From: a virus
Lineage: Duplodnaviria > Caudoviricetes
IMG/VR virus record: IMGVR_UViG_3300030102_004787
Location: 1-59,211 of that record
Length of the DNA stretch: 59,211 nucleotides
Strand: one strand, 5' to 3'
Shown: piece after piece, positions 1 through 59,211 of the stretch
How the letters are laid out: each line of letters starts with the position of its first letter
Numbering within the stretch: position 1 is the stretch's first letter
The notes under the pieces: generated by a model
Seen by the model: the letters and a program-made list of their open reading frames with translations, nothing else
The model's database searches: none
What the model was told of the DNA's origin: nothing
Made by a program: the position numbers and the translations under genes

Positions 1-98
1 TTGGGAATGAAGCACAAAGGAGCTCACAAACAATCTATGAAAGACAGACGAGACGAGTCAAAGGGAATGGCTAAAAAAATGACAGGACACGCTTATTC
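1..98. repeat. Terminal direct repeat, copy 1 (circular assembly overlap)
   Basis: Bases 1-98 are identical to 59113-59210, and one ORF reads through the join. Confidence 0.97.
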
Positions 99-173
99 TG
101 GAGACCACTCGATGAAGGAGGATAAGCACTACCCTAAAAGTGTAAAAGGACATTTAGGAAAATTAATAAAAAA

Positions 174-329
174 ATGAGTAAAGTATCACTAATTATAGCG
201 CATCCTATTTTCAAATCAGCTTGTGCTGGTGCAATAGGAGCATTAATGGTTTTAGAGTCTCACCCTTTGTATGCTGGATTTGCATTCGGAGTTGGGGCAA
301 GAGAGTTTTTATTAGCATTCAAAAAATAA
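174..329 (+). CDS. Small hydrophobic hypothetical protein (51 aa)
   Basis: Manual translation MSKVSLIIAHPIFKSACAGAIGALMVL...; ATGA overlap with the upstream stop. Confidence 0.7.
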   Translation: MSKVSLIIAHPIFKSACAGAIGALMVLESHPLYAGFAFGVGAREFLLAFKK

Positions 330-333
330 AAAT

Positions 334-492
334 ATGAAACTAAAAGGACTCGGAGATGTTGTAAATTTAGCCACTACTGTTACAGGTGTAAAAGCTGGTG
401 TAAAGGCCGTTTCTGAAATGACGGGAAGACCTTGTGGTTGTGAAGAAAGACGAGATACTTTAAATCGAAAATACCCTTTTCAAAAAAAATAA
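334..492 (+). CDS. Small phage protein with GLGD and CGC motifs (52 aa)
   Basis: Manual translation MKLKGLGDVV...RPCGCEERRDTLNRKYPF; tightly packed with neighbours. Confidence 0.75.
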   Translation: MKLKGLGDVVNLATTVTGVKAGVKAVSEMTGRPCGCEERRDTLNRKYPFQKK

Positions 493-495
493 AAA

Positions 496-972
496 ATGGC
501 ATATCAAAAATTACAAACATCTAAAGCATTAAAAGTATTTGCTACGGATAACATCGATGGTTATCCTGATCCTTCTAGAGTTGCTACTTCGGGAACTAAT
601 TCTTCTGCAACTACCGATAAACTAGTTGATGCAGCAGCTTCTTTTTCAAGTACTGTTGAATCAGGATATATTGTAGAAAACAGCACTGACGGATCTTACG
701 CAATTGTGGAAGCAGTAGATAGCGACACTACACTTAGTTTAAGTCACGACATATTTGCGGCAGGTTCAAAAAGTTACATTATTTATAGCCAAGTAGCTAA
801 AGAACCTTGTATTATGTTTGTTGGTACTGGAGGAGATGTAAATCTAGTTACGGGTGGTGAAAACGAGGTTTTATTTAAAAACATAGCCAACGCTTCTTTT
901 TTACCTGTACAGACTAAAGTTGTAAAAGCTACAGGAACAGCTACTGCTGCGGACTTCATAGCTCTTTGGTAG
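496..972 (+). CDS. Putative virion structural protein
   Basis: 158 aa, beta-rich, in the late operon. Confidence 0.6.
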   Translation: MAYQKLQTSKALKVFATDNIDGYPDPSRVATSGTNSSATTDKLVDAAASFSSTVESGYIVENSTDGSYAIVEAVDSDTTLSLSHDIFAAGSKSYIIYSQVAKEPCIMFVGTGGDVNLVTGGENEVLFKNIANASFLPVQTKVVKATGTATAADFIALW

Positions 973-1707
973 ATGTTTACAACGATTGGTGTAGGCATAG
1001 GGACTATATTTAGGTCAGTAAAAGGTGATTCTGGTGGTGGTGCTTTTGAATATACTGCTATTGATAATAGTTTTTCAATGAAGTTCGATGGCAATGATGC
1101 CTTTTATGATACTGGATTTATACCTGAATTAAGTCAAGTAAGTAATTACACTATATCAATGTGGATAAATCCTGATTCAGTTCCATCAACAACTCAAGCT
1201 ATTTTCTCTTTTTACTCAAATTCAAACAATAGAATTGAAATGTATCCTGGAAGTGCTGGAACTATAACGTTTGTTAATAGTAGTGGAGGATTGTCGGCTA
1301 CAGCTGCTGCTTTTCCATCGCCAGCACCATCAAATGGTTGGTATCACGTAGCTTTAGTATATGATGGCACTTTTACAGATCCTGATCCTGTAGTACAAAA
1401 TCAAGGAAGAATAAAACCGTACATAAACGCAGTTTACACTCCGGCTGGTGTTTCAGGTACACAACAACAACAAACAGCTAATTTAACTGGCAAAAGAGCT
1501 ACGATAGGCGCTAGAAGCATTAATTACGGTACTCCAACATTAGACTTTAATGGACACATAGATGAAGTAGCTATATTTAGTAGCTCTCTTTCTTCTAATA
1601 CAATACAATCAATATATGATACTACAATAAATAATCCTGGTAAGGTAGCTGATTTAAGTGAAACACCTGAAGGCGCACCTGCAGCTTGGTATAGAATGGG
1701 AGATTAA
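973..1707 (+). CDS. LamG/concanavalin A-like domain protein (1 domain)
   Basis: Motifs FSMKFDG, TISMWI, WYHVALVYDG, FNGHIDEVAIF. Confidence 0.88.
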   Translation: MFTTIGVGIGTIFRSVKGDSGGGAFEYTAIDNSFSMKFDGNDAFYDTGFIPELSQVSNYTISMWINPDSVPSTTQAIFSFYSNSNNRIEMYPGSAGTITFVNSSGGLSATAAAFPSPAPSNGWYHVALVYDGTFTDPDPVVQNQGRIKPYINAVYTPAGVSGTQQQQTANLTGKRATIGARSINYGTPTLDFNGHIDEVAIFSSSLSSNTIQSIYDTTINNPGKVADLSETPEGAPAAWYRMGD

Positions 1708-1709
1708 TT

Positions 1710-4700
1710 ATGGGAACAAATTACATAGCACCGATATGGCGAATGCCAAGAAACTTTAACAAAGATAAGTTAAGTAATTATAGTATTGAATTTAGTGGAA
1801 GTGAATATATAGATTTAGGAACATCTGTTGATTTAGGTATTAATTCAACTATCTCTTTTTGGTTTAAAAGTAGTTCTGGTAATCCTAACAATACTATAAT
1901 AGGAGAAGATACTTACACTTTTGATTATTTATTGCAAATAGTGTCAGCAAGTAATGAAGCGAATATAAGAATAGGAAGCGTATTTAAAACATACACAGGT
2001 ATTACAGAAATAAATGATGGTAATTGGAATCATTGGATTATTGTAAGAAATGGTGATAGCTTAGAATTGTTTATTAATAACACATCAAAAGGCACAAAAA
2101 CTGGATATGGAACAGGAACAAATACAAAATTTAATAAAATAGGTGCTGAAGGAGATAATCAATTTCCAATATCTGGAGAAATTTCACAAGTATCAGTGTT
2201 TAATTATGCTTTAGATTTATCACAAATAAACTACCTATATAACTTAAATAACCCAATGGCTATATCAGGTGCAGAGCCTGTAGCATATTGGCCACTAGGT
2301 GACAACTCAAATCCAAATGCACCTGGTAGTTTCCCTAACATTTCAGTTGGCGCAGATAGTGTTTTTGAGTTTGATGGTTCTGTTAAGATTGCAAGTCTTG
2401 CAAATAGTGGATTTACAAATAATGATGCAAGGACTTTTTCAGCTTGGGTTAAAACTACAGATACAGGAAATTATAGGACTATAGTACAGGTTGGGCCAGA
2501 CAATAATAGTAATCAAAATTTTGAACTTGGTGCTTTTGGTGGGTTTTTACATTTTAGTTCTTGGTCTACTTATAATTTAACAGGAAATGTCTCTATAGCA
2601 GATGGTAATTGGCATTTTGTATGTATAACTTTTGATGGGTCAGTCATTAATGGATATGTTGATGGTGCTTCTGCTGGTCCTAATTTAACAAATGCTTCTG
2701 TAAGTTTAGCAACTACAAACACACCGTATTTTATTGGTGGTTCTGCTACAGGTAACAGTGTTAAATTTTTTAATGGTCAAATATCTAACGTTCAAATTTG
2801 GAACACAGAACTTTCATCTTCAGAAGTTACTACTCTTTATAATTCAGGAGTACCACTAACAGGCACACAACCACAAGCAAGTAACTTAAAAGCTTGGTAT
2901 AAGTTAGACCAATCAGCAAACTGGGAAGCAGATAGTTCAGGAGCTTGGCAGATACCTGATGCAGTTTCAGCATATCCACAGAGTTTTGATTTTGATGGGA
3001 GTAATGATTTTATAGATTTAGGAACCACTACTGATTATAATAATGGTGATTTAACTGCTGCTATTTGGGTTAATGCATCAAGCTCAAGGTCATCTACAGT
3101 TTATGCTTTTAGTAACTCTGGTTCTCCTTCAATTCCTGGTTTTGATATTAAAGTAAAAACTAATAATCAAGTACAAGTTAGTAGAGTTACAGATACTCAA
3201 AACACAGCAAGTGGTTGGTTAAGTATTGGATTTGTTGAAGATTCTTGGCAACATTTAGCATTTACATATAATGAGTCAACAAATTCTTTAAAACTATTTT
3301 TAAATGGAGTACTTAAAGATACATCTACAGATAGTCCACATACTCCAAAAACATCAACTGTAAAATTAACTATAGGTTCTTATAAGGGTATAAGTACTTT
3401 TTGGCAAGGCCAACTTTCAAATGCACAGATATGGAATACAACATTATCAGATTCACAAATAGAAACACTTTACAACAACGGAGTACCTTTAACAACTGCT
3501 ATAGCTTCTGATAACTTAAAAGCGTGGTATAAACTTGATAACACAGCTACATTCTCAACTAATTGGGTAGTTGAAAATTCTGCAATAACACCAAATTTTA
3601 ATAAAGCTATTGATTTTGTTTCAAGTAGTACTCAATATATAGATTTAACAAACACAGGGTTTCCAACAGGCAACGCATCAAGAACAATATCAGCTTGGAT
3701 AAAATCAGATTCAACTGGTCAAAATAACGAACAGGGTATTTTAAGATATGGTACTACAGCTACAAGACAATTATTTATGATGTCTTTAGCAGCTTCAAGT
3801 GGACAATTAAGAGTAGCTACTTATGCTGATGACTTTACATATTCAACTGCTGATTTAAGAGATGACGCTTGGCATCACGTAGCTTTAACTTATGATGGTA
3901 CATCAATAAAGGGTTATGTAGATGGAAGCTATGTTGGTGTAGAAACAAATACTTTAGTAAATACAACTGCTAATTCGCCAGCTATTGGTAATTGGAATGG
4001 CGCAGGATTCACTTTTAATGGTGCTATTTCTAATGTGCTTTTATATACTGAATCTTTAACAGATGCAAATATTCTTACTCTTTATAATAATGGAACACCA
4101 CAAACTACACCATATGGCTCACCTTTTGGCTGGTGGAAACTTGATAATTTAGTAACTGGTATTCAGGATTCAGGTAGCGGTGGAAATAACGGAACATTAG
4201 TCAATAGTCCATTATTAATATCTACAGACGTTAAAGCTGGTAGTGGTATAAGTTCAGGTATGACAGAGCAGAACCTTGTTAATAACAATGTTTCTGTACT
4301 AAACGGTGAAAGCGTAGGTATGAACACTACTAATCTAGTTCAAAGTAATTTAACTAGAACACAACCATATAGTAGCTATAGTTTTAATTTTGACGCAGCT
4401 CAATCTGATTATTTTGATTGTGGTAACATATTAAATACAACAATTGCAGGTTCTTTTTCTGTTTCAGCTTGGATGAAATCAAGTAACCAAAATAATTATG
4501 CAGTAGCATTAAGTAAAAATAATGGCAGCAATGGTTTTAGTATGCAAATGCGAAAAGTAGGCAATAAATTTGCATTTAACTTAAATGACGGTTCTTGGAG
4601 TGCTGCTGAGTTTACTGTATCACAAATTGATAATGATGAGTGGTATCACGTGGTTGGCACTTTTGATGGTTCTACTATAAAAATATATGTTAATGGAGCA

Positions 4701-5192
4701 TCTGGAACAAGCAACAGTTCTAGCACGCCAATATCAACTTCAGCAAGTTTTTTCATCGGAAAAGAAACAAATGGAAATAATTTTAATGGTCAAATAAGCA
4801 ACGTATCAATATTCAATGAAGATCTAAGTCAAGATGATGTATTAAATTTATATAACAATGGCGTACCTCAAAACTTAAATAACTTTAGAATAACTCCAAT
4901 AGCTTGGTGGCCAATGGATGAACATAGCTCTTACTATGATGGAACGGATTGGGTTGTGAGGGATCTTATAAATGGAAATGATGGTGACGGTGCTAACACA
5001 GGTAACGTAGATGATCTCGTAGGAAGTGCACCTGGTTCAGAAGCTAGTGGAACTGGAACTAATTTAACTATCGCAGATTTAAAAGGTAATATGAGTAATA
5101 GTGATAAAAACGCATATAGTATTAATATGGCTGATTACGCTGATGGGGTAACTAATCCAGCAAACTCAGGACGTTCTACAAATGTCCCTTAA
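1710..5192 (+). CDS. Multi-LamG virion/adhesion protein (5 domains)
   Basis: Five repeats of FxFDG...SxW...WxHxxxxxDG...FxGxISNVxxW. Confidence 0.9.
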   Translation: MGTNYIAPIWRMPRNFNKDKLSNYSIEFSGSEYIDLGTSVDLGINSTISFWFKSSSGNPNNTIIGEDTYTFDYLLQIVSASNEANIRIGSVFKTYTGITEINDGNWNHWIIVRNGDSLELFINNTSKGTKTGYGTGTNTKFNKIGAEGDNQFPISGEISQVSVFNYALDLSQINYLYNLNNPMAISGAEPVAYWPLGDNSNPNAPGSFPNISVGADSVFEFDGSVKIASLANSGFTNNDARTFSAWVKTTDTGNYRTIVQVGPDNNSNQNFELGAFGGFLHFSSWSTYNLTGNVSIADGNWHFVCITFDGSVINGYVDGASAGPNLTNASVSLATTNTPYFIGGSATGNSVKFFNGQISNVQIWNTELSSSEVTTLYNSGVPLTGTQPQASNLKAWYKLDQSANWEADSSGAWQIPDAVSAYPQSFDFDGSNDFIDLGTTTDYNNGDLTAAIWVNASSSRSSTVYAFSNSGSPSIPGFDIKVKTNNQVQVSRVTDTQNTASGWLSIGFVEDSWQHLAFTYNESTNSLKLFLNGVLKDTSTDSPHTPKTSTVKLTIGSYKGISTFWQGQLSNAQIWNTTLSDSQIETLYNNGVPLTTAIASDNLKAWYKLDNTATFSTNWVVENSAITPNFNKAIDFVSSSTQYIDLTNTGFPTGNASRTISAWIKSDSTGQNNEQGILRYGTTATRQLFMMSLAASSGQLRVATYADDFTYSTADLRDDAWHHVALTYDGTSIKGYVDGSYVGVETNTLVNTTANSPAIGNWNGAGFTFNGAISNVLLYTESLTDANILTLYNNGTPQTTPYGSPFGWWKLDNLVTGIQDSGSGGNNGTLVNSPLLISTDVKAGSGISSGMTEQNLVNNNVSVLNGESVGMNTTNLVQSNLTRTQPYSSYSFNFDAAQSDYFDCGNILNTTIAGSFSVSAWMKSSNQNNYAVALSKNNGSNGFSMQMRKVGNKFAFNLNDGSWSAAEFTVSQIDNDEWYHVVGTFDGSTIKIYVNGASGTSNSSSTPISTSASFFIGKETNGNNFNGQISNVSIFNEDLSQDDVLNLYNNGVPQNLNNFRITPIAWWPMDEHSSYYDGTDWVVRDLINGNDGDGANTGNVDDLVGSAPGSEASGTGTNLTIADLKGNMSNSDKNAYSINMADYADGVTNPANSGRSTNVP
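2891..3000 (+). repeat. LamG connector repeat A, copy 1 (copy 2 at 8065-8174)
   Basis: 110 bp, about 6 mismatches by manual alignment. Confidence 0.9.
3454..3566 (+). repeat. LamG connector repeat B, copy 1 (copy 2 at 8616-8728)
   Basis: 113 bp, about 9 mismatches by manual alignment. Confidence 0.9.
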
Positions 5193-5198
5193 TTTTAT

Positions 5199-5206
5199 TA
5201 AATTTG
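5199..5206 (+). promoter_or_regulatory. Bacteroidota-type -7 promoter element
   Basis: TAAATTTG matches TAnnTTTG, intergenic just before ATG 5221. Confidence 0.6.
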
Positions 5207-5220
5207 TAAAAAACTAAATA

Positions 5221-5469
5221 ATGGCAACAACATACATAGTAATAGATATTCAAACGCAGACTTCTTTAGTTGATTTTAGTCAGATCAATACAACAAGTTC
5301 ACAAACTATGAGACGAAATTTAGCTAACTCTCAAAGTATGCTTTCGTATCAAGTAGAACCTAGCTTTATAACCAACGGAACTTTAGTTCCTGTATCGACT
5401 CTTAATCACGAAGAGGCAATTGCGTTATTGGCTACTCCAGAGTGGACATCTCCAGAACCAGAAGAATAA
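5221..5469 (+). CDS. Hypothetical protein associated with the LamG genes
   Basis: 82 aa ORF with its own promoter-like motif. Confidence 0.7.
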   Translation: MATTYIVIDIQTQTSLVDFSQINTTSSQTMRRNLANSQSMLSYQVEPSFITNGTLVPVSTLNHEEAIALLATPEWTSPEPEE

Positions 5470-5481
5470 AAAAATAATACA

Positions 5482-5889
5482 ATGGCAACAATACCAACAG
5501 GAACAAAGTTTCAAGGCATTCCTACAACGAATGATGATCTCAATAGAAGATCTGCGCAATCAAATGCAACTGCTCCAGTATATACTATTTCAGATATCAG
5601 AGCATCGGTTGAGCCTGCTGTTCAAGCTACGGGAACTGAAATTAGCTTTACGAAAACTGAAATTTACAATACTTCATCAGCACCTGCAACAGGAAACATT
5701 ACAAATGATTTAACTGGTGCTCAATTAGGAATAGTTCAAAAGATTTATCACAACGCAGGAACATCTCCTACTGTACCAGCAGGATGGGTTTTAATAGGAA
5801 GTGGAACATATACCACATCAGCTTTAAATCTCATTTTTGCAGAATGGGCAGGTGGAACTAGAGTAGAGTATTGGATAGTATCAACATAA
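5482..5889 (+). CDS. Putative virion protein; N-terminus paralogous to 55730..56770
   Basis: IPTGTKFQGIP...NDDLNxRS.Q.NATAP.Y.IS is shared with that ORF. Confidence 0.75.
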   Translation: MATIPTGTKFQGIPTTNDDLNRRSAQSNATAPVYTISDIRASVEPAVQATGTEISFTKTEIYNTSSAPATGNITNDLTGAQLGIVQKIYHNAGTSPTVPAGWVLIGSGTYTTSALNLIFAEWAGGTRVEYWIVST

Positions 5890-5899
5890 TTTTTACGAT

Positions 5900-6814
5900 A
5901 TGTCCAGACACTACCACAGCCTTTTAAATGTTTTAACTTCGGCTGCATTTAGTTATGCTAAGAACTCTTATCATCAAGATGAAGCTGATCCTACTCCTAC
6001 GATCACAGGAACTCCAGGGGGCACATTTTCAGCTACTCCTAGCGGTTTAAGTATTAACACTTCTACAGGTACTATTGATCTTGATAATTCTACTATTCAA
6101 TCTTATACTATTACTTATACCGTTAGTGGTGTTAGTGCTAATTTTAGTTTAAGTGTAACTGCTTCTCCATTTATTGCTAATAACTTTAGTATGGATTTTG
6201 ATTCTGCAAGTTCACAGTATGTTGATTCAGATAAAGCTTTAGCAAGTTTAGGTAATAGTTATACAGGTGAATTAACATTTAGTGCTTGGGTAAAATTTGA
6301 TTCTGCTGGCAATAACGGTATTTTATCAGTAACAAGATTTGCAAACACCACTGGACAGATTGGTTTAGTTGCATTCACTAACAAAGTAAGATTTTTTATA
6401 AATGGTTATACTTGGTACAAGGAAGCAACTAATATAACTACAACAAGTTCTAATTGGTATCATTTGGCTTTTTCTGTGGTTCTTGGAGATGCTACAAATA
6501 CAAAAATATATGTTAACGGTCAAGAGCAAGCATCTGGAACTGGTGTGGGAACGATACCTACTTCTATTAATTTAGACACACACAATGGATTTGACGTTAA
6601 GACTATTATTGGAGGTTACTTTTCGCCAGTTTTTACACATAATGGCAAGATAGACGAGGTAGCCATTTGGAACGCAGCACTATCTTCAGATGCAGTTACA
6701 GAGATTTACAACGCTACAGCAAACAACACAGGCAAGGTATTAGATTTAAACACAGATTCAGGAAATTATACATCCAGTGCAAACTTACAATACTGGAACA
6801 GATTAGGAGATTAA
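5900..6814 (+). CDS. Ig-like plus LamG domain protein
   Basis: PTPTITGTPGGTFS...GLSINTSTGTID...YTITYT module followed by LamG motifs; ends WNRLGD. Confidence 0.85.
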   Translation: MSRHYHSLLNVLTSAAFSYAKNSYHQDEADPTPTITGTPGGTFSATPSGLSINTSTGTIDLDNSTIQSYTITYTVSGVSANFSLSVTASPFIANNFSMDFDSASSQYVDSDKALASLGNSYTGELTFSAWVKFDSAGNNGILSVTRFANTTGQIGLVAFTNKVRFFINGYTWYKEATNITTTSSNWYHLAFSVVLGDATNTKIYVNGQEQASGTGVGTIPTSINLDTHNGFDVKTIIGGYFSPVFTHNGKIDEVAIWNAALSSDAVTEIYNATANNTGKVLDLNTDSGNYTSSANLQYWNRLGD

Positions 6815-6817
6815 ATT

Positions 6818-9733
6818 ATGAGTACAAAATACATAGCATCAAACTGGAGATTACCAAACAAAGCAGGAGTAGATTCTTATTTAAATGATAATTATGGGTT
6901 GTTTTTTGATATTGGTCAGTACATTGACATAGCAGCTTCAACAGTTTTTGATTTTAACACAAATAATTTTTCTGTATCTTGTTGGGTAAAAAAAGGTGCA
7001 AGTTCATCAGGTAATTATCAGCCAATTTTTGATTTTGGAGGTTATTCACAAAGTCCATATAATCAAGGAACAAATATTTATTCTAATAATTCAAACCAAA
7101 TACACATTTATAATAGAGGAAGCAGTCCAAGTAATTGGTTAACAAGTATTACAACTTCAACAGGTTGGAATAATATTGTTGTGGTTAGAAATGGAGATAA
7201 TTTAACTGTTTACATAAATAATTCAACAGAGCAAGTAAATCAAACCTTTACAGGTGTTTCAAGTATTAATTTTGGCGGTACTGCAATTAGTAGAATAGGA
7301 GGGTCTAATTCTTGGCAAGGAGATATTTCAGAAGTATCAGTTTTTGACTATGCTTTAAGTTCTACACAAATAAGCACTTTATATGGTAGCAGTTCATTAG
7401 GTGCTGGGAATCCTATGGCTTTAAAACCTGCTCCTGTCGCATATTATAATCTTGCTGATAATAGTTCAGGAGATCCAATTACACAACCAAATGAAGCGGT
7501 AGAAGATGCAAGTGTTTTTGATTTTGATGGTATTTCACAATTTATAAATGCGGGCAATACTACCTATTTAAATGGAGTTACAGAAATGACATTATCTATA
7601 TGGTTCAATTTAGATGTAGCAGCACAAAATAAAGGTCTTATATCAGATAGACAAAGTACTGGGGGTAATGGACATTTTTCAATAGCTACTAAAGGTATTT
7701 CTGGTAATGGTTATAGTTTTAGGTTATATCTTTCTAGGTCTGATGGGGTAGAAGCATCAATCCAAATATCAAATCAACCTTTTACAGCAGGTCAATGGCA
7801 TAATTTGATAATGACTTTTAATGCAGGAACAGTTATATTTTATGCAGATGGTAGTCTTGCTCCTTCTGCAATTTATAGAGCTAATAATGGTATCCCTTCA
7901 ACTCTAGGTAGTACTGCTGAATCTTTAGATATTGGAAAGTATTTGACACTTGAGTGGGATGGTTTAATTACCAACGTAGCACTATGGAACAGTGACCAAA
8001 CTTCAGAAATATCAAACATATATAATTCAGGAGTACCAGCTACATCATACACAAACACACCAACAGCTTGGTATAAGTTAGACCAATCAGCAAACTGGGA
8101 AGCAGATAGTACAGGAGCTTGGCAAATACCAGATGCAGTTTCAGCATATCCACAAAGTTTTAGTTTTGATGGGAATAATGATTTTGTTGAATTATCATCT
8201 CCTTTAAATTTAACTAATAAAAGTTTTAGTCTTGAAACTTGGATAAAATGGGATGGAGCAGCCTCAAGAAGATCTCTTTTCGGTCATTTAGAAGCGAACG
8301 CTACAAAGAAAAATATTCACTGGAGAATATACCCTAATGGTATGTTAAGGTTTGATTTTTATAACAGCTCTATAGATTCATCTGTTGGAGCTATTGAAGC
8401 AGACACTTGGAATCATTTATCTATTACTTATGATTATGATACAAGTACTTGCATATGTTATAAAAATGGACAAGAATTAATGCAGGGAACAATAGGCCCC
8501 TACATTGGTAGTGTATCTAATAGCAGCACTTTTTTAGGTTGTATGAATAATGGTATTGAAGCTTTTCCTGGAAAAATGTCTTCGTTTAGACAATATGATG
8601 TAGTTCTTTCATCTACACAAGTAGAAACACTATACAACAACGGAACTCCCCTAACAACTGCTATAGCTTCTGATAACTTGAAAGCGTGGTATAAACTTGA
8701 CAACACAGCTACATTCTCAACTAATTGGAGTATTCCAGATGCTTCAGGAAATGGCAACACAGGAACAAGTTCAGGAATGACAGAACAAAATCTTGTTAAT
8801 AATAATGTTTCTGCATTAAATGGTGAGAGTTCAGGAATGACTTCAGCTAATTTAGTTTTAACTGATCTAACGAGAAACCTACCTTTTGATAGTTACAGTT
8901 TTAATTTTGATTCAGCAAGTAGTGATTATATTGATTTGGGCAATAACGCAAATTTATATCCAGCTACAAGTGATATGAGTTATTCATTTTGGTTTAAGTT
9001 TGTTACTGGTTCAAGTTATAGGACTATTTTTGGACAAGGAGCAACAGATATAAATGCTTTAAGCACAGGTAATAAAGCTATTTTTATTACAGTATTTGGT
9101 GATGAATTAAGAGTTTTTGTAGCATTTGGTCAAAGTGGTTCTTGGGCTATTGATAATGGTGGAGCATTTAACACAAGTAATGCTAACTTTGTTAATAATG
9201 AATGGTATCATATAGTTTTTACATTTGACAGAGATGGAGATGGAATAATTTATGTAAATGGTTTTCCTAATGTTACACAAGCAGTTAATGGTTCTTCTAC
9301 AAGTGTAGATATTACTTCAACAGATATAACAACAATAGCAAGTCCAACACTTGGCTATAATTCACAAATAAGCAACGTATCAATATTTGACGAAGCCCTA
9401 ACATCTACAGAGGTTATGAAGCTGTATTCAAATGGTATGCCTCAAGATTTAAGTAGTTTTACACCAGCACCTGTAGCTTGGTGGCCATTAGGTTCAAACA
9501 GCTTTTGGAATGGTAGTCAATGGACGGTTAGAGATATGATTGGCTCAAATGATGGAACAGGTGTTAATCTTGGACAGGATGCACTTGTAGGAGACAGCCC
9601 CAGAAGTGAAGCAAATGGAACAGGCACAAATATGGACATACCTACAAATTTAGAAGGAAGCACAAAATGGAGTGAAAACAATAGCTGGAGTATTAATATG
9701 AGCGAAAGCGCAAGAGTAGCAGATACACCATAA
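6818..9733 (+). CDS. Multi-LamG virion/adhesion protein (4 domains), paralog of 1710..5192
   Basis: Repeated LamG motifs; shared N-terminus, linkers and C-terminus. Confidence 0.9.
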   Translation: MSTKYIASNWRLPNKAGVDSYLNDNYGLFFDIGQYIDIAASTVFDFNTNNFSVSCWVKKGASSSGNYQPIFDFGGYSQSPYNQGTNIYSNNSNQIHIYNRGSSPSNWLTSITTSTGWNNIVVVRNGDNLTVYINNSTEQVNQTFTGVSSINFGGTAISRIGGSNSWQGDISEVSVFDYALSSTQISTLYGSSSLGAGNPMALKPAPVAYYNLADNSSGDPITQPNEAVEDASVFDFDGISQFINAGNTTYLNGVTEMTLSIWFNLDVAAQNKGLISDRQSTGGNGHFSIATKGISGNGYSFRLYLSRSDGVEASIQISNQPFTAGQWHNLIMTFNAGTVIFYADGSLAPSAIYRANNGIPSTLGSTAESLDIGKYLTLEWDGLITNVALWNSDQTSEISNIYNSGVPATSYTNTPTAWYKLDQSANWEADSTGAWQIPDAVSAYPQSFSFDGNNDFVELSSPLNLTNKSFSLETWIKWDGAASRRSLFGHLEANATKKNIHWRIYPNGMLRFDFYNSSIDSSVGAIEADTWNHLSITYDYDTSTCICYKNGQELMQGTIGPYIGSVSNSSTFLGCMNNGIEAFPGKMSSFRQYDVVLSSTQVETLYNNGTPLTTAIASDNLKAWYKLDNTATFSTNWSIPDASGNGNTGTSSGMTEQNLVNNNVSALNGESSGMTSANLVLTDLTRNLPFDSYSFNFDSASSDYIDLGNNANLYPATSDMSYSFWFKFVTGSSYRTIFGQGATDINALSTGNKAIFITVFGDELRVFVAFGQSGSWAIDNGGAFNTSNANFVNNEWYHIVFTFDRDGDGIIYVNGFPNVTQAVNGSSTSVDITSTDITTIASPTLGYNSQISNVSIFDEALTSTEVMKLYSNGMPQDLSSFTPAPVAWWPLGSNSFWNGSQWTVRDMIGSNDGTGVNLGQDALVGDSPRSEANGTGTNMDIPTNLEGSTKWSENNSWSINMSESARVADTP
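8065..8174 (+). repeat. LamG connector repeat A, copy 2
   Basis: Matches 2891-3000. Confidence 0.9.
8616..8728 (+). repeat. LamG connector repeat B, copy 2
   Basis: Matches 3454-3566. Confidence 0.9.
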
Positions 9734-10206
9734 TGAAACTATCTAAAAACCTATCGCTAAAAGAAATGACTAAGAGCAGAACTGCTTTGCGAAGAGGTAT
9801 AGATAATAGTCCAACGCCAGAGCATATTGAGAATATGAAGGCCCTAGCAGAAAACATTTTTCAGCCAATTAGAGATCACTTTGAAGTTCCTATATATATT
9901 TCTTCTGGATATAGATCTGAAGCTCTTAATAAAGCTATAGGAGGTAGTAAAACATCTCAACATAGCAAAGGACAGGCTATAGATCTAGACAGAGACGCTC
10001 ACTCTCAGCCACATAACTCAGATTTGTTTATCTTTGTAAAAGATAATTTGGATTTTGATCAAATGATTTGGGAATTTGGAACGGATGAGAATCCTGACTG
10101 GGTTCACATTTCTTATAATCCAGTTGGAAAACAAAGAAACCAATTGCTTGTTGCTTACAAAGACAGTAACAACAGAACACGTTACAAACAATGGAAGAAA
10201 AAATAA
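9733..10206 (+). CDS. Endolysin, peptidase M15A family
   Basis: SSGYRS, SQHSKGQAID (HxxxxxxD) and WVHIS zinc-ligand motifs. Confidence 0.9.
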   Translation: MKLSKNLSLKEMTKSRTALRRGIDNSPTPEHIENMKALAENIFQPIRDHFEVPIYISSGYRSEALNKAIGGSKTSQHSKGQAIDLDRDAHSQPHNSDLFIFVKDNLDFDQMIWEFGTDENPDWVHISYNPVGKQRNQLLVAYKDSNNRTRYKQWKKK

Positions 10207-10376
10207 ACCAGTTACTGGAAGGGCAAGCAGTAATGAAAAGCCAGCTTGATGAAATTAGCAAGCAAAAGAACGATCACGAAACTAGAATCAGAAGCTTAGA
10301 AAAAAAGTTCTGGACTTCATTAGCTATATTTGGTGTAAGTATTGGTACGTTCATTGAAGGAATTCTAAACAAATGA
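10191..10376 (+). CDS. Small coiled-coil protein with C-terminal membrane segment (lysis module)
   Basis: HETRIRSLEK followed by hydrophobic FWTSLAIFGVSIGTFI. Confidence 0.6.
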   Translation: MEEKINQLLEGQAVMKSQLDEISKQKNDHETRIRSLEKKFWTSLAIFGVSIGTFIEGILNK

Positions 10377-10822
10377 AAACTAAATTAAAAGACACAAAGG
10401 TCGGTCAGTTTCTAAAAACAAAAGCACCTAAAATATTAGACGTTATTGGAGATGTATTGCCAGACAGTGGCAGTCTCGGAATCGTAAAAAACCTCATTTC
10501 AAAAGATCCTGATTTAACACCTGAAGAAAAAGCAGAGCTACACGCTCAGATAGTAGAGGTTTATAAGTTAGAGGTGGAGGATAGAGATTCAGCAAGAAAA
10601 AGAGAAATCGAGGTAGCTAAGGTTAAGAAGTTTGACTTTATGTTCAATTTAACTGGATTGGTCGGTTTAACGGCCTTTGCTTTCTTAGTATATGCCATTG
10701 TTTATTTAGAGGTACCGGAGCATAACAAGGAGATATGGATTCACTTAATCGGTATCACAGAAGGCATAGCTTTGAGTATTACTGGATATTTCTATGGTTC
10801 AACTATGAAAGACAAAAAATAA
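10373..10822 (+). CDS. Putative holin
   Basis: DRDSARKRE motif, then two TM segments ending GYFYGST; adjacent to the endolysin. Confidence 0.7.
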   Translation: MKTKLKDTKVGQFLKTKAPKILDVIGDVLPDSGSLGIVKNLISKDPDLTPEEKAELHAQIVEVYKLEVEDRDSARKREIEVAKVKKFDFMFNLTGLVGLTAFAFLVYAIVYLEVPEHNKEIWIHLIGITEGIALSITGYFYGSTMKDKK

Positions 10823-10823
10823 C

Positions 10824-10831
10824 TATCTTTG
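10824..10831 (+). promoter_or_regulatory. Bacteroidota-type -7 promoter element
   Basis: TATCTTTG, intergenic. Confidence 0.65.
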
Positions 10832-10859
10832 CAATATAACTATACTTAAATTTAATAAA

Positions 10860-11093
10860 ATGAAATTAGAAAAAAACGAACTTAATAACATAACTGAACT
10901 TAATAAAAATTTTAATACTTTAAAAGTTTCTTTAGGAGATGCAGAATTACAAAAGTTATCTATAATTGAGGAAATACAAGAAATAAAAAGAAAGTTTCAA
11001 CTATTAGAAAGAGATCTAGTAGGCAAGTATGGTAAAGATTCTGTAATTGATTTAAAAACTGGAGAAGTTAAAAAGAAAGAAGAAAATGGCTAA
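10860..11093 (+). CDS. Coiled-coil hypothetical protein (possible fibre chaperone)
   Basis: 77 aa helical protein ending KYGKDSVIDLKTGE; precedes the fibre gene. Confidence 0.6.
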   Translation: MKLEKNELNNITELNKNFNTLKVSLGDAELQKLSIIEEIQEIKRKFQLLERDLVGKYGKDSVIDLKTGEVKKKEENG

Positions 11094-11961
11094 AATATCT
11101 GATACCTCATCCTATCCATCTATAACCCCAGGAGCTGGGGATTATCTAGTATTAACAGACGTTAGCGATTCTAACAGCACTAAAACAGTAACAATGCAAT
11201 CCATTGCTGATTTTATTGGTGGAGGAGGTGCATCTATACAGGCTGGGGATGGTATAGACATTGATTTCGGAACTGTTCCGTCTACAATAAGCGCTGATTT
11301 AAAATCTAATGGAGGTATTGTATTTGAATCTACAGAGCTTGCTGTAGATTTAGGAGCTTCTTCCATAACGGGCACACTAGCTGTGGGAGATGGAGGAACT
11401 GGAGCTACTACACTTACTTCGGGTGGTATATTAAAAGGAAATGGAACATCTTCAATTTCAGCAGATGGAGATATTAATGATTTAGTAAGTGCACAATATT
11501 CTACAGGAACAAATGGTTCTATGTATTTTGGTACTATACCTTCTGGATTAAGTGGAACACCTTTATCTAACACATCTATAGGTAATAAAGCTGGAAACTT
11601 GTTAACAACAGGGGCTGCTAACACTTTGTTAGGTGAAGGAGCTGGAAACTCAATAACAAGTGGTGACAGTAACGTTGTAATAGGAGCTAGAGCTGATGTA
11701 TCAGCAGCTGGTGTTTTAGATGCTACTATAGTAGGTCACTTAGCTTTGGGAGCAAGAGATGGGGTTGCTTTAGGTAAAGAAGCAAATGCAGGAAGAGATG
11801 GTATAGCCATAGGTAGTGGCGCTGAAGCTTTGGCAAATACGATATCTATTGGATCAAGCGGTCACGGTATAACTTTAGATGCTACTAGTAGAACTACAGA
11901 TACTTTCTTACCTATAATGATAAATGGAACACAATACTATATACAATTGTATGTTCCATAA
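11086..11961 (+). CDS. Putative tail fibre/spike protein
   Basis: Gly/Ser/Thr-rich; LAVGDGGTGAT, NTxIGxxAG and YadA-head-like GxAxGxxA repeats. Confidence 0.7.
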   Translation: MAKISDTSSYPSITPGAGDYLVLTDVSDSNSTKTVTMQSIADFIGGGGASIQAGDGIDIDFGTVPSTISADLKSNGGIVFESTELAVDLGASSITGTLAVGDGGTGATTLTSGGILKGNGTSSISADGDINDLVSAQYSTGTNGSMYFGTIPSGLSGTPLSNTSIGNKAGNLLTTGAANTLLGEGAGNSITSGDSNVVIGARADVSAAGVLDATIVGHLALGARDGVALGKEANAGRDGIAIGSGAEALANTISIGSSGHGITLDATSRTTDTFLPIMINGTQYYIQLYVP

Positions 11962-11986
11962 AAATAATTTACTTTAATTTAATGAA

Positions 11987-12211
11987 ATGCAAATTAGGAA
12001 AATATCAGTTGGACCTGATTACAAATCTGGTTCAATGCACTATATAATAGGTCAAAGTGTTTTAGGAGGAAAATACAGTATACACCACATAAAACACGAT
12101 ATGAAAGAGGGATCCATAAAAATATGGATCATTAAAGAAGATGAGATTTTTTTGTGGAAATCATTTAACTCCACAATGCCTTTTGCCGTTGAGTATAATT
12201 TAGATTTTTAA
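11987..12211 (+). CDS. Hypothetical protein
   Basis: 74 aa ORF IRKISVGPDYK...MHYIIGQ upstream of the packaging module. Confidence 0.7.
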   Translation: MQIRKISVGPDYKSGSMHYIIGQSVLGGKYSIHHIKHDMKEGSIKIWIIKEDEIFLWKSFNSTMPFAVEYNLDF

Positions 12212-12212
12212 T

Positions 12213-12776
12213 ATGAAGTCACCCTTTTGTTTTTTGGTAAACCCTGTAAACAATCAAAGGTATGACAACGTTAAAAAGATAGGTGATGTAAACTTTATTG
12301 TATCATCTACAAAAGAAGATCATACGGTTTCAAATAGGTTTGCTAAAGTCATATCTAATCCTATAAATTATAAAGGACCAATAAAGCCAGGAGACACTCT
12401 TTTGGTACATCATAATGTATTTAAATTATTTTATGATATGAAAGGAGTGGAGAAAAGCGGTAGAAGTTTTTTAAAAGATAATGAGTTTTTAGTTGATCAA
12501 GATCAGTTTTTTGCTTATAAACAAGACGAAAAGTGGTATGCAAATTATGATTATTGCTTTATAAAGCCCTCATTAAAAGAAGAATCTGTTATATTTAGTA
12601 ATGATACTTATCAACCTTTAACTGGTCGTATTGCAATAAACAACAAATACTTAGAAGATCTTGGATTGAAATTAGGTGATAAAGTTTGTTTCAGACCTAA
12701 CTCTGAGTATGAGTTTAAAATAGATGATGAAAAAGTTTATAGGGTTAGGTGCAGGAATGTAACGATAAAGTTATGA
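12213..12776 (+). CDS. GroES-like protein with two tandem Cpn10-like domains
   Basis: Two segments resembling GroES: KVIS..IKPGDTLLV and GRIA..LKLGDKVCF...EFKIDDEKVYRVR. Confidence 0.55.
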   Translation: MKSPFCFLVNPVNNQRYDNVKKIGDVNFIVSSTKEDHTVSNRFAKVISNPINYKGPIKPGDTLLVHHNVFKLFYDMKGVEKSGRSFLKDNEFLVDQDQFFAYKQDEKWYANYDYCFIKPSLKEESVIFSNDTYQPLTGRIAINNKYLEDLGLKLGDKVCFRPNSEYEFKIDDEKVYRVRCRNVTIKL

Positions 12777-13051
12777 AGCAAGACGAAATAAAATTAAAAA
12801 TAATTGAAGCAGGATATAAGGCTGTAGAGCAACTTATTAAAGTAGCTAAAGAAGATATTATTAAGCCTAACCCTGAAGATGAATTAGCGGCAGATAGATT
12901 AAAAAATGCAGCTGCTACCAAGAAACTAGCTATCACTGATGCTTTTGATATATTAAATAGAATAGAGACTGAAAAAGAAAATATAAATGGAACTTCTAAA
13001 AAAGAAGTAAAAACAACTAACCAAGGATTTGCAGAGAGAAGGTCAAAATAA
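12773..13051 (+). CDS. Putative terminase small subunit
   Basis: Helical ~92 aa protein directly before TerL; ATG overlaps the upstream TGA. Confidence 0.5.
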   Translation: MKQDEIKLKIIEAGYKAVEQLIKVAKEDIIKPNPEDELAADRLKNAAATKKLAITDAFDILNRIETEKENINGTSKKEVKTTNQGFAERRSK

Positions 13052-15275
13052 TTTATATAAGATTATAGATAATCTTATTCCTAAAAATGTTTTAGTTAAT
13101 AAAAACAAAACTAAAAAATGGGAGTATGGTTACAATGATAAGTATGGTATTGTTATTATATCAAAAGATGGAACTCTAGGTGAAATATACAATATTCAAG
13201 GATTATTAGTTGGTTTACCTTTGCAACCAAAAAAAGTATATTCTAGATCTAAAAAACAACAAGAACAATATTGGGAAAGACAAGAAGACCATAAAGAACT
13301 AAAAAGAATAAATTCTATATTTCAATGGAATGAAAGAGCTTCAGACTTTAAAAACAAGTGGGTAGATTACATTGAGTGCGAGTTTGACAAAAGAGATCTT
13401 GGGTATTGGTTTATGAATAATGGGAAACCCACTTACATTACAGGTACGCATTATAATTATTTACAGTGGACCAAAATAGATGTGGGGTATCCAAACTATA
13501 GAGAAGCAAATCGTATATTTTATATTTTCTGGGAAGCTTGTAAAGCTGATAAAAGAAGTTTTGGAATGTGTTACTTAAAGATTAGACGTTCTGGTTTTTC
13601 TTTTATGGGTTCTTGTGAAGCGGTAAATACAGGAACTATATCTAAAGACTCTAGGATAGGAATATTATCTAAAACAGGTGGAGACGCTAAAAAACTATTC
13701 ACAGATAAAGTTGTTCCTATATCTAACAATTATCCTTTCTTTTTCAAACCCATACAAGATGGTATGGATAAACCAAAAACAGAGTTAGCGTACAGGGTTC
13801 CAGCTAGTAAGATTACAAAAAAAAATATGTATGAGACGGAAGAAGTTGAGTTAGAGGGTCTTGACACCACAATTGACTGGAAAAACACTTCAGATAACTC
13901 ATACGATGGAGAGAAACTACAACTACTTATACACGATGAAAGTGGTAAGTGGGATAAGCCCGATAACATACTTAACAACTGGAGGGTTACTAAAACTTGT
14001 TTGAGGCTGGGTAGCAAGATTATAGGAAAGTGTATGATGGGTTCTACTTCTAATGCACTAGACAAGGGTGGAGATAATTTTAAAAAACTATACTACGATT
14101 CTGATGTGACTAAAAGAAATGCAAATGGTCAGACTAAGAGTGGTTTATATTCTTTGTTTATTCCTATGGAATATAACTTTGAAGGATATATAGATCGTTA
14201 TGGTATGCCAGTTTTAGATACACCTACTAATCCGGTTGTTGGTAATGATGGAGAATACATATATATAGGTGCTGTAAACTATTGGGAAAATGAAGTAGCC
14301 TCACTAAAGAATGATGCAGATGCACTAAATGAATTTTATCGTCAGTTTCCAAGAACAGAGTCACACGCATTTAGAGATGAAAGTAAACAATCTCTTTTTA
14401 ACCTAACTAAGATATATCAACAAATAGATTATAATGATTCTTTAATAAAAGAACATTACTTAACTAGAGGTTCATTTCATTGGCAGAACGGAGTAAAAGA
14501 TACAAAAGTGATTTGGTCTCCTGATCCAAAAGGTAGATTTTTAGTAAGTTGGGTTCCTAAAAATAATTTGCAAAACAAAAAAGAAAGTCGTAACGGAAGA
14601 TATTTTCCTGGAAATGAACACTTAGGTGCTTTTGGCTGTGATAGTTATGATATATCTGGAACTGTAGGTGGAGGAGGTTCTAATGGAGCATTACACGGTA
14701 TGACAAAATACCATATGGATGAAGCTCCAACTAATGAGTTTTTTCTAGAGTATGTCGCTAGACCACAAACAGCAGAGATATTTTTCGAAGAAGTATTAAT
14801 GGCTTGTGTTTTTTATGGTATGCCTATACTGGTAGAGAACAATAAACCTAGGTTGCTTTATCACTTTAAAAACAGAGGATATAGAGGATATTGTATGAAT
14901 AGACCGGACAAAAGATATAGTAAACTATCTGTATCTGAAAAAGAATTAGGAGGTATACCAAATACAAGTGAAGACGTAAAGCAAGCTCACGCAGCAGCCA
15001 TTGAAGCATATATTGAAAAGTATGTAGGTTTTGATTTGGAAGGAATACAAAGAGAATCCGATTGTATCGGGTCTATGTACTTTACAAGAACCCTTGAAGA
15101 TTGGGCTAGATTTGATATAAACAAAAGGACAAAGTTTGATGCTACAATTAGCTCAGGATTAGCTATAATGGCTAATCAAAAACATCTATACCAGCCGGTG
15201 GTAAAAGAGTCAAAAATAAGCATTAACTTTGCAAGATACACAAATAAAGGAAATTTAAGTGAATTAATAAGATAA
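13029..15275 (+). CDS. terL: Terminase large subunit
   Basis: KIRRSGFS Walker-A variant, LLIHDESGK Walker B, GCDSYD and VENNKP nuclease motifs; start codon uncertain (TTG). Confidence 0.88.
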   Translation: MQREGQNNLYKIIDNLIPKNVLVNKNKTKKWEYGYNDKYGIVIISKDGTLGEIYNIQGLLVGLPLQPKKVYSRSKKQQEQYWERQEDHKELKRINSIFQWNERASDFKNKWVDYIECEFDKRDLGYWFMNNGKPTYITGTHYNYLQWTKIDVGYPNYREANRIFYIFWEACKADKRSFGMCYLKIRRSGFSFMGSCEAVNTGTISKDSRIGILSKTGGDAKKLFTDKVVPISNNYPFFFKPIQDGMDKPKTELAYRVPASKITKKNMYETEEVELEGLDTTIDWKNTSDNSYDGEKLQLLIHDESGKWDKPDNILNNWRVTKTCLRLGSKIIGKCMMGSTSNALDKGGDNFKKLYYDSDVTKRNANGQTKSGLYSLFIPMEYNFEGYIDRYGMPVLDTPTNPVVGNDGEYIYIGAVNYWENEVASLKNDADALNEFYRQFPRTESHAFRDESKQSLFNLTKIYQQIDYNDSLIKEHYLTRGSFHWQNGVKDTKVIWSPDPKGRFLVSWVPKNNLQNKKESRNGRYFPGNEHLGAFGCDSYDISGTVGGGGSNGALHGMTKYHMDEAPTNEFFLEYVARPQTAEIFFEEVLMACVFYGMPILVENNKPRLLYHFKNRGYRGYCMNRPDKRYSKLSVSEKELGGIPNTSEDVKQAHAAAIEAYIEKYVGFDLEGIQRESDCIGSMYFTRTLEDWARFDINKRTKFDATISSGLAIMANQKHLYQPVVKESKISINFARYTNKGNLSELIR

Positions 15276-17716
15276 TGAAGAACATTGAAATACAAGTACA
15301 GTCTACAAGTTTTCCTAATCAATTTGCTTCAGACGCAGAAAAAGAAACGTTAGAATATGGTTTGAAAATCGGTCAAGCCATACAATATGAATGGTTTAGA
15401 AACGGAGGGAGTGCCTACTCTTGTCGTTTCTACGATCAATACAATAAGTTTTTACAATTAAGATTGTATGCGAGAGGAGAACAGTCTGTTGCTAAGTACA
15501 AAAACGAACTTGCTATAGATGGTGATTTATCTTATTTGAATTTAGACTGGACACCAATCCCTGTTTTGCCAAAGTTTGTAGATATTGTAGTAAACGGAAT
15601 GGCAGATAGGTTATTTACAGTAAAAGCTTATGCTCAAGATGCCTTATCAATGGATATGAGAAGTGGATATCAAAAGCAAATTCAATATGATATGAATAAC
15701 CAAGAGCTTTTTAAAGATATGCAAAAAAGTTTTGGTTTAGATTTATTTGTTAGTGGAGTTCAAGATTTACCAGAAAACGACAATGAATTACAGCTTCATA
15801 TGCAATTAAACTACAAACCTTCTATTGAAATTGCAGAAGAAGAAGCTATAAATACCATATTTGAAGAAAATCAATTTTTGGATATAAAAAAGAGAGTAAA
15901 TTATGATATGACTGTTTTAGGTATTGGTGTAATGAAACAACAGTTTTTAGCTGGAGAAGGTGTAAAAATAGATTATGTTGACCCAGCTAATGTGGTATAC
16001 AGTTATACTGAAGATCCATATTTTAAAGATTGTTTTTATTGGGGTGAAGTAAAAACAGTTCCTATTGCAGAATTATTAAAAATAGATCCATCATTAACGA
16101 ATGACGAACTTGAAACTATTGCTAAACACAGTCAGTTATGGTATGACTATTATAACCTCAATAGATTTTATGACAATACTTTATTTCAGAAAAATACTGC
16201 TACACTTCTTTATTTTAATTACAAAACATTTAAAAAGTTTGTTTATAAGAAAAAGAAGTTTGAAAATGGTCAATACAAAATAATTGAAAAAGACGAAGGT
16301 TTCAACCCTCCACAAGAAATGATGGATGAGGGAAATTTTGAAAGAGTAGAAAAGAAAATTGAAGTTTGGTACGAAGGTATAATGGTAATGGGTTCCAATA
16401 TTATGTTGAAATGGGAACTAGCCAAAAATATGGTTAGACCAAAATCAGCCTCACAACACGCTAGACCTGCTTTTGTAGCTTGTGCTCCTAGAATGTATAA
16501 AGGAAGTATTGAATCTTTAGTTAGAAGAATGATTCCTTTTGCAGACCAAATACAAATCACACATTTAAAACTACAGCAAGTTGTAGCTAAGATGGTCCCA
16601 GATGGTGTATTTATTGATGCGGATGGATTAAATGAAGTAGATCTTGGGACTGGAGCAGCATATAACCCAGAAGATGCACTTAGATTGTACTTTCAAACGG
16701 GTAGTGTAGTGGGTAGAAGTTATACTCAAGATGGAGAATTCAATAATGCTAGAGTGCCAATTCAACCACTGACAGGAAACACTGGTGAAAGAAAAATGGC
16801 TGCTTTAATAAATAATTACAATCATTATTTAAATATGATTAGAACCGTAACTGGATTGAATGAAGCTAGAGACGGAAGTACCCCAGACCCAAATTCATTG
16901 GTTGGTTTACAGAAATTGGCTGCTCTTAATTCTAATACAGCTACTAGACACATACTTGATGCTACTTTATATATGAGCAAAACAATGGCTGAAAATATAT
17001 CAATGAGAGTTTCTGACATTCTTGAATATTCAGATTTTAAAGAAGAGTTTATAAATCAAATTGGAAAATACAATGTATCTAGATTAAATGATATAAAAGA
17101 TTTATATATATATGATTTTGGTATTTTTATAGAAATAGCACCAGATGAAGAACAAAGAGCCCAGTTAGAAGCCAACATACAAATGGCTTTGTCAAAAACT
17201 GACATTAGTTTAGAGGACGCCATTGATATCAGAGAAGTAAAAAATATTAAAGTTGCTAATCAATTATTAAAATTAAAAAGAAAACAAAAGCAACAACAAG
17301 ACAGAAAAGATCAAGCTATGCAACAGCAAATGCAAGCTCAAACTCAATTTCAATCTCAGCAAATGGCTGCTCAAGCAGCTCAACAAAAAATGCAAATGGA
17401 AGGGCAAATTAAAATGCAGTCTAAACAAGCAGAAGCTGCATTTGAGATTGAAAAGTTACAAAATGAAGCTGCTCTCAAAAAAGAGTTAATGGATCACGAA
17501 TTTAATTTGCAAATGCAATTAAAGGGAGTGGAAGAAAAAGCCCTTAACAAAAGAGAGAAAGAAAGAGAAGATGGAAAGTCTAAAAGAATAAGTCAGCAAA
17601 ATACGCAACAGTCTAAACTAATTCAACAGAGAAAAGATAATTTAGCACCAATAAATTTTGAATCTAATGAGGATACGTTAGATGGGTTCGACTTTGCAGA
17701 GTTTGAACCTCGGTAA
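15275..17716 (+). CDS. Portal protein
   Basis: 813 aa directly after TerL, with a Gln-rich coiled-coil C-terminal region typical of podovirus portals. Confidence 0.8.
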   Translation: MKNIEIQVQSTSFPNQFASDAEKETLEYGLKIGQAIQYEWFRNGGSAYSCRFYDQYNKFLQLRLYARGEQSVAKYKNELAIDGDLSYLNLDWTPIPVLPKFVDIVVNGMADRLFTVKAYAQDALSMDMRSGYQKQIQYDMNNQELFKDMQKSFGLDLFVSGVQDLPENDNELQLHMQLNYKPSIEIAEEEAINTIFEENQFLDIKKRVNYDMTVLGIGVMKQQFLAGEGVKIDYVDPANVVYSYTEDPYFKDCFYWGEVKTVPIAELLKIDPSLTNDELETIAKHSQLWYDYYNLNRFYDNTLFQKNTATLLYFNYKTFKKFVYKKKKFENGQYKIIEKDEGFNPPQEMMDEGNFERVEKKIEVWYEGIMVMGSNIMLKWELAKNMVRPKSASQHARPAFVACAPRMYKGSIESLVRRMIPFADQIQITHLKLQQVVAKMVPDGVFIDADGLNEVDLGTGAAYNPEDALRLYFQTGSVVGRSYTQDGEFNNARVPIQPLTGNTGERKMAALINNYNHYLNMIRTVTGLNEARDGSTPDPNSLVGLQKLAALNSNTATRHILDATLYMSKTMAENISMRVSDILEYSDFKEEFINQIGKYNVSRLNDIKDLYIYDFGIFIEIAPDEEQRAQLEANIQMALSKTDISLEDAIDIREVKNIKVANQLLKLKRKQKQQQDRKDQAMQQQMQAQTQFQSQQMAAQAAQQKMQMEGQIKMQSKQAEAAFEIEKLQNEAALKKELMDHEFNLQMQLKGVEEKALNKREKEREDGKSKRISQQNTQQSKLIQQRKDNLAPINFESNEDTLDGFDFAEFEPR

Positions 17717-17733
17717 TATAATAAAATTATTAT

Positions 17734-17741
17734 TAACTTTG
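17734..17741 (+). promoter_or_regulatory. Bacteroidota-type -7 promoter element
   Basis: TAACTTTG before the scaffold-capsid operon. Confidence 0.65.
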
Positions 17742-17759
17742 TAAAAAAAATCAAATTAA

Positions 17760-18845
17760 ATGGAAATTAAAGTAAAAGCAGTGGAGGATGTTCCACAAAA
17801 ATCTGTTCAACAAGTGGAAGAAGAATTACTTCAAAAACACGAAGAACAGGTAGAGGGTAAAGTAGAAGAAAAAATAGAAGAGCCAAAAGAAGAGGTTGCA
17901 GTCGAAAATGCTGCTGCTGAATTTGGGGAAAAACAAGTTCTTTCATTTATTAAAGACAGATACGACAAAGAGATTAATTCTTTGAATGACCTTTTTGATC
18001 AAAAGAATAATAATTCGGATTTGCCTGAAGATGTAAAATCTTATTTGGATTACAAAAAAGAAACTGGACGAAGTTATGCAGACTTTATGGCATTGAACAA
18101 AGATTATTCTAAAGAAGATCCAGAAAAGGTTTTATTTAGTTATTATTCTGAGCAAGATCCAGAATTAGATGAAGATGAAATAAAATTTTTACTTGACTCT
18201 AAATTTAAATCTGATGAAAATGTAGACTCAGAATATGATATAAAACAAAAAGGAATTCAAAAGAAAAAAGAGCTTTCAAAAGCATTGAAGTATTTTGAGG
18301 ATCAAAAAAGTAAGTATAAAACTTCTGTTGAGTCAACAGAAGAAACTTCTTTTAAGTCTTCGGAAGACTACAAAGCTTTTCAAGAATACAAGGAGAATAC
18401 AATAAAAAGTTCTGAGCTAACTAAAAAGAGATCAGAAAATTTTAAAAACAAAACAAAAAGTCTTTTCGGAGAAGAGTTTAAAGGTTTTAAGTTCAACATT
18501 GAAGATAAGGATTATGTTTTTACTCCAGGAGATAGAAATGAGTTAATGAAATCTCAATCTGACATTGGTAATTTTTTAAACAAATTTACTAATGATCAAG
18601 GAGAGCTTTCTGACGTGAATGGATATCACCGGTCATTAGCTTTAGCTATGAACCCTGATAAGTTTGCAAAGTTTTTCTATGATGCAGGAAAAAGTGAAGC
18701 ATTGGATAATCAAAACAAAAAAATGAAAAACATTGATTTGAAGATGAGATCTGCTCCAGAAACCACAGTAAAACAAGGGCTCAAAATTAAAGCGGTGACT
18801 CCAACCTCAAGGCGAGGTTTAGTAATAAAGTCAAACCGAAAATAA
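17760..18845 (+). CDS. Putative capsid scaffolding protein
   Basis: Acidic, charged and helical; lies between portal and capsid genes. Confidence 0.65.
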   Translation: MEIKVKAVEDVPQKSVQQVEEELLQKHEEQVEGKVEEKIEEPKEEVAVENAAAEFGEKQVLSFIKDRYDKEINSLNDLFDQKNNNSDLPEDVKSYLDYKKETGRSYADFMALNKDYSKEDPEKVLFSYYSEQDPELDEDEIKFLLDSKFKSDENVDSEYDIKQKGIQKKKELSKALKYFEDQKSKYKTSVESTEETSFKSSEDYKAFQEYKENTIKSSELTKKRSENFKNKTKSLFGEEFKGFKFNIEDKDYVFTPGDRNELMKSQSDIGNFLNKFTNDQGELSDVNGYHRSLALAMNPDKFAKFFYDAGKSEALDNQNKKMKNIDLKMRSAPETTVKQGLKIKAVTPTSRRGLVIKSNRK

Positions 18846-18856
18846 AAACATAAAAA

Positions 18857-20278
18857 ATGAGTTTAAATTTACCTGGCTTTGCGTTACAGCCTAGTGCTAC
18901 TAAAGTACCTAGTGCTACTAACTACTTAGCCAATTTTAATTTCTTAAACCAATATCTTCCTGACACTTATGAAAAAGAGTTTGAAAGATATGGTAATAGA
19001 ACGATAAGCGGTTTCCTTCGAATGACGGGAGCTGAAATGCCTTCTAACTCTGACCTTATTAAATGGGCAGAGCAAGGAAGATTGCATATTAAATATACAG
19101 ACGTATCTACGCCAGCTGCTGCTGCAGATGACACTGCTACTTTTACTGTAGCTGATGCGTTAATTCCTGCAAACCAAGTATTCAATCCTGCTGATGCATC
19201 TGAAATTGCTATTAGAATAGGGAATACTGTTATGATTTCTGGTAACACTGGTTTTGCTGGTATTTCTAACAAAGGTATCGTAACTGCAGTTACTGCTACT
19301 ACTTTCACTGTTAAGTTTTACGAAGGCGGTGGATATACTGGTGTTGGTACTGGAGTTGATGCAAATGAAAAAGTAACTGTTTGGATTTATGGATCTGAAT
19401 TTAAAAAAGGTCAAAATGGGATGTCAGGATCTCTTGAGCCATTTGATACTATTTTAGAAAACAATCCTATTATCTTAAAAGACAATTACGAAGTAAATGG
19501 ATCTGATATGGCACAAATCGGGTGGATCGAAGTATCTACTGAAGATGGTGCTGATGGATACCTTTGGTATTTAAAAGCGGAGCACGAAACACGAATGAGA
19601 TTTGATGATTACTTAGAATCAGCAATGATCGAAGCTGTTCCTGCGCAAGCTGCATCAGGGGCTATTGGAGATTCTTTCAAAGGTTCAGAAGGTCTTTTTC
19701 ACGCTATAGAGCAAAGAGGAAACGTTTTTACTGGAGCTTTAGCTGCATTAGCTGATTTTGACGATATCGTTGAAAGACTAGATAAGCAAGGAGCTATTGA
19801 AGAGAATGTATTGTTCTTAAACAGATCTACTTCTTTTGCAATTGATGATATGTTAGCTGCTCAAAACTCTTATGGTGCAGGTGGTACTTCTTACGGATTA
19901 TTTGATAATGACCAAGAAATGGCACTAAACTTAGGTTTCACTGGATTCCGAAGAGGATATGACTTCTACAAATCAGATTGGAAATATCTTAACGATCCTA
20001 CTATGCGAGGTGGTTTAGTTGGTGGAGCTATTGAAGGTGTATTAGTACCTGCTGGTTCAACTAATGTATACGACCAAGTATTAGGAAGAAACGCTAAGAG
20101 ACCATTCTTACACGTAAGATATAGAGCTTCAGAAACTGAAGACAGAAGATATAAGTCTTGGATAACTGGATCTGCTGGTGGCGCTGCTACTACTGATCAA
20201 GATGTTATGAGAGTTAACTTCTTATCTGAAAGAGCACTTTGTACTATGGGTGCAAATAACTTCTTGTTATTGAAGTAA
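18857..20278 (+). CDS. Major capsid protein
   Basis: 473 aa after the scaffold, strongly biased codon usage, followed by a terminator. Confidence 0.8.
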   Translation: MSLNLPGFALQPSATKVPSATNYLANFNFLNQYLPDTYEKEFERYGNRTISGFLRMTGAEMPSNSDLIKWAEQGRLHIKYTDVSTPAAAADDTATFTVADALIPANQVFNPADASEIAIRIGNTVMISGNTGFAGISNKGIVTAVTATTFTVKFYEGGGYTGVGTGVDANEKVTVWIYGSEFKKGQNGMSGSLEPFDTILENNPIILKDNYEVNGSDMAQIGWIEVSTEDGADGYLWYLKAEHETRMRFDDYLESAMIEAVPAQAASGAIGDSFKGSEGLFHAIEQRGNVFTGALAALADFDDIVERLDKQGAIEENVLFLNRSTSFAIDDMLAAQNSYGAGGTSYGLFDNDQEMALNLGFTGFRRGYDFYKSDWKYLNDPTMRGGLVGGAIEGVLVPAGSTNVYDQVLGRNAKRPFLHVRYRASETEDRRYKSWITGSAGGAATTDQDVMRVNFLSERALCTMGANNFLLLK

Positions 20279-20290
20279 TAGTACTTTAAG

Positions 20291-20319
20291 AGGGGGGCTT
20301 TTTTAGCCCTCCTTTTTTT
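20291..20319 (+). terminator. Intrinsic terminator after the capsid gene
   Basis: AGGGGGGCT-loop-AGCCCTCCT followed by a T run. Confidence 0.8.
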
Positions 20320-20340
20320 AATTTAATTAAATTTAATGTA

Positions 20341-21075
20341 ATGAAAAAAGAAATAAAAGACAGAACGTATAGGCTACGTAATAATGTAAAGCCTTTGAGT
20401 TACACTCTTAACTCAAGAAACAGCAGAAGAAAACCCCTTTTACATTTTGATGGAACAACAAGTAGACCACTCAGGTATGCTTCAAATCAAAAGTCACCCT
20501 TTGAAGATGAGCAGGATGCTAATGTGGTTTTAGAACCTGTTGTTTTTGAAGATGGTATGTTGTTTGTACCAAAAAACAACCCTGTATTACAAGAGTTTTT
20601 ATATTATCACCCTGCAAACGGGCAAATATTTGAAGAAATAGATAAAGAAAAAGATGCTCAAGAAGAGGTGCAATATTTAGAATTAGAAGCTAAAGCACAG
20701 AAAGAAGCGGCTGAACTTACTTTTGAAAAAATGGAATCTTTAGCTAGAGTATATTTAAATGTAGATACTAGGATTGCTGCATCTTCTGAAATAAAAAGAG
20801 ATGTACTATTGTTTGCAAGAAACAATCCTGAAGACTTTTTAAACTCACTAGAAGATCCAGATTTAGATTTATTTGATAATATTGATAAAATATTTCAGCA
20901 AGGTTTATTAAAGACCAGGAACAATGACAAAGAGATTTTTTACAATTTAAAATCTAAGAAAACAAAGTTGTGCAGTATTCCATTTGGTGAGACTCCATCT
21001 TCAGTGTTAAGTAGTTTTTTCAAAAAAGAAAATAACGTTGAAATATATGAAGCATTAGTTAAAATGTTAAAATAA
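20341..21075 (+). CDS. Hypothetical protein (head module)
   Basis: 244 aa ORF. Confidence 0.75.
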   Translation: MKKEIKDRTYRLRNNVKPLSYTLNSRNSRRKPLLHFDGTTSRPLRYASNQKSPFEDEQDANVVLEPVVFEDGMLFVPKNNPVLQEFLYYHPANGQIFEEIDKEKDAQEEVQYLELEAKAQKEAAELTFEKMESLARVYLNVDTRIAASSEIKRDVLLFARNNPEDFLNSLEDPDLDLFDNIDKIFQQGLLKTRNNDKEIFYNLKSKKTKLCSIPFGETPSSVLSSFFKKENNVEIYEALVKMLK

Positions 21076-21082
21076 AATTTGT

Positions 21083-21090
21083 TATATTTG
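21083..21090 (+). promoter_or_regulatory. -7 promoter element of the candidate small RNA
   Basis: TATATTTG with no ORF before the terminator 50 nt downstream. Confidence 0.55.
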
Positions 21091-21092
21091 TA

Positions 21093-21170
21093 GTGATTTA
21101 ATTGTTTGTTTTAATCACAACTCTACTTATCCTTACAATCAAGCCCCACTCACTACAGTGGGGTTTTTTT
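21093..21170 (+). ncRNA. Candidate ~78-nt small RNA
   Basis: Promoter motif, then 5' hairpin GTGATT/AATCAC with a TTGTTTGT loop, then an intrinsic terminator. Confidence 0.45.
21141..21170 (+). terminator. Intrinsic terminator
   Basis: AAGCCCCACT-CACTAC-AGTGGGGTT followed by a T run. Confidence 0.85.
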
Positions 21171-21172
21171 AT

Positions 21173-21180
21173 TACCTTTG
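21173..21180 (+). promoter_or_regulatory. Bacteroidota-type -7 promoter element
   Basis: TACCTTTG right after the terminator and before ATG 21212. Confidence 0.6.
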
Positions 21181-21211
21181 TTTTTTATTAACCAACTTAA
21201 TTTTTTAAACA

Positions 21212-21493
21212 ATGCAAAAGTTTTTAAGTATACCTGTAACAAATGAGCAAAACCAGTTGGTTTCTGCTACAGATGTTAAATTAATCGAACAAGCTTCTAC
21301 GACTACAGTAACAATTACTTACGGTGGTGGAAAAGTAACAACTATCACTCACGGTACAGCTCCAGCTGGAAATGAGGAAATGAGAGACAAAATCCAAGAT
21401 GAAGTGGTTGAAGCACTACAGCAAACTTGGAAAAGTGTAATAAAGCAAGTAGCTGATTTACCATACGCAGTATCTGGGATTGCTATATCATAA
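21212..21493 (+). CDS. Small putative structural protein
   Basis: 93 aa; paralog of the next ORF. Confidence 0.75.
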   Translation: MQKFLSIPVTNEQNQLVSATDVKLIEQASTTTVTITYGGGKVTTITHGTAPAGNEEMRDKIQDEVVEALQQTWKSVIKQVADLPYAVSGIAIS

Positions 21494-21497
21494 AATA

Positions 21498-22022
21498 ATG
21501 GAAAAGTTTTTAAACGTACAAGTCCAGGATTTTATAGTTAGCGGAACTTCGATTACTGCAGGAGGAGTTAATTACTTAACTGATAACGGAGGTGAATTTG
21601 CTAATGTAGCTTCTGGTGACATTATTCATCAAACTACAAATAATCAATTTTATCTAGTAGATCAAAAAGTAGATAATAATAACGTTACAATTACTGCAAT
21701 TACCTTATTTGCACCAGCATCTATTGCGTCTGGTAAAGCATATTCAGTATATTCTGCAACAGAGTTTAATCACCAAATGATATCTGTAAGTAATGTAGCT
21801 CTTATTGAACAGGCAGTGGCTAATCAAACAGTTTTAAAATTTGATGATGTTGCAGCCGTAGATACACTAACTATAGTTCATACTGATGTCCCTCTTCTTA
21901 GTGAATACGTTAGGGATTTAGTAGAAGATGAAATGGTAAAAGCTTATCAAACACATTGGAAAGATGTGTTGCATACTATAGACACCACTCCATACTTCGT
22001 TACTAATATTACTATAGCTTAA
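21498..22022 (+). CDS. Paralog of 21212..21493 with an ~80 aa insertion
   Basis: ATG 21498 (MEKFLNV vs MQKFLSI); shared LIEQA, RD..DE.V.A.Q..WK.V and PY.V..I.I. Confidence 0.75.
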   Translation: MEKFLNVQVQDFIVSGTSITAGGVNYLTDNGGEFANVASGDIIHQTTNNQFYLVDQKVDNNNVTITAITLFAPASIASGKAYSVYSATEFNHQMISVSNVALIEQAVANQTVLKFDDVAAVDTLTIVHTDVPLLSEYVRDLVEDEMVKAYQTHWKDVLHTIDTTPYFVTNITIA

Positions 22023-22036
22023 TTTAGTTCAAACAT

Positions 22037-22071
22037 AGAAGAGCGTCTTATCAGATGCTCTTCTTTTTTTT
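22037..22071 (+). terminator. Intrinsic terminator
   Basis: AGAAGAGCGTCT-TATC-AGATGCTCTTCT followed by a T run. Confidence 0.85.
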
Positions 22072-22074
22072 GAT

Positions 22075-22082
22075 TATCTTTG
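22075..22082 (+). promoter_or_regulatory. Bacteroidota-type -7 promoter element
   Basis: TATCTTTG before the tail operon. Confidence 0.65.
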
Positions 22083-22098
22083 TAAAAAAGGTATTTAG

Positions 22099-22824
22099 AT
22101 GATCAATGAAGTAAGAAACACAGTATTATCTATTTTAAATAAAAATAACTACGGATATATTTCACCTTCTGATTTTAACTTGTTTGCTAAACAAGCTCAA
22201 CTAGACATATTCGAACAATATTTTTATGGATATAATAGACAAATTAACCAGCAAAACAATAGGCTAGGAAGGCTTTCTGGAAGTGGTTTAGCTGACCTAA
22301 AAAAGCAATTAGCAGAAGTAATAGATACTTTTACTATGCAAACTACTATTTCTCAAGCAGCTGGTGTTTATCCACTCCCTGATGATTGGTACACATTGTT
22401 AGATTTACTCAGTGGAACTACTATAGTAGAAAGAGTTAATGAGTCGAAAATAAACTTACTAAACTCATCACTATTAACTGCCCCATCTGAAGAGTTTCCA
22501 GCTTACGTATTTCAACCTAGTGTATCGCCATCCACAAACTTATCTAACTCTTTAAGGGTTTATCCTAACACCATTGTAGGAAACTTAATTTTGCAATACA
22601 TTAGATACCCTAAAGACCCAAAATGGACTTTTACTTCTCTTTTATTAGGAGAGCCTATATTTGATCAATCACAACCAGACTACCAAGACTTTGAGTTGCC
22701 TATGTCTGACTATGATGAATTGGTAACTAGAATACTCAAGTACAGCGGCTTATCTATAAGAGAAGCTGCGATTGTTGCAGACGCTAATGCAACTGAAGTA
22801 TTAACTACACAAACTGAAACATAA
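22099..22824 (+). CDS. Putative head-tail adaptor / tail ring protein
   Basis: FNLFAKQAQLDIF, YPLPDDW and YIRYPKDP pattern; position in the tail module. Confidence 0.6.
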   Translation: MINEVRNTVLSILNKNNYGYISPSDFNLFAKQAQLDIFEQYFYGYNRQINQQNNRLGRLSGSGLADLKKQLAEVIDTFTMQTTISQAAGVYPLPDDWYTLLDLLSGTTIVERVNESKINLLNSSLLTAPSEEFPAYVFQPSVSPSTNLSNSLRVYPNTIVGNLILQYIRYPKDPKWTFTSLLLGEPIFDQSQPDYQDFELPMSDYDELVTRILKYSGLSIREAAIVADANATEVLTTQTET

Positions 22825-23756
22825 TGGCTTACATTTCTCAGTATCAATATTATGAAAATAATGGCAATCAACCTCAAAACAAAAACTGGGGTTCTTATCA
22901 GTATGTATCTTTAAAAGATATTGTCAATAATTATTTGTTAATGTACCACGACAATAATAATTTAACAACTAACGAAGAAAGGTACAAGATATTATTTCAC
23001 GCCAAAAGAGCAATACAAGAATTAAATTACGATGCTTTTAAGGAAATTAAAATTTTAGAACTTGAAGTTTGTGATGACACTTTAAGATATATATTACCAT
23101 CTGATTATGTAAATTGGGTGAGAATATCTATTTATCACAACGGAGTTTTATTTCCTTTAACAGAAAATATTCAGACAAATTATGCAGAGGCATATTTACA
23201 AGATAATGATTGTAATATTTTATTTGACCAAAACGGAAATGTCTTGAAACCAAATGATTCTAACATTGATATGGATAGAATTAAAAAAAGAAAAAAGAGT
23301 ATATACCTAAATGAATCTAGTCCTTTTCACGGACAATATGGTTGGTATCTTGAAGAAGCTGGTTGTTGGGCTTTTACTTATGCTTTTGGAAGACGATTTG
23401 GTTTAAATACAGAAACCGCAAATGCTTTACCTACTTTTAGAATAGATAATAAAGGTGGTGTTATTAATTTTAGCAGTGGAGCTGGTGGTAAAACAGTTAT
23501 ACTAGAATATGTTTCTGATGGTATGGAAAATGGAAACAACTCTTCGATAACTGTAAATAAATTGTTTGAAGAATTTATATATGCTTATATTACATATTCA
23601 TTATTAAATTCTAAATTAGGTATTCCTGAATACCAAGTGCAAAGAGCTAGAAGAAACAAAAGTTCTTTACTTAGAAATGCGAAGATTAGAATGAGCAACA
23701 TACATCCAGGTAGGTTGTTAATGAATCTAAGAGGTCAGGATAAAATAATTAAGTAG
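22824..23756 (+). CDS. Putative tail ring / adaptor protein
   Basis: KRAIQELNYD, LPSDYVNWVRIS and ILEYVSDG; position. Confidence 0.6.
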   Translation: MAYISQYQYYENNGNQPQNKNWGSYQYVSLKDIVNNYLLMYHDNNNLTTNEERYKILFHAKRAIQELNYDAFKEIKILELEVCDDTLRYILPSDYVNWVRISIYHNGVLFPLTENIQTNYAEAYLQDNDCNILFDQNGNVLKPNDSNIDMDRIKKRKKSIYLNESSPFHGQYGWYLEEAGCWAFTYAFGRRFGLNTETANALPTFRIDNKGGVINFSSGAGGKTVILEYVSDGMENGNNSSITVNKLFEEFIYAYITYSLLNSKLGIPEYQVQRARRNKSSLLRNAKIRMSNIHPGRLLMNLRGQDKIIK

Positions 23757-23757
23757 A

Positions 23758-26700
23758 ATGAAGACAGTAAGTACTTTTTTAAAGGGCGTAATGAATAAGT
23801 CCGATGATGAAAGGATTTTAGCTCCAGGAGAATACATTGATGCTTTAAATTTACGTACTGGTTCTACCGCTGTTTCAGAAGTTGGTTCATTAGAAAAAGC
23901 AAAAGGAAACGAAAAATTAACTGACATTACATTTCAAGGAACAGCTTTATCATCTGAAGCTGTTTGCATTGGTAGTTACGCTGACCAGATATCTAATAAT
24001 ATCTATTGGTTTATTAATGACCCAAACAATGGTGATTTAATTGTGTCTTACAATGTAGTAACAGGAAACATTATATATCACGTTTTATCAGTTAGTGTTT
24101 TAAACTTTAATAAGACTTATCACATAAATGGTGTTAACTTGATTGGTGATTTACTTTTTTGGACAGATGACTATAATCCTCCTAGAAAAATAAACGTAAA
24201 AAGAACTTATGGGTTGCCTACTGGTGGTAGTGATACTATTGTGGAAGATGACTTATCTGTCATTGTAAAACCACCTTCAGAAAAACCTACTGTTATTTTA
24301 ACAGAATCTCCTCCTTTAGAAGAAGGTTATGTTTTTGATAATTTCCTGTGTTTTGCATACAGATACCGATATTTAGATGGGGAGTACAGTGCTTTATCAC
24401 AGTTTACTTCTCCTGCATTTAGACCTCAAGATGAATTTGATTTTGATTTTTCTACATCTTTAAATGATTCAATGCAAAATAAATTTAATTCTTTAACTCT
24501 TCAGTTTAATACTGGGGATAAAAGAGTCACAGATATAGAGCTTTGTTTTAAAGATTCTAATAATGATGTTATAAAAGTTATAGACAGTTATAATAAAGCT
24601 GAAAATGGGTGGGTAAATAATGCCACACAAAGTATTTTATTTAAAGATAAAAAAATTAAAAACGTATTAGCAACTTCAGAGATATTAAGACTTTTTGATA
24701 ATGTTCCTAGATTTGCTAAAGCTCAGACTTTTCAGTCTAATAGATTGATGTATGGTAACTATGTAGATGGATACAACATAAAAGATTCTAATGGTAATGA
24801 TATAAACATTAATTTTAATTCAGAACTTTTTCAACCTAGTCAGGAAAGCCCCCTAACAAACACATCTACTTCTTCAAATATTGTAGGGACAATAACAGAT
24901 TCCGATTACTTAATGGGAAATCCTGGTGTAACAAATACCATTAGCGACACTGAAGCCACTTTTGATTTTACTGGGGTTCAATTTACGGCTGGAACTTTAA
25001 TTACATTTAGTTGTTCCATTGTTTCTGGATTACAATCAGAAGTGGTAAACGACAATGCTGCCCTTTTAAACCTAAATGTAACTAGATCCAATCCAGTTAT
25101 AGCAAACGTTGGATTTTCGTTTTATATAAATGACTCCTATGCTAATGCATACGATTTTTTTAACAGTGATGAATTTGAAAGAGCTTTTGGGATTGGCCCT
25201 GCTAATATTGCACCTACAAAGTCTTTTACTTCTTTTACCAGCGCAGGAAGTGGATCTCCACCGACAGTTACAGATATTATAAATAATGGGTCTTTATTAA
25301 ACCCAGCTGGAAATACGGTTACGGGTACAACCGCAAATCCTGTAAACTCAGCTGCTAATTTTGCATCGCCCAACAACCCTACAGGTTGTCAAGATGGAAC
25401 TTCTATATCTCCTCCAAATTATCCTGTTGGACAAACAGGTTTTAAGATAACCACTGTTGCACCTCCAAACAATGATACCAATAAAATAACAATGCAACTT
25501 CCTATGCCTGTTTACTACAGTACACCAGGTAGTGCAGGTGGAGTTTTTTCTTTTGAAGGTGTTAGGTATCAGGCTTCAGCTCCTCCGTTTTTTACAGTAA
25601 ATGGTCTTTCTGATAAAAAGAGTTTACATAGTAACAGGGATTACGATATTGGTCTTATATATATGGATGAATACAATAGATCTTCTACTCCATTATTAAG
25701 TAACAACAGTAGTTTTAAAGTGCCAGCTTCAAATTCTGTTATACAAAACAAAGCAAAAACTACTATCCCCCCATCAATGAATCCTCCTTCTTGGGCTAAA
25801 AAATATAAATTTGCTATCAAACCCTCTGGTCTTGATTATGACACTATATATGCTGTAAGAGCATATCCAGATGCCGATGAAGTTGATTTTTTTTGGTGTC
25901 TATTAGAAGGAGAACAAGCTGCTAAAGTTACTGAAGGTCAAATACTAATAGCTAAAAACGATGGCAACTCACCGAAAAGTAATTACGAAGAAGTAGTTGT
26001 TATAACAAAAACTACACAACCTAATATTAATTCTAGTACATATAATTTTCCAGCTGGAGTTTATATTAAGTTGAAAAGAACTACCAGTTATGACCCTATA
26101 GGGGGAGATTTTAAATCAGTAAATGTTGAGGAGGTAAAATCTGAGCAAGGATCTTCTCTAGCTCCTCAATATGCTAATTTGTGTTTAGATTTATCGCCTA
26201 TGCTTACAGGCCCCTGGACAACAGGTATTATTCCTGTAGGTACTTACATTACAATTGACGTTTTATTTGAGAGAGAAAAGGCTGATACTTTTCTTTTTAC
26301 TGCTTGTAAAGAAATAGGTTATCAACATTTAAAAATAACTAAAAGAGCAAATAAAGATTATAATGTGTCAACAGGACCTCCTGGTAACAATTTTAGAAGT
26401 AACTTAACTCAAATGATTGTTGATCAGTTTGTTCCTGGATTTAATGGTGATTTTCCTGTGTCAAACATATTTTTTGGTCCAAACTCAGAGCCTGAGTTTC
26501 CTATTAAATTTACTGGAGAAATTATTCAAACTCCTTCCGCTAATAAGCCACTTGGAGATTATCACGTAATAACTTTAAATCCATCGAATACTCCAGGAAA
26601 TCCAGCTATTGGATTTGCTTGTAATTACCAAGCTTGCACTAGTGCAGTTAGTCCTACAGAACTTGATTTTGCTCCTAGTAAAATTTCAGCTAGTATTACA

Positions 26701-28644
26701 ATATCAGAACAAATATCTCAACCACTTGTTTTTGAAACAGAGCCAGTTGAATCAAATCCTAATTTCTTTTTTGAAGGAGAAGAATCTTATGAAATAACAA
26801 ACGGCAAACACCAAGGAAATTTTCAAAATCAATTTGATTGGGATTTTCACGACAATGCTCAAAACAATGCGTATAGAACTTTAGCTTCATTACCTCCTTC
26901 TCCTAATGGATATGGTGGTAATGTGGCTTTTTCAGACTCAACAGTAGTAGGTGGAAATAACACTCCTCATTCTTACTCTGTGGGTGATACCGTTATAATA
27001 AACCAAAGTGTTGGCTTTACTCACACAGAATATCAAGGAGAACACACAGTTGTAGAGATACCTGATCAATATACCATTGTTATAGATGTTGCTTTTCAAG
27101 GATCAACATCTCAACAAGGTGGATCAGCTAATTCACCTGCCATTATTATAAATGAATTTTATGACTGTTTTACATTTAGAAATGGAGTAGAAAGTATTAG
27201 AATATTAGATTCTATTAAAAAACAAAACTTTACTATAGGAAACAGAGTTTATGGAGTGTCTGATGAAGAGTTCAAAGAAGCTGATAGAGGAGCTTCTGTA
27301 ACGTATAGTGGGTTATTTAACTTAGAAGGAAATATTAATCGTTTAAATTCTTTTAATTTAGGAAACTTAAACTTTAAAGATTTAGACAATAGGTATGGAG
27401 ATATACAAATATTAGATGGTAGAAAATCTGATTTATTGGCTTTACAAGAAAATAAAATATCTTATGTTCTTGCAGAAAAAACTCAATTACTAAACTCTGA
27501 TGGAAGCGCAAATATATCAGCATCTACAAATGTGTTAGGAACTCAAATTGCTAGAGTTGAAGAGTATGGTATTAGTAGAAACCCAGAAAGTTATGTACAA
27601 TATGGTGTTGGTAAATATTTCACAGACTCTGCTAGAGGTGCTGTTATAGAGCTTCGTGGAGATTCGTACAGTAATGAACAGCTTAGTGTAGTTTCAAATT
27701 TTGGGTTGAGAAGTTGGTTTAGGGATTTATTTATTGAATATCCAAACACACAAAAAATAGGTTCTTACGACCCTTTTATTGACGAATATGTTTTATCTTC
27801 TAATGAAATTAAATTACCCCAAGAGATAAAACTATACAACTGTGGAAATATATTAACTTTTACAACAAGAAAAGATAATGTAAATTACATTGTAGATTAC
27901 GGAACTGGTGTAGGTTCAGGAAGTCTTGGATATGATATTTCTGCAGGTGAGATTACATTAAACGTAACTTATGATGGAACCACCGCTACCACAGGAGCTG
28001 TTACTGGTAGTGGAACTTTAAACTTTACAAAAGACAAAGCGTCTGTAGAAGAAGCTAATGTTGAGGTAGTTGTGAGTAATCCAAGTGTAACACCAGCTAC
28101 TTTTCAATTAACAAACACTTGTATTAATGCTGCTGAATTTTCAGTTGTTTTAGTAACTGTTTATAATCCTGCTGATGCTGGAAAACAAATAACCAATAAG
28201 TTTAGATGGTCTAATTCAGAGCCTTTTGCAAGCCCATTGTATTCGGATACCATTATTTTTGAAACTGACATTATCCCTGGAAAAACAGCCGGCAACTATG
28301 TAGCTCAGTATGAAATTATATCAGGTCAAGAAGGTGTTAATATGATACCGACCACAGGTTTGGTTACAGGATCTGTTTCTTCAGTGGTGGATGTTATTAC
28401 TTCCAAGGAAGTTTCTGACACGTATGATTTTGATCCTACTAGTAACAGGCAAATGTATTTTTGGAGTAACATATTATACCAAAATGAGCCAACTAATATT
28501 AATGCTTTGCTTACAGCAGCCAACAATATTTCTGGCACATCTGAAATAACAAATGGTGTGTATTCAGGTTCATTTAATTTTAATCCTTCTGCACCACCTC
28601 CAGCTTTAAATTATCTTTATATTATATATGATTATTTTACATAA
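23758..28644 (+). CDS. Large tail nozzle/stabilisation-type protein
   Basis: 1628 aa beta-rich; MNKSDDERI..GEYIDALN start, LLFWTDDYNPPRKIN, FAYRYRY, NRLMYGNY, EEYGISRNPES. Confidence 0.65.
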   Translation: MKTVSTFLKGVMNKSDDERILAPGEYIDALNLRTGSTAVSEVGSLEKAKGNEKLTDITFQGTALSSEAVCIGSYADQISNNIYWFINDPNNGDLIVSYNVVTGNIIYHVLSVSVLNFNKTYHINGVNLIGDLLFWTDDYNPPRKINVKRTYGLPTGGSDTIVEDDLSVIVKPPSEKPTVILTESPPLEEGYVFDNFLCFAYRYRYLDGEYSALSQFTSPAFRPQDEFDFDFSTSLNDSMQNKFNSLTLQFNTGDKRVTDIELCFKDSNNDVIKVIDSYNKAENGWVNNATQSILFKDKKIKNVLATSEILRLFDNVPRFAKAQTFQSNRLMYGNYVDGYNIKDSNGNDININFNSELFQPSQESPLTNTSTSSNIVGTITDSDYLMGNPGVTNTISDTEATFDFTGVQFTAGTLITFSCSIVSGLQSEVVNDNAALLNLNVTRSNPVIANVGFSFYINDSYANAYDFFNSDEFERAFGIGPANIAPTKSFTSFTSAGSGSPPTVTDIINNGSLLNPAGNTVTGTTANPVNSAANFASPNNPTGCQDGTSISPPNYPVGQTGFKITTVAPPNNDTNKITMQLPMPVYYSTPGSAGGVFSFEGVRYQASAPPFFTVNGLSDKKSLHSNRDYDIGLIYMDEYNRSSTPLLSNNSSFKVPASNSVIQNKAKTTIPPSMNPPSWAKKYKFAIKPSGLDYDTIYAVRAYPDADEVDFFWCLLEGEQAAKVTEGQILIAKNDGNSPKSNYEEVVVITKTTQPNINSSTYNFPAGVYIKLKRTTSYDPIGGDFKSVNVEEVKSEQGSSLAPQYANLCLDLSPMLTGPWTTGIIPVGTYITIDVLFEREKADTFLFTACKEIGYQHLKITKRANKDYNVSTGPPGNNFRSNLTQMIVDQFVPGFNGDFPVSNIFFGPNSEPEFPIKFTGEIIQTPSANKPLGDYHVITLNPSNTPGNPAIGFACNYQACTSAVSPTELDFAPSKISASITISEQISQPLVFETEPVESNPNFFFEGEESYEITNGKHQGNFQNQFDWDFHDNAQNNAYRTLASLPPSPNGYGGNVAFSDSTVVGGNNTPHSYSVGDTVIINQSVGFTHTEYQGEHTVVEIPDQYTIVIDVAFQGSTSQQGGSANSPAIIINEFYDCFTFRNGVESIRILDSIKKQNFTIGNRVYGVSDEEFKEADRGASVTYSGLFNLEGNINRLNSFNLGNLNFKDLDNRYGDIQILDGRKSDLLALQENKISYVLAEKTQLLNSDGSANISASTNVLGTQIARVEEYGISRNPESYVQYGVGKYFTDSARGAVIELRGDSYSNEQLSVVSNFGLRSWFRDLFIEYPNTQKIGSYDPFIDEYVLSSNEIKLPQEIKLYNCGNILTFTTRKDNVNYIVDYGTGVGSGSLGYDISAGEITLNVTYDGTTATTGAVTGSGTLNFTKDKASVEEANVEVVVSNPSVTPATFQLTNTCINAAEFSVVLVTVYNPADAGKQITNKFRWSNSEPFASPLYSDTIIFETDIIPGKTAGNYVAQYEIISGQEGVNMIPTTGLVTGSVSSVVDVITSKEVSDTYDFDPTSNRQMYFWSNILYQNEPTNINALLTAANNISGTSEITNGVYSGSFNFNPSAPPPALNYLYIIYDYFT

Positions 28645-29444
28645 TGTCAGAATATACTTTAACATATAGCCCACAAGACAAAGGATGGCCTTCTTTTTAT
28701 TCTTTTATACCAGAGTCTATGGTAGGTCTAAATAATTATTTTTATTCATTTAAAAATGGTCAGTTATACCGACACAATACTAATGAAAATAGAGCTAATT
28801 TTTATAATGTTCAGTATGACTCTACTGTTACTAGTGTGTTTAATCAATCTCCTTTGCAAAATAAATTATTTAAAACTCTTGAAATACAATCAGACACAAA
28901 GTGGAAAGCTAATTTAGAAACTGATTTATTAGACTCTCAAGGAGTTGTTCAAAAAGCATTAATAGAAAATAATTATTTTGAAACTAAAGAAGGAAACCAA
29001 TTTGCATTTATTAGATATGTAAGTAATGATGTTGACTTTTTAATAAGATATGCAAATGGTATTGCTAGTTGTACAACAGTAACCAATATAGGTGGTAATT
29101 TATATGAAATAGCTTTTGGAGTTGGTGTTCAAATAGACTCTATACTCAGTGTAGGTGATACTATATTTTCTCCAGGAGTTGCTCCTTCTGGTGTAAAAGC
29201 ATCTGGAACAGTTACAGCTGTTAATCGTTCTACAAATATTATAACTATAGAAGCAGTTTTACCTATTTTACCGCCATTAAATGGTGAATTTATAATGTAT
29301 GTTAAAAATACGGTGGCTGAATCACACGGTGTAAGAGGTCATTATATGAAATATACATTAACAAGTCAGGATAGATTTCCTTCAGAATTGTTTTCTGTAG
29401 TGTCAGATGCGATGATGAGTCACCCTACTTTACGTAAAAATTAA
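28644..29444 (+). CDS. Tail protein (continuation of the nozzle module)
   Basis: GWPSFYSFIPE, KLFKTLEI and GVRGHY motifs; translationally coupled to the upstream gene. Confidence 0.6.
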   Translation: MSEYTLTYSPQDKGWPSFYSFIPESMVGLNNYFYSFKNGQLYRHNTNENRANFYNVQYDSTVTSVFNQSPLQNKLFKTLEIQSDTKWKANLETDLLDSQGVVQKALIENNYFETKEGNQFAFIRYVSNDVDFLIRYANGIASCTTVTNIGGNLYEIAFGVGVQIDSILSVGDTIFSPGVAPSGVKASGTVTAVNRSTNIITIEAVLPILPPLNGEFIMYVKNTVAESHGVRGHYMKYTLTSQDRFPSELFSVVSDAMMSHPTLRKN

Positions 29445-29445
29445 C

Positions 29446-29453
29446 TATATTTG
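29446..29453 (+). promoter_or_regulatory. Bacteroidota-type -7 promoter element
   Basis: TATATTTG before the ejection-protein genes. Confidence 0.65.
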
Positions 29454-29484
29454 CATTTAAAGCTTACTTAAAAACAAACTCTTT

Positions 29485-30027
29485 ATGGATCCACTCACAG
29501 CAAAGATATTATTGACTTTAGGACTTCAAGCTGCTAGCGGTATTGGAGATTTAGTTAGTGCAAACAAATCAAGAGAGTTAATGCAAGATGCTGAAGATGC
29601 TGCAAGTTTAGCTGTGGAAGATGCTATGAAACAAGCTAAAATAAATGCTGAAAAATTAAGAACAGTAAACGAAGATATATATACACCACAAATAGAAGCT
29701 ACATCACAATCAGCTTCTCAAATATTGGAAAACGTAGGCGGTGATTTTAGAACAGCTTTAGCTTTAGCACCTGGATTACAACAACAAGTTAGTAAGACTC
29801 AGCAAGATATATTTGCTCAAAGACAAAAAGATATTCAACAACTCGAATCTGATATAGCAACTGAAGAACAAGCTGTTGCAAAAAGAATTCAGGATATTCA
29901 GTTAGAGAGAGCTAAAGGTGCTCAAATAGCTGCTGCTCAATTTGAACAACAAAAAGCAGCTCAAATGCAAAGAGGTTTTGAAGCTTTTGGTGAAGCAGGT
30001 GCTGAATTATTTAATTACTTAGCATAA
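29485..30027 (+). CDS. Putative internal virion / ejection protein
   Basis: MDPLT start, hydrophobic N-terminus, Ala/Gln-rich coiled coil. Confidence 0.6.
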   Translation: MDPLTAKILLTLGLQAASGIGDLVSANKSRELMQDAEDAASLAVEDAMKQAKINAEKLRTVNEDIYTPQIEATSQSASQILENVGGDFRTALALAPGLQQQVSKTQQDIFAQRQKDIQQLESDIATEEQAVAKRIQDIQLERAKGAQIAAAQFEQQKAAQMQRGFEAFGEAGAELFNYLA

Positions 30028-30030
30028 AAA

Positions 30031-31956
30031 ATGGCAAAAGAATTTTACGGATATGTTGAAAGAGAACGACCTACCGCTGTAAATTGGTCAGATGTAACTA
30101 AAAAAATAACTGATAAATTAGAAGAGGGAGAGAAAGCTAGGCTGGAAGAAAGAAGTGGAGTAATATCCGCTGCCAAAGAGTTAGAAGAAGGAATAGAAGG
30201 GTTAAAAACTTCAGAAAGAGCATCTCAGCAAGTTTTTGTATCTAATGTAGGGTATTCTCTAGCAAATGCCAATGAGGCCCTGAAAGATCAAATGTTAGAT
30301 AAAGAGATATCTCAAAAGGATTACAACATTGCTTATGCTGATTTAAAAGGGCAATACAATTTATTTAAAAGCTTTAATCAAAATTACAACACCTCATATC
30401 AAAAATATCAAAAAGGTATTCAATCAGGAGATTATCAAGCTGTTAATATGGCTATGGGTGATTTATTGCAAAAGTTTGGTCAGGTTGATAATTTAGAACC
30501 TAAGTTTCAAAATGGAAGATTAGTTTTTCAAAGATACGATATTAGTAATCAACCTGTTGGAGACCCGATGACTATGAAGGATTTAAATGGTTTAATGTTA
30601 TTTGAGCCTGATAAATTTGATGCTACTGCAGAAGTTGCTGATGTAAGTAAAACAATACAGAAAGGAGCTAGTAAAACTAGCCCAGATGGTAAAACAATTA
30701 TTCTTGATCCCTCGGCAAACCCTAATTTTAATAAAGCATTAAAAGATTTGTCTGCTTCTAAATTTGCTGATCAAGGACAAGTAAGAGCTGCTAACTACTT
30801 AGTTCAAGACAATGTAAGTGGTTATAAAAGAGTTTCTTTTGACACTTATGACCCTAACGACACTGAAACTATTTTTATGACAATGAAAGATGGTATAGCA
30901 AGTGTTGTTCCTCAGCAAATTGAAAAAGTAAATGAAGATGCAATATCATCTTTTTCTGAGGCTGTAAGAGGAACACTGCCTTTTGAAAGTGTAGTAAAAA
31001 AAGAAAGTGATAAAACAAGTTTACAGACAGGTGGTGGTAAATTAACTTCTATTGAAAAATCATCCAAAAAAACACTTGATCTTTTAAATCAACTCGTAGG
31101 AAGTTCTGATAAAAAAACAGCTGTTACAGCAGCTAATGCATTGGTCTCTCAAAATAAAAACATAACAGATATTGATTACGTTGAAGACCCTAATAATCCA
31201 GATGAAATATTAGCTTTTCAAATAACTACACCAACAGGAGTCCAAACGGTGGATATAGCTAACATTTCTGGAACTACCAAATCTATGAGGGATGAAAAAG
31301 ACGTAATACAAGACCTATATAATTACTCTGATGCAGTAGGTCAACAGGGGAAATCTGGTGTTGCATTTGATGATGCTTGGAAAATAAGTGGTTTAACATC
31401 TCAAGGTACTGCTTACAAGCCGACAAGAGCTAGGTCATTTTCGCCTGTGCCTGAAAATTATAGTGAAAGTCCAGGCTTTGAATTTAAAGATAGAAAAGGA
31501 GGTTTAACTTCTATATCTGTTTCATCTGATTTAGATTATTGGTCTAAAGACAATACTAATGTTGCTCAATTAGGCTATTCTGGACCTAATAAGTTTAATG
31601 CTACTATGCAAGATTATTGGAGTTCGTTAAATGATTCTAATGGAGTTCCTGATTTCGCTTTTAAAAATATGACTGTTACTACTCCTCAAGGAGGTAATAC
31701 TGCTGTCACTATTACAAATAAGAGAATGCCTATTTCGTTTGTTGTCCCTAAACTAGCAGATGCACAATCAAACGCAGATTTAACAAGCGCACTTAGAGAG
31801 GCTATGTTTTCATTAAAAGATCAAAACCCTGATTTAAAAGGAAAGGATGAGTACAATGATTATTACTATGAGCAAGTAAAATCAATACTGGAAACAAAAA
31901 ATAAAAATGCATTTCAAGAGTGGGCTAGATTAAATGCTAACTTAGATAAACAATAA
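30031..31956 (+). CDS. Putative internal virion / ejection protein
   Basis: 641 aa; second of the typical podoviral three-gene set. Confidence 0.55.
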   Translation: MAKEFYGYVERERPTAVNWSDVTKKITDKLEEGEKARLEERSGVISAAKELEEGIEGLKTSERASQQVFVSNVGYSLANANEALKDQMLDKEISQKDYNIAYADLKGQYNLFKSFNQNYNTSYQKYQKGIQSGDYQAVNMAMGDLLQKFGQVDNLEPKFQNGRLVFQRYDISNQPVGDPMTMKDLNGLMLFEPDKFDATAEVADVSKTIQKGASKTSPDGKTIILDPSANPNFNKALKDLSASKFADQGQVRAANYLVQDNVSGYKRVSFDTYDPNDTETIFMTMKDGIASVVPQQIEKVNEDAISSFSEAVRGTLPFESVVKKESDKTSLQTGGGKLTSIEKSSKKTLDLLNQLVGSSDKKTAVTAANALVSQNKNITDIDYVEDPNNPDEILAFQITTPTGVQTVDIANISGTTKSMRDEKDVIQDLYNYSDAVGQQGKSGVAFDDAWKISGLTSQGTAYKPTRARSFSPVPENYSESPGFEFKDRKGGLTSISVSSDLDYWSKDNTNVAQLGYSGPNKFNATMQDYWSSLNDSNGVPDFAFKNMTVTTPQGGNTAVTITNKRMPISFVVPKLADAQSNADLTSALREAMFSLKDQNPDLKGKDEYNDYYYEQVKSILETKNKNAFQEWARLNANLDKQ

Positions 31957-31957
31957 G

Positions 31958-34900
31958 ATGAGTAATCAAGAAATATACGAAGAATTAAAAAGTATTGGAG
32001 TTCTTAAAGACAAGACCTTTAATAAGTTTCAAGAAGATATGAAAGATGAATCTTATAAATCAAAGGTTCAAGATGTGTTAGGTGTTGATCTTCAAAAAAA
32101 AAAAGACTCAACTTCCATTTCTCCAGAGGAAAGTATGGAATCCACTACCGTGGAAAATCAAGCTCCTATCTCATCGGAGTCTTCTCAAACTCAAGTAACA
32201 GAAAAGGTTGAACAGCAATCATCTGAAGTAGAACAACCTACTGAAGATGATGATAGTGAACCCAAAACTCCTCCCACTTCAACAACGGAAGTAGATGATT
32301 CTTGGAAGGTAAAGTACAAAGAAATTACAGGTCTAAACCCTGATGAAGAGGGTGTTACTTACGAGCAAGCAAAACAAGGTTTTATTCCAAATAATCCTAC
32401 TAGCGTAAAGTTTAGAGGGCAAAACTTTAAAACAGGGTCTATTAGTTGGAACAGCCAATCATTAGGGCAAAAGTTAAGCAGCAGGAGATACGCTAAAAAA
32501 TATGGCGTTGAAGATTTGTTTGGTAAAAATGGTATATACTGGGAGAAAGGATATAATGATGCCAAAGCTTCGTTAGAGTTAGAAATGCCTGAGTTTGAAC
32601 CAGAAAAAGAAGTGGTTGAGGCTGAGGTTATTGACTCTTCAACTATGCTTGATGAAGTTGAAGTAACAACTGTATCTTTAGAAGAAGCAACTCAACCAAC
32701 TGATTTTGAAAAATTAGATGATGACTCTAAAGATTTAGTGGTTTCTAATATTACTACATCCAACCCTGATTTGGATCCTGAAAAAATAGAAGTAGTATCC
32801 GTTGAAAAATATACTCAAGAAACAAAACCCGTTGAAGTAGCTGATGAACTTATTGATGAAATTGATGTAGTTTCTGGTGAGCAAAAAACTAAAGCTCAAA
32901 AAATACAGGAGTTAGAAGGTGAGATTCAAAAAATAGAAGAAGACAATAAAGCTGCTGAAGAATTACCTGCAAATTTAGAAGATCAAAAAAAGCAAACGCT
33001 TCAAGTCAATAAAGAATTAAAACAGCAAAAAGAGGATCAGATTTCAGAATTGAAACAAGATGTGGCTCGACAAGAAACCACTAGTGAGTACAAGGCTAAA
33101 ATAATTTATGATGGCAAAGAGATGGAGGTTAATGCTGGTACTACCACTACTCTTCCTGAGTTTGAGGTGGTTGCTCCATCAAAAGAAACTGAGAAAGTTT
33201 TTGAAAAACAAGAAGAACAATTTCAAGAAAGCCAATATAATATATTAGCTGATGAGGTTGCATCTAAAATAGGAAAGTATTCCACTGGAGAAGAATCAGA
33301 TCTTCCAAGCAAACAAAGAGTAAAAGCCAAAATAAAAGAGATAGTTTCCTTACAAGACTCTCCTTATGATCCTCCTGTAGAAATATTAGATAACGAAGGA
33401 ATTGGAAGGGAAGTAATCACAAGTGAAGAAGAATATAGTGAGAGATTTATTAATGATGTCTTTAATGAATATGGTATAGAAGCATCACAAGATGAAGAAA
33501 TTATTCCTGGTGTAGATAGGATTAAACTTAGAGCTGTTGATGAAAATGGAAATGTTACTGCTGAAACAACTATAGATTTAGATATAGCTCGAACAGATTT
33601 AGATTTAGATTTAAAACCAATTACTGGAGGAGGAGAAGGTGATTTAGCTATACAGATACTTGATCCTGAAGAGCAAAGAAAAAAAATTCAAGCAGAAAGA
33701 AAAAAGTTAAAAAACTTTATAAAAGAAAACGCTAGGCCAAAGAAAGTAGAAACAGAAAAAGACGTGAAACTTTCTGATCCTGCCGAACTTAATGCAGCCA
33801 GAAAAGAAAGAAATGAACTTTTAGTTGAATTACAAAAAGTTAAAAACGCTACTATTGAATCAATGTTAGAAGCTGCTATGGAAGTGGATGAGCTTCTAGA
33901 TATACTTTCAGATGAAGACAGTACGTTTGAAGAAGTTCAACAAGCACAAGAAGAATATTCTATTGCAACAAAAAAACTTTCTGATCTAAGAGATGATATT
34001 ATAGTAAAGATTAGAGTTATTGATGAATTAAATGATTTAATAATTGAATCTGAAACAGAATCCTACAAAAACATAAAAGAGTTTGGTGTTCCCGAAGGAG
34101 ATGTTGACTATAGTTTATGGTCTTACTCTTGGGATATATTTTTAAATTCATTTAAGGACAGTATATTCGGAACATTTCAAGCGGCTTTAGAATTACTTAG
34201 ATTGCCATTCGGTGGTTTAAGTAAAAAAGACAGAGAGTTTTTAAGAGATGATTTTGATAATTTATTCTCTGGATTAGATGCTGATATAACAGATCTTGAA
34301 AAAGCTAAAGCAAATTACAATGCTGGATGGTGGCAAAAGTTTGGAACAGTATTATTAGAGTTATTAGGTAATGCTGCTGCCGCTTTAACACTTGGAGGTG
34401 GTTCTGGGTCTGTAGGTTCTGTGTTAATGAAATTATTACCTGTTGAGTCAGCAGGTATGGTGTATGAAAGAACATCTCAAAGAATGGATGAAGATCCTAT
34501 TTTTGATAAAATACCAGAGTGGCAAAAGACTTTATTAAAAGATTCCATTGCTTTAGTTATTTACTTTTTAGACAAACTGGGTCTTAAATTATCTGTTGGT
34601 CAACTAAATAGAATATTAATACGTTTAATTGAAGAGTATTCTAAAAAAGCTTCTAAATCTTCTTCAAAGGGTGGTTTTATAAAATATGTTATTGATCAGT
34701 TAGCTGACCCAAACAAAGTAGTTAGATTAGTTGAAAAATCAGCTATAGCTGGATCAGGAGAGGGAAGTACCGAGATAATGCAGGGACTTGGTGAAAAAGC
34801 TTTGAAAGATTTATTTAACCTTACTCAAGATGAAGATGTTTTTAAACCATCTGAAGTGATAGTAGGTAATGAAGATTTAATTGCTCAGTCAATGGAGGAG

Positions 34901-37900
34901 GGGAGTTTAGGTTTTGCCGCAGGAGCATTGCTTGGTCCTTTAGCTCCAGGGGATATAAATGCTTTGAATGACGAAGATATTTCTAGAGCTATCATCACAT
35001 TAGACAAAAACAGTAATGAAAATCTAATTGCTAATCTAAAAGTTAAAATAGCAGAAGGTAAAATGACTGCTGATGACGCTAGTGCTATTATAAATTTTAA
35101 CGAGCAAGTACAGCAGATTGTAAATAAATACAAGGATTTGCCAGATCTTACAAAAGATGAACTTTTTGAATTAGTAAAAAAAGATGCTTTACTGCAAGAC
35201 TTAGAACAGCAATTTAATCAGGGTGGTACTGTTGCTCAAAAAATATTAGGACCCAGGATAGACAAGTTAAAAGCAGAGATGGATGCTATAGCAGAAAATG
35301 CTGTTAAGAGATCGGAGGGAAAACAAATTGAAGAAGCTGAAATAACCCCTGAACCTGAAATAGTGACGGAGCCTGCTCCTGAACCAACTGAGGAAAATGA
35401 TATTATTGAAGCAAGGAAGATTGCTTCGTTTGCTATATCTAGAGATAACAATTTAACATTAGAAGAGCTCAGTCAGGTTGCTGAGTTAATGCCCGATTTA
35501 GATATTGACATTAGTACAGACAGAGATATTAAAGCAGATGAATTACTAACTAAAATTAATGATTATGCCGTACAAAGGGAAACAGCTGATAGCGTGCAAG
35601 ATACAAGAGAAGAAGGACCTGAAAGCAGGCCGGAAGGTGAGATGGAAGTGCCACAGCAACAAGAAGAAGTCCAAGATGAAAAGCAGGTAGATGAAGATAA
35701 ACCTGAAGATGAAGGGCCAGATGAACCACAAATAGAAGTAGCTGGAGTTACATTAGAAGATGTTAAAAGAATATTAGGTGAAGACCCATCTACTGAAGAC
35801 GTGTTCTTTGAAGGTAAAGGAATTAAAAATAAGATAACTAAAATAAAGAGACACGTTTTCTCTAGAAGAAAATTCTTGCCTAAAATCTGGAGTAACTTAG
35901 TAGATCAACGAGACAATCAACAAGCAGCTGATTTGTTTAGAGCTGAGAAATTACTACAGCGATATAATGACAAACTAAAGAAACTACCTAAATCTCAACA
36001 AGAAGTTATTAACAAAATAGGTGGTTTATATTTATCTGGTGGTTTACCTAAATCATTTTTAGATGGTGAAATATCTAGAGATGAAGCCATTACTGAAGTG
36101 GAAAATCAAATTGCTGATTTAAACTTACAGTTAGAACAAACCGATAATGAGTCAGAACAAAGAAAGATTAAAGATCAAATAAACAACGGTATTGACTTCT
36201 TGTTTTTTTTATCAGATATGGATGCAGCTTTGAGTGAAGAGGGGGGTCAGCTAGTTCCCGATGATGTTATTGATATTATAACAGAAATGAGGGATATGAT
36301 AGATGATTTTTCTAAAAGCTTGATATCTGATCCAGATGTAGAAATATCCGAAAACAAAGCTCAGACCATAGAAGAAAATCTTGGAGAGTATGTTAATAGA
36401 AATTATCAAGTTTATAATGATGCTGATTGGAAAAACAAAGTTAGTGAAGAAGTAAAACAAAATGCAGAGAAGTTTTTCTTTGATCAGTATATGAAGTCTT
36501 TCAATCAACAGCAGGAAATGTTGGAGATAGGTCCAGAAGGAGGAACTTTTACGGATCCTATTACTGGTGAAAAAGTAACTGTAAAAGCGGAATCAAAGGA
36601 AGAATTAGAAAACAAACTTAGAAAAAGAGCTAAGAATAAAGTAATATCTATTTTAAGTAAAGAAGGTGCTACTCAAGTCTTAACAATATCTGACAGTAAA
36701 GGCATATTAAAAGAAAGAAAAGACATTCCAATTGAAATAAGAATGTTGATGGGAGAGTATGGTGATACAGGAAGTAAGTTTGTAACTACGGTAACTAAAC
36801 AATCATCTGTATTAAGAAATGCTCAAATGAGAGGTCGTTTTATAAAAACGGGTCTTGATAATGGTTTTATATTTAAAACAGAAGAAGAAGCTTTAGATAA
36901 TAGTGAGGGCGATCAACAATATAATGCTAAAATAACAATAGGAGATAAAACATATTACACTGCTCCTAGTGTGGCATCTGCTTATAACCAAATGAATAAT
37001 GCACAAAAGTCTTATGACTTTTTAATAAACACTTGGTTAAAGGCAGCTTCAGCAGTAAAGTGGGGAAAAACTATTGGTTCTCCAGCTACTCAAAGTGTAA
37101 ACTTTTTATCTAACACAGGTTTTGCGGCTGTGAATGGTCATTTACTTGCACCAGGTGCTGGTAAAGAAGCTAGACAAACATCGCTTTCAGAGTTGTTTAG
37201 TTTTTGGACAGACCCGAATACAAAAAAAGAACAGCAGGAGAAATACGCTAGATATATAGAACTCGGTATAGTAAATCAAAACGTTGGTTTAAATGACATA
37301 AAAGAGTTTGCAAAAAGAGGTGAAGAGAAATGGCTTGAAGACCAATTAAAAACTAATTCTAGTTGGAGGCAAGCTTTTCAATGGGCTGGTAAAGGAGCTG
37401 AAAAGTTATATGAAACAGGAGATAACTTTTGGAAAATAAAAGGGTTTGAAGTAGAGAAAAACAGATATGCTGATGCTTTATATGGAAAACCTTTTGAAGA
37501 GTTGACAGAAGCTGAGAAAAAAGATGTAGAAGAAAGGGCAGCTGAGATAATTAAAAATGTATATCCTAATTACTCTAAATTACCAGAGTATGTAAATGAA
37601 AAAAGAAGATCATCTCTTGGTCCTGCGTTTAGTTCTTTTATTGCTTTTCAGTATGAGTCTTATCGAACTATGTTTGAAACTTTGGCTTTAGCTAAAGAAG
37701 AAATGAAAAACCCGAAGTTAAGAGGAGTAGCTGGTAGAAGAATTGCTGGGGCATTAAGTTACTATGCTGCCAAACAGACTATTCTTGGAACATTAGCCTC
37801 TTCAGCTGGTTTTGCAATAGGAGGTTTAGCAGGAACATTAACGGGTGTTGATGATGAAGAGTCAGAAGAGTTATCTAAATTAAGAGATAGATACTTGCCA

Positions 37901-39109
37901 GAGTGGAGTAAAGGAAAAGGGTCTGCTATATTTACCATAAAAAATCAAGATGGAACATATAGTTATATTGATTTATCACAAATGGATCCTCATCAAAACA
38001 TTGAAAAAATAAGTATGGCATTTACTGAATCAGAAAACATAGCTGATTTTATGATTAAAGTTGTAAGTGAAGGTCTTATAAAGCCTTTTGCATCTGGAGA
38101 TATTGTGGCTCAATGGGCATCTGATTTAGCAACAAATAAAGACTTTTTAATATACAATCCTACTGATCCATTTCAAGTCATATTGAGTGATGTTCTATCT
38201 TATACCAGCAAAAAATTAGCACCTGGTATTTATTCAACTGCTGAAAAATTAATGAAAGATCCAGGGAAAGGCTTGCTTTCTTTCTCAGGAGCTAGGCCCT
38301 ATGATATAGATATACCTAGAGCATTTAATCGTAAGGTTCAGGCATTAAGATACGGAGATATAGAATATTTAATAAAAGATGGGTTAAATGATGCGATCAG
38401 AGATTATGCGAGAGATGCTAAAGTAGATTTAAAATTTTTAGATGAAAATTTTGATCAGCGATCTCAGACTCCTTTAAGTTTGGAAGGGGAAGAAATAGAT
38501 GTAATGTTAGATCCATTAACTAAGTCTATTTTTGGGGGTCTTACTTTGAGTGAATATTATGATAAGCAAAACGAAAGATATAAAGAATACATTAATGAAG
38601 CTCACTTAGATTATAAAGCTGCTATAGAAGTTTATGGTATGGACGAAAAAGATCTTCAAAAGATTATGAAAGATGAAGGTATGAGAGACGAAGAGATACT
38701 TCAAATTATGAATAACACACCCAAGGATATTGAAACTAAATATGGAAAGCTTATAAAAGCTGAAAAGATAGCAAGTCTTAAAAGAAAAATTCAAAAAGAC
38801 AAAGAAAAATTAAAAGCTGGTGGAATGTCTATTCAATCAACGAATAAGTTAAAGGATCAAATTGAGCAGAACGAAAGAAGATTTGATGTGATGACAGGAA
38901 AAACGCAGAAGGAAAACTTAAAAGAAAGACTTTCTCAAAGACCTGATCTTAGAATAAATGAAAACGATTCTCAAGAAGTTAAAGCGGAGAAGAGAAGAAA
39001 GTTAAATGAAGAGATTGAAAAAAGAATGCAGATAGGTTATTCTCAAGAAGGTTTGTATCCAAAGATAAAACAATTTAATGGTGTAGTGGATATGTTACTT
39101 CAGGAATGA
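31958..39109 (+). CDS. Giant (2383 aa) putative ejection protein
   Basis: Acidic helical N-terminal half with Gly/Ala-rich hydrophobic segments; last gene of the virion arm. Confidence 0.6.
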   Translation: MSNQEIYEELKSIGVLKDKTFNKFQEDMKDESYKSKVQDVLGVDLQKKKDSTSISPEESMESTTVENQAPISSESSQTQVTEKVEQQSSEVEQPTEDDDSEPKTPPTSTTEVDDSWKVKYKEITGLNPDEEGVTYEQAKQGFIPNNPTSVKFRGQNFKTGSISWNSQSLGQKLSSRRYAKKYGVEDLFGKNGIYWEKGYNDAKASLELEMPEFEPEKEVVEAEVIDSSTMLDEVEVTTVSLEEATQPTDFEKLDDDSKDLVVSNITTSNPDLDPEKIEVVSVEKYTQETKPVEVADELIDEIDVVSGEQKTKAQKIQELEGEIQKIEEDNKAAEELPANLEDQKKQTLQVNKELKQQKEDQISELKQDVARQETTSEYKAKIIYDGKEMEVNAGTTTTLPEFEVVAPSKETEKVFEKQEEQFQESQYNILADEVASKIGKYSTGEESDLPSKQRVKAKIKEIVSLQDSPYDPPVEILDNEGIGREVITSEEEYSERFINDVFNEYGIEASQDEEIIPGVDRIKLRAVDENGNVTAETTIDLDIARTDLDLDLKPITGGGEGDLAIQILDPEEQRKKIQAERKKLKNFIKENARPKKVETEKDVKLSDPAELNAARKERNELLVELQKVKNATIESMLEAAMEVDELLDILSDEDSTFEEVQQAQEEYSIATKKLSDLRDDIIVKIRVIDELNDLIIESETESYKNIKEFGVPEGDVDYSLWSYSWDIFLNSFKDSIFGTFQAALELLRLPFGGLSKKDREFLRDDFDNLFSGLDADITDLEKAKANYNAGWWQKFGTVLLELLGNAAAALTLGGGSGSVGSVLMKLLPVESAGMVYERTSQRMDEDPIFDKIPEWQKTLLKDSIALVIYFLDKLGLKLSVGQLNRILIRLIEEYSKKASKSSSKGGFIKYVIDQLADPNKVVRLVEKSAIAGSGEGSTEIMQGLGEKALKDLFNLTQDEDVFKPSEVIVGNEDLIAQSMEEGSLGFAAGALLGPLAPGDINALNDEDISRAIITLDKNSNENLIANLKVKIAEGKMTADDASAIINFNEQVQQIVNKYKDLPDLTKDELFELVKKDALLQDLEQQFNQGGTVAQKILGPRIDKLKAEMDAIAENAVKRSEGKQIEEAEITPEPEIVTEPAPEPTEENDIIEARKIASFAISRDNNLTLEELSQVAELMPDLDIDISTDRDIKADELLTKINDYAVQRETADSVQDTREEGPESRPEGEMEVPQQQEEVQDEKQVDEDKPEDEGPDEPQIEVAGVTLEDVKRILGEDPSTEDVFFEGKGIKNKITKIKRHVFSRRKFLPKIWSNLVDQRDNQQAADLFRAEKLLQRYNDKLKKLPKSQQEVINKIGGLYLSGGLPKSFLDGEISRDEAITEVENQIADLNLQLEQTDNESEQRKIKDQINNGIDFLFFLSDMDAALSEEGGQLVPDDVIDIITEMRDMIDDFSKSLISDPDVEISENKAQTIEENLGEYVNRNYQVYNDADWKNKVSEEVKQNAEKFFFDQYMKSFNQQQEMLEIGPEGGTFTDPITGEKVTVKAESKEELENKLRKRAKNKVISILSKEGATQVLTISDSKGILKERKDIPIEIRMLMGEYGDTGSKFVTTVTKQSSVLRNAQMRGRFIKTGLDNGFIFKTEEEALDNSEGDQQYNAKITIGDKTYYTAPSVASAYNQMNNAQKSYDFLINTWLKAASAVKWGKTIGSPATQSVNFLSNTGFAAVNGHLLAPGAGKEARQTSLSELFSFWTDPNTKKEQQEKYARYIELGIVNQNVGLNDIKEFAKRGEEKWLEDQLKTNSSWRQAFQWAGKGAEKLYETGDNFWKIKGFEVEKNRYADALYGKPFEELTEAEKKDVEERAAEIIKNVYPNYSKLPEYVNEKRRSSLGPAFSSFIAFQYESYRTMFETLALAKEEMKNPKLRGVAGRRIAGALSYYAAKQTILGTLASSAGFAIGGLAGTLTGVDDEESEELSKLRDRYLPEWSKGKGSAIFTIKNQDGTYSYIDLSQMDPHQNIEKISMAFTESENIADFMIKVVSEGLIKPFASGDIVAQWASDLATNKDFLIYNPTDPFQVILSDVLSYTSKKLAPGIYSTAEKLMKDPGKGLLSFSGARPYDIDIPRAFNRKVQALRYGDIEYLIKDGLNDAIRDYARDAKVDLKFLDENFDQRSQTPLSLEGEEIDVMLDPLTKSIFGGLTLSEYYDKQNERYKEYINEAHLDYKAAIEVYGMDEKDLQKIMKDEGMRDEEILQIMNNTPKDIETKYGKLIKAEKIASLKRKIQKDKEKLKAGGMSIQSTNKLKDQIEQNERRFDVMTGKTQKENLKERLSQRPDLRINENDSQEVKAEKRRKLNEEIEKRMQIGYSQEGLYPKIKQFNGVVDMLLQE

Positions 39110-39474
39110 AGCTCCATATGACATCTAGAACAAAGTACATCACATTTATCTATCTCATCTTTTAGACGCTGTATAGACATACCACTGTGTACTCCGTTGC
39201 TTACAGCAAACTCTTTATTATCTTCTCTATGATGAAACTCTAAAGCTTTAACACTAAAAGTTGAATGTGTTTCTTTAGAATAACCACATTTCTGACAAGA
39301 TAATTTTTCTTTATAATTTACTAGCCAATCTTTATTTCGATATCGTAAATAGTTTTTAACCTTTCCATAACAAGTTTTGCATTTTCTCCTGTAATGTTTT
39401 TTGCCATTTTTAATTCCTGCGGACCAATAATGATCGTCTGGCAAATTTTTATTACAGGTATTGCAAACCTTCAT
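39100..39474 (-). CDS. HNH endonuclease with Zn-finger N-terminus
   Basis: CxxC pairs, LEFHH, CDVLCSRCHMELH. Confidence 0.8.
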   Translation of the reverse strand: MKVCNTCNKNLPDDHYWSAGIKNGKKHYRRKCKTCYGKVKNYLRYRNKDWLVNYKEKLSCQKCGYSKETHSTFSVKALEFHHREDNKEFAVSNGVHSGMSIQRLKDEIDKCDVLCSRCHMELHS

Positions 39475-39623
39475 TCCTTTATGTCTCTAGCTAATTTAAT
39501 TAACCTATCACAGTGTTTATTAACTTCACCTTGTTGTTGATCCATAAGGTCCTCATAGATCGCATCAGTACAATCGTTGATCTGTTTCATCACGAAGTTA
39601 ACATAGGTTACGTGCTGGTCCAT
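39471..39623 (-). CDS. Hypothetical protein (50 aa)
   Basis: Manual translation MDQHVTYVNFVMKQINDCTDAIYEDLMD...; fills the gap, ATGA overlap. Confidence 0.65.
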   Translation of the reverse strand: MDQHVTYVNFVMKQINDCTDAIYEDLMDQQQGEVNKHCDRLIKLARDIKE

Positions 39624-39624
39624 T

Positions 39625-39867
39625 TTACTTATCCATAGCCTGTAAAAAACTTTCTCCCATTGAATAGTCTATAGATTTGATAGACTTGTAAATATTGCGA
39701 GACTTCTTTTTTACATTCTCCTTGTCTGTTTTGGTAGAGTCTTTACCTAGATGAGCATATAAATTGCAATCAATTCTTAGCATCTCGTCAATCTTTTCTC
39801 GATCAGACCAGCTTGAAAAGTTTATAATTTTTTCTATGTCATCGTAGTTGTATGGCAAATCTCTCAT
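39625..39867 (-). CDS. Hypothetical protein
   Basis: 80 aa, tightly packed. Confidence 0.7.
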   Translation of the reverse strand: MRDLPYNYDDIEKIINFSSWSDREKIDEMLRIDCNLYAHLGKDSTKTDKENVKKKSRNIYKSIKSIDYSMGESFLQAMDK

Positions 39868-40241
39868 TTTTGTAGTTGTAATTTTAATAATTTATTTTCT
39901 TTTATCAAACTTTTTGTTATTCTTTTTAACTCTAAATAAGTTAATTCATCTAAATTTTCTTCATCAACTGTTAATAAATCTAATAAATCTTGATAATTTT
40001 TTTGAACATTAGCATCATATGTCAGTAAATTTTCTATAGTTTTTTTAGAATGTATAACTGTTGCGTGATTTTTATTAATAATATTTCCTATTTCTTGATA
40101 GGTTAAATTTTTTAAAGTGTCTTTGGTTATTTTTATAAAAAAAGCTCTTGCCTCTATGTACTTTGCTTTTCTGCATTTTTCCTCAAGATTGAGACCGTAT
40201 AACTCTTCTATCGTTTGTTTTATTATATTTAATTGATTCAT
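39864..40241 (-). CDS. DnaA C-terminal (domain IV)-like HTH protein
   Basis: R...EAR...LTYQEIGNIINKNHATVIHS resembles the DnaA signature SL..IG..F.RDHTTV.HA. Confidence 0.75.
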   Translation of the reverse strand: MNQLNIIKQTIEELYGLNLEEKCRKAKYIEARAFFIKITKDTLKNLTYQEIGNIINKNHATVIHSKKTIENLLTYDANVQKNYQDLLDLLTVDEENLDELTYLELKRITKSLIKENKLLKLQLQK

Positions 40242-40614
40242 TTAAGTATTTTTTTTTGTTTATTAAATCTAAGTACCTATCGCAATCTACTTCTTTGATA
40301 TCTATTAACGCTACTAACGGTTGTTTTTCAGTAAATAATGTTTCTACTTCTAGCTCAAAGAACGTAGGTATTTTTTGTGTATGTACTACACCACCATAAT
40401 TTTCAACTGTATATAAATCTTCTTGTAATGCAATTTTTAAATCATCGTGACCATCAATTATTTTATGATTTGGTTTTATTTGGTGAACAGTCTGGTTTAT
40501 TAGTTCAGCTATCTTTAAAGAAACATCAAGATCAAAATCAGTCTGTAGCTTATTCATAAAGTAGTCTTCTACTTCATAAATCATCTCCTCTGTATACTTC
40601 TGTTTTAAATCCAT
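40183..40614 (-). CDS. Hypothetical protein
   Basis: 143 aa ORF in the replication operon. Confidence 0.6.
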   Translation of the reverse strand: MDLKQKYTEEMIYEVEDYFMNKLQTDFDLDVSLKIAELINQTVHQIKPNHKIIDGHDDLKIALQEDLYTVENYGGVVHTQKIPTFFELEVETLFTEKQPLVALIDIKEVDCDRYLDLINKKKYLNESIKYNKTNDRRVIRSQS

Positions 40615-40822
40615 AACTTTTTAGTTCTTTAATTCTATACTTCTGCAAACCTGACAAATCTTTCCCTGGTCTTTTTATTTCAGAGAATAAAACGTCAGCT
40701 CCTTTTGGAATAGCAAGTAAGTCAGGTATTCCGTTCTTGTTAGTTAATTTTAATTTAATTACGTAATAGCCTTGCTCCTCTAGTTCTTTGATTCTTTTGC
40801 CTTGAATTTTAGACTCGCTCAT
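40574..40822 (-). CDS. VRR-NUC family endonuclease
   Basis: ESKIQ...GIPDLL...FSEIKRPG..LSGLQ. Confidence 0.85.
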   Translation of the reverse strand: MSESKIQGKRIKELEEQGYYVIKLKLTNKNGIPDLLAIPKGADVLFSEIKRPGKDLSGLQKYRIKELKSYGFKTEVYRGDDL

Positions 40823-40832
40823 CAAAACAAAG

Positions 40833-40991
40833 TTATGAAATTTGTAAGAATCTTTTTCTTATTTCAGCCCCTAAATCAGCATCGTTTGGATACATTTTAC
40901 ACAACTCTTTGATAGACAGTTTCTTAGCTTTTGGATTACTGTACTCACAGTCTTTTGTCTGTCGATACTCGTTGAGTGTTCTTTTTTTCAT
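40833..40991 (-). CDS. Hypothetical protein (52 aa)
   Basis: Manual translation MKKRTLNEYRQ...YPNDADLGAEIRK. Confidence 0.6.
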   Translation of the reverse strand: MKKRTLNEYRQTKDCEYSNPKAKKLSIKELCKMYPNDADLGAEIRKRFLQIS

Positions 40992-41386
40992 TCAAAGTGC
41001 CTCCCTTCTTCTTTTGTTAGTTCATAAAAATATTTTTCTACAAAAACATTGTTTGCAAACTCTGTTCTATATGGACATTTTATTTTTTGTATTGGCTTTT
41101 TTAACAAATTTTCTTTCAAATCAAATAAATCGTACACGTAGATACCATCTGGATCGCTAACCACATAAAAGGGTCTTTTATTATTTGCTTCTCCTACCAT
41201 TAAGAGCTGAAAGCATTTGTCTACCTGTAAGAATTTAGTCTCGTATGCTTTATCTCTTATCTTTATCTCTAGGATAGAGTTGTCGTTATATGCATCATAC
41301 ACATCAAAATCATCTTCAGATGGTACTAAATACTTGTTGAATCTTTTGTTAAGGTTCTCTATAAATTTGATCTCCTTCTCTTTCAT
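40988..41386 (-). CDS. PD-(D/E)XK-like nuclease
   Basis: FDVYDA...ILEIKIR motif. Confidence 0.6.
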   Translation of the reverse strand: MKEKEIKFIENLNKRFNKYLVPSEDDFDVYDAYNDNSILEIKIRDKAYETKFLQVDKCFQLLMVGEANNKRPFYVVSDPDGIYVYDLFDLKENLLKKPIQKIKCPYRTEFANNVFVEKYFYELTKEEGRHFE

Positions 41387-41497
41387 TGATTAGTTCTTTT
41401 ATTAAATAACTTACAAGCCACTCATAATCAGGATGTTTTTTAGTTGCTAATAGTTTAAACGATATCTTATCAGCTATTTTTCTTACATCTTTCATAA

Positions 41498-42733
41498 TTA
41501 CAAACTTAATAAATCTCTTTTAAAGTGTCTGAGGGTGTAATCCTTTTTGTTGGATACCGCTTTGTATATTCTAGGTTCAATACCTTTTTTAGTGAATATC
41601 CAATACACCTTATTATTTAATCTGGTCTTTGTGGTCATACGATCACGACTCTGCCAATAGCTTGTCGCACTAAAATCTATGTTGTAGTACACAATGTAGT
41701 CTGCTTTACGAAGGGATATACCTTCCCTTCCGCTTACGATCTGTAAAGCTATAACCTTCCCTTTATCACTATCATCAAATGATGGTAAATCTGTTACCAG
41801 CTGATCACCAAATACTTTTTTAAGTGCATCAAGTTCTGCCTTGAACTTATAAAATATTCCTATCTTCTTATCCTTAAATGTACGTTTTATATACTCTGCT
41901 TTACTTGTATCAAGCACTGTAGTATTTCCACTTTCAAACTTAACCGTACCACTGTACATCTGGTGTAACTTAGACATTAATTTTACAGGTGTGTCTGCCA
42001 ATATTAATTCACCATCCATCTCAATAGCTCTCTCTCTTTTTAACTCCTCGCACATAGCATATACATACGGATCTATATCTACATTTAAAAAACGTTCCTT
42101 AATCTCAGATTGAAAGCCTGCTTCCTTCTGTGTGTATGATATGGTATAAGGTTGCATTAAGTGTTTTATACTTTCCCTTCCTTTGCTGTAATCCGTAACT
42201 CTGAATCCGTTGATCATCTTCTCTATCTTATTTACGTGATCATCCGCAAATCGATAGAAGTTCCTATACTTACTAAAAGGATTAAGTGGACATCCATATA
42301 CCTGGTGATACATCTGAGAGAAACTCTCTGGTGTAGGAGTCCCAGATAAAAATATAACATAAGGATTTGATACATCTATAATCTCTTTTACTTGTTTTGC
42401 TCTTTTACTTGGCTTGGGAAAAGCTCCCAATGAATGTGCTTCATCACATATAATCATATCCCATTTAATATCTGGTAGCTTATGTAATGATTCATAGTTT
42501 ATGCACCAAAAATTCCAGCACTCATTTAACTTCACCTCATCATCAGATATAGATGAAATAGCTTTCTTTTTTGTTATAAACAATATATTATCAACTTTTA
42601 ATTGTTGACAAACGGCTAGACTAGTAAATGTCTTGCCCGTTCTTACTTCCATAGCTAGATACACAAACTTGTAATGTTTTAATATATCTGTTGCTTTTTT
42701 ACTTATTTCTTTTTGATATGTTCTTAATTCCAT
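41498..42733 (-). CDS. SF2 (SNF2-like) helicase
   Basis: LRTYQ, RTGKT, DEAH, LSGTP, GREGISL, QSRDR. Confidence 0.88.
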   Translation of the reverse strand: MELRTYQKEISKKATDILKHYKFVYLAMEVRTGKTFTSLAVCQQLKVDNILFITKKKAISSISDDEVKLNECWNFWCINYESLHKLPDIKWDMIICDEAHSLGAFPKPSKRAKQVKEIIDVSNPYVIFLSGTPTPESFSQMYHQVYGCPLNPFSKYRNFYRFADDHVNKIEKMINGFRVTDYSKGRESIKHLMQPYTISYTQKEAGFQSEIKERFLNVDIDPYVYAMCEELKRERAIEMDGELILADTPVKLMSKLHQMYSGTVKFESGNTTVLDTSKAEYIKRTFKDKKIGIFYKFKAELDALKKVFGDQLVTDLPSFDDSDKGKVIALQIVSGREGISLRKADYIVYYNIDFSATSYWQSRDRMTTKTRLNNKVYWIFTKKGIEPRIYKAVSNKKDYTLRHFKRDLLSL

Positions 42734-42980
42734 TTCTCAATATTTTATCCAAATTAGCACACCTCTCATAATCCTCCTCCATCTCAAAGTGATGAAGTAA
42801 GAATAACAATTCAAACTTACTTAAAGGAGTGGTTGGATCGTGTGCGAATATTACATCTAAATTTATAAACTTAATCTCAAGATCTTCTAAATAATCTTCC
42901 AGGGTTTTACCTGACATAATAATATTATAAGAATTTACAAAAGCTTGATTTACTCTTTTATTATCGTCTATCTTTTTCAT
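42699..42980 (-). CDS. Hypothetical protein with UvrB/C-like C-terminal motif
   Basis: EEDYERCANL. Confidence 0.6.
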   Translation of the reverse strand: MKKIDDNKRVNQAFVNSYNIIMSGKTLEDYLEDLEIKFINLDVIFAHDPTTPLSKFELLFLLHHFEMEEDYERCANLDKILRNGIKNISKRNK

Positions 42981-45475
42981 TAAAATGGTGGTTCTATTAT
43001 TGAATCTTCAGATCCAAATATTTCATTTTTAATTTCCGGTTGTTCTATTACTGGTTCTTCAAAAGGTATTTGTTTTACCTCTTCTTTACTGTGTTTATTT
43101 ACAATCTTAATCCACCTTCCCTTTGCACCATCTTTCCCCTCATCAGGATTCACTCCTGTTTTATACACAGCGTATGCTTTTAACCATCTATAAAACTCTG
43201 TCCTAGAAACCGTCCTTTTAGCCTTTGGGGCAAAGTCTGGGTTGTCTGCTATAAAGTCAAAGTACAAGTCCTGTTTGTATACTCTATCTCCATTCTCAAA
43301 CTCTTCATTAGGAATGTTTCCATCAATTAAGCCTAACCATTCTATAAACTCGTGACAAGTCTTTTGTGCTAGCTTTTTAATTTTAAGATTAACAAACTTA
43401 CTTTTTATCAGACCGTTATTCATATACAATTGCAAACAGTAAATCATATAGTTGTCAAACTGACACCACTCCGATTTATCCCAATCTCCAAATAATAATT
43501 TACCGAACTCATCAAGTGGTGTGTATTTAGCATTGTAATGTTGGGCTAGTTCTAGCTCCCACTTTCTTCTTTCAAAAGAATTACCATCTCCTTTGATAGC
43601 GTAGTTAGTAGTAATAGAAACCTTTGGTGATTTATCAAATGGTATTTTGATTGCGTCTTTATTTTTTTTCTCTAAAGTCAATCCTTCTGTAATCACACTA
43701 AATAACCTCTCAAAATTAAAGTTCTTTCTCACATCATCAAAGCAAAGTAGTTGCGTGTCTGCGGATACTAACTGATAAGGGAATGATCTTTCAAAGTGAA
43801 ACGACTTCCCATCAATGACCACCAGCTTTTTCATATGCTGTAATGCATTCATAAATATACCTTTACCTGTACCACCTTCGGGATCATTACTCAATACTTC
43901 ATCATATAGTATAACAGCTGGACAATAGGATAGATTTTTGTATCCGTGCATCAAATAACCTATTGTACTTTCCATAGACAATATTCTTTCCTTATCTTCT
44001 GCAGATATATTGGATATAAACTTTTGATAGTCGCAATCATAATAATCGCAGAAAGCAAACTTCCGTGGTATAACGTGCTCTTTCCACACAAAGCCACCTA
44101 GATCTATATAATCTATTGATTCTATCTTATTAAGAGTTATCTTAACTGCGCAATTAGTGTAATATAAATAGGAAGCATTTTTAGTGTCCTCCATAAAAAG
44201 TACATCCACAGATGTGAGTAGAGTTAAAAACTCCTCCCTAAAGTACTTTGTATTCTCAGCGAAATAATTATATACATCTACATCGTTTACTTCCATTAAG
44301 TAATTAAGCACATAATCTTTTATTTCTTTTTCTGTTGTGTTATCAATCAAATTGTTTTTTACCCTGACGAATACATAACTAGTACTGCCCTGTGGATTGT
44401 ACTTATAAAAACCTGCCTCCTCTAAAAAGTTTTTAAACTTTAAATGAAATATCTTTATGACTCCCTTTGATGATCTAGTCCAGAAGTCAGCATTACTATT
44501 CTCTAAACTAATCTTATTGACTACCTCTTTTATTTTTTCTTCTTCGTAATCTTCTTTTAGTTCCTGCACAATAGAGTCTTTACTTCTGCCTTGTATTATC
44601 TTAGACTTGATCTCAGATATCTTTTGAGTATCTTCATATGACTTAGTGCCGAAGTTAGCTACCTGTGAATAAGCTGAGTCAATGGTTTGTTTTATTTCTT
44701 TAGCTGTAAATGTAGATGACTCATATCTTTTAATTACAAACTCAGCTAAAGACTTGCTTATACCAAAGTCATTAAAAGCTGCAGCCAATATGTACACATT
44801 GTTATTGCGTTGTCCCTCTTGCATAGGGTATTTCTTTTCCCACCATCCACTAAGCATTTCAACTAATTTACTTTCATCAGTGATTGGTATAGATACTTCA
44901 GAAGTCTTTACTTCAACCGGAGTTATTCTTTCTAATTTATCTACCCATAGTCTTGAGTTTTCGTTTATATAAATATCAGGATCATAACTTTCGTAACATA
45001 CCCTGGATAAGTTCTTGCAAGTCAAATCAAAGTGAGTTGAATTAAAATGCTCATCCAATGCTTCAAAGAAAAATACGTGTGAATCTATTTCATTTGGTAT
45101 CTTAACCAATACCTTCAAACCTCTGCCTGATGGTGAGATGAAACAACTATACACATATTCATCTTTGCAAATATCTTTTTTAAACTTGTGTAGTTCTTTG
45201 TCACTTGCAAACTCATCAAAGTCCAAGCATATTAAACCACTGTGCTCTTGAATAGATGCATCGTTTCTTTTGGTGAACACCCCACTAAAGCAAATAGCAG
45301 GTAGTTGTTTCTTTAGTTCGTTAATCTTATTTTTTTGTTTTAGTGATCTAATCTTTTCGATTAAATCTTTTGACTTACCATTCTGTATTCTTTGTAAAGC
45401 CACCTCTACACCTCTGTGAAAGGGTTGACTTGTCTCTTTTATATTTTTAAATAATGTTATATACCTCTTATCCAT
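42980..45475 (-). CDS. Primase-helicase (VirE-N/BT4734-like primase domain, PriCT, SF3-like helicase)
   Basis: KKQLPAICFSG, SGLICLDFD, FISPSGRGLK, SYDPD, GQRNN, GGTGKG, FDDV, ITTNY. Confidence 0.85.
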   Translation of the reverse strand: MDKRYITLFKNIKETSQPFHRGVEVALQRIQNGKSKDLIEKIRSLKQKNKINELKKQLPAICFSGVFTKRNDASIQEHSGLICLDFDEFASDKELHKFKKDICKDEYVYSCFISPSGRGLKVLVKIPNEIDSHVFFFEALDEHFNSTHFDLTCKNLSRVCYESYDPDIYINENSRLWVDKLERITPVEVKTSEVSIPITDESKLVEMLSGWWEKKYPMQEGQRNNNVYILAAAFNDFGISKSLAEFVIKRYESSTFTAKEIKQTIDSAYSQVANFGTKSYEDTQKISEIKSKIIQGRSKDSIVQELKEDYEEEKIKEVVNKISLENSNADFWTRSSKGVIKIFHLKFKNFLEEAGFYKYNPQGSTSYVFVRVKNNLIDNTTEKEIKDYVLNYLMEVNDVDVYNYFAENTKYFREEFLTLLTSVDVLFMEDTKNASYLYYTNCAVKITLNKIESIDYIDLGGFVWKEHVIPRKFAFCDYYDCDYQKFISNISAEDKERILSMESTIGYLMHGYKNLSYCPAVILYDEVLSNDPEGGTGKGIFMNALQHMKKLVVIDGKSFHFERSFPYQLVSADTQLLCFDDVRKNFNFERLFSVITEGLTLEKKNKDAIKIPFDKSPKVSITTNYAIKGDGNSFERRKWELELAQHYNAKYTPLDEFGKLLFGDWDKSEWCQFDNYMIYCLQLYMNNGLIKSKFVNLKIKKLAQKTCHEFIEWLGLIDGNIPNEEFENGDRVYKQDLYFDFIADNPDFAPKAKRTVSRTEFYRWLKAYAVYKTGVNPDEGKDGAKGRWIKIVNKHSKEEVKQIPFEEPVIEQPEIKNEIFGSEDSIIEPPF

Positions 45476-45505
45476 ACTTAATTTAATTTAATTGTTTGTG
45501 CCGAA

Positions 45506-45600
45506 ATGACGATTTTTTATAAAAATCTAGCGTAAATATATAAAATACATTCATTTATATACTTTTTATTTTTTTTATTTTTTTTAAAAAAAAACGTCCC
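45506..45600 (-). repeat. 95-bp AT-rich element A bounded by inverted GACGWTT boxes
   Basis: Same length, same terminal boxes and same internal A-tract-GTATATA as 52651-52745, in the opposite orientation. Confidence 0.7.
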
Positions 45601-45685
45601 ATATATATATAAATATGTTGTAAATAATTATGTATGTTAATACAATTACACCAAACACTGTAAATATTTCTATTGCTTGTAACAT
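45584..45685 (-). CDS. Possible 33-aa membrane peptide
   Basis: MLQAIEIFTVFGVIVLTYIIIYNIFIYIWDVFF; A-rich leader. Confidence 0.35.
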   Translation of the reverse strand: MLQAIEIFTVFGVIVLTYIIIYNIFIYIWDVFF

Positions 45686-45700
45686 AGTTGTTTATAAATT

Positions 45701-45741
45701 AAAAAGGGGGTGCGGCACTCAAAACTTTACCCAACACCCCC
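45701..45741 (-). terminator. Probable terminator after the putative SSB gene
   Basis: Minus strand GGGGGTG...CACCCCC followed by TTTTT; long loop. Confidence 0.55.
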
Positions 45742-45789
45742 ACAGAATAAAACGCAATCCTCTTTTGGATATACGTCATATTCATATTG

Positions 45790-46023
45790 TTAGAAATTTA
45801 CTTCTTCAGTTTTCTTTGGTTCATAAGTATCCAACTCGCAATAGTAATTACCACCTTTTGCTTGTTTGATATCTAAATTTACCCAACCATTCTTAGCGTG
45901 TGAAGTTAAGAATGCTACCGCCTCATCAACCTTGATGGACTGTCTCCCTACTACAAATTCAGGAGCCGTTTCGCTTCTCTTGAAAGAGAAACCAGATGCA
46001 AATACTTTTTCTTTTGTCATCAT
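45790..46023 (-). CDS. Putative single-stranded DNA-binding protein
   Basis: Small beta-rich aromatic protein with an acidic tail ending in Phe (EEVNF); follows ERF and exonuclease. Confidence 0.5.
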   Translation of the reverse strand: MMTKEKVFASGFSFKRSETAPEFVVGRQSIKVDEAVAFLTSHAKNGWVNLDIKQAKGGNYYCELDTYEPKKTEEVNF

Positions 46024-46038
46024 TATTTGTTTTTAATT

Positions 46039-46085
46039 TACTCACAACTTATCTATACATAATCCAGGGTGTGAGTATACCTGGA
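46039..46085 (-). promoter_or_regulatory. Predicted H-type RNA pseudoknot in the leader of the putative SSB gene
   Basis: S1 UCCAGG/CCUGGA and S2 UACUCACA/UGUGAGUA, both perfectly paired and interleaved. Confidence 0.65.
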
Positions 46086-46086
46086 A

Positions 46087-46821
46087 TTAATTTAGTAATT
46101 CATCGAAGTAGAAATCATCAATAGATATCTCAGCATCTTCAGAAAAGAACTGACGATAGATATTAACTGCTCTTTCTACTTTTCTTTCTCCGCTTTCTAA
46201 GAACGCTTCTGTAGGTTTATATATGCCCAGTAGCATACTAGTCTTATCAATAGCGTAGAAGTGTACAGGAACTCCAAATATCTGCTGATATATGTATGCC
46301 TGACTATCATAGTTATATTTCTTTGCTGATAAATGAAATTTGGATATATCTGATGTGGTTTTTAGATCTATAATCTTATCCTCGCATAGTATATCTGCTT
46401 TACCTTTCCACTGCTCTCCTTTTAAGAAAGTAACTCCAGGTACTTCATATTTGTTTCCATTAGCATATATATCATCAAAGAATTTAAAGTTAGCTTTCAT
46501 TACACCACATAAACTATTTAAGTGGTCCACTTCGTGTTTTAAAATTAAAATGTTTTCATCATAGTCGTGAAGATCTTTTTTATATTCTGTGCTATTACGA
46601 GACCTTGCACCACTAATTTTAAACGCATCTATCTTATCTGGCTCTAGCATATAGGTGTGAAAATATCTTCCTTCTATAAGTGGTTTTGTTTCTACTGTCT
46701 GCTGTCTGAACGCCCTAGGATTATTCAATAGAGTGTATATGTCTGAGTTCGATAAGAATTTCCTACCGAACTCTCCATAATAATCTTTGTCATTCTCAAG
46801 ACGTTTTAATATCGCCTCCAT
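46087..46821 (-). CDS. RecE/exonuclease VIII-like PD-(D/E)XK nuclease
   Basis: LSNSDI, GRYFHTYMLEP, KGKADIL..IIDLKTT, YDSQAYIY. Confidence 0.85.
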   Translation of the reverse strand: MEAILKRLENDKDYYGEFGRKFLSNSDIYTLLNNPRAFRQQTVETKPLIEGRYFHTYMLEPDKIDAFKISGARSRNSTEYKKDLHDYDENILILKHEVDHLNSLCGVMKANFKFFDDIYANGNKYEVPGVTFLKGEQWKGKADILCEDKIIDLKTTSDISKFHLSAKKYNYDSQAYIYQQIFGVPVHFYAIDKTSMLLGIYKPTEAFLESGERKVERAVNIYRQFFSEDAEISIDDFYFDELLN

Positions 46822-47381
46822 TACTTAACCTGTTTTTTGATTTCGCTCAACGCTTTTGGAGTAAAGTCATACTTCTTCTTTAGTGCATTTACTACTGCAT
46901 CAAAACCCAAGTGCTTGTTAGCAACCACATACTTCAAGCAATCAGTCCACTTAGCATCTCCAATGTCAATAATACCTTTGTTTTTGAAGGTTTGTTTCTT
47001 GTCGTGTGTGTTGGTTACGTCTGGGTCATTGGTATCATCTATAAGTAACAGCCCATTCAACGCATACTTTCTAGCATACGATGAAGAACTACCAAAACTC
47101 TGGGCAATGTCCATCCCCTTTCTGTTTGGATCCACACCGGCACAAGAACTTACGCTGATCTCTTCTGATCCTTCTCTGTAAGTAGCTGTGGCTACGATAG
47201 TTACGATACCACCCATATCTACTACCTCATCAGATAGTGTAATGGATGCTTTGTGTTTCTTTAGTATAGGCTTAACGGCCTCAAGTATATCCTCACAAGA
47301 ACGATACTTGTATTTACCAAAACTATTGTATTGGTTTTTAGGAGCCTTCAACTCCGATTGTATTAAATTTAATTTACTCAT
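46821..47381 (-). CDS. erf: ERF-family single-strand annealing protein
   Basis: KAPKNQYNSFGKYKYRSCEDILEAVKP and GSSSSYARKYALNGL. Confidence 0.92.
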   Translation of the reverse strand: MSKLNLIQSELKAPKNQYNSFGKYKYRSCEDILEAVKPILKKHKASITLSDEVVDMGGIVTIVATATYREGSEEISVSSCAGVDPNRKGMDIAQSFGSSSSYARKYALNGLLLIDDTNDPDVTNTHDKKQTFKNKGIIDIGDAKWTDCLKYVVANKHLGFDAVVNALKKKYDFTPKALSEIKKQVK

Positions 47382-47405
47382 TGTTTATTTATTTATTGTT
47401 TATTT
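47378..47405. repeat. 28-bp perfect direct repeat, copy 1
   Basis: TCATTGTTTATTTATTTATTGTTTATTT, also at 47637-47664. Confidence 0.9.
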
Positions 47406-47640
47406 TATTTATAAGCTTTTTATAATATATATCTTTATCTTCCCAGTATTTTTTAAATCCTTCTTTTGTTACCTTGTTTGATTTATATTTTGGATGAATT
47501 ACTTTGTAACCATTGCTTTGCAACATTTCTATTGCTTCCAGTTCTTTTTTATGTAACATTTCTAAAGCTATTAATACATTTTTATAACTAGACTCACTTT
47601 CTTCCATTAACTGATCTAAATACGTGTGTTTTTTTTTCAT
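47389..47640 (-). CDS. Hypothetical protein flanked by direct repeats
   Basis: 83 aa ORF. Confidence 0.65.
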   Translation of the reverse strand: MKKKHTYLDQLMEESESSYKNVLIALEMLHKKELEAIEMLQSNGYKVIHPKYKSNKVTKEGFKKYWEDKDIYYKKLINKINNK

Positions 47641-47664
47641 TGTTTATTTATTTATTGTTTATTT
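47637..47664. repeat. 28-bp perfect direct repeat, copy 2
   Basis: Identical to 47378-47405. Confidence 0.9.
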
Positions 47665-47947
47665 CGTTATAAAGATTTCTCCAGTCAGCATCATCATCTA
47701 TTTTTTCTGCCATCTTATTTTGTGCATATATAATAGTAGAGTGATCAATATACTGATCGTACTTATCATTAGCATACTCCTGTATGTAATGAATGTTTAT
47801 ATTGTTTTGCTTACATATGTAAAAGAACATATGCCTGGCATCAATATGCTTTCTTATTTTTGATTTATCAAATATATTTGATTGTGCTACCCTCAGCCTG
47901 TTGCAGACTTTCCTTAGTAGACTCTGTATAGATTCTGTTTTCGTCAT
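47648..47947 (-). CDS. Second DnaA C-terminal-like HTH protein
   Basis: IFDKSKIRKHIDARHMFFYIC...DHSTIIYA. Confidence 0.75.
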   Translation of the reverse strand: MTKTESIQSLLRKVCNRLRVAQSNIFDKSKIRKHIDARHMFFYICKQNNINIHYIQEYANDKYDQYIDHSTIIYAQNKMAEKIDDDADWRNLYNEINNK

Positions 47948-48208
47948 TTTCTTGTTCGTTTAATAAATACTCTTGTTGTAAATATATGTCATCAATATTC
48001 ATCAATTGATGATAAAACATATACATATCTTTACTTTTTCCCATTGTGCTAATATAATTATTGTTAGTAAAATATGCAAGGATTGTTGGCACTATTTTAA
48101 ATTGGTGTGCCTGTTACATCAAATTCTTGCCTTTCTATTTTATTTTCAAGATCTTTTAAAACCCTCAGCATTCCTATGCCTTCTGCTTTTTCTCTTGAGC
48201 TACCAAAG

Positions 48209-48424
48209 TCAAGCAACTCCATTGCCATTTCTCTTTGCGTTTTTATAAATTTTTCTAAGTTCATCGTCATCTTTATTTAGTTTATAAATTATTTTTACTG
48301 CTTTAATGGTGGCTCTTACTTCTCTTTTACGTGAGTACTGCCACCACTTAATGCTTTTTAGTTGCCGGTTTAACTCTCTTATATCAGCTATTCCGTTTAT
48401 TATTTCAATGTCTCTGTTCGTCAT
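48209..48424 (-). CDS. Hypothetical early protein
   Basis: 71 aa ORF. Confidence 0.55.
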   Translation of the reverse strand: MTNRDIEIINGIADIRELNRQLKSIKWWQYSRKREVRATIKAVKIIYKLNKDDDELRKIYKNAKRNGNGVA

Positions 48425-48504
48425 CTTCTTCGTCTGTTATGTGAACAAAGTTTTTTTCTAGCCAATCTTTAGAAACTCCCTTCTCGATTAGTTTTTCTTT
48501 TAGT

Positions 48505-48618
48505 TTATCTTTTTTCATTTGTTATTTTGTTTTTAATTATTTGTTCTATTCTTTTTTGTCTCTTGATCTCTTTGTCAAGTTCTTCTAATTGTTTCTTTAT
48601 TTGTTTTATGATTTCCAT
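48505..48618 (-). CDS. 37-aa coiled-coil peptide (duplicate copy)
   Basis: MEIIKQIKKQLEELDKEIKRQKRIEQIIKNKITNEKR. Confidence 0.55.
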   Translation of the reverse strand: MEIIKQIKKQLEELDKEIKRQKRIEQIIKNKITNEKR

Positions 48619-48775
48619 TTCTTTAGCCTTTCATTTTATTTATTGTTTGTTATTTTGTTTTTAATTATTTGTTCTATTCTTTCTATATATCTTATTTCTC
48701 TCTTGATCTCTTTGTCAAGTTCTTTTAATTGTTTCTTTATTTGTTTTATGATTTCCATTTCTTTAGCCTTTCATT
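48518..48775. repeat. Tandem duplication (48518-48635 and 48646-48775)
   Basis: 118 and 130 bp near-identical units differing by a net 12-bp indel and few substitutions. Confidence 0.92.
48636..48758 (-). CDS. 40-aa coiled-coil peptide
   Basis: MEIIKQIKKQLKELDKEIKREIRYIERIEQIIKNKITNNK. Confidence 0.55.
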   Translation of the reverse strand: MEIIKQIKKQLKELDKEIKREIRYIERIEQIIKNKITNNK

Positions 48776-48922
48776 ATATTTAATTAGTAATTCTCTTTTT
48801 AGTGGGTCCACTATTCCTCGTTCAACGGCATCCATACATATTTGATAATGTAATCTGTGTACCCTTTCTTCCAGGTATAGTTTATGTCTCATACACCTGG
48901 TGTATTTTTTAAATAGTTTCAT
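48746..48922 (-). CDS. Hypothetical early protein (58 aa)
   Basis: Manual translation MKLFKKYTRCMRHKLYLEERVHRL...; ATGA overlap. Confidence 0.55.
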   Translation of the reverse strand: MKLFKKYTRCMRHKLYLEERVHRLHYQICMDAVERGIVDPLKRELLIKYNERLKKWKS

Positions 48923-49218
48923 AATAATTCATTTAGTTCTAGGTTGCAAATTTCTTCTCCTACTTCATCTATCAAATCTTCATCCACATATATAAGACAT
49001 CCACCTGTTTGCCTTAATGTATCGTAGTGGTCTGATCTTAATATTTCAAACATATCTTTTTTATTTAAGAATATATTTTCTAGATCATACTTTTGTATAT
49101 CATTCAAATGCATATGGTATATCTTATGCTCGTGATAGTTTTCTCTACTTAATATGACTAGGTCTGCAATACCTTCGTATCTAGGATCCGATTTTAGTTC
49201 AAAGAATTTTGTTTCCAT
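48919..49218 (-). CDS. Hypothetical early protein
   Basis: 99 aa ORF. Confidence 0.65.
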   Translation of the reverse strand: METKFFELKSDPRYEGIADLVILSRENYHEHKIYHMHLNDIQKYDLENIFLNKKDMFEILRSDHYDTLRQTGGCLIYVDEDLIDEVGEEICNLELNELL

Positions 49219-49403
49219 TACTTATCGTTTTTAATTGTTAGTATTTTGTCATTCTCTTTTTTGAACCACACCAATAAATTTATTAGTTGGTCTAACTCCA
49301 ATGCATTCAACCTATTCTCTGAGTAGTGTAATCTAGTTACGTTCTGATTAAATAGTTTTGTAGCTTGGTTTTTTATATCATTGATTAAATTTTGTTTGTT
49401 CAT
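49218..49403 (-). CDS. Hypothetical early protein
   Basis: 61 aa ORF coupled to the next gene. Confidence 0.6.
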   Translation of the reverse strand: MNKQNLINDIKNQATKLFNQNVTRLHYSENRLNALELDQLINLLVWFKKENDKILTIKNDK

Positions 49404-49529
49404 AACTGTTTATTTTATTTATTAATTTAATTGCTCTGTGTATGTAGTATCTATTGCTCATTAGTTTCGAGTCCTCCAGAAATGTCATTCTATTTCTTAG
49501 GTCCTGTTTTATTTTATCGTAGTTCATAT

Positions 49530-49829
49530 TTATATTTCTTTTATAATTCTCATAGCCTTAGCTAATAACCAAGTCCCACCTTGAGACTCGGGCCTGTTCT
49601 CGTAGGTAAAGTCATCTACTTCTACCTCTACCCACACTCTACCCTTAGTTCCTAAATGTGGAGCCTCTGGTTTAAGAGTACAGTGCCATCCAGGTCTGAA
49701 CGCAAAGCCTTTTGTATTATGTTCTTCAGCTTCCATCCATACACCAATTGGCAATCTGTTTGTTTTGTTTATAAACAAGGATGACAAACTGCCGTCCTTC
49801 ATTTTTCTTACTAATTTATACGCTTTCAT
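49530..49829 (-). CDS. Hypothetical phage protein
   Basis: 99 aa with KAYKL, RPGWHC and RVWVEVEV motifs. Confidence 0.75.
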   Translation of the reverse strand: MKAYKLVRKMKDGSLSSLFINKTNRLPIGVWMEAEEHNTKGFAFRPGWHCTLKPEAPHLGTKGRVWVEVEVDDFTYENRPESQGGTWLLAKAMRIIKEI

Positions 49830-49968
49830 CTTTTGTGTTTTTATTTATTAAAGTTTTATTAAATAGTTCTGTTTCATTTTTACAATTATTCTGATCAATA
49901 CATTCCTTTAGCCATAAATCTGAATAGTAAATAATAAAGTCAAAATCATTTTTCATAGTTGTTTGTTT

Positions 49969-50157
49969 TTATTTTTTTGCGAATGTGTAGCAATCATTAT
50001 ATAAGTTTTTCTTATTGTGTTTATATATATCATATGTATGTACATTTTGTGTCGATGTACATTGAGACATTACAATAATGGTTAATATAAAAATTGTTGA
50101 TACTGTTATGATTTTACTCAAGTTAAACCATATCATATTCTTTGTGTACTTATTCAT
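49969..50157 (-). CDS. Small membrane protein or lipoprotein
   Basis: Basic N-terminus, hydrophobic stretch, MSQC. Confidence 0.5.
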   Translation of the reverse strand: MNKYTKNMIWFNLSKIITVSTIFILTIIVMSQCTSTQNVHTYDIYKHNKKNLYNDCYTFAKK

Positions 50158-50197
50158 AATTATTTGTTTTTTGTTTGTTTATTGTTTGTTTGTTATA

Positions 50198-50301
50198 TGG
50201 TGGGGAAAGGAGGATTCGAACCTCCGATTCCGTTTAACCTTTTTACTTGCGAAGTAGAAAGGGTGATTAAGTTTGATAGCATCTCGCTCAATCTTTTCCC
50301 C
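50198..50301 (-). ncRNA. Non-canonical tRNA-like RNA (104 nt)
   Basis: Acceptor stem GGGGAAA/TTTCCCC plus ACCA and T-arm GGAGG-TTCGAAT-CCTCC are perfect; D and anticodon regions are enlarged and atypical. Confidence 0.75.
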
Positions 50302-50312
50302 TATTTTTATTT

Positions 50313-51038
50313 TTAATCTACTACAAACCCTGTAGTATCTTTTTTAGCGTCTCCTTTTGCTTTGAGACCTAGTACTACATTTTTGTATTTTGTCATTTCT
50401 AAATCTGTTTTGTCTCCGTCTACCACTTTGAAACCTTTGTAGGTATCCGGTAATTCATTTCTAAATACTATCGACACATTGCCACCTGCATTTAATACGT
50501 TCATAACGTCCTGTTCATTGTCTTCCTTTCGTGATAATGTTACGTGATACCTAGTATCTAAATACTTTTTAACTTTCCCAGGTATGGCCGTATAGTCATA
50601 CACTATAATATTTTTGTATGTATCATCATTTAATAAATCTAAATCCGCATACTTTTTCAATTGATACACAAAATCAACATCGCTCAATGTGTTTAGCCTT
50701 AAAGCAAATATTTCATTTGTCAATTTACTTTTGATGGCTATTTTATTTATTTCCTTTGCCAATTGATTAATAAATTTTTGCCTATCAAATAAATAGTAAT
50801 TTGTTTTGTTTATCCGTGCCTGTTGTACGTTGGTAAACTTTCCACGGCCTGCGGTAAATAAACAAGCTAATGCACAGCCCTTGGAGGCTTTCGGGCATAT
50901 GTTTGTACCTTTTGCATTTTGTTTGTATGGTGCAAGAGATAGGTTGTAAGTTGTTACTTCGTTCTTGTTTATCTTTGCATTGCCCCCCTTAGATAGTAAG
51001 TTTTTTACTTCTTTGTATTGCTTTGTTATTGTTTCCAT
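50313..51038 (-). CDS. Gp88-like protein with CxxxxxxCxxxC motif (possible Fe-S / radical-SAM-like)
   Basis: NICPKASKGCALACL..AGRG, LRLNTLSD, YDYT, VDGDKTDL, GLKAKG. Confidence 0.7.
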   Translation of the reverse strand: METITKQYKEVKNLLSKGGNAKINKNEVTTYNLSLAPYKQNAKGTNICPKASKGCALACLFTAGRGKFTNVQQARINKTNYYLFDRQKFINQLAKEINKIAIKSKLTNEIFALRLNTLSDVDFVYQLKKYADLDLLNDDTYKNIIVYDYTAIPGKVKKYLDTRYHVTLSRKEDNEQDVMNVLNAGGNVSIVFRNELPDTYKGFKVVDGDKTDLEMTKYKNVVLGLKAKGDAKKDTTGFVVD

Positions 51039-51396
51039 TTAATTGTTTGTTTATTGTTTGTAAATCGTTGGTAAAGATATTAAAGTTTTTTTAATATCCA
51101 AATATTTATTTAAAAAAGTATTGTTTCAATCCTCATAAATTTTCTTTCATTTCGTCAAAATCCCCAAAAATTTAGTGGTCTATCATCTGTTAAATGTCTT
51201 TTTGGATTGCGTTTCCGTTTTGTTTTTTTCTTTTTTCAATACTCTTTTTTTATTTTTTAAGTTTTAAAAATTTAATTATACAATGACATTTTAAAATGTT
51301 TCTGCTTGTTAGCTTTATTCAAATTGCAATAAATTAAATCTTTGCTTTGCTCCGTCCGTTTTAGATGTGGTCCCCATCGTCTAAATATGTTTGTTT

Positions 51397-51591
51397 TTAT
51401 CTCCTTTTTGCCCTTCTTCGCTCCCTTTGTTTGTTTGCCCTTTCAGCCTTAAAAATGCTTCTATCAATTTCGCTAATTTGCTGATCAATTATCGATTGAA
51501 TCTTTACTAATCTACGGCCTTTTTTATGCTTGTTTGCTCCGTTTCCTAAATCCAGTTTATAATCTTTTTTATTTGCTCTGTATTGTATCAT
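51397..51591 (-). CDS. Small basic early protein
   Basis: 64 aa, Arg/Lys-rich. Confidence 0.55.
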   Translation of the reverse strand: MIQYRANKKDYKLDLGNGANKHKKGRRLVKIQSIIDQQISEIDRSIFKAERANKQRERRRAKRR

Positions 51592-51659
51592 CGCGCCTGG
51601 TTTTGTGGGGCCTTTCGGCCCCTGTTAATATTATTTTATTGAGATTAATTTATAATAAT

Positions 51660-51875
51660 TCATAATTTTGATTTATCTAAAAAATAATTATATACTTCTG
51701 GTATATGTTTTTTATAATAAGGCTGCTCTGATTTGACCCAATTCTTAAGTTCAGATTTACTTTTAAATGATTGATATTTATAAGTTAATTCTAATTCATC
51801 AATAAAGTCTCCAACTGTCCAGCCTTCCCATATATGTTTATCTCTATTCATAGATAATATTTTTAATTGTTCCAT
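51660..51875 (-). CDS. First early hypothetical protein
   Basis: 71 aa, HIWEGWTVGDFIDEL...QPYYKKHIPEV. Confidence 0.7.
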   Translation of the reverse strand: MEQLKILSMNRDKHIWEGWTVGDFIDELELTYKYQSFKSKSELKNWVKSEQPYYKKHIPEVYNYFLDKSKL

Positions 51876-52650
51876 AATATAAATTTAAGTTTGTTTGTTT
51901 GCAATTTGTTTGCGTTTCGTTGGTACAAGTATACAACAAAAAAGAAATACGATCCAAATTTTGTTTAACCTTTTTGATTTTGATCTCACCAGGTAAACAA
52001 CAGATAAGAAAAAAAAGTTTAGCACGTTAAACAAAACAACAAAGTTTTCTAACCTGTTTAACAGGGAACAAAAAAAAATTAATAAACTTTTGGTTGATTT
52101 TAGCACCTGTAAAATGACAATAAAAAATATTTTTGTTTAGGTTAATTATTTGTGGAGCGGGTTCTATTCCTTCCCTCTGAACGTCTTGAAGGGAAGGTTT
52201 AAGATTTAAACTTACTCTGTTGGGCAGGTTAATGTTTAAAACGTTAAACGAAAAATAAATTGTTGTACATACTAGGATTTAAAAATTAAAATTTCAACGT
52301 GTATGCACACGCATACGCTACGCACACGCTACGCATCACACACGCATATACACGCACGCGCAAAAACGGCAAAAAATCCGACAAAAAAAAGTTTTTTTTA
52401 TACCCCCCTATCACAAAAAAAATCGTTTTCGTATGCGTATACACGTACGTATATTAATATATAACCCCCTACTTCTATACATCTAATATATATTGTATCT
52501 TTATATATACTGTATGTTACTACGGTAAATTCCTTGGGACGTTTTTCTGCTGAGAAGTGAAAAGCTAGTTGTAGTTAAAGCCTACCATCAGCAGTGTCCT
52601 GGGGTTAATTTCTTTAAAATAGGTCTATTTTGGGACGTTTTAGTACTTTA

Positions 52651-52745
52651 GTGACGATTATTATAAGAAAATAAATAAAAAAAAATAAAAGTATATATAA
52701 GTGCTTTTTTTTATAAGTAGGTTAAATCATAGTAAAAATCGTCAC
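52651..52745 (+). repeat. 95-bp AT-rich element B bounded by GTGACGATT/AATCGTCAC
   Basis: Perfect 9-bp terminal inverted repeat; homologous to the reverse complement of 45506-45600. Confidence 0.7.
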
Positions 52746-52767
52746 AAAGCTAGATATCTAAAATTAG

Positions 52768-52798
52768 TTTGGTAGTATAGTATTTCTTTATATATTTG
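52768..52798 (+). promoter_or_regulatory. Full Bacteroidota primary-sigma promoter for groEL
   Basis: TTTG (52768-71), 19-nt spacer, TATATTTG (52791-98). Confidence 0.75.
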
Positions 52799-52826
52799 TT
52801 GAGAATCTAATTTAATTAAGTACAAT

Positions 52827-54431
52827 ATGTCCTACACGCCTAAAGAGTTGGTCTTTGATGAAGAGGCCAAGCAAAAGTTAAAGAGTGGTATTAGTAAGAT
52901 CTGCAACGCAGTCAAGAGCACTCTTGGTCCAGCTGGTAAAACAGTAGTTATTGAATCCCCTAATCACACCCGTGGTATTACAGTTACAAAGGATGGAGTG
53001 ACTGTAGCTAAGTCGGTTTATTTGTTAGATCCGGTAGAAAATCTAGCGGTTCAGATGATTAGAGAGGCTTCTCAAAACACTGCAGATTCGGCTGGAGATG
53101 GTACGACAACAAGCATAGTTTTGGCTGAAGCATTGATAGAACAGGGGTTGGATGAGTTGGAGGAGGCTCCAGATATGAATATTCCTAAGCTTATAAAGCA
53201 GATAGGCGAAGGGAAGGATAAGGTGGTCAGAGAGCTAGAGAAAATGGCTAAGAAGCTAAATAAAAAAAGACTGCTAGACGTGGCTTCTATATCGGCAAAT
53301 AACGATAGGGACATTGGTAAAATTATTGCCGAAGCTTACGATAAGGTGGGAGCTGATGGTGTAGTGACGGTAGAAAACTCTGAGACTTCTGAGACATATG
53401 CAGAGGTGTATGATGGTATCAAGCTAAAGCGTGGGTATACCAACAATGCGTTTATCAATAATCAAAAGAGGGACGAGTGTATACTGGAGAACTGCTATGT
53501 GTTAATTACGGATCACGTTATAAATAATGTGTTACAGATTGAGAATATATTAAAACCAATCATCAATCAAGGCAAGCAACTTTTGATCATAGCGGACTGC
53601 GGTCAGAACGTAGTGAATACGCTGGCGGCAAACGTGGCTAGAAATGGTTTGAAGATCTGTAACATTACACCACCTAAGTTTGGGTATAAGAAGCAGGAGA
53701 TGATGGGTGATATTGCGCTGGCTACTGGTGGGGCTTATATCAGTGAGTCTACTGGGGATGATTTGAATATGATATCGCTTGATCAGCTGGGTATGGCAGA
53801 GAAGGTGATCGTAGGTAGGGAGGACACGGTGATGATCGGTGGTAAGGGAGATAAAGAGGCGATTGAGGAAAGGGTGAAGGAGCTCAAGGTTCAGCACGGT
53901 AATCTAAATGCGAAAGGTGAGCGAGACTTTGTAACGGAGCGTATTGCTAGTTTGAAGGGTGGGATAGGTGTGATCTTTGTCGGTGGGCACTCTGACATTG
54001 AGCAAAAAGAAAAATTTGACCGCATTGAAGATGCGGTGTGTGCTGTTAGCTCAGCACTAGAGGAAGGAGTCCTTCCTGGAGGTGGGGTGAGTTTATATAG
54101 GGCAGCTCACAAATTAATGGACACAGGGTCTAGTTTTGGAGAGATCTTGCTGTATAAGTATTGTATTACAGAGCCTTTCTTTAATATATGTAAAAACGCA
54201 GGTATGGAGGATATGGAGATTGCGGAGATTGAGACCTTGATCCAGAACAGCGAGATCAATATGGGATACGATGTAAAGAACAATATGTGGGGTGATATGT
54301 ACAAGATGGGTATATTAGATCCGCTTAAAGTAACTAAGAACGCACTAGTCAATGCTGTATCAGTGGCTACGACTATATTAAGCACTAACGCTATTATTAC
54401 AATGGCGAGAGAAGTAAGTAAAGGAGAATGA
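52827..54431 (+). CDS. groEL: Chaperonin GroEL (Cpn60), phage-encoded
   Basis: AVKSTLGPAG, VTKDGVTVAK, AGDGTTTS, EEGVLPGGG, GILDPLKV. Confidence 0.97.
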   Translation: MSYTPKELVFDEEAKQKLKSGISKICNAVKSTLGPAGKTVVIESPNHTRGITVTKDGVTVAKSVYLLDPVENLAVQMIREASQNTADSAGDGTTTSIVLAEALIEQGLDELEEAPDMNIPKLIKQIGEGKDKVVRELEKMAKKLNKKRLLDVASISANNDRDIGKIIAEAYDKVGADGVVTVENSETSETYAEVYDGIKLKRGYTNNAFINNQKRDECILENCYVLITDHVINNVLQIENILKPIINQGKQLLIIADCGQNVVNTLAANVARNGLKICNITPPKFGYKKQEMMGDIALATGGAYISESTGDDLNMISLDQLGMAEKVIVGREDTVMIGGKGDKEAIEERVKELKVQHGNLNAKGERDFVTERIASLKGGIGVIFVGGHSDIEQKEKFDRIEDAVCAVSSALEEGVLPGGGVSLYRAAHKLMDTGSSFGEILLYKYCITEPFFNICKNAGMEDMEIAEIETLIQNSEINMGYDVKNNMWGDMYKMGILDPLKVTKNALVNAVSVATTILSTNAIITMAREVSKGE

Positions 54432-54484
54432 TAGATGATATAGAAACAAAAATAAATTAAAATAATAAACTAAACTAAATTAAA

Positions 54485-54724
54485 ATGAGATCATTAGAAA
54501 ATGCCAAAGAACAAATTGAAGACCTTTTATTAAGCGGTGATACCGTAAATGTTATTGATTTAGCTATACAACTACAACGAAATGATGTACTAGCAGATAT
54601 TGAAGAAGTATTGCAAATAATAAGCATAAAAAAGAACGATGTTACTGACAGTATGAGTAGTATTGTAGATAAACTCGATAATATGGCTTTTAATTTATCT
54701 AATATATCAAAGGATATAGTTTAA
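54485..54724 (+). CDS. Hypothetical protein between groEL and groES
   Basis: 79 aa helical ORF. Confidence 0.6.
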   Translation: MRSLENAKEQIEDLLLSGDTVNVIDLAIQLQRNDVLADIEEVLQIISIKKNDVTDSMSSIVDKLDNMAFNLSNISKDIV

Positions 54725-54981
54725 TGAAACCCGTAAATAAATACATACTGATTGATCCCATTACAGAGGAAGTCAAGACTAACTCTGGGCTTTTATTAAG
54801 CAGTGATGATAAGAATCAATTCAGATACAAGAAAGCAAATGTGGTAGAGACTAGTGACCTAGTGGAAACCATTAAGAAAGGAGATTCGATTTATTACGAC
54901 AAGGCGCAAGCACACGAAGTAATTATCAAAGATGCTTCTTACGTAGTTATTCAAGAGCGTGACGTGGTGGTTGTTTTATAG
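54724..54981 (+). CDS. groES: Co-chaperonin GroES (Cpn10)
   Basis: MKPVNKYILI...KTNSGLLL...IKKGDSIYY...VIQERDVVVVL. Confidence 0.92.
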   Translation: MKPVNKYILIDPITEEVKTNSGLLLSSDDKNQFRYKKANVVETSDLVETIKKGDSIYYDKAQAHEVIIKDASYVVIQERDVVVVL

Positions 54982-55420
54982 ACTTGTTTAGTTCTATAAT
55001 CGCATTTCGATAAACCTTATCCATATACTTCACATCATCCTTAAATAAGGGGTTGACTCTTGGGTCTTCCCCTATTTCTTCGCCATTTAGCTTGGCATAG
55101 ATAGAGCTGACGGCTCTTTTACCCTTAAAAGACAGTTCGTATATATTTCCTTCTCTACCTTTTCCTTCTCTCCATAGTCTAATATATCCACTGTCAATTA
55201 ATTTTTTAAAACGAGTTCTATCCCAAGACATCATCTCGGCATACTGATGAAACGTTTTCTTATCAAAAAAATTCTCGCTGTATAGAAACAGCATCATATC
55301 CAGATCACCCACGCTAAAACCATACTTGGCTTTTGCCCAGTAACGAATGATTCGCCAGTACTTTAAATAATTATGAGAGGGGGTGATTCGTTGTTTAGGT
55401 TTTCGTAAAATCTTTTTCAT
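54947..55420 (-). CDS. Putative winged-helix (MarR-like) DNA-binding protein
   Basis: LDMMLFLY...FKKLIDSGYI...YELSFKGK; lone antisense gene within the late arm. Confidence 0.6.
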   Translation of the reverse strand: MKKILRKPKQRITPSHNYLKYWRIIRYWAKAKYGFSVGDLDMMLFLYSENFFDKKTFHQYAEMMSWDRTRFKKLIDSGYIRLWREGKGREGNIYELSFKGKRAVSSIYAKLNGEEIGEDPRVNPLFKDDVKYMDKVYRNAIIELNKSIKQPPRHALE

Positions 55421-55427
55421 ATCTTTG
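55420..55427 (+). promoter_or_regulatory. Bacteroidota-type -7 promoter element
   Basis: TATCTTTG overlapping the start codon of the divergent wHTH gene. Confidence 0.6.
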
Positions 55428-55460
55428 TAAAATTAATCAATTAATATAAAACTATCAACT

Positions 55461-55577
55461 ATGGCATACGGAAATGGCGGTGGCAAAAAATCAAAATCAA
55501 AATGTAGAAAGGTGGATGGTAAAATGGTTTGCAATCCAAAACCACCAAAAAAAAGTAAAAAAGGAATATATAAATAA
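55461..55577 (+). CDS. 38-aa Lys-rich peptide
   Basis: MAYGNGGGKKSKSKCRKVDGKMVCNPKPPKKSKKGIYK. Confidence 0.6.
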   Translation: MAYGNGGGKKSKSKCRKVDGKMVCNPKPPKKSKKGIYK

Positions 55578-55583
55578 ATTACA

Positions 55584-55727
55584 ATGGAAAAATGTGATAA
55601 ATGCGGCAAGCCGCTTTTAAAAGAAACTTTAGAAAAATGCGTTAATACAGTTTGCGAATCAGCTATTAAAGCTATTGGAGAAACCAAACAAAAGCTTAAC
55701 GTAAAAATAAATGATTTAAAAATATAA
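55584..55727 (+). CDS. 47-aa Zn-ribbon-like peptide
   Basis: MEKCDKCGKP...CVNTVC. Confidence 0.6.
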   Translation: MEKCDKCGKPLLKETLEKCVNTVCESAIKAIGETKQKLNVKINDLKI

Positions 55728-55729
55728 TT

Positions 55730-56770
55730 ATGGCTATACCAACAGGAACAAAATTCCAAGGAATACCACCTTCAAATGATGACTTAAATAAAAGGTCTAC
55801 TCAAGTAAATGCAACCGCACCTTTATATGATATATCTGAGTTTGCACAATCAGAATTAACTGTTTCAAACTTAACACTACAAGGAACGACAAATGCTTCT
55901 ACATCTCAGGCGATATATGGAATAAACATTATAGATACAGCTACCCCATCTAATTTAGCTACTAGATTACCTGACGCTAAAACAGGAAAACAAACTACTT
56001 TTGTAAACAACTCAACAATGTCTATATTAGTTTTTCCTTCTGTTGTTGGTGGTAAAATTAATGGAGTAGTTGATGGATATGCGTCAATACCCAACGATGG
56101 AAGACCTTACACTTTTTCTTGCGTAGACAATCCTTTACCTGGGGCTTGGGTTTGGAGTCCACCTGCGGTTGGTCAAATTCAGTTACCTACTATATCAGTA
56201 GCTCACACTAATGGTGTAGGTACTGCAGCTTACGGAGTAGGAACAGCTGGTGCTCAATTAATAAACCCAGCTGGTGCTAATTGGTATGACAATGTATCGG
56301 TTTCAGGGTTTCCAACTTTAACGTTTAACGTTATTTCTGGATCAGCCCCTGGAAGAGACTATTGGGCTACTGTACCAAACCTAACCCCGTTAAGAACCTT
56401 AGTAAACACTAAAGTCTATTCAAATTTTGTGGCAGCAGACACTAGTGTTCCTAGTCAAGTTCCACAGGTTTTAAGAAAAGTTGCTTATAATACAGGAAGT
56501 GGGGCTTATGCTAATTACTCAGCTTCTGGTGTTAGTCTATTTGGTGCTGATACTGTGCCAAGTGGACCTCTGAATTCACCTGTAGAAGTAGGAGATGTAG
56601 GTACTTTTTATAAAATACAACCAGCAAACTTAGTTCAAGTTTCTCCAACAGAAACTGATTTAATAGGATTTGGTCCTACAGGAGATCATTATTTTACTTT
56701 TATTATAAGCTTGCCTCAGTTTTTAGCTACTAAAACTTACAAGTTTGATATATTTTTAGAATATACTTAA
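55730..56770 (+). CDS. Putative virion fibre or decoration protein
   Basis: 346 aa beta-rich; N-terminus shared with 5482..5889. Confidence 0.7.
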   Translation: MAIPTGTKFQGIPPSNDDLNKRSTQVNATAPLYDISEFAQSELTVSNLTLQGTTNASTSQAIYGINIIDTATPSNLATRLPDAKTGKQTTFVNNSTMSILVFPSVVGGKINGVVDGYASIPNDGRPYTFSCVDNPLPGAWVWSPPAVGQIQLPTISVAHTNGVGTAAYGVGTAGAQLINPAGANWYDNVSVSGFPTLTFNVISGSAPGRDYWATVPNLTPLRTLVNTKVYSNFVAADTSVPSQVPQVLRKVAYNTGSGAYANYSASGVSLFGADTVPSGPLNSPVEVGDVGTFYKIQPANLVQVSPTETDLIGFGPTGDHYFTFIISLPQFLATKTYKFDIFLEYT

Positions 56771-56771
56771 A

Positions 56772-57041
56772 ATGAAGACTTCAGAGTATTATAAAAATAA
56801 TCCAGATGCATATGAAAAGAAAAAAGCATATGACAAAAAGTATAATGCTACTAGGAAAGCTACTAAAAAAAGAACTAAATTAAACAAGTTTAACAGACAG
56901 AAAGGCACATACGGAAATGGAGACGGATTAGATGCTTGTGAAAAGAAATTCAACAGCAAGGTAAAAATTCGTTTTTGTAAAATGAGAAACAATAGAGGAG
57001 ATAAGGACGATATGCCTGGAGATAAAAGATCGAGAGGTTAA
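56772..57041 (+). CDS. Small basic protein
   Basis: 89 aa, YGNGDGLD..NRG pattern (degenerate HNH-like). Confidence 0.65.
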   Translation: MKTSEYYKNNPDAYEKKKAYDKKYNATRKATKKRTKLNKFNRQKGTYGNGDGLDACEKKFNSKVKIRFCKMRNNRGDKDDMPGDKRSRG

Positions 57042-57042
57042 T

Positions 57043-57189
57043 ATGGCTATAAAAAAGAAAAATAAGATTTGCCCTAAAGGAAAAGCTTGGGCAATGAGAA
57101 CATACGGTAAATGGTCTGCTTACGCTGCTATGGGGGCAAGTAAATACTGTAAAGATCCTAATTACGCTAAAAAATCAAAAAGAAAATAA
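57043..57189 (+). CDS. 48-aa basic peptide
   Basis: KICPKGKAWAMRTYGKWSAYAAMGASKYCKDPNY. Confidence 0.7.
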   Translation: MAIKKKNKICPKGKAWAMRTYGKWSAYAAMGASKYCKDPNYAKKSKRK

Positions 57190-57190
57190 T

Positions 57191-57373
57191 ATGAAAGGTG
57201 TACCACATTTTAAAAAAGATGGCACTATATATAAGGGTGCAACACATAAATCAGGAAAAAAACTAATGTCAGGTAAAAATCACACAAAAAAAAGTGTTGA
57301 TTTATTTCACATTAATGAATTACCTAAAAGATCATTAATGAAAGCTTATAAACAAGCAGGGTTATTAAAGTAA
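57191..57373 (+). CDS. Small basic protein
   Basis: MKGVPHFKKDGTIYKGATHK... Confidence 0.7.
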   Translation: MKGVPHFKKDGTIYKGATHKSGKKLMSGKNHTKKSVDLFHINELPKRSLMKAYKQAGLLK

Positions 57374-57663
57374 TGGCAAAAAAAAGAGACCCTAAAAAAG
57401 GAACTGGCAAAAAACCCAAGGGATCGGGAAGACGTTTGTATACAGATGAAAACCCGAAGGACACAGTTCGTATAAAATTTGCTACTCCTAGTGACGCAAG
57501 GGCTACGGTGGCAAAAGTTAAAAAAATTAGAAAACCTTTTGCAAGGAAAATACAAATACTAACCGTAGGTGAGCAAAGGGCAAAAGTAATGGGAAAGACA
57601 GCGGTAGTTAATATTTTTAAAAAAGGAAAAGAATCAATTAGAAAAGAAAATAAGAAAAAATGA
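57373..57663 (+). CDS. Small basic protein
   Basis: GTGKKPKGSGRRLYTDENPKDTV...QILTVGEQRAKV. Confidence 0.75.
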   Translation: MAKKRDPKKGTGKKPKGSGRRLYTDENPKDTVRIKFATPSDARATVAKVKKIRKPFARKIQILTVGEQRAKVMGKTAVVNIFKKGKESIRKENKKK

Positions 57664-57788
57664 GCAAGTTAAGCGCAAAACAAAGAAAGATTGCTAGAGC
57701 TGCAATGCCTTTCGATAAAATCACAGGAGCTGATTTTAAAGTATTAAAAATGATAAAAAAGAAAAAAAATGCCAACAGTAAAATATAA
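57660..57788 (+). CDS. 42-aa basic peptide
   Basis: MSKLSAKQRKIARAAMPFDKITGADFKVLK... Confidence 0.65.
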   Translation: MSKLSAKQRKIARAAMPFDKITGADFKVLKMIKKKKNANSKI

Positions 57789-57930
57789 GTGTGGAGACAC
57801 AGGAAAGATGAAAACAAAAAAATTCCCTTACAACGCAATGGGAAAAGCACAAGCCGTTGAGTTTGCAAAAACAATGAGAGGACAAATAAAAATGAATCCT
57901 GGAAAGGGTAAAACAGAAATGGGATATTAA
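57769..57930 (+). CDS. 53-aa basic peptide
   Basis: MPTVKYKCGDTGKMKTKKFPYNAMGKAQA... Confidence 0.65.
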   Translation: MPTVKYKCGDTGKMKTKKFPYNAMGKAQAVEFAKTMRGQIKMNPGKGKTEMGY

Positions 57931-58166
57931 TGGGTGCGTTAAAAAAATGGCGAGATGAGAAATGGGTTCGTATTGGAACCGATGGTCGGATTAAAGGGCC
58001 TTGTGGAACCAGTAAAAAGAAAAAGAACCCAGATCGCTGTTTGCCATTATCAAAAGCAAGGAGCCTTAGCAAGAAAGAAAGAGCTGCTACAGCGAGAAAG
58101 AAAAAAGCATCTGGCGGTAAGAAGCAATTTGTACCAAACACAAAAGCAGCAAAAGTTAGAAAATGA
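57930..58166 (+). CDS. Small basic protein (possibly DUF5872-like)
   Basis: LKKWRDEKWV...CG...RCLP.SKA..LS..ERAATARKK. Confidence 0.7.
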   Translation: MGALKKWRDEKWVRIGTDGRIKGPCGTSKKKKNPDRCLPLSKARSLSKKERAATARKKKASGGKKQFVPNTKAAKVRK

Positions 58167-58567
58167 AAGTATCTGAATCTACAGAGTTTAAAATAGATAT
58201 TAAGACCGTAATAGCCATAATAATGATAACGTCTTCTTTTGTGGGTATGTATTATACGTTACAAGAAGATATTGCAGAAGCCAAAACTTTACCTCCTACA
58301 GAGGTAAAAAGGCTAGAATATGACCTAAAAGAGCAGTGGAATAAAGAAAATATAGAAGATCTTCAAGAAAGAGTAGAGATGTTAGAGCAGGTAGATGATG
58401 TTTTGTTTGAAGAATTAAAAGTATTGTCCATATTAATTCAAGAAGGATCAGAAAGTGATGGTAAACTAGAAGAGCTTAATAGACAGTTGGAAGAATTAAA
58501 AAACAAAAAAAATAAACCAACTATAATCGTGAAGGAAATAGAAGTCGATAAGAAAAAAAGAAGGTAA
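58163..58567 (+). CDS. Membrane-anchored coiled-coil protein
   Basis: N-terminal TM segment followed by heptad repeats. Confidence 0.7.
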   Translation: MKVSESTEFKIDIKTVIAIIMITSSFVGMYYTLQEDIAEAKTLPPTEVKRLEYDLKEQWNKENIEDLQERVEMLEQVDDVLFEELKVLSILIQEGSESDGKLEELNRQLEELKNKKNKPTIIVKEIEVDKKKRR

Positions 58568-58860
58568 TGTCTACGAGTAAAAAAAATATGAAGTGCAATG
58601 TAGTACGTGCTAGCACAAGACCAGGTAAGAAAAAGATGGTAAAAGCGTGTCAAGGTGGTAAAGAAAAGCTAATTCACTTTGGTGCTAAAGGTTATGGGCA
58701 TAACTACAGTGCTGCTGCTAGAAAAAGTTTTAGAGCTAGACATAAGTGTAACACGGCTACATCGAAGTTGACAGCTCGGTATTGGGCGTGTAAACACTTG
58801 TGGGCTGGCAAAGGAGGATCTACTAAGAGCTCTCCTAAATCAAGAAGGGGTAAATATTAA
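58567..58860 (+). CDS. Small basic protein
   Basis: KLIHFGAKGY...RKSFRARHKC...TARYWACKHLW. Confidence 0.75.
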   Translation: MSTSKKNMKCNVVRASTRPGKKKMVKACQGGKEKLIHFGAKGYGHNYSAAARKSFRARHKCNTATSKLTARYWACKHLWAGKGGSTKSSPKSRRGKY

Positions 58861-58864
58861 TTTG

Positions 58865-58872
58865 TATATTTG
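58865..58872 (+). promoter_or_regulatory. Bacteroidota-type -7 promoter element
   Basis: TATATTTG, intergenic. Confidence 0.6.
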
Positions 58873-58887
58873 TAAAAATAAATCACT

Positions 58888-59073
58888 ATGAAAAATTATA
58901 TGTACGGCCTAGGTATGATTGATGGTCGAGAAGTTAATTTGAGACCACAGCCAGAGATGGGGATTTCTAAATTAGCTAGAATGAAAAAAGAAATGAAAAG
59001 GTACGATAAAGTACAGATGATGGCAGAGGCTCAAGAAATGGCTAATGCTAATATTAACTTATTTAAAAAATAA
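58888..59073 (+). CDS. Hypothetical protein
   Basis: 61 aa, Met-rich. Confidence 0.65.
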   Translation: MKNYMYGLGMIDGREVNLRPQPEMGISKLARMKKEMKRYDKVQMMAEAQEMANANINLFKK

Positions 59074-59076
59074 AAA

Positions 59077-59211
59077 ATGAAACAAGGTTACAACGACAGA
59101 CTAGATGAGTCTTTGGGAATGAAGCACAAAGGAGCTCACAAACAATCTATGAAAGACAGACGAGACGAGTCAAAGGGAATGGCTAAAAAAATGACAGGAC
59201 ACGCTTATTCA
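59077..59211 (+). CDS. Small basic protein spanning the circular join (continues to TGA at 175-177; 70 aa)
   Basis: ATG 59077 gives MKQGYNDRLDESLGMKHKGAHKQ..., in frame with position 1, ending ...GHLGKLIKK. Confidence 0.8.
   Translation, partial: MKQGYNDRLDESLGMKHKGAHKQSMKDRRDESKGMAKKMTGHAYS
59113..59210. repeat. Terminal direct repeat, copy 2
   Basis: Identical to 1-98; the next base differs (T99 vs A59211). Confidence 0.97.

Follow-up and report, generated by a model that had tools for sequence, protein, structure and literature searches.

Phage-encoded small RNAs have been described chiefly in phages of enterobacteria and vibrios. In lambda, 6S RNA is the short transcript that runs from PR' to tR', and with Q antitermination PR' also serves the late operon; in Stx phages the short PR'-tR' transcript, StxS, reportedly acts in trans. 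The c4 RNA of P1 and P7 and the CI RNA of P4 are trans-acting immunity antisense RNAs of temperate elements, processed from the operon that they control and equipped with structured loops, and lambda OOP and P22 sar are cis-antisense phage RNAs, transcribed opposite their target and fully complementary to it. To our knowledge, the phylum Bacteroidota does without both Shine-Dalgarno (SD)-led initiation and Hfq. A search of the literature returned no description of a small RNA (sRNA) in a phage of this phylum, and its chromosomal sRNAs include Rfp18 of Flavobacterium psychrophilum (PMC9723704).

Here we describe a discrete cassette of ~90 nt, consisting of a promoter box (TATATTTG, hereafter P1), 45 non-coding nucleotides and an intrinsic terminator, which lies between the stop codon of one gene and the promoter box (P2) of the next, a gene of 93 aa. 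It would represent an orphan transcription unit inserted into the structural module of one sub-lineage of marine Flavobacteriaceae podophages. Promoter, short leader and terminator follow one another just ahead of late genes, as in the lambda PR'-6S-tR' layout, and with StxS and lambda 6S the cassette shares a late-region promoter, a strong intrinsic terminator some tens of nucleotides further on and a short, predicted non-coding RNA. Unlike them, it has an ancestral second promoter past the terminator and no detected member of the Q family, belongs to a different host phylum, and has the phage's own early mRNAs as its proposed targets. The proposed product resembles the c4 and CI RNAs in being a small phage RNA that would pair with short repeated sites in early and replication leaders, whereas its own promoter and terminator, its single-stranded 5' seed and its imperfect, low-complexity sites set it apart from them. 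Like OOP and sar, it would be a phage RNA of ~70-80 nt with its own promoter and terminator that lowers the expression of regulatory or early genes, but it is encoded 24-30 kb from its proposed targets. Finally, the cassette has in common with the chromosomal sRNAs of Bacteroidota (such as Rfp18, PMC9723704, and the Bacteroides thetaiotaomicron sRNAs, PMC10994844) a sigma-A TAnnTTTG promoter, an intrinsic terminator, the lack of an ORF, predicted mRNA pairing and an SD-less phylum; unlike those, it is phage-borne, has no Rfam match and, by a strict pattern, no copy in 185,579 species genomes. By analogy, the cassette may work like the known phage riboregulators, but without Rfam membership or covariation.

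That the stretch is a small-RNA gene is plausible; an independent small transcription unit is supported in silico, and regulation of early genes by the candidate RNA is putative. The most likely product would be a non-coding RNA of ~76 nt, for which transcription from a host-type promoter would start at about 21095 and run through ~45 unstructured nucleotides into the intrinsic terminator, with the ancestral promoter of the 93-aa gene beyond it. The conserved 5' end of the RNA, rich in U and G (GAUUUAAUUGUUUGUUUUAAUCAC), could serve as a seed for the A/C-rich, SD-less start regions of minus-strand early and replication genes, namely the phrog_1617 gene, the primase-helicase gene and several small ORFs (Table 1), and pairing would lower the translation of early genes once the structural module is active. 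To this reading, a ~76-nt RNA whose conserved 5' end pairs with CA-rich early-gene start regions, we give a probability of roughly 0.35. We infer that P1 fires, that the RNA accumulates and pairs, and that pairing represses; the 'late' timing of the unit is suggested by its place in the structural module only. Contigs of two metatranscriptome runs contained exact pieces of the phage only in capsid-region genes (18525-18689 and 19331-19496) and did not cover 20556-23207. If the RNA is real, it would provide a compact and testable case of post-transcriptional control in an SD-less phylum and show that regulatory RNAs can pass from one phage promoter to another as self-contained cassettes; otherwise the locus amounts to a terminator/promoter junction of the ordinary kind.

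Genomic setting

The window, by which we mean the whole stretch of DNA that was analysed, is the 59,211-bp IMG/VR virus record IMGVR_UViG_3300030102_004787 (positions 1-59,211). The DNA runs that contain this phage are labelled as marine metagenomes, and its capsid-like protein is 63.5% identical to that of an uncultured podovirus and 47-52% identical to those of Flavobacterium 'elemo' phages, Cellulophaga phages and Maribacter phage Panino. Gene leaders are A-rich and without SD sequences, and many genes are preceded by TAnnTTTG boxes; both traits fit a Bacteroidota host. Plus-strand (structural) genes occupy 1-39109 and minus-strand genes 39100-52106, the latter block encoding a primase-helicase, an SNF2-type helicase, ERF, a PDDEXK nuclease and many small ORFs. 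The record carries an exact 98-bp direct repeat at its two ends (1-98 and 59113-59210), which is either a terminal repeat or an overlap left by the assembly of a genome that is circular or permuted, and a GroEL/Cpn60-family chaperonin is encoded on the plus strand at 52827-54431 (Pfam PF00118, E = 2.5e-60).

Anatomy of the cassette

An earlier, model-made reading of the letters (the first-pass annotation) had described a TAnnTTTG box at 21083, an intrinsic terminator, a separate box for the next gene at 21173 and no ORF, all of which the present analysis bears out (Table 1): no ORF of at least 30 aa lies between 21076 and 21211 on either strand. The TATATTTGTA form of the promoter box also stands ahead of the gene at 58865 and ahead of genes of relatives, and on reading the sequence no -33 element is evident upstream of P1. 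Terminator-like sites number five in 2.5 kb against 0.9 expected, and this is the sole intergenic region of the genome in which two TAnnTTTG boxes flank a terminator. Within the conserved 5' region, the core AATTGTTTGTTT (21100-21111) is invariant across variants. A small peptide translated from a 29-codon TTG frame, which crosses the terminator, was considered and rejected because the frame is not conserved: a 1-nt insertion in six of the nine variants shifts it.

Table 1. Features of the cassette, its neighbouring genes and the proposed target sites (window coordinates)
Feature	Position	Strand	Remarks
Upstream gene	20341-21075	+	244 aa, phrog_34748; follows the major capsid-like gene (18857-20278)
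P1, sigma-A type -7 box TATATTTG	21083-21090	+	invariant in 9/9 cassette variants
Inverted repeat	21093-21118	+	GTGATT (21093-21098) and AATCAC (21113-21118), with TTGTTTGT (21102-21109) between the arms
Predicted transcription start	21095	+	box end + 5; G in 7/9 variants, A in the two of L006/L007 type
Conserved 5' region, putative seed	21095-21118	+	contains the 16-mer 21096-21111
Variable spacer	21119-21140	+	50-59% identity to relatives; only ACTTATCC-like letters recur
Intrinsic terminator	21141-21170	+	stem-loop 21141-21166, 10-bp stem, 6-nt loop, U7 (T7 at 21164-21170)
P2, TACCTTTG	21173-21180	+	3 nt past the U-run; promoter of the 93-aa gene
Downstream gene	21212-21493	+	93 aa, no family match; its homologues anchor the locus comparison
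Primase-helicase leader (gene 42980-45475)	45486-45499	-	14 nt complementary, -24..-11
Leader of ORF 49816-49956	49959-49969	-	11 nt complementary, -13..-3
Leader of ORF 49969-50157	50181-50191	-	11 nt complementary, -34..-24
Start region of gene 50313-51038 (phrog_1617)	51037-51052	-	16 nt complementary to 21096-21111; covers -14..+2

Relatives and insertion

The 93-aa gene has 116 relatives in viral contigs, and the comparison was made on 80 of the 116 that were listed. Six of these 80 loci hold the cassette. In the other 74 a single TAnnTTTG box lies within 60 nt of the ATG, the upstream stop codon being followed by this one box and a short leader (TTATTAACC...ATG), and P2 has the same position and leader as that single box. 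P2 is thus the ancestral promoter and the cassette an insertion of ~90 nt. The late genes behind lambda PR' depend on read-through from it; here no such dependence was found, since P2 is the sole promoter in 74 of the 80 listed loci. When loci reached from the 93-aa gene, from the upstream gene and from pattern scans are pooled, the cassette is present in 11 viral contigs and five metagenome contigs, which together with the window amount to nine distinct variants in two sub-clades. In one type (L044) it is bracketed by direct repeats (TTATATTTGTA), and the seed of this type differs next to the core (...GAUUACAAUUG...).

Beyond this group of phages, the strict pattern met chance matches only: one in the viral contigs besides the 11 with the cassette; three in the metagenome contigs, all in coding DNA, among eight matches of which five came from the same phage group; and one in an alphaproteobacterial MAG among the 185,579 species genomes. 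A blastn search of the phage collection gave no record matching the cassette stretch, its two matches being an uncultured phage without the 93-aa gene or the cassette and, in another part of the query, 253 nt of Maribacter phage Panino. When a covariance model built from the nine variants was run over 429 kb of window and relatives, it recovered the three copies already known and no others. No copy in a host or in any other sequence context was therefore found in the contigs, species genomes, viral contigs or relatives. Rfam likewise gave no match at gathering score over the whole window, and the local matches were all below threshold and at chance level, the best being Yfr10 (20.9 bits; threshold 43). 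Two further leads were tried and rejected. DNA-run ends at 21072 and 21107 had hinted at promoter and seed in another context, and a scan of viral contigs with a shortened pattern gave only the same seven contigs; an origin of the cassette as an inverted copy of an early leader would not fit, the identity ending at 16 nt on both sides.

The junction itself is variable. Two loci (L005 and L128) have the window's cassette and P2 followed by another downstream gene, whose product starts MNKYCKITLDG..., with the recombination breakpoint inside the leader just past P2, and two others (L019 and L020) carry at this junction a lipoprotein-like gene that is unrelated. These exchanges mark the site as a recombination hot spot, and with it comes a rival to the early-gene sRNA that is doubtful in itself and yet nearly as likely. 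On this view the capsid operon would end in the stretch, which supplies its 3' UTR and terminator and retains a relic promoter; a terminator-plus-promoter punctuation module would have recombined into the leader of the 93-aa gene and duplicated its box. Any short RNA would then be a by-product, and the complementarity a matter of T/G-rich low complexity set against A/C-rich leaders. A terminator followed by a TAnnTTTG box is the usual punctuation of this phage (20288-20316; 22037-22064 with a box at 22075), and flanking direct repeats of the L044 type are what recombination between promoters would be expected to leave.

Conservation, predicted start site and fold

What a recombined junction leaves unexplained is the pattern of conservation. 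Across the nine variants, 21 of 26 alignment columns are invariant in the 5' region against four of 22 in the spacer (Fisher p = 2.8e-5). The window is 100% identical to L009 over 21083-21118, 59% over the spacer and 91% over the terminator, compared with 75% over the surrounding 6.7 kb; the corresponding identities to L006 are 94%, 50% and 88%, with 84% overall. Near-invariance of the first ~24 transcribed nucleotides beside a freely varying spacer is not accounted for by a by-product RNA, nor is it clear why a relic promoter should keep P1, its two free positions included, invariant in all nine variants while the free positions of P2 vary. Nine of nine variants retain the paired terminator; where a base of the stem changes, it does so on one side and leaves a wobble or G-C pair. 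The conservation of promoter, loop and terminator in relatives, which the first-pass annotation had put forward as a check, was found for all three elements among the cassette variants, with the spacer free; covariation, whether within the hairpin or between seed and targets, was not.

In Flavobacterium psychrophilum the sigma-A box is placed at -12..-5 (PMC9723704), and on this geometry the predicted start falls at 21095. The same placement agrees with 12 of the 74 cassette-less listed loci (L055, L057, L061 and others), in which a TAnnTTTG box begins exactly 12 nt upstream of the start codon of the 93-aa homologue; mRNAs in those phages would accordingly be leaderless. A start at 21095 lies within the 5' arm of the inverted repeat, so that at most 4 bp of the hairpin are possible in the RNA, and the two stem positions that vary, 21093 and 21095, are -2 and +1 relative to it. 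The hairpin (21093-21118) has no compensatory pair, and a pair is broken in three of the nine variants. When variants were folded from 21095, the 5' region was unpaired in the centroid fold of three of four, and all four formed a strong terminator (z = -3.5 to -4.1). Since the start would lie inside the arm and the hairpin does not covary, the RNA is better read, on these models, as a single-stranded 5' seed followed by a terminator than as a hairpin presenting a loop. The inverted repeat around TTGTTTGT that had been taken for such a hairpin does exist in the DNA; its folding in the RNA is what the start site and the variants speak against.

Complementarity to early start regions

The 16-mer ATTTAATTGTTTGTTT occurs exactly at 21096-21111 and again at 51037-51052, over the start codon of the minus-strand gene 50313-51038; 'Gp88-like' is the label that the first-pass annotation gave this gene, and its family match is phrog_1617. 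This recurrence, the 14-nt match in the primase-helicase leader and the presence of TTGTTTGT upstream of other early genes (51891; 50171, 50182 and 50186, within 50171-50192; 49959; 48643) had all been pointed out before and hold on re-examination. Over the window, TTGTTTGT has 17 matches against 5.8 expected, a number reached by none of 100 shuffles; 14 of the 17 are on the plus strand and 12 fall within 45.4-51.9 kb. Allowing up to two mismatches, the 16-mer has four matches against 0.6 expected. A repeat of 16 nt is not rare as such and proves little alone, given 20 maximal exact repeats of at least 16 nt in the genome, ~7 of which are isolated AT-rich pairs of 16-17 nt, a number that suits a recombined junction.

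The seed was compared, by Watson-Crick pairing, with 75 start regions (-35..+15), with dinucleotide shuffles as the control. Its longest match to any of them is 16 nt (equalled by two of 1000 shuffles), and six start regions have a match of at least 10 nt (11 of 1000); the 18 start regions with a match of at least 8 nt are not a significant excess (136 of 1000). Matches of at least 8 nt fall in 13 of 28 minus-strand start regions compared with five of 47 on the plus strand. Duplex energies, calculated from the 26-nt seed as the full-length RNA gave artefactual long-loop duplexes involving the terminator, tell a similar story: the best duplex, at -15.9 against -13.0±1.7 kcal/mol in shuffles, is marginal (16 of 300 shuffles), the mean of the top five is reached by four of 300, and the mean over early start regions is -8.8 compared with -6.9 kcal/mol (three of 300), with no excess over shuffles on late start regions. 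On composition-matched shuffles, then, the longest match, the count at 10 nt and the early mean energy stand out, and the count at 8 nt does not. The complementarity to start regions exceeds shuffles by a modest margin, ~0.2-5% of them matching it.

Natural sequence is a harsher background. A 16-nt match is reached by 259 of 118,334 natural 45-nt windows, and six start regions at 10 nt or more by 1.1% of them, which ranks the cassette stretch in the top 0.2-1% for complementarity. Some 80 regions of the genome have complementary matches of at least 10 nt to five or more start regions; many are T-rich terminator tails or antisense to paralogous leaders, and their number favours the view of the complementarity as a by-product of composition in a recombined junction. 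The seed itself is of low complexity, (UUUG)n plus a palindromic AAUU, and the 12-mer read backwards matches the window as often as the 12-mer itself (nine against eight), which is what a (CAAA)n repeat would be expected to do. The caution that had been attached to the sRNA proposal, namely that its sequence is low-complexity and AT-rich, was well placed.

Recurrence in related genomes

The excess of complementary start regions recurs in the two other cassette-bearing genomes compared. Start regions with a match of at least 10 nt number six in the window, five in G002 and six in G003 (reached by nine, three and six of 400 shuffles, respectively), whereas the cassette-less genomes G012, G011, G009 and G008 have two, one, one and two, none of them significant; the excess is thus seen in three of three cassette-bearing genomes and in none of four without the cassette. 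Among the genomes compared, ACAAACAA is ~3-fold enriched only in the same three. These three form one clade, so that the co-occurrence of cassette and CA-rich leaders counts as about one event.

Individual sites are less constant. The 16-mer site of the phrog_1617 gene persists in G003, where the sequence upstream of it differs, and is absent from G002, one of the two cassette-bearing relatives with a known early region, in which a similar word stands ahead of another gene. In both G002 and G003 the primase leader has a mismatch (ACTAACAATT...) with no compensating change in the seed, and no seed-target covariation was found in these two genomes, the seed being invariant. The missing site in G002, the uncompensated primase mismatch and the backwards control together leave no evidence for seed-target co-evolution, and the loss of the top target in G002 is what would be expected of a recombined junction. 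The first-pass proposal of a trans-acting sRNA that shuts off early and replication translation therefore stands in part: the unit, its conserved seed and a complementarity above shuffles speak for it, and the absent top target and the uncompensated mismatch against it. A more far-reaching version appears to us unlikely, in which a mobile promoter-seed-terminator riboregulator would switch off the whole class of early and replication genes through a shared CA-rich start-region motif that replaces the SD sequence, as a global early-to-late translational switch, with leaders and cassette having co-evolved in one lineage.

Poor conservation of the phage target sites would also be compatible with a real small RNA directed elsewhere, either at host mRNAs with SD-less, A-rich start regions or at an RNA-binding protein that it titrates, and the features that support the unit as such serve this reading as well as they do the early-gene sRNA. 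Bacteroidetes mRNAs are naturally without SD sequences, and mRNA structure and the nucleotides nearby tune their initiation (PMC6847099), so the start regions of many host genes could suit a U/G-rich seed. The excess of complementary sites at start codons is, however, specific to the genomes of cassette-bearing phages, which points to phage targets; targets elsewhere seem unlikely.

Least probable by a good distance is that the conserved block acts on DNA or transcription, as an operator spanning +1..+24 of P1, whose regulator would recognise the same words in the early region, or as a leader with antiterminator loading at P1 in the manner of lambda PR'-tR': the block does abut the promoter and include an inverted repeat, its word lies in one DNA orientation at 45486, 48723 and 51037, and a promoter, short leader and strong terminator ahead of late genes do recall PR'/6S/tR', but the repeat is broken in three of nine variants, the early-region copies keep fixed distances from start codons and not from promoters, the ancestral P2 past the terminator makes read-through unnecessary, and a six-frame search of the genome gave no match to either Q-family antiterminator profile (PF06530 and PF03589), unrelated types of antiterminator being outside these profiles.

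Other features of the early region

Several further elements of the minus-strand block and its border deserve mention in their own right. The divergent region 52107-52826 is free of genes over 720 nt and contains, at 52300-52420, a GCGTGTGCGTAGCGT-like purine/pyrimidine repeat run (reading the minus strand) flanked by A/T tracts, which may be an origin or a regulatory region. Words of the form AATCGTCA(C/T) occur in the same non-coding region (52650-52745) and directly upstream of the primase-helicase gene (45505-45520); in the cassette-less relatives G011 and G012 they stand in tandem (aatcgtcacaaaatcgtcacaaatATG) upstream of the primase gene, and they look like iterons. A tandem duplication at 48518-48776, with a period of ~128-140 nt and exact repeats of 37, 26 and 50 nt, doubles one small ORF together with its leader. 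Just after the phrog_1617 gene, on the minus strand at 50201-50301, lies a tRNA-like element whose acceptor stem pairs perfectly over 7 bp and which has a GGTTCGAATCC T-arm and ends in CCA; its middle is aberrant and over-long (101 nt in all), it scores 27.9 bits with the Rfam tRNA model against a threshold of 29, and ARAGORN makes no call. Lastly, TACCAACGA occurs exactly twice on the minus strand, at 51065-51073 and 51917-51925, each copy directly 3' of a near-consensus box (TATCTTTA and TATACTTG) and ~25-45 nt upstream of an early ORF, and it is a candidate motif for early promoters or start sites, set apart from the promoters of the structural module.

What the first reader, a model, noticed from the sequence alone, without database searches (positions are those of the whole stretch)
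50198..50301. Enlarged, non-canonical tRNA-like RNA with an intact acceptor/T-arm half
Seen on the minus strand: GGGGAAA-A-GATTGAG(15 nt)CTTAATC-AC-CCTTTCTAC(TTCGCAA)GTAAAAAGG-TTAAACGGAATC-GGAGG(TTCGAAT)CCTCC-TTTCCCC-ACCA. The acceptor stem, T-arm and CCA are perfect. U8 and the D-loop GG are absent, the D-like arm is 7 bp, and the anticodon-like arm is 9 bp with one mismatch. The 7-nt loop would read CGC (Ala), but the G3:U70 alanine determinant is missing. A decayed tRNA would not be expected to keep all its helices paired. Inference: a tRNA mimic (decoy for anticodon nucleases or other tRNA-sensing defences), an RNase P/Z processing signal, or an enzyme partner RNA.
Basis: partly seen in the sequence, partly recalled or inferred. 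Interest (0 to 1): 0.72.

Follow-up and report, generated by a model that had tools for sequence, protein, structure and literature searches.

The report
Phage tRNA-Tyr look-alike with foreign core
A marine phage carries a small RNA gene that copies the upper half of its host's tyrosine tRNA but has a different, non-decoding lower half, so it looks like a tRNA mimic rather than a working tRNA.

Summary
At 50198-50301 (minus strand) lies a 104-nt cloverleaf-like RNA with a perfect 7-bp acceptor stem, a perfect T arm and an encoded ACCA. It has oversized D-like (7 bp) and anticodon-like (9 bp) arms. ARAGORN and Rfam do not call it.

New here: its acceptor stem, T arm and discriminator are those of Bacteroidota tRNA-Tyr(GUA). 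The 3' 30 nt match host tRNA-Tyr genes at 96-100%. The 67-nt core (positions 8-74) has no likeness to tRNA-Tyr.

I found one homologue, on a marine metagenome contig. It differs at 6 of 104 positions and none breaks a pair; one change is a G-C to A-U double change. The RNA has diverged four to five times less than 4-fold sites of the neighbouring gene. In that homologue the RNA occupies a different gene slot. It was not found in 10 related virus records or in 80 primase-anchored loci of relatives, or in 191 host-order genomes (151 also searched with the covariance model).

Best reading: an accessory, trans-acting mimic of the upper half of tRNA-Tyr, released by tRNA-processing enzymes. It may be a decoy for tRNA-Tyr-directed defence nucleases. 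Function is inferred, not shown. Rivals are a cis processing signal and a rearranged tRNA relic.

The parts
50198..50301 (-). The whole 104-nt tRNA-like RNA, from G1 to the encoded CCA
   Evidence: Sequence. Fold. Covariance model R1 scores it at 131.4 bits and its homologue L147 at 132.4 bits.
50295..50301 (-). Acceptor stem 5' strand GGGGAAA (RNA positions 1-7). It is identical to the 5' end of Bacteroidota tRNA-Tyr.
   Evidence: 116 of the 120 genome stretches that matched a pattern requiring this acceptor and the T-loop block are tRNA-Tyr.
50265..50293 (-). Hairpin 1, the D-like arm (positions 9-37): a 7-bp stem and a 15-nt loop that can add 3 more pairs
   Evidence: Fold. Against L147, pair 15:31 changes from G-C to A-U and pair 13:33 from G.U to G-C.
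50238..50262 (-). Hairpin 2, the anticodon-like arm (positions 40-64): 8 pairs plus a C.A mismatch, with loop UUCGCAA
   Evidence: The stem is invariant in L147 except at the mismatch position (C to A), which stays unpaired.
50226..50237 (-). 12-nt single-stranded spacer (positions 65-76) in the place of the tRNA-Tyr variable arm
   Evidence: It has one substitution in L147.
50198..50228 (-). Block copied from tRNA-Tyr: T arm GGAGG-TTCGAAT-CCTCC, acceptor 3' strand TTTCCCC, A73 and CCA (positions 74-104, with the T arm at 50209-50225)
   Evidence: Positions 75-104 are 96-100% identical to tRNA-Tyr(GTA) genes in 5 of 5 genomes tested. In the order-wide search 36 of 191 genomes match at E <= 1e-4 (90-100% identity; 34 of them at 96-100%). 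ARAGORN calls these genes tRNA-Tyr in 9 of 9 loci examined.
50159..50197 (-). A-rich 39-nt trailer that travels with the RNA as one cassette and leads to the next start codon
   Evidence: The alignment with L147 shows homology starting at G1 and running about 39 nt past CCA, with 8 of 39 columns differing.
50313..51038 (-). Upstream neighbour, a GP88-family protein (PF17338, phrog_1617). Its stop codon lies 11 nt before the RNA.
   Evidence: It is present in relatives that lack the RNA.
49969..50157 (-). Downstream neighbour, a 62-aa hydrophobic small ORF. In L147 its homologue lies upstream of the RNA.

Best explanation
This is an accessory phage gene for a non-decoding tRNA-like RNA. The RNA is a chimera. 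Its upper half (7-bp acceptor stem, T arm, discriminator A73 and CCA) is copied from Bacteroidota tRNA-Tyr. Its lower half is an unrelated core of two hairpins plus a 12-nt single strand where tRNA-Tyr has its variable arm.

Shown here: the chimeric make-up, the stable cloverleaf-like fold, conservation above the neutral rate, structure-preserving substitutions, and cassette-like movement between gene slots in two related phages.

Inferred: the RNA is transcribed as part of the leftward early operon, since no promoter or terminator lies next to it. It is then cut out by the host tRNA-maturation machinery, with RNase P cutting at G1 and 3' trimming back to the encoded CCA. That machinery reads only the acceptor/T-arm stack.

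The free RNA would present the tRNA-Tyr upper half without a GUA anticodon and without the structured variable arm. I commit to a trans-acting mimic. The likeliest role is as a competitor or decoy for a host factor that recognises tRNA-Tyr. The leading candidate is a tRNA-Tyr-cleaving defence nuclease of the Septu/PtuAB kind, which cuts the variable loop that this RNA lacks.
For: Upper half equals tRNA-Tyr:
- The pattern acceptor + T-loop block + acceptor found 120 genome stretches, all 81-84 nt long. Of these, 116 of 120 carry the loop CTGTAAA.
- Positions 75-104 match tRNA-Tyr genes at 96-100%; across the order-wide search the range is 90-100%.
- The 3 viral stretches with the same ends are all tRNA-Tyr.

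Core is foreign: the best alignment of positions 8-74 to 71 tRNA-Tyr cores is no better than shuffles, with 129 of 200 shuffles scoring at least as high.

Selection:
- The homologue L147 differs at 6 of 104 positions.
- 4-fold sites of the adjacent GP88 gene differ at 14 of 51 (Fisher p = 5e-4).
- The RNA's own trailer differs at 8 of 39 (p = 0.022).
- None of the 6 changes breaks a pair. One is a G-C to A-U double change and one turns G.U into G-C.
- In a simulation, 6 random substitutions break no pair with P = 0.049. With at least 3 of them in paired positions, P = 0.0096.

Autonomy: in L147 the RNA has different genes on both sides, and homology begins at G1. This fits a trans-acting cassette better than a signal serving one particular gene.

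Accessory status: no homologue was found in 10 related virus records or in 80 primase-anchored loci covering 1.36 Mb. The region after GP88 differs among all relatives fetched except two loci that are identical there (L010/L011) and two that are copies of one another (L008/L014).

Not protein-coding: the only same-strand ORF (29 aa) is stopped in L147.

Context from papers (passages read): Septu and retron-Eco7 PtuAB cut tRNA-Tyr in the variable loop, and phages T5 and T6 answer with their own tRNA-Tyr. One paper raises 'decoy or supplement' (PMC13096335, PMC11555353, PMC12673091).
Against: - Only two copies are known, so comparative support rests on one covarying pair. The two-sequence shuffle control is uninformative (259 of 500).
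- Hairpin 2 never varies, so it is neither supported nor refuted.
- The core alone is not significantly more conserved than its own trailer (p = 0.13).
- The lower divergence could also come from a recent transfer of the cassette.
- There is no expression evidence. No listed run holding the stretch is on record as RNA.
- No partner protein was found in the window. I did not test whether hosts of this phage carry a tRNA-Tyr-cutting system.
- How PtuAB recognises tRNA-Tyr is unresolved (PMC12673091), so nothing shows that an upper half would bind it.
- A mimic that cannot decode cannot replace lost tRNA-Tyr, which is what the known phage countermeasure does.
Confidence: 0.4

Rival explanations
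1. Cis-acting processing signal, a phage 't-element'. The tRNA-like upper half exists only so that RNase P and 3' tRNA-trimming enzymes cut the polycistronic early transcript between two genes. The excised RNA itself has no role.
For: - The RNA sits 11 nt after one stop codon and 40 nt before the next start codon.
- No promoter-like or terminator-like site belongs to it. The only terminator-like call there is the T arm read on the opposite strand.
- All 35 upper-half positions are invariant, and all 6 changes fall in the core.
- An encoded CCA helps bacterial RNase P (my own knowledge, not tested here).
- Plant mitochondrial t-elements work this way (PMC1920247, of which I saw only the title and the start of the abstract in a search listing).
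Against: - The cassette has different genes on both sides in the two phages, so it does not serve one gene's expression.
- About 90 relatives do without it.
- The core shows structure-preserving change, which a bare cleavage signal would not need.
- This reading does not exclude a trans role as well.
Confidence: 0.25
2. Neutral relic. A tRNA-Tyr gene, once picked up from a host or another phage, had its middle replaced by one rearrangement and now drifts without function.
For: - The RNA is rare. Two copies are known, and it is missing from close relatives with 71-93% GP88 identity.
- Other enlarged or odd tRNA-like genes lie in phage-like metagenome contigs, some with the same acceptor. This suggests that such rearranged tRNAs arise repeatedly.
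- The core is not significantly slower than its trailer (p = 0.13).
Against: - Gradual decay cannot leave 37 of 37 upper-half positions identical to tRNA-Tyr while erasing the core.
- The whole RNA evolves four to five times more slowly than 4-fold sites next door (p = 5e-4).
- No pair is broken by the 6 changes.
- It survived a move to another slot with its 5' edge exactly at G1.
Confidence: 0.2
3. Attachment-site remnant. The stretch is the 3' end of the host tRNA-Tyr carried as an integration core (attP-like), and the rest is chance.
For: Positions 75-104 are a host tRNA-Tyr 3' end at 96-100% identity (90-100% across). That is a length typical of tRNA-borne attachment cores (my own knowledge).
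Against: - The matching 5' strand GGGGAAA sits at the right distance, and the two hairpins fold between the strands.
- No tyrosine integrase (PF00589) or resolvase-type recombinase (PF00239) is found in the 89%-complete record.
- The phage has a crAss-like, lytic-type gene set.
- No bacterial genome of 191 holds more than the tRNA end, so there is no prophage junction.
Confidence: 0.04
4. An unusual but working decoding tRNA that reads GCG through the CGC loop, or another codon through hairpin 1.
For: Hairpin 2 ends in a well-formed 7-nt loop with U at the position of U33 and A at the position of 37. Natural tRNAs with odd arms exist: tRNA-Sec, tRNA-Pyl and allo-tRNAs (PMC7609411, passages read).
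Against: - A 9-position anticodon stem and a 7-bp D stem with a 15-nt loop lie outside the natural tRNA forms described in the passages I read of that review, which give up to 6-bp anticodon and D stems.
- There is no G18G19 and no U8.
- There is no G3:U70 for AlaRS.
- Tyrosine identity needs U35 (PMC9976931, passage read), and position 35 of the loop is G.
- ARAGORN finds nothing under 8 of 9 relaxed settings. The ninth gives a shifted, implausible call.
Confidence: 0.04
5. A miniature tmRNA-like or Y-RNA-like molecule.
For: The best Rfam match is tmRNA, aligning its tRNA-like domain.
Against: - The tmRNA match scores 18.4 and 19.3 bits against a gathering score of 47.
- The 3:70 pair is G3:C70, not G3.U70.
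- ARAGORN in tmRNA mode finds nothing.
- There are no pseudoknots and no conserved tag frame.
- No Ro60 (TROVE) gene is in the record.
- No other RNA family matches the RNA on its own strand in E-value mode; the remaining rows are sub-threshold plastid UTR matches on the opposite strand and a snoRNA match outside the RNA.
Confidence: 0.02

Closest known systems
Phage-encoded tRNA-Tyr used against Septu / retron-Eco7 (PtuAB) tRNA-Tyr cleavage (T5, SP15, T6)
   Same: It is phage-borne, it has tRNA-Tyr identity in the acceptor stem and T arm, and it lies in a variable region of the genome. The part that those nucleases cut, the variable loop, is exactly what differs from the host tRNA (PMC11555353, PMC13096335 and PMC12673091, passages read).
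   Different: Those are full, decoding tRNA-Tyr(GUA) genes that replenish the pool. This RNA has no GUA anticodon, no variable hairpin and no canonical D arm, so it could act only as a competitor. No link to any defence system was tested here.
t-elements of plant mitochondria (tRNA-like processing signals)
   Same: An acceptor-plus-T-arm upper half is embedded between genes in a polycistronic transcript, with a degenerate lower half.
   Different: Those occur in organelles, not in a phage. Cleavage is untested here. The element moves as a cassette between gene slots. I saw only the search listing of PMC1920247.
Tyrosine-accepting tRNA-like structures of plant RNA viruses (bromovirus TLS-Tyr)
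   Same: Both are viral RNAs that mimic tRNA-Tyr without decoding, and both have A73 (PMC9976931, passage read).
   Different: TLS-Tyr is the 3' end of an RNA genome. It mimics U35/A36 and the eukaryotic C1-G72 pair. This RNA is a discrete gene in a dsDNA phage with the bacterial G1-C72 pair and no anticodon mimic.
T4 RNAC and RNAD (small stable RNAs from the T4 tRNA region)
   Same: Both are small phage RNAs tied to tRNA genes, with unknown roles (PMC3014915, one passage read).
   Different: The T4 RNAs lie in a tRNA cluster, whereas this phage has no tRNA gene at all. I did no sequence or structure comparison, and their tRNA-like folding is only recalled.
tmRNA tRNA-like domain
   Same: Acceptor stem, T arm and CCA without an anticodon arm. 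It is the best Rfam match, though below threshold.
   Different: This RNA has no G3.U70, no tag reading frame and no pseudoknots, and it is about a third of the size.

Membership tests
Canonical tRNA (Rfam RF00005 / ARAGORN) | Called by standard tRNA finders | tested here: not met
   ARAGORN finds 0 genes in the window. There is no Rfam match at gathering thresholds. Relaxed ARAGORN finds nothing under 8 of 9 settings, and the ninth gives an implausible call.
Canonical tRNA (Rfam RF00005 / ARAGORN) | 7-bp acceptor stem, 5-bp T stem, 7-nt T loop of the UUCGAAU type, and an unpaired discriminator | tested here: met
   Read from the sequence and reproduced by the fold.
Canonical tRNA (Rfam RF00005 / ARAGORN) | U8, a 3-4-bp D stem with G18G19 in the loop, and a 5-bp anticodon stem | tested here: not met
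   Position 8 is A. The D-like stem has 7 bp and its 15-nt loop has no GG. The anticodon-like stem has 9 positions.
Bacterial tRNA-Tyr | Acceptor stem, T arm, G1-C72 and A73 of the family | tested here: met
   The 7-nt 5' strand and the 30-nt 3' end are identical or nearly identical to tRNA-Tyr(GTA) genes.
Bacterial tRNA-Tyr | Anticodon GUA (with U35 critical for TyrRS) and a long, base-paired variable arm | tested here: not met
   The loop is UUCGCAA, and the region before the T arm is a 12-nt single strand. The identity rules come from PMC9976931 (passage read).
tmRNA | G3.U70, a tag reading frame with a stop, pseudoknots, and an Rfam score of at least 47 bits | tested here: not met
   The pair is G3:C70. 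The score is 18.4 bits. ARAGORN -m finds nothing. The only frame is not conserved.
tRNA-like processing signal (t-element kind) | An acceptor/T-arm upper half lying between genes of one transcription unit | tested here: met
   It is intergenic, with the same strand on both sides and no promoter or terminator of its own.
tRNA-like processing signal (t-element kind) | Cleavage by RNase P and 3' tRNA-processing enzymes in vivo | not testable with these tools
   No listed run holding the stretch is on record as RNA.
tRNA-gene fragment at an integration site (att remnant) | Only the 3' part of the tRNA is present, beside an integrase | tested here: not met
   The 5' acceptor strand is present. PF00589 and PF00239 are absent from the record.
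Bacterial Y RNA (YrlA) | A Ro60 (TROVE) partner gene and a Ro-binding stem formed by the two ends | tested here: not met
   There is no TROVE match in the record and no Y-RNA family among the Rfam matches. The ends form a tRNA acceptor stem with CCA.
RNA decoy of a tRNA-Tyr-cleaving defence (proposed, no family yet) | Binds or blocks a tRNA-Tyr nuclease and rescues phage growth | not testable with these tools
   This is inference only. I did not test for Septu-type genes in likely hosts.

The most novel reading that the evidence does not exclude
This would be the first RNA-only anti-defence element of its kind. It is a non-decoding mimic of the upper half of host tRNA-Tyr, matured by the host's own tRNA enzymes. 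It would bind tRNA-Tyr-targeting immune nucleases (Septu/PtuAB-like) but offer no variable loop to cut, so it would protect the host tRNA-Tyr pool during infection. The odd tRNA-like genes seen in other phage contigs (L141, L150, L145:6267-6404, L210:1176-1271) would then be further members of a wider class of 'upper-half tRNA decoys'.
Probability: 0.15. Interest if true: 0.85.

Novelty: new variant of a known kind. Interest (0 to 1): 0.58.

Why it matters
Phage tRNA genes are now known to be weapons against tRNA-cutting immunity, and tRNA-Tyr is one of the proven targets. An RNA that keeps only the enzyme-recognition half of tRNA-Tyr and discards the decoding half would be a different solution: mimicry instead of replacement. 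It would also show that standard tRNA finders miss a class of phage RNA genes.

Even on the modest readings the case is useful. As a processing signal it would be a bacterial-virus counterpart of organellar t-elements. As a relic it would be a clean example of how tRNA genes are rebuilt by core replacement. The element is short, sharply bounded and directly testable.

Tried and rejected
Searches for more homologues:
- Exact and degenerate patterns taken from the RNA found nothing in IMG/VR: the 28-mer of the T arm and acceptor, the 19-mer of hairpin 2, and the spacer plus T arm.
- A gapped acceptor/T-arm pattern gave only 3 ordinary tRNA-Tyr genes in viral contigs.
- The metagenome scan gave 10 loci, of which only L147 is a homologue.
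- GenBank phages: 170 records matched, none over more than 38% of the RNA, and all matches were tRNA T-arm likeness.
- A 3-kb DNA search around the RNA found no GenBank phage.
- A pattern from the L141/L150 T arm found nothing in viral contigs.

Sequencing runs:
- No RNA holder is listed among the 24 runs.
- Laying 4 DNA runs added no new variant. One contig (X6) is identical across the RNA. In X4 and X7 the contigs stop at 50154 and restart at 50372, so there is no cover over the RNA there. I draw no conclusion from this.

Other tests that led nowhere:
- Antisense target or repeat: the core has no match of more than 13 nt elsewhere in the window.
- An intron-containing tRNA was rejected.
- A coding reading was rejected.
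- Partner enzymes: PHROG and Pfam scans of 36 ORFs showed structural, replication and recombination genes, GroEL and HNH, and nothing tRNA-related. Many small early ORFs were not scanned.
- GP88 has no solved relative.
- L210's tRNA-like element does not copy a host tRNA (a match in 1 of 121 genomes).

Not done or not available:
- I did not test whether Flavobacteriales carry Septu/PtuAB, because I had no model accession.
- Supplementary files of the papers were not opened. They may hold the tRNA-Tyr recognition data that bear on the decoy idea.
Full report
THE OBJECT

The window is a 59,211-bp IMG/VR virus record, estimated 89% complete. Its genes place it among podovirus-like phages of Flavobacteriia:
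- terminase, portal and virion proteins;
- a crAss-type muzzle domain;
- a BT4734-type primase-helicase whose nearest named relatives are Flavobacterium, Cellulophaga and Polaribacter phages;
- Erf and an exonuclease, GroEL, and an HNH endonuclease.

Runs that hold the stretch are marine metagenomes.

It folds into a four-way junction: acceptor stem (7 bp), A8, hairpin 1 (7 bp with a 15-nt loop), hairpin 2 (8 pairs plus a C.A mismatch, with a 7-nt loop UUCGCAA), a 12-nt single strand, the T arm (5 bp, loop UUCGAAU), A73 and CCA. The fold energy is -31.5 kcal/mol with z = -3.3, and 1 of 200 shuffles folds as well.

ARAGORN finds no tRNA or tmRNA in the whole window. Rfam finds nothing at gathering scores. 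In E-value mode only the ends align to tmRNA, at 18.4 bits against a threshold of 47. Relaxed ARAGORN runs, with introns allowed, also fail. One run forced to 80% of threshold gives a shifted tRNA-Phe call that I reject.

A pattern requiring the acceptor strands and the T-loop block, with any middle of 42-72 nt, found 3 viral stretches. All three are tRNA-Tyr(GTA) by ARAGORN. All 120 are 81-84 nt long. Of these, 116 carry the tyrosine anticodon loop CTGTAAA and come mostly from Bacteroidota, with others from Clostridia. The other 4 come from archaeal MAGs. 46 of 120 encode CCA.

BLAST of the RNA against five of those genomes matched only positions 75-104, at 96-100% identity. In 191 genomes of that order, 36 matched at E <= 1e-4, always within positions 75-104 and never further. 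ARAGORN calls those places tRNA-Tyr(gta) in 9 of 9 loci examined.

The core (positions 8-74) has no likeness to 71 distinct tRNA-Tyr cores: 129 of 200 shuffles score at least as well. The molecule is therefore a chimera of the tRNA-Tyr upper half and a foreign lower half. Uniform decay cannot produce that pattern.

RELATIVES

Thirteen IMG/VR loci encode a GP88 relative at 38-93% identity. None has the RNA after that gene, and the sequence after GP88 differs among the relatives, except that L010/L011 are identical there and L008/L014 are copies of one another.
- The RNA gives no BLAST match beyond 19-26 nt in five whole related records.
- A covariance model built from the two known copies (R1) finds nothing in 10 whole related records (0 of 5, 0 of 5).
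- R1 also finds nothing in 80 loci anchored on the primase gene, which cover 1.36 Mb. By my count from the table, about 51 of the 80 reach far enough upstream to cover the equivalent place. The best of three weak hits is a normal tRNA-Met at 26.3 bits.
- The relatives also lack ordinary tRNAs. RF00005 matches in 0 of 5 records. ARAGORN finds 0 genes in 11 GP88 loci. In the 60 of 80 primase loci I scanned, ARAGORN finds 2 tRNA-Met genes in 2 loci.
- In 151 host-order genomes the best R1 score is 39 bits, from ordinary long-arm tRNAs, against 131 for the RNA itself.

The single metagenome scan for enlarged forms returned 10 loci. One of them, L147, is a 1,379-bp marine contig that holds a true homologue.

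WHAT THE HOMOLOGUE SAYS

L147 differs at 6 of 104 positions:
- G15 to A together with C31 to U, which turns a G-C pair of hairpin 1 into A-U;
- U33 to C, which turns G.U into G-C;
- position 24, in a loop;
- position 45, where the mismatch changes from C.A to A.A;
- position 66, in the spacer.

No pair is broken. With 6 random substitutions that outcome has P = 0.049. With at least three of them in paired positions, P = 0.0096.

The neighbouring GP88 genes are 97.7% identical in protein but differ at 39 of 175 third codon positions and at 14 of 51 4-fold sites. The RNA's 6 of 104 is much lower (Fisher p = 2e-4 and 5e-4). The 39-nt A-rich trailer that travels with the RNA differs at 8 of 39 (p = 0.022 for the whole RNA, p = 0.13 for the core alone). 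All 35 upper-half positions are unchanged.

The gene order differs between the two phages. In the window it is GP88, RNA, small hydrophobic ORF. In L147 it is GP88, the homologue of that small ORF, an 87-aa ORF, RNA, then a different 70-aa ORF. Homology starts at G1, with 17 of the 30 columns upstream differing, and ends near the next start codon. The RNA plus its trailer therefore behaves as a cassette in a region where cassettes are shuffled.

The only same-strand reading frame (29 aa) is cut by a stop in L147, and three of the other four changes within it are non-synonymous. It is not a protein gene.

I must stress that two sequences are a thin base. The shuffle control is uninformative (259 of 500). 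Hairpin 2 never varies. The low divergence could partly reflect a recent transfer of the cassette.

HOW IT MOST LIKELY WORKS

Shown: the chimeric make-up, the fold, conservation, the cassette behaviour and the accessory distribution.

Inferred: there is no promoter-like or terminator-like site of its own, so the RNA is probably made as part of the leftward early transcript. It would then be released by enzymes that read the 12-bp acceptor/T-arm stack, with RNase P cutting at G1 and 3' trimming back to the encoded CCA.

It cannot decode in the normal way:
- Its arms are far outside the natural tRNA geometries described in the passages I read of PMC7609411.
- It lacks U8 and G18G19.
- For aminoacylation it has A73 and G1-C72 but lacks U35, which is critical for TyrRS (PMC9976931, passage read).
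- It lacks G3.U70 for AlaRS.

What remains is a free RNA showing the tRNA-Tyr upper half. The cassette has different neighbours in the two phages and most relatives lack it. I therefore rank a trans-acting accessory role (0.4) above a purely cis processing signal (0.25) and a neutral relic (0.2).

The most specific candidate target comes from the literature. Septu and retron-Eco7 PtuAB nucleases cut tRNA-Tyr in the variable loop, between U47 and C48 or at C48/A49. Phages T5, SP15 and T6 counter this with their own tRNA-Tyr, and one paper speaks of 'a decoy or supplement' (PMC13096335, PMC11555353 and PMC12673091, passages read). This RNA keeps the tRNA-Tyr upper half and has a 12-nt single strand where the cut hairpin would be.

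That link is an inference. Recognition of tRNA-Tyr by PtuAB is unresolved (PMC12673091). I did not test whether likely hosts have such systems. No binding or expression data exist.

COMPARISON WITH KNOWN KINDS

The RNA is not a member of any of these families (see the membership table):
- canonical tRNA, tRNA-Tyr or tmRNA;
- Y RNA: there is no Ro60 gene;
- att remnant: there is no integrase or resolvase, and the 5' strand is present.

It works like, or could work like, four known things: phage counter-defence tRNA-Tyr, plant-virus TLS-Tyr, organellar t-elements, and the unexplained T4 RNAC/RNAD (PMC3014915, one passage read). I file it as a new variant of the tRNA-mimic kind.

My paper searches returned no report of a phage-encoded non-decoding upper-half copy of a host tRNA. 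The searches were 'tRNA-like / bacteriophage / acceptor stem / T-arm / decoy', 'phage-encoded tRNA / non-canonical / D-arm / tRNA-like' and 'tRNA-like / phage genome / RNase P / polycistronic / processing signal'. Those searches cover only the held open-access library.

VERDICT

The feature is real, well bounded, selected and unusual. Its origin is now explained (tRNA-Tyr upper half plus foreign core). Its function is open but testable. Interest 0.58. The boldest reading still allowed, an RNA decoy against tRNA-Tyr-cutting immunity, gets a probability of 0.15.

Noticed in passing
L145:6267-6404 (-): A 138-nt tRNA-Tyr-like gene in a tRNA-rich metagenome contig. It has anticodon loop CUGUAAA, a variable hairpin, T arm GGAGG/CCUCC and acceptor GGGGAAG/CUUCCCC. 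Its D arm is replaced by a hairpin of about 56 nt (z = -3.1). ARAGORN does not call it, although a normal tRNA-Tyr lies in the same contig.
   Followed up: partly
L141:2956-3048 (-) and L150:143-243 (+): Two further enlarged tRNA-like RNAs (90 and 98 nt up to A73). They have the same GGGGAAA/UUUCCCCA acceptor, A at position 8, an AU-rich T arm (AUAGG/CCUAU) and unrelated cores. They lie beside canonical tRNA genes and do not encode CCA. R1 scores them at 36 bits, from the upper half only. No viral-contig match to their T arm was found.
   Followed up: partly
L142/L144, L145:11543-11662, L148:2791-2910, L143/L146, L149:569-688: tRNA-like genes of 114-117 nt with a normal-looking D arm and about 40 extra nt in the anticodon/variable region. 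They lie inside large tRNA arrays and may be intron-bearing or long-arm tRNAs. ARAGORN does not call them.
   Followed up: no
L210:1176-1271 (+): In a related phage (primase 62% identical) there is a 96-nt element with a 7-bp acceptor (AGACGGG/CCCGUCU), a T arm with loop UUCGAAU, two inner hairpins and a 15-nt spacer. It lies about 5.5 kb upstream of the primase gene, the same neighbourhood as the window's RNA. The fold is weak (z = -1.6), and a host tRNA matches in only 1 of 121 genomes.
   Followed up: partly
L008:600-1780 (the same in L014): A distant relative (GP88 43% identical) carries the palindrome AGTTACCTCGGAGGTAACTAC, or a near copy, at least four times. It also has three T-loop-bearing tRNA-like pieces that ARAGORN and Rfam do not call.
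   Followed up: no
window 49400-52500 (-), compared with L002-L013: The stretch after the GP88 gene is a cassette zone. The small genes there differ among the related phages fetched (only L010/L011, and the copies L008/L014, are the same there), while the A-rich junctions before the start codons are alike.
   Followed up: partly
window 28644-29444 (+) and 31958-39109 (+): A crAss-type muzzle-protein C-terminal domain (E = 6e-13) lies next to a 2,383-aa and a 1,628-aa protein that have no Pfam match. This suggests a crAss-like virion module in a 59-kb marine phage.
   Followed up: no
window 52827-54431 (+): A phage-encoded GroEL-type chaperonin (Pfam Cpn60_TCP1 at E = 2.5e-60, phrog_5725). One of only 10 matches in the window to a Bacteroidota-type promoter motif lies just upstream, at 52768-52798.
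   Followed up: no
L143:2255-2327 and 3611-3684: ARAGORN reports two 'tRNA-???' genes with two-letter anticodons inside a 20-gene tRNA array that has many repeated Ala/Glu/Gly/Lys genes.
   Followed up: no
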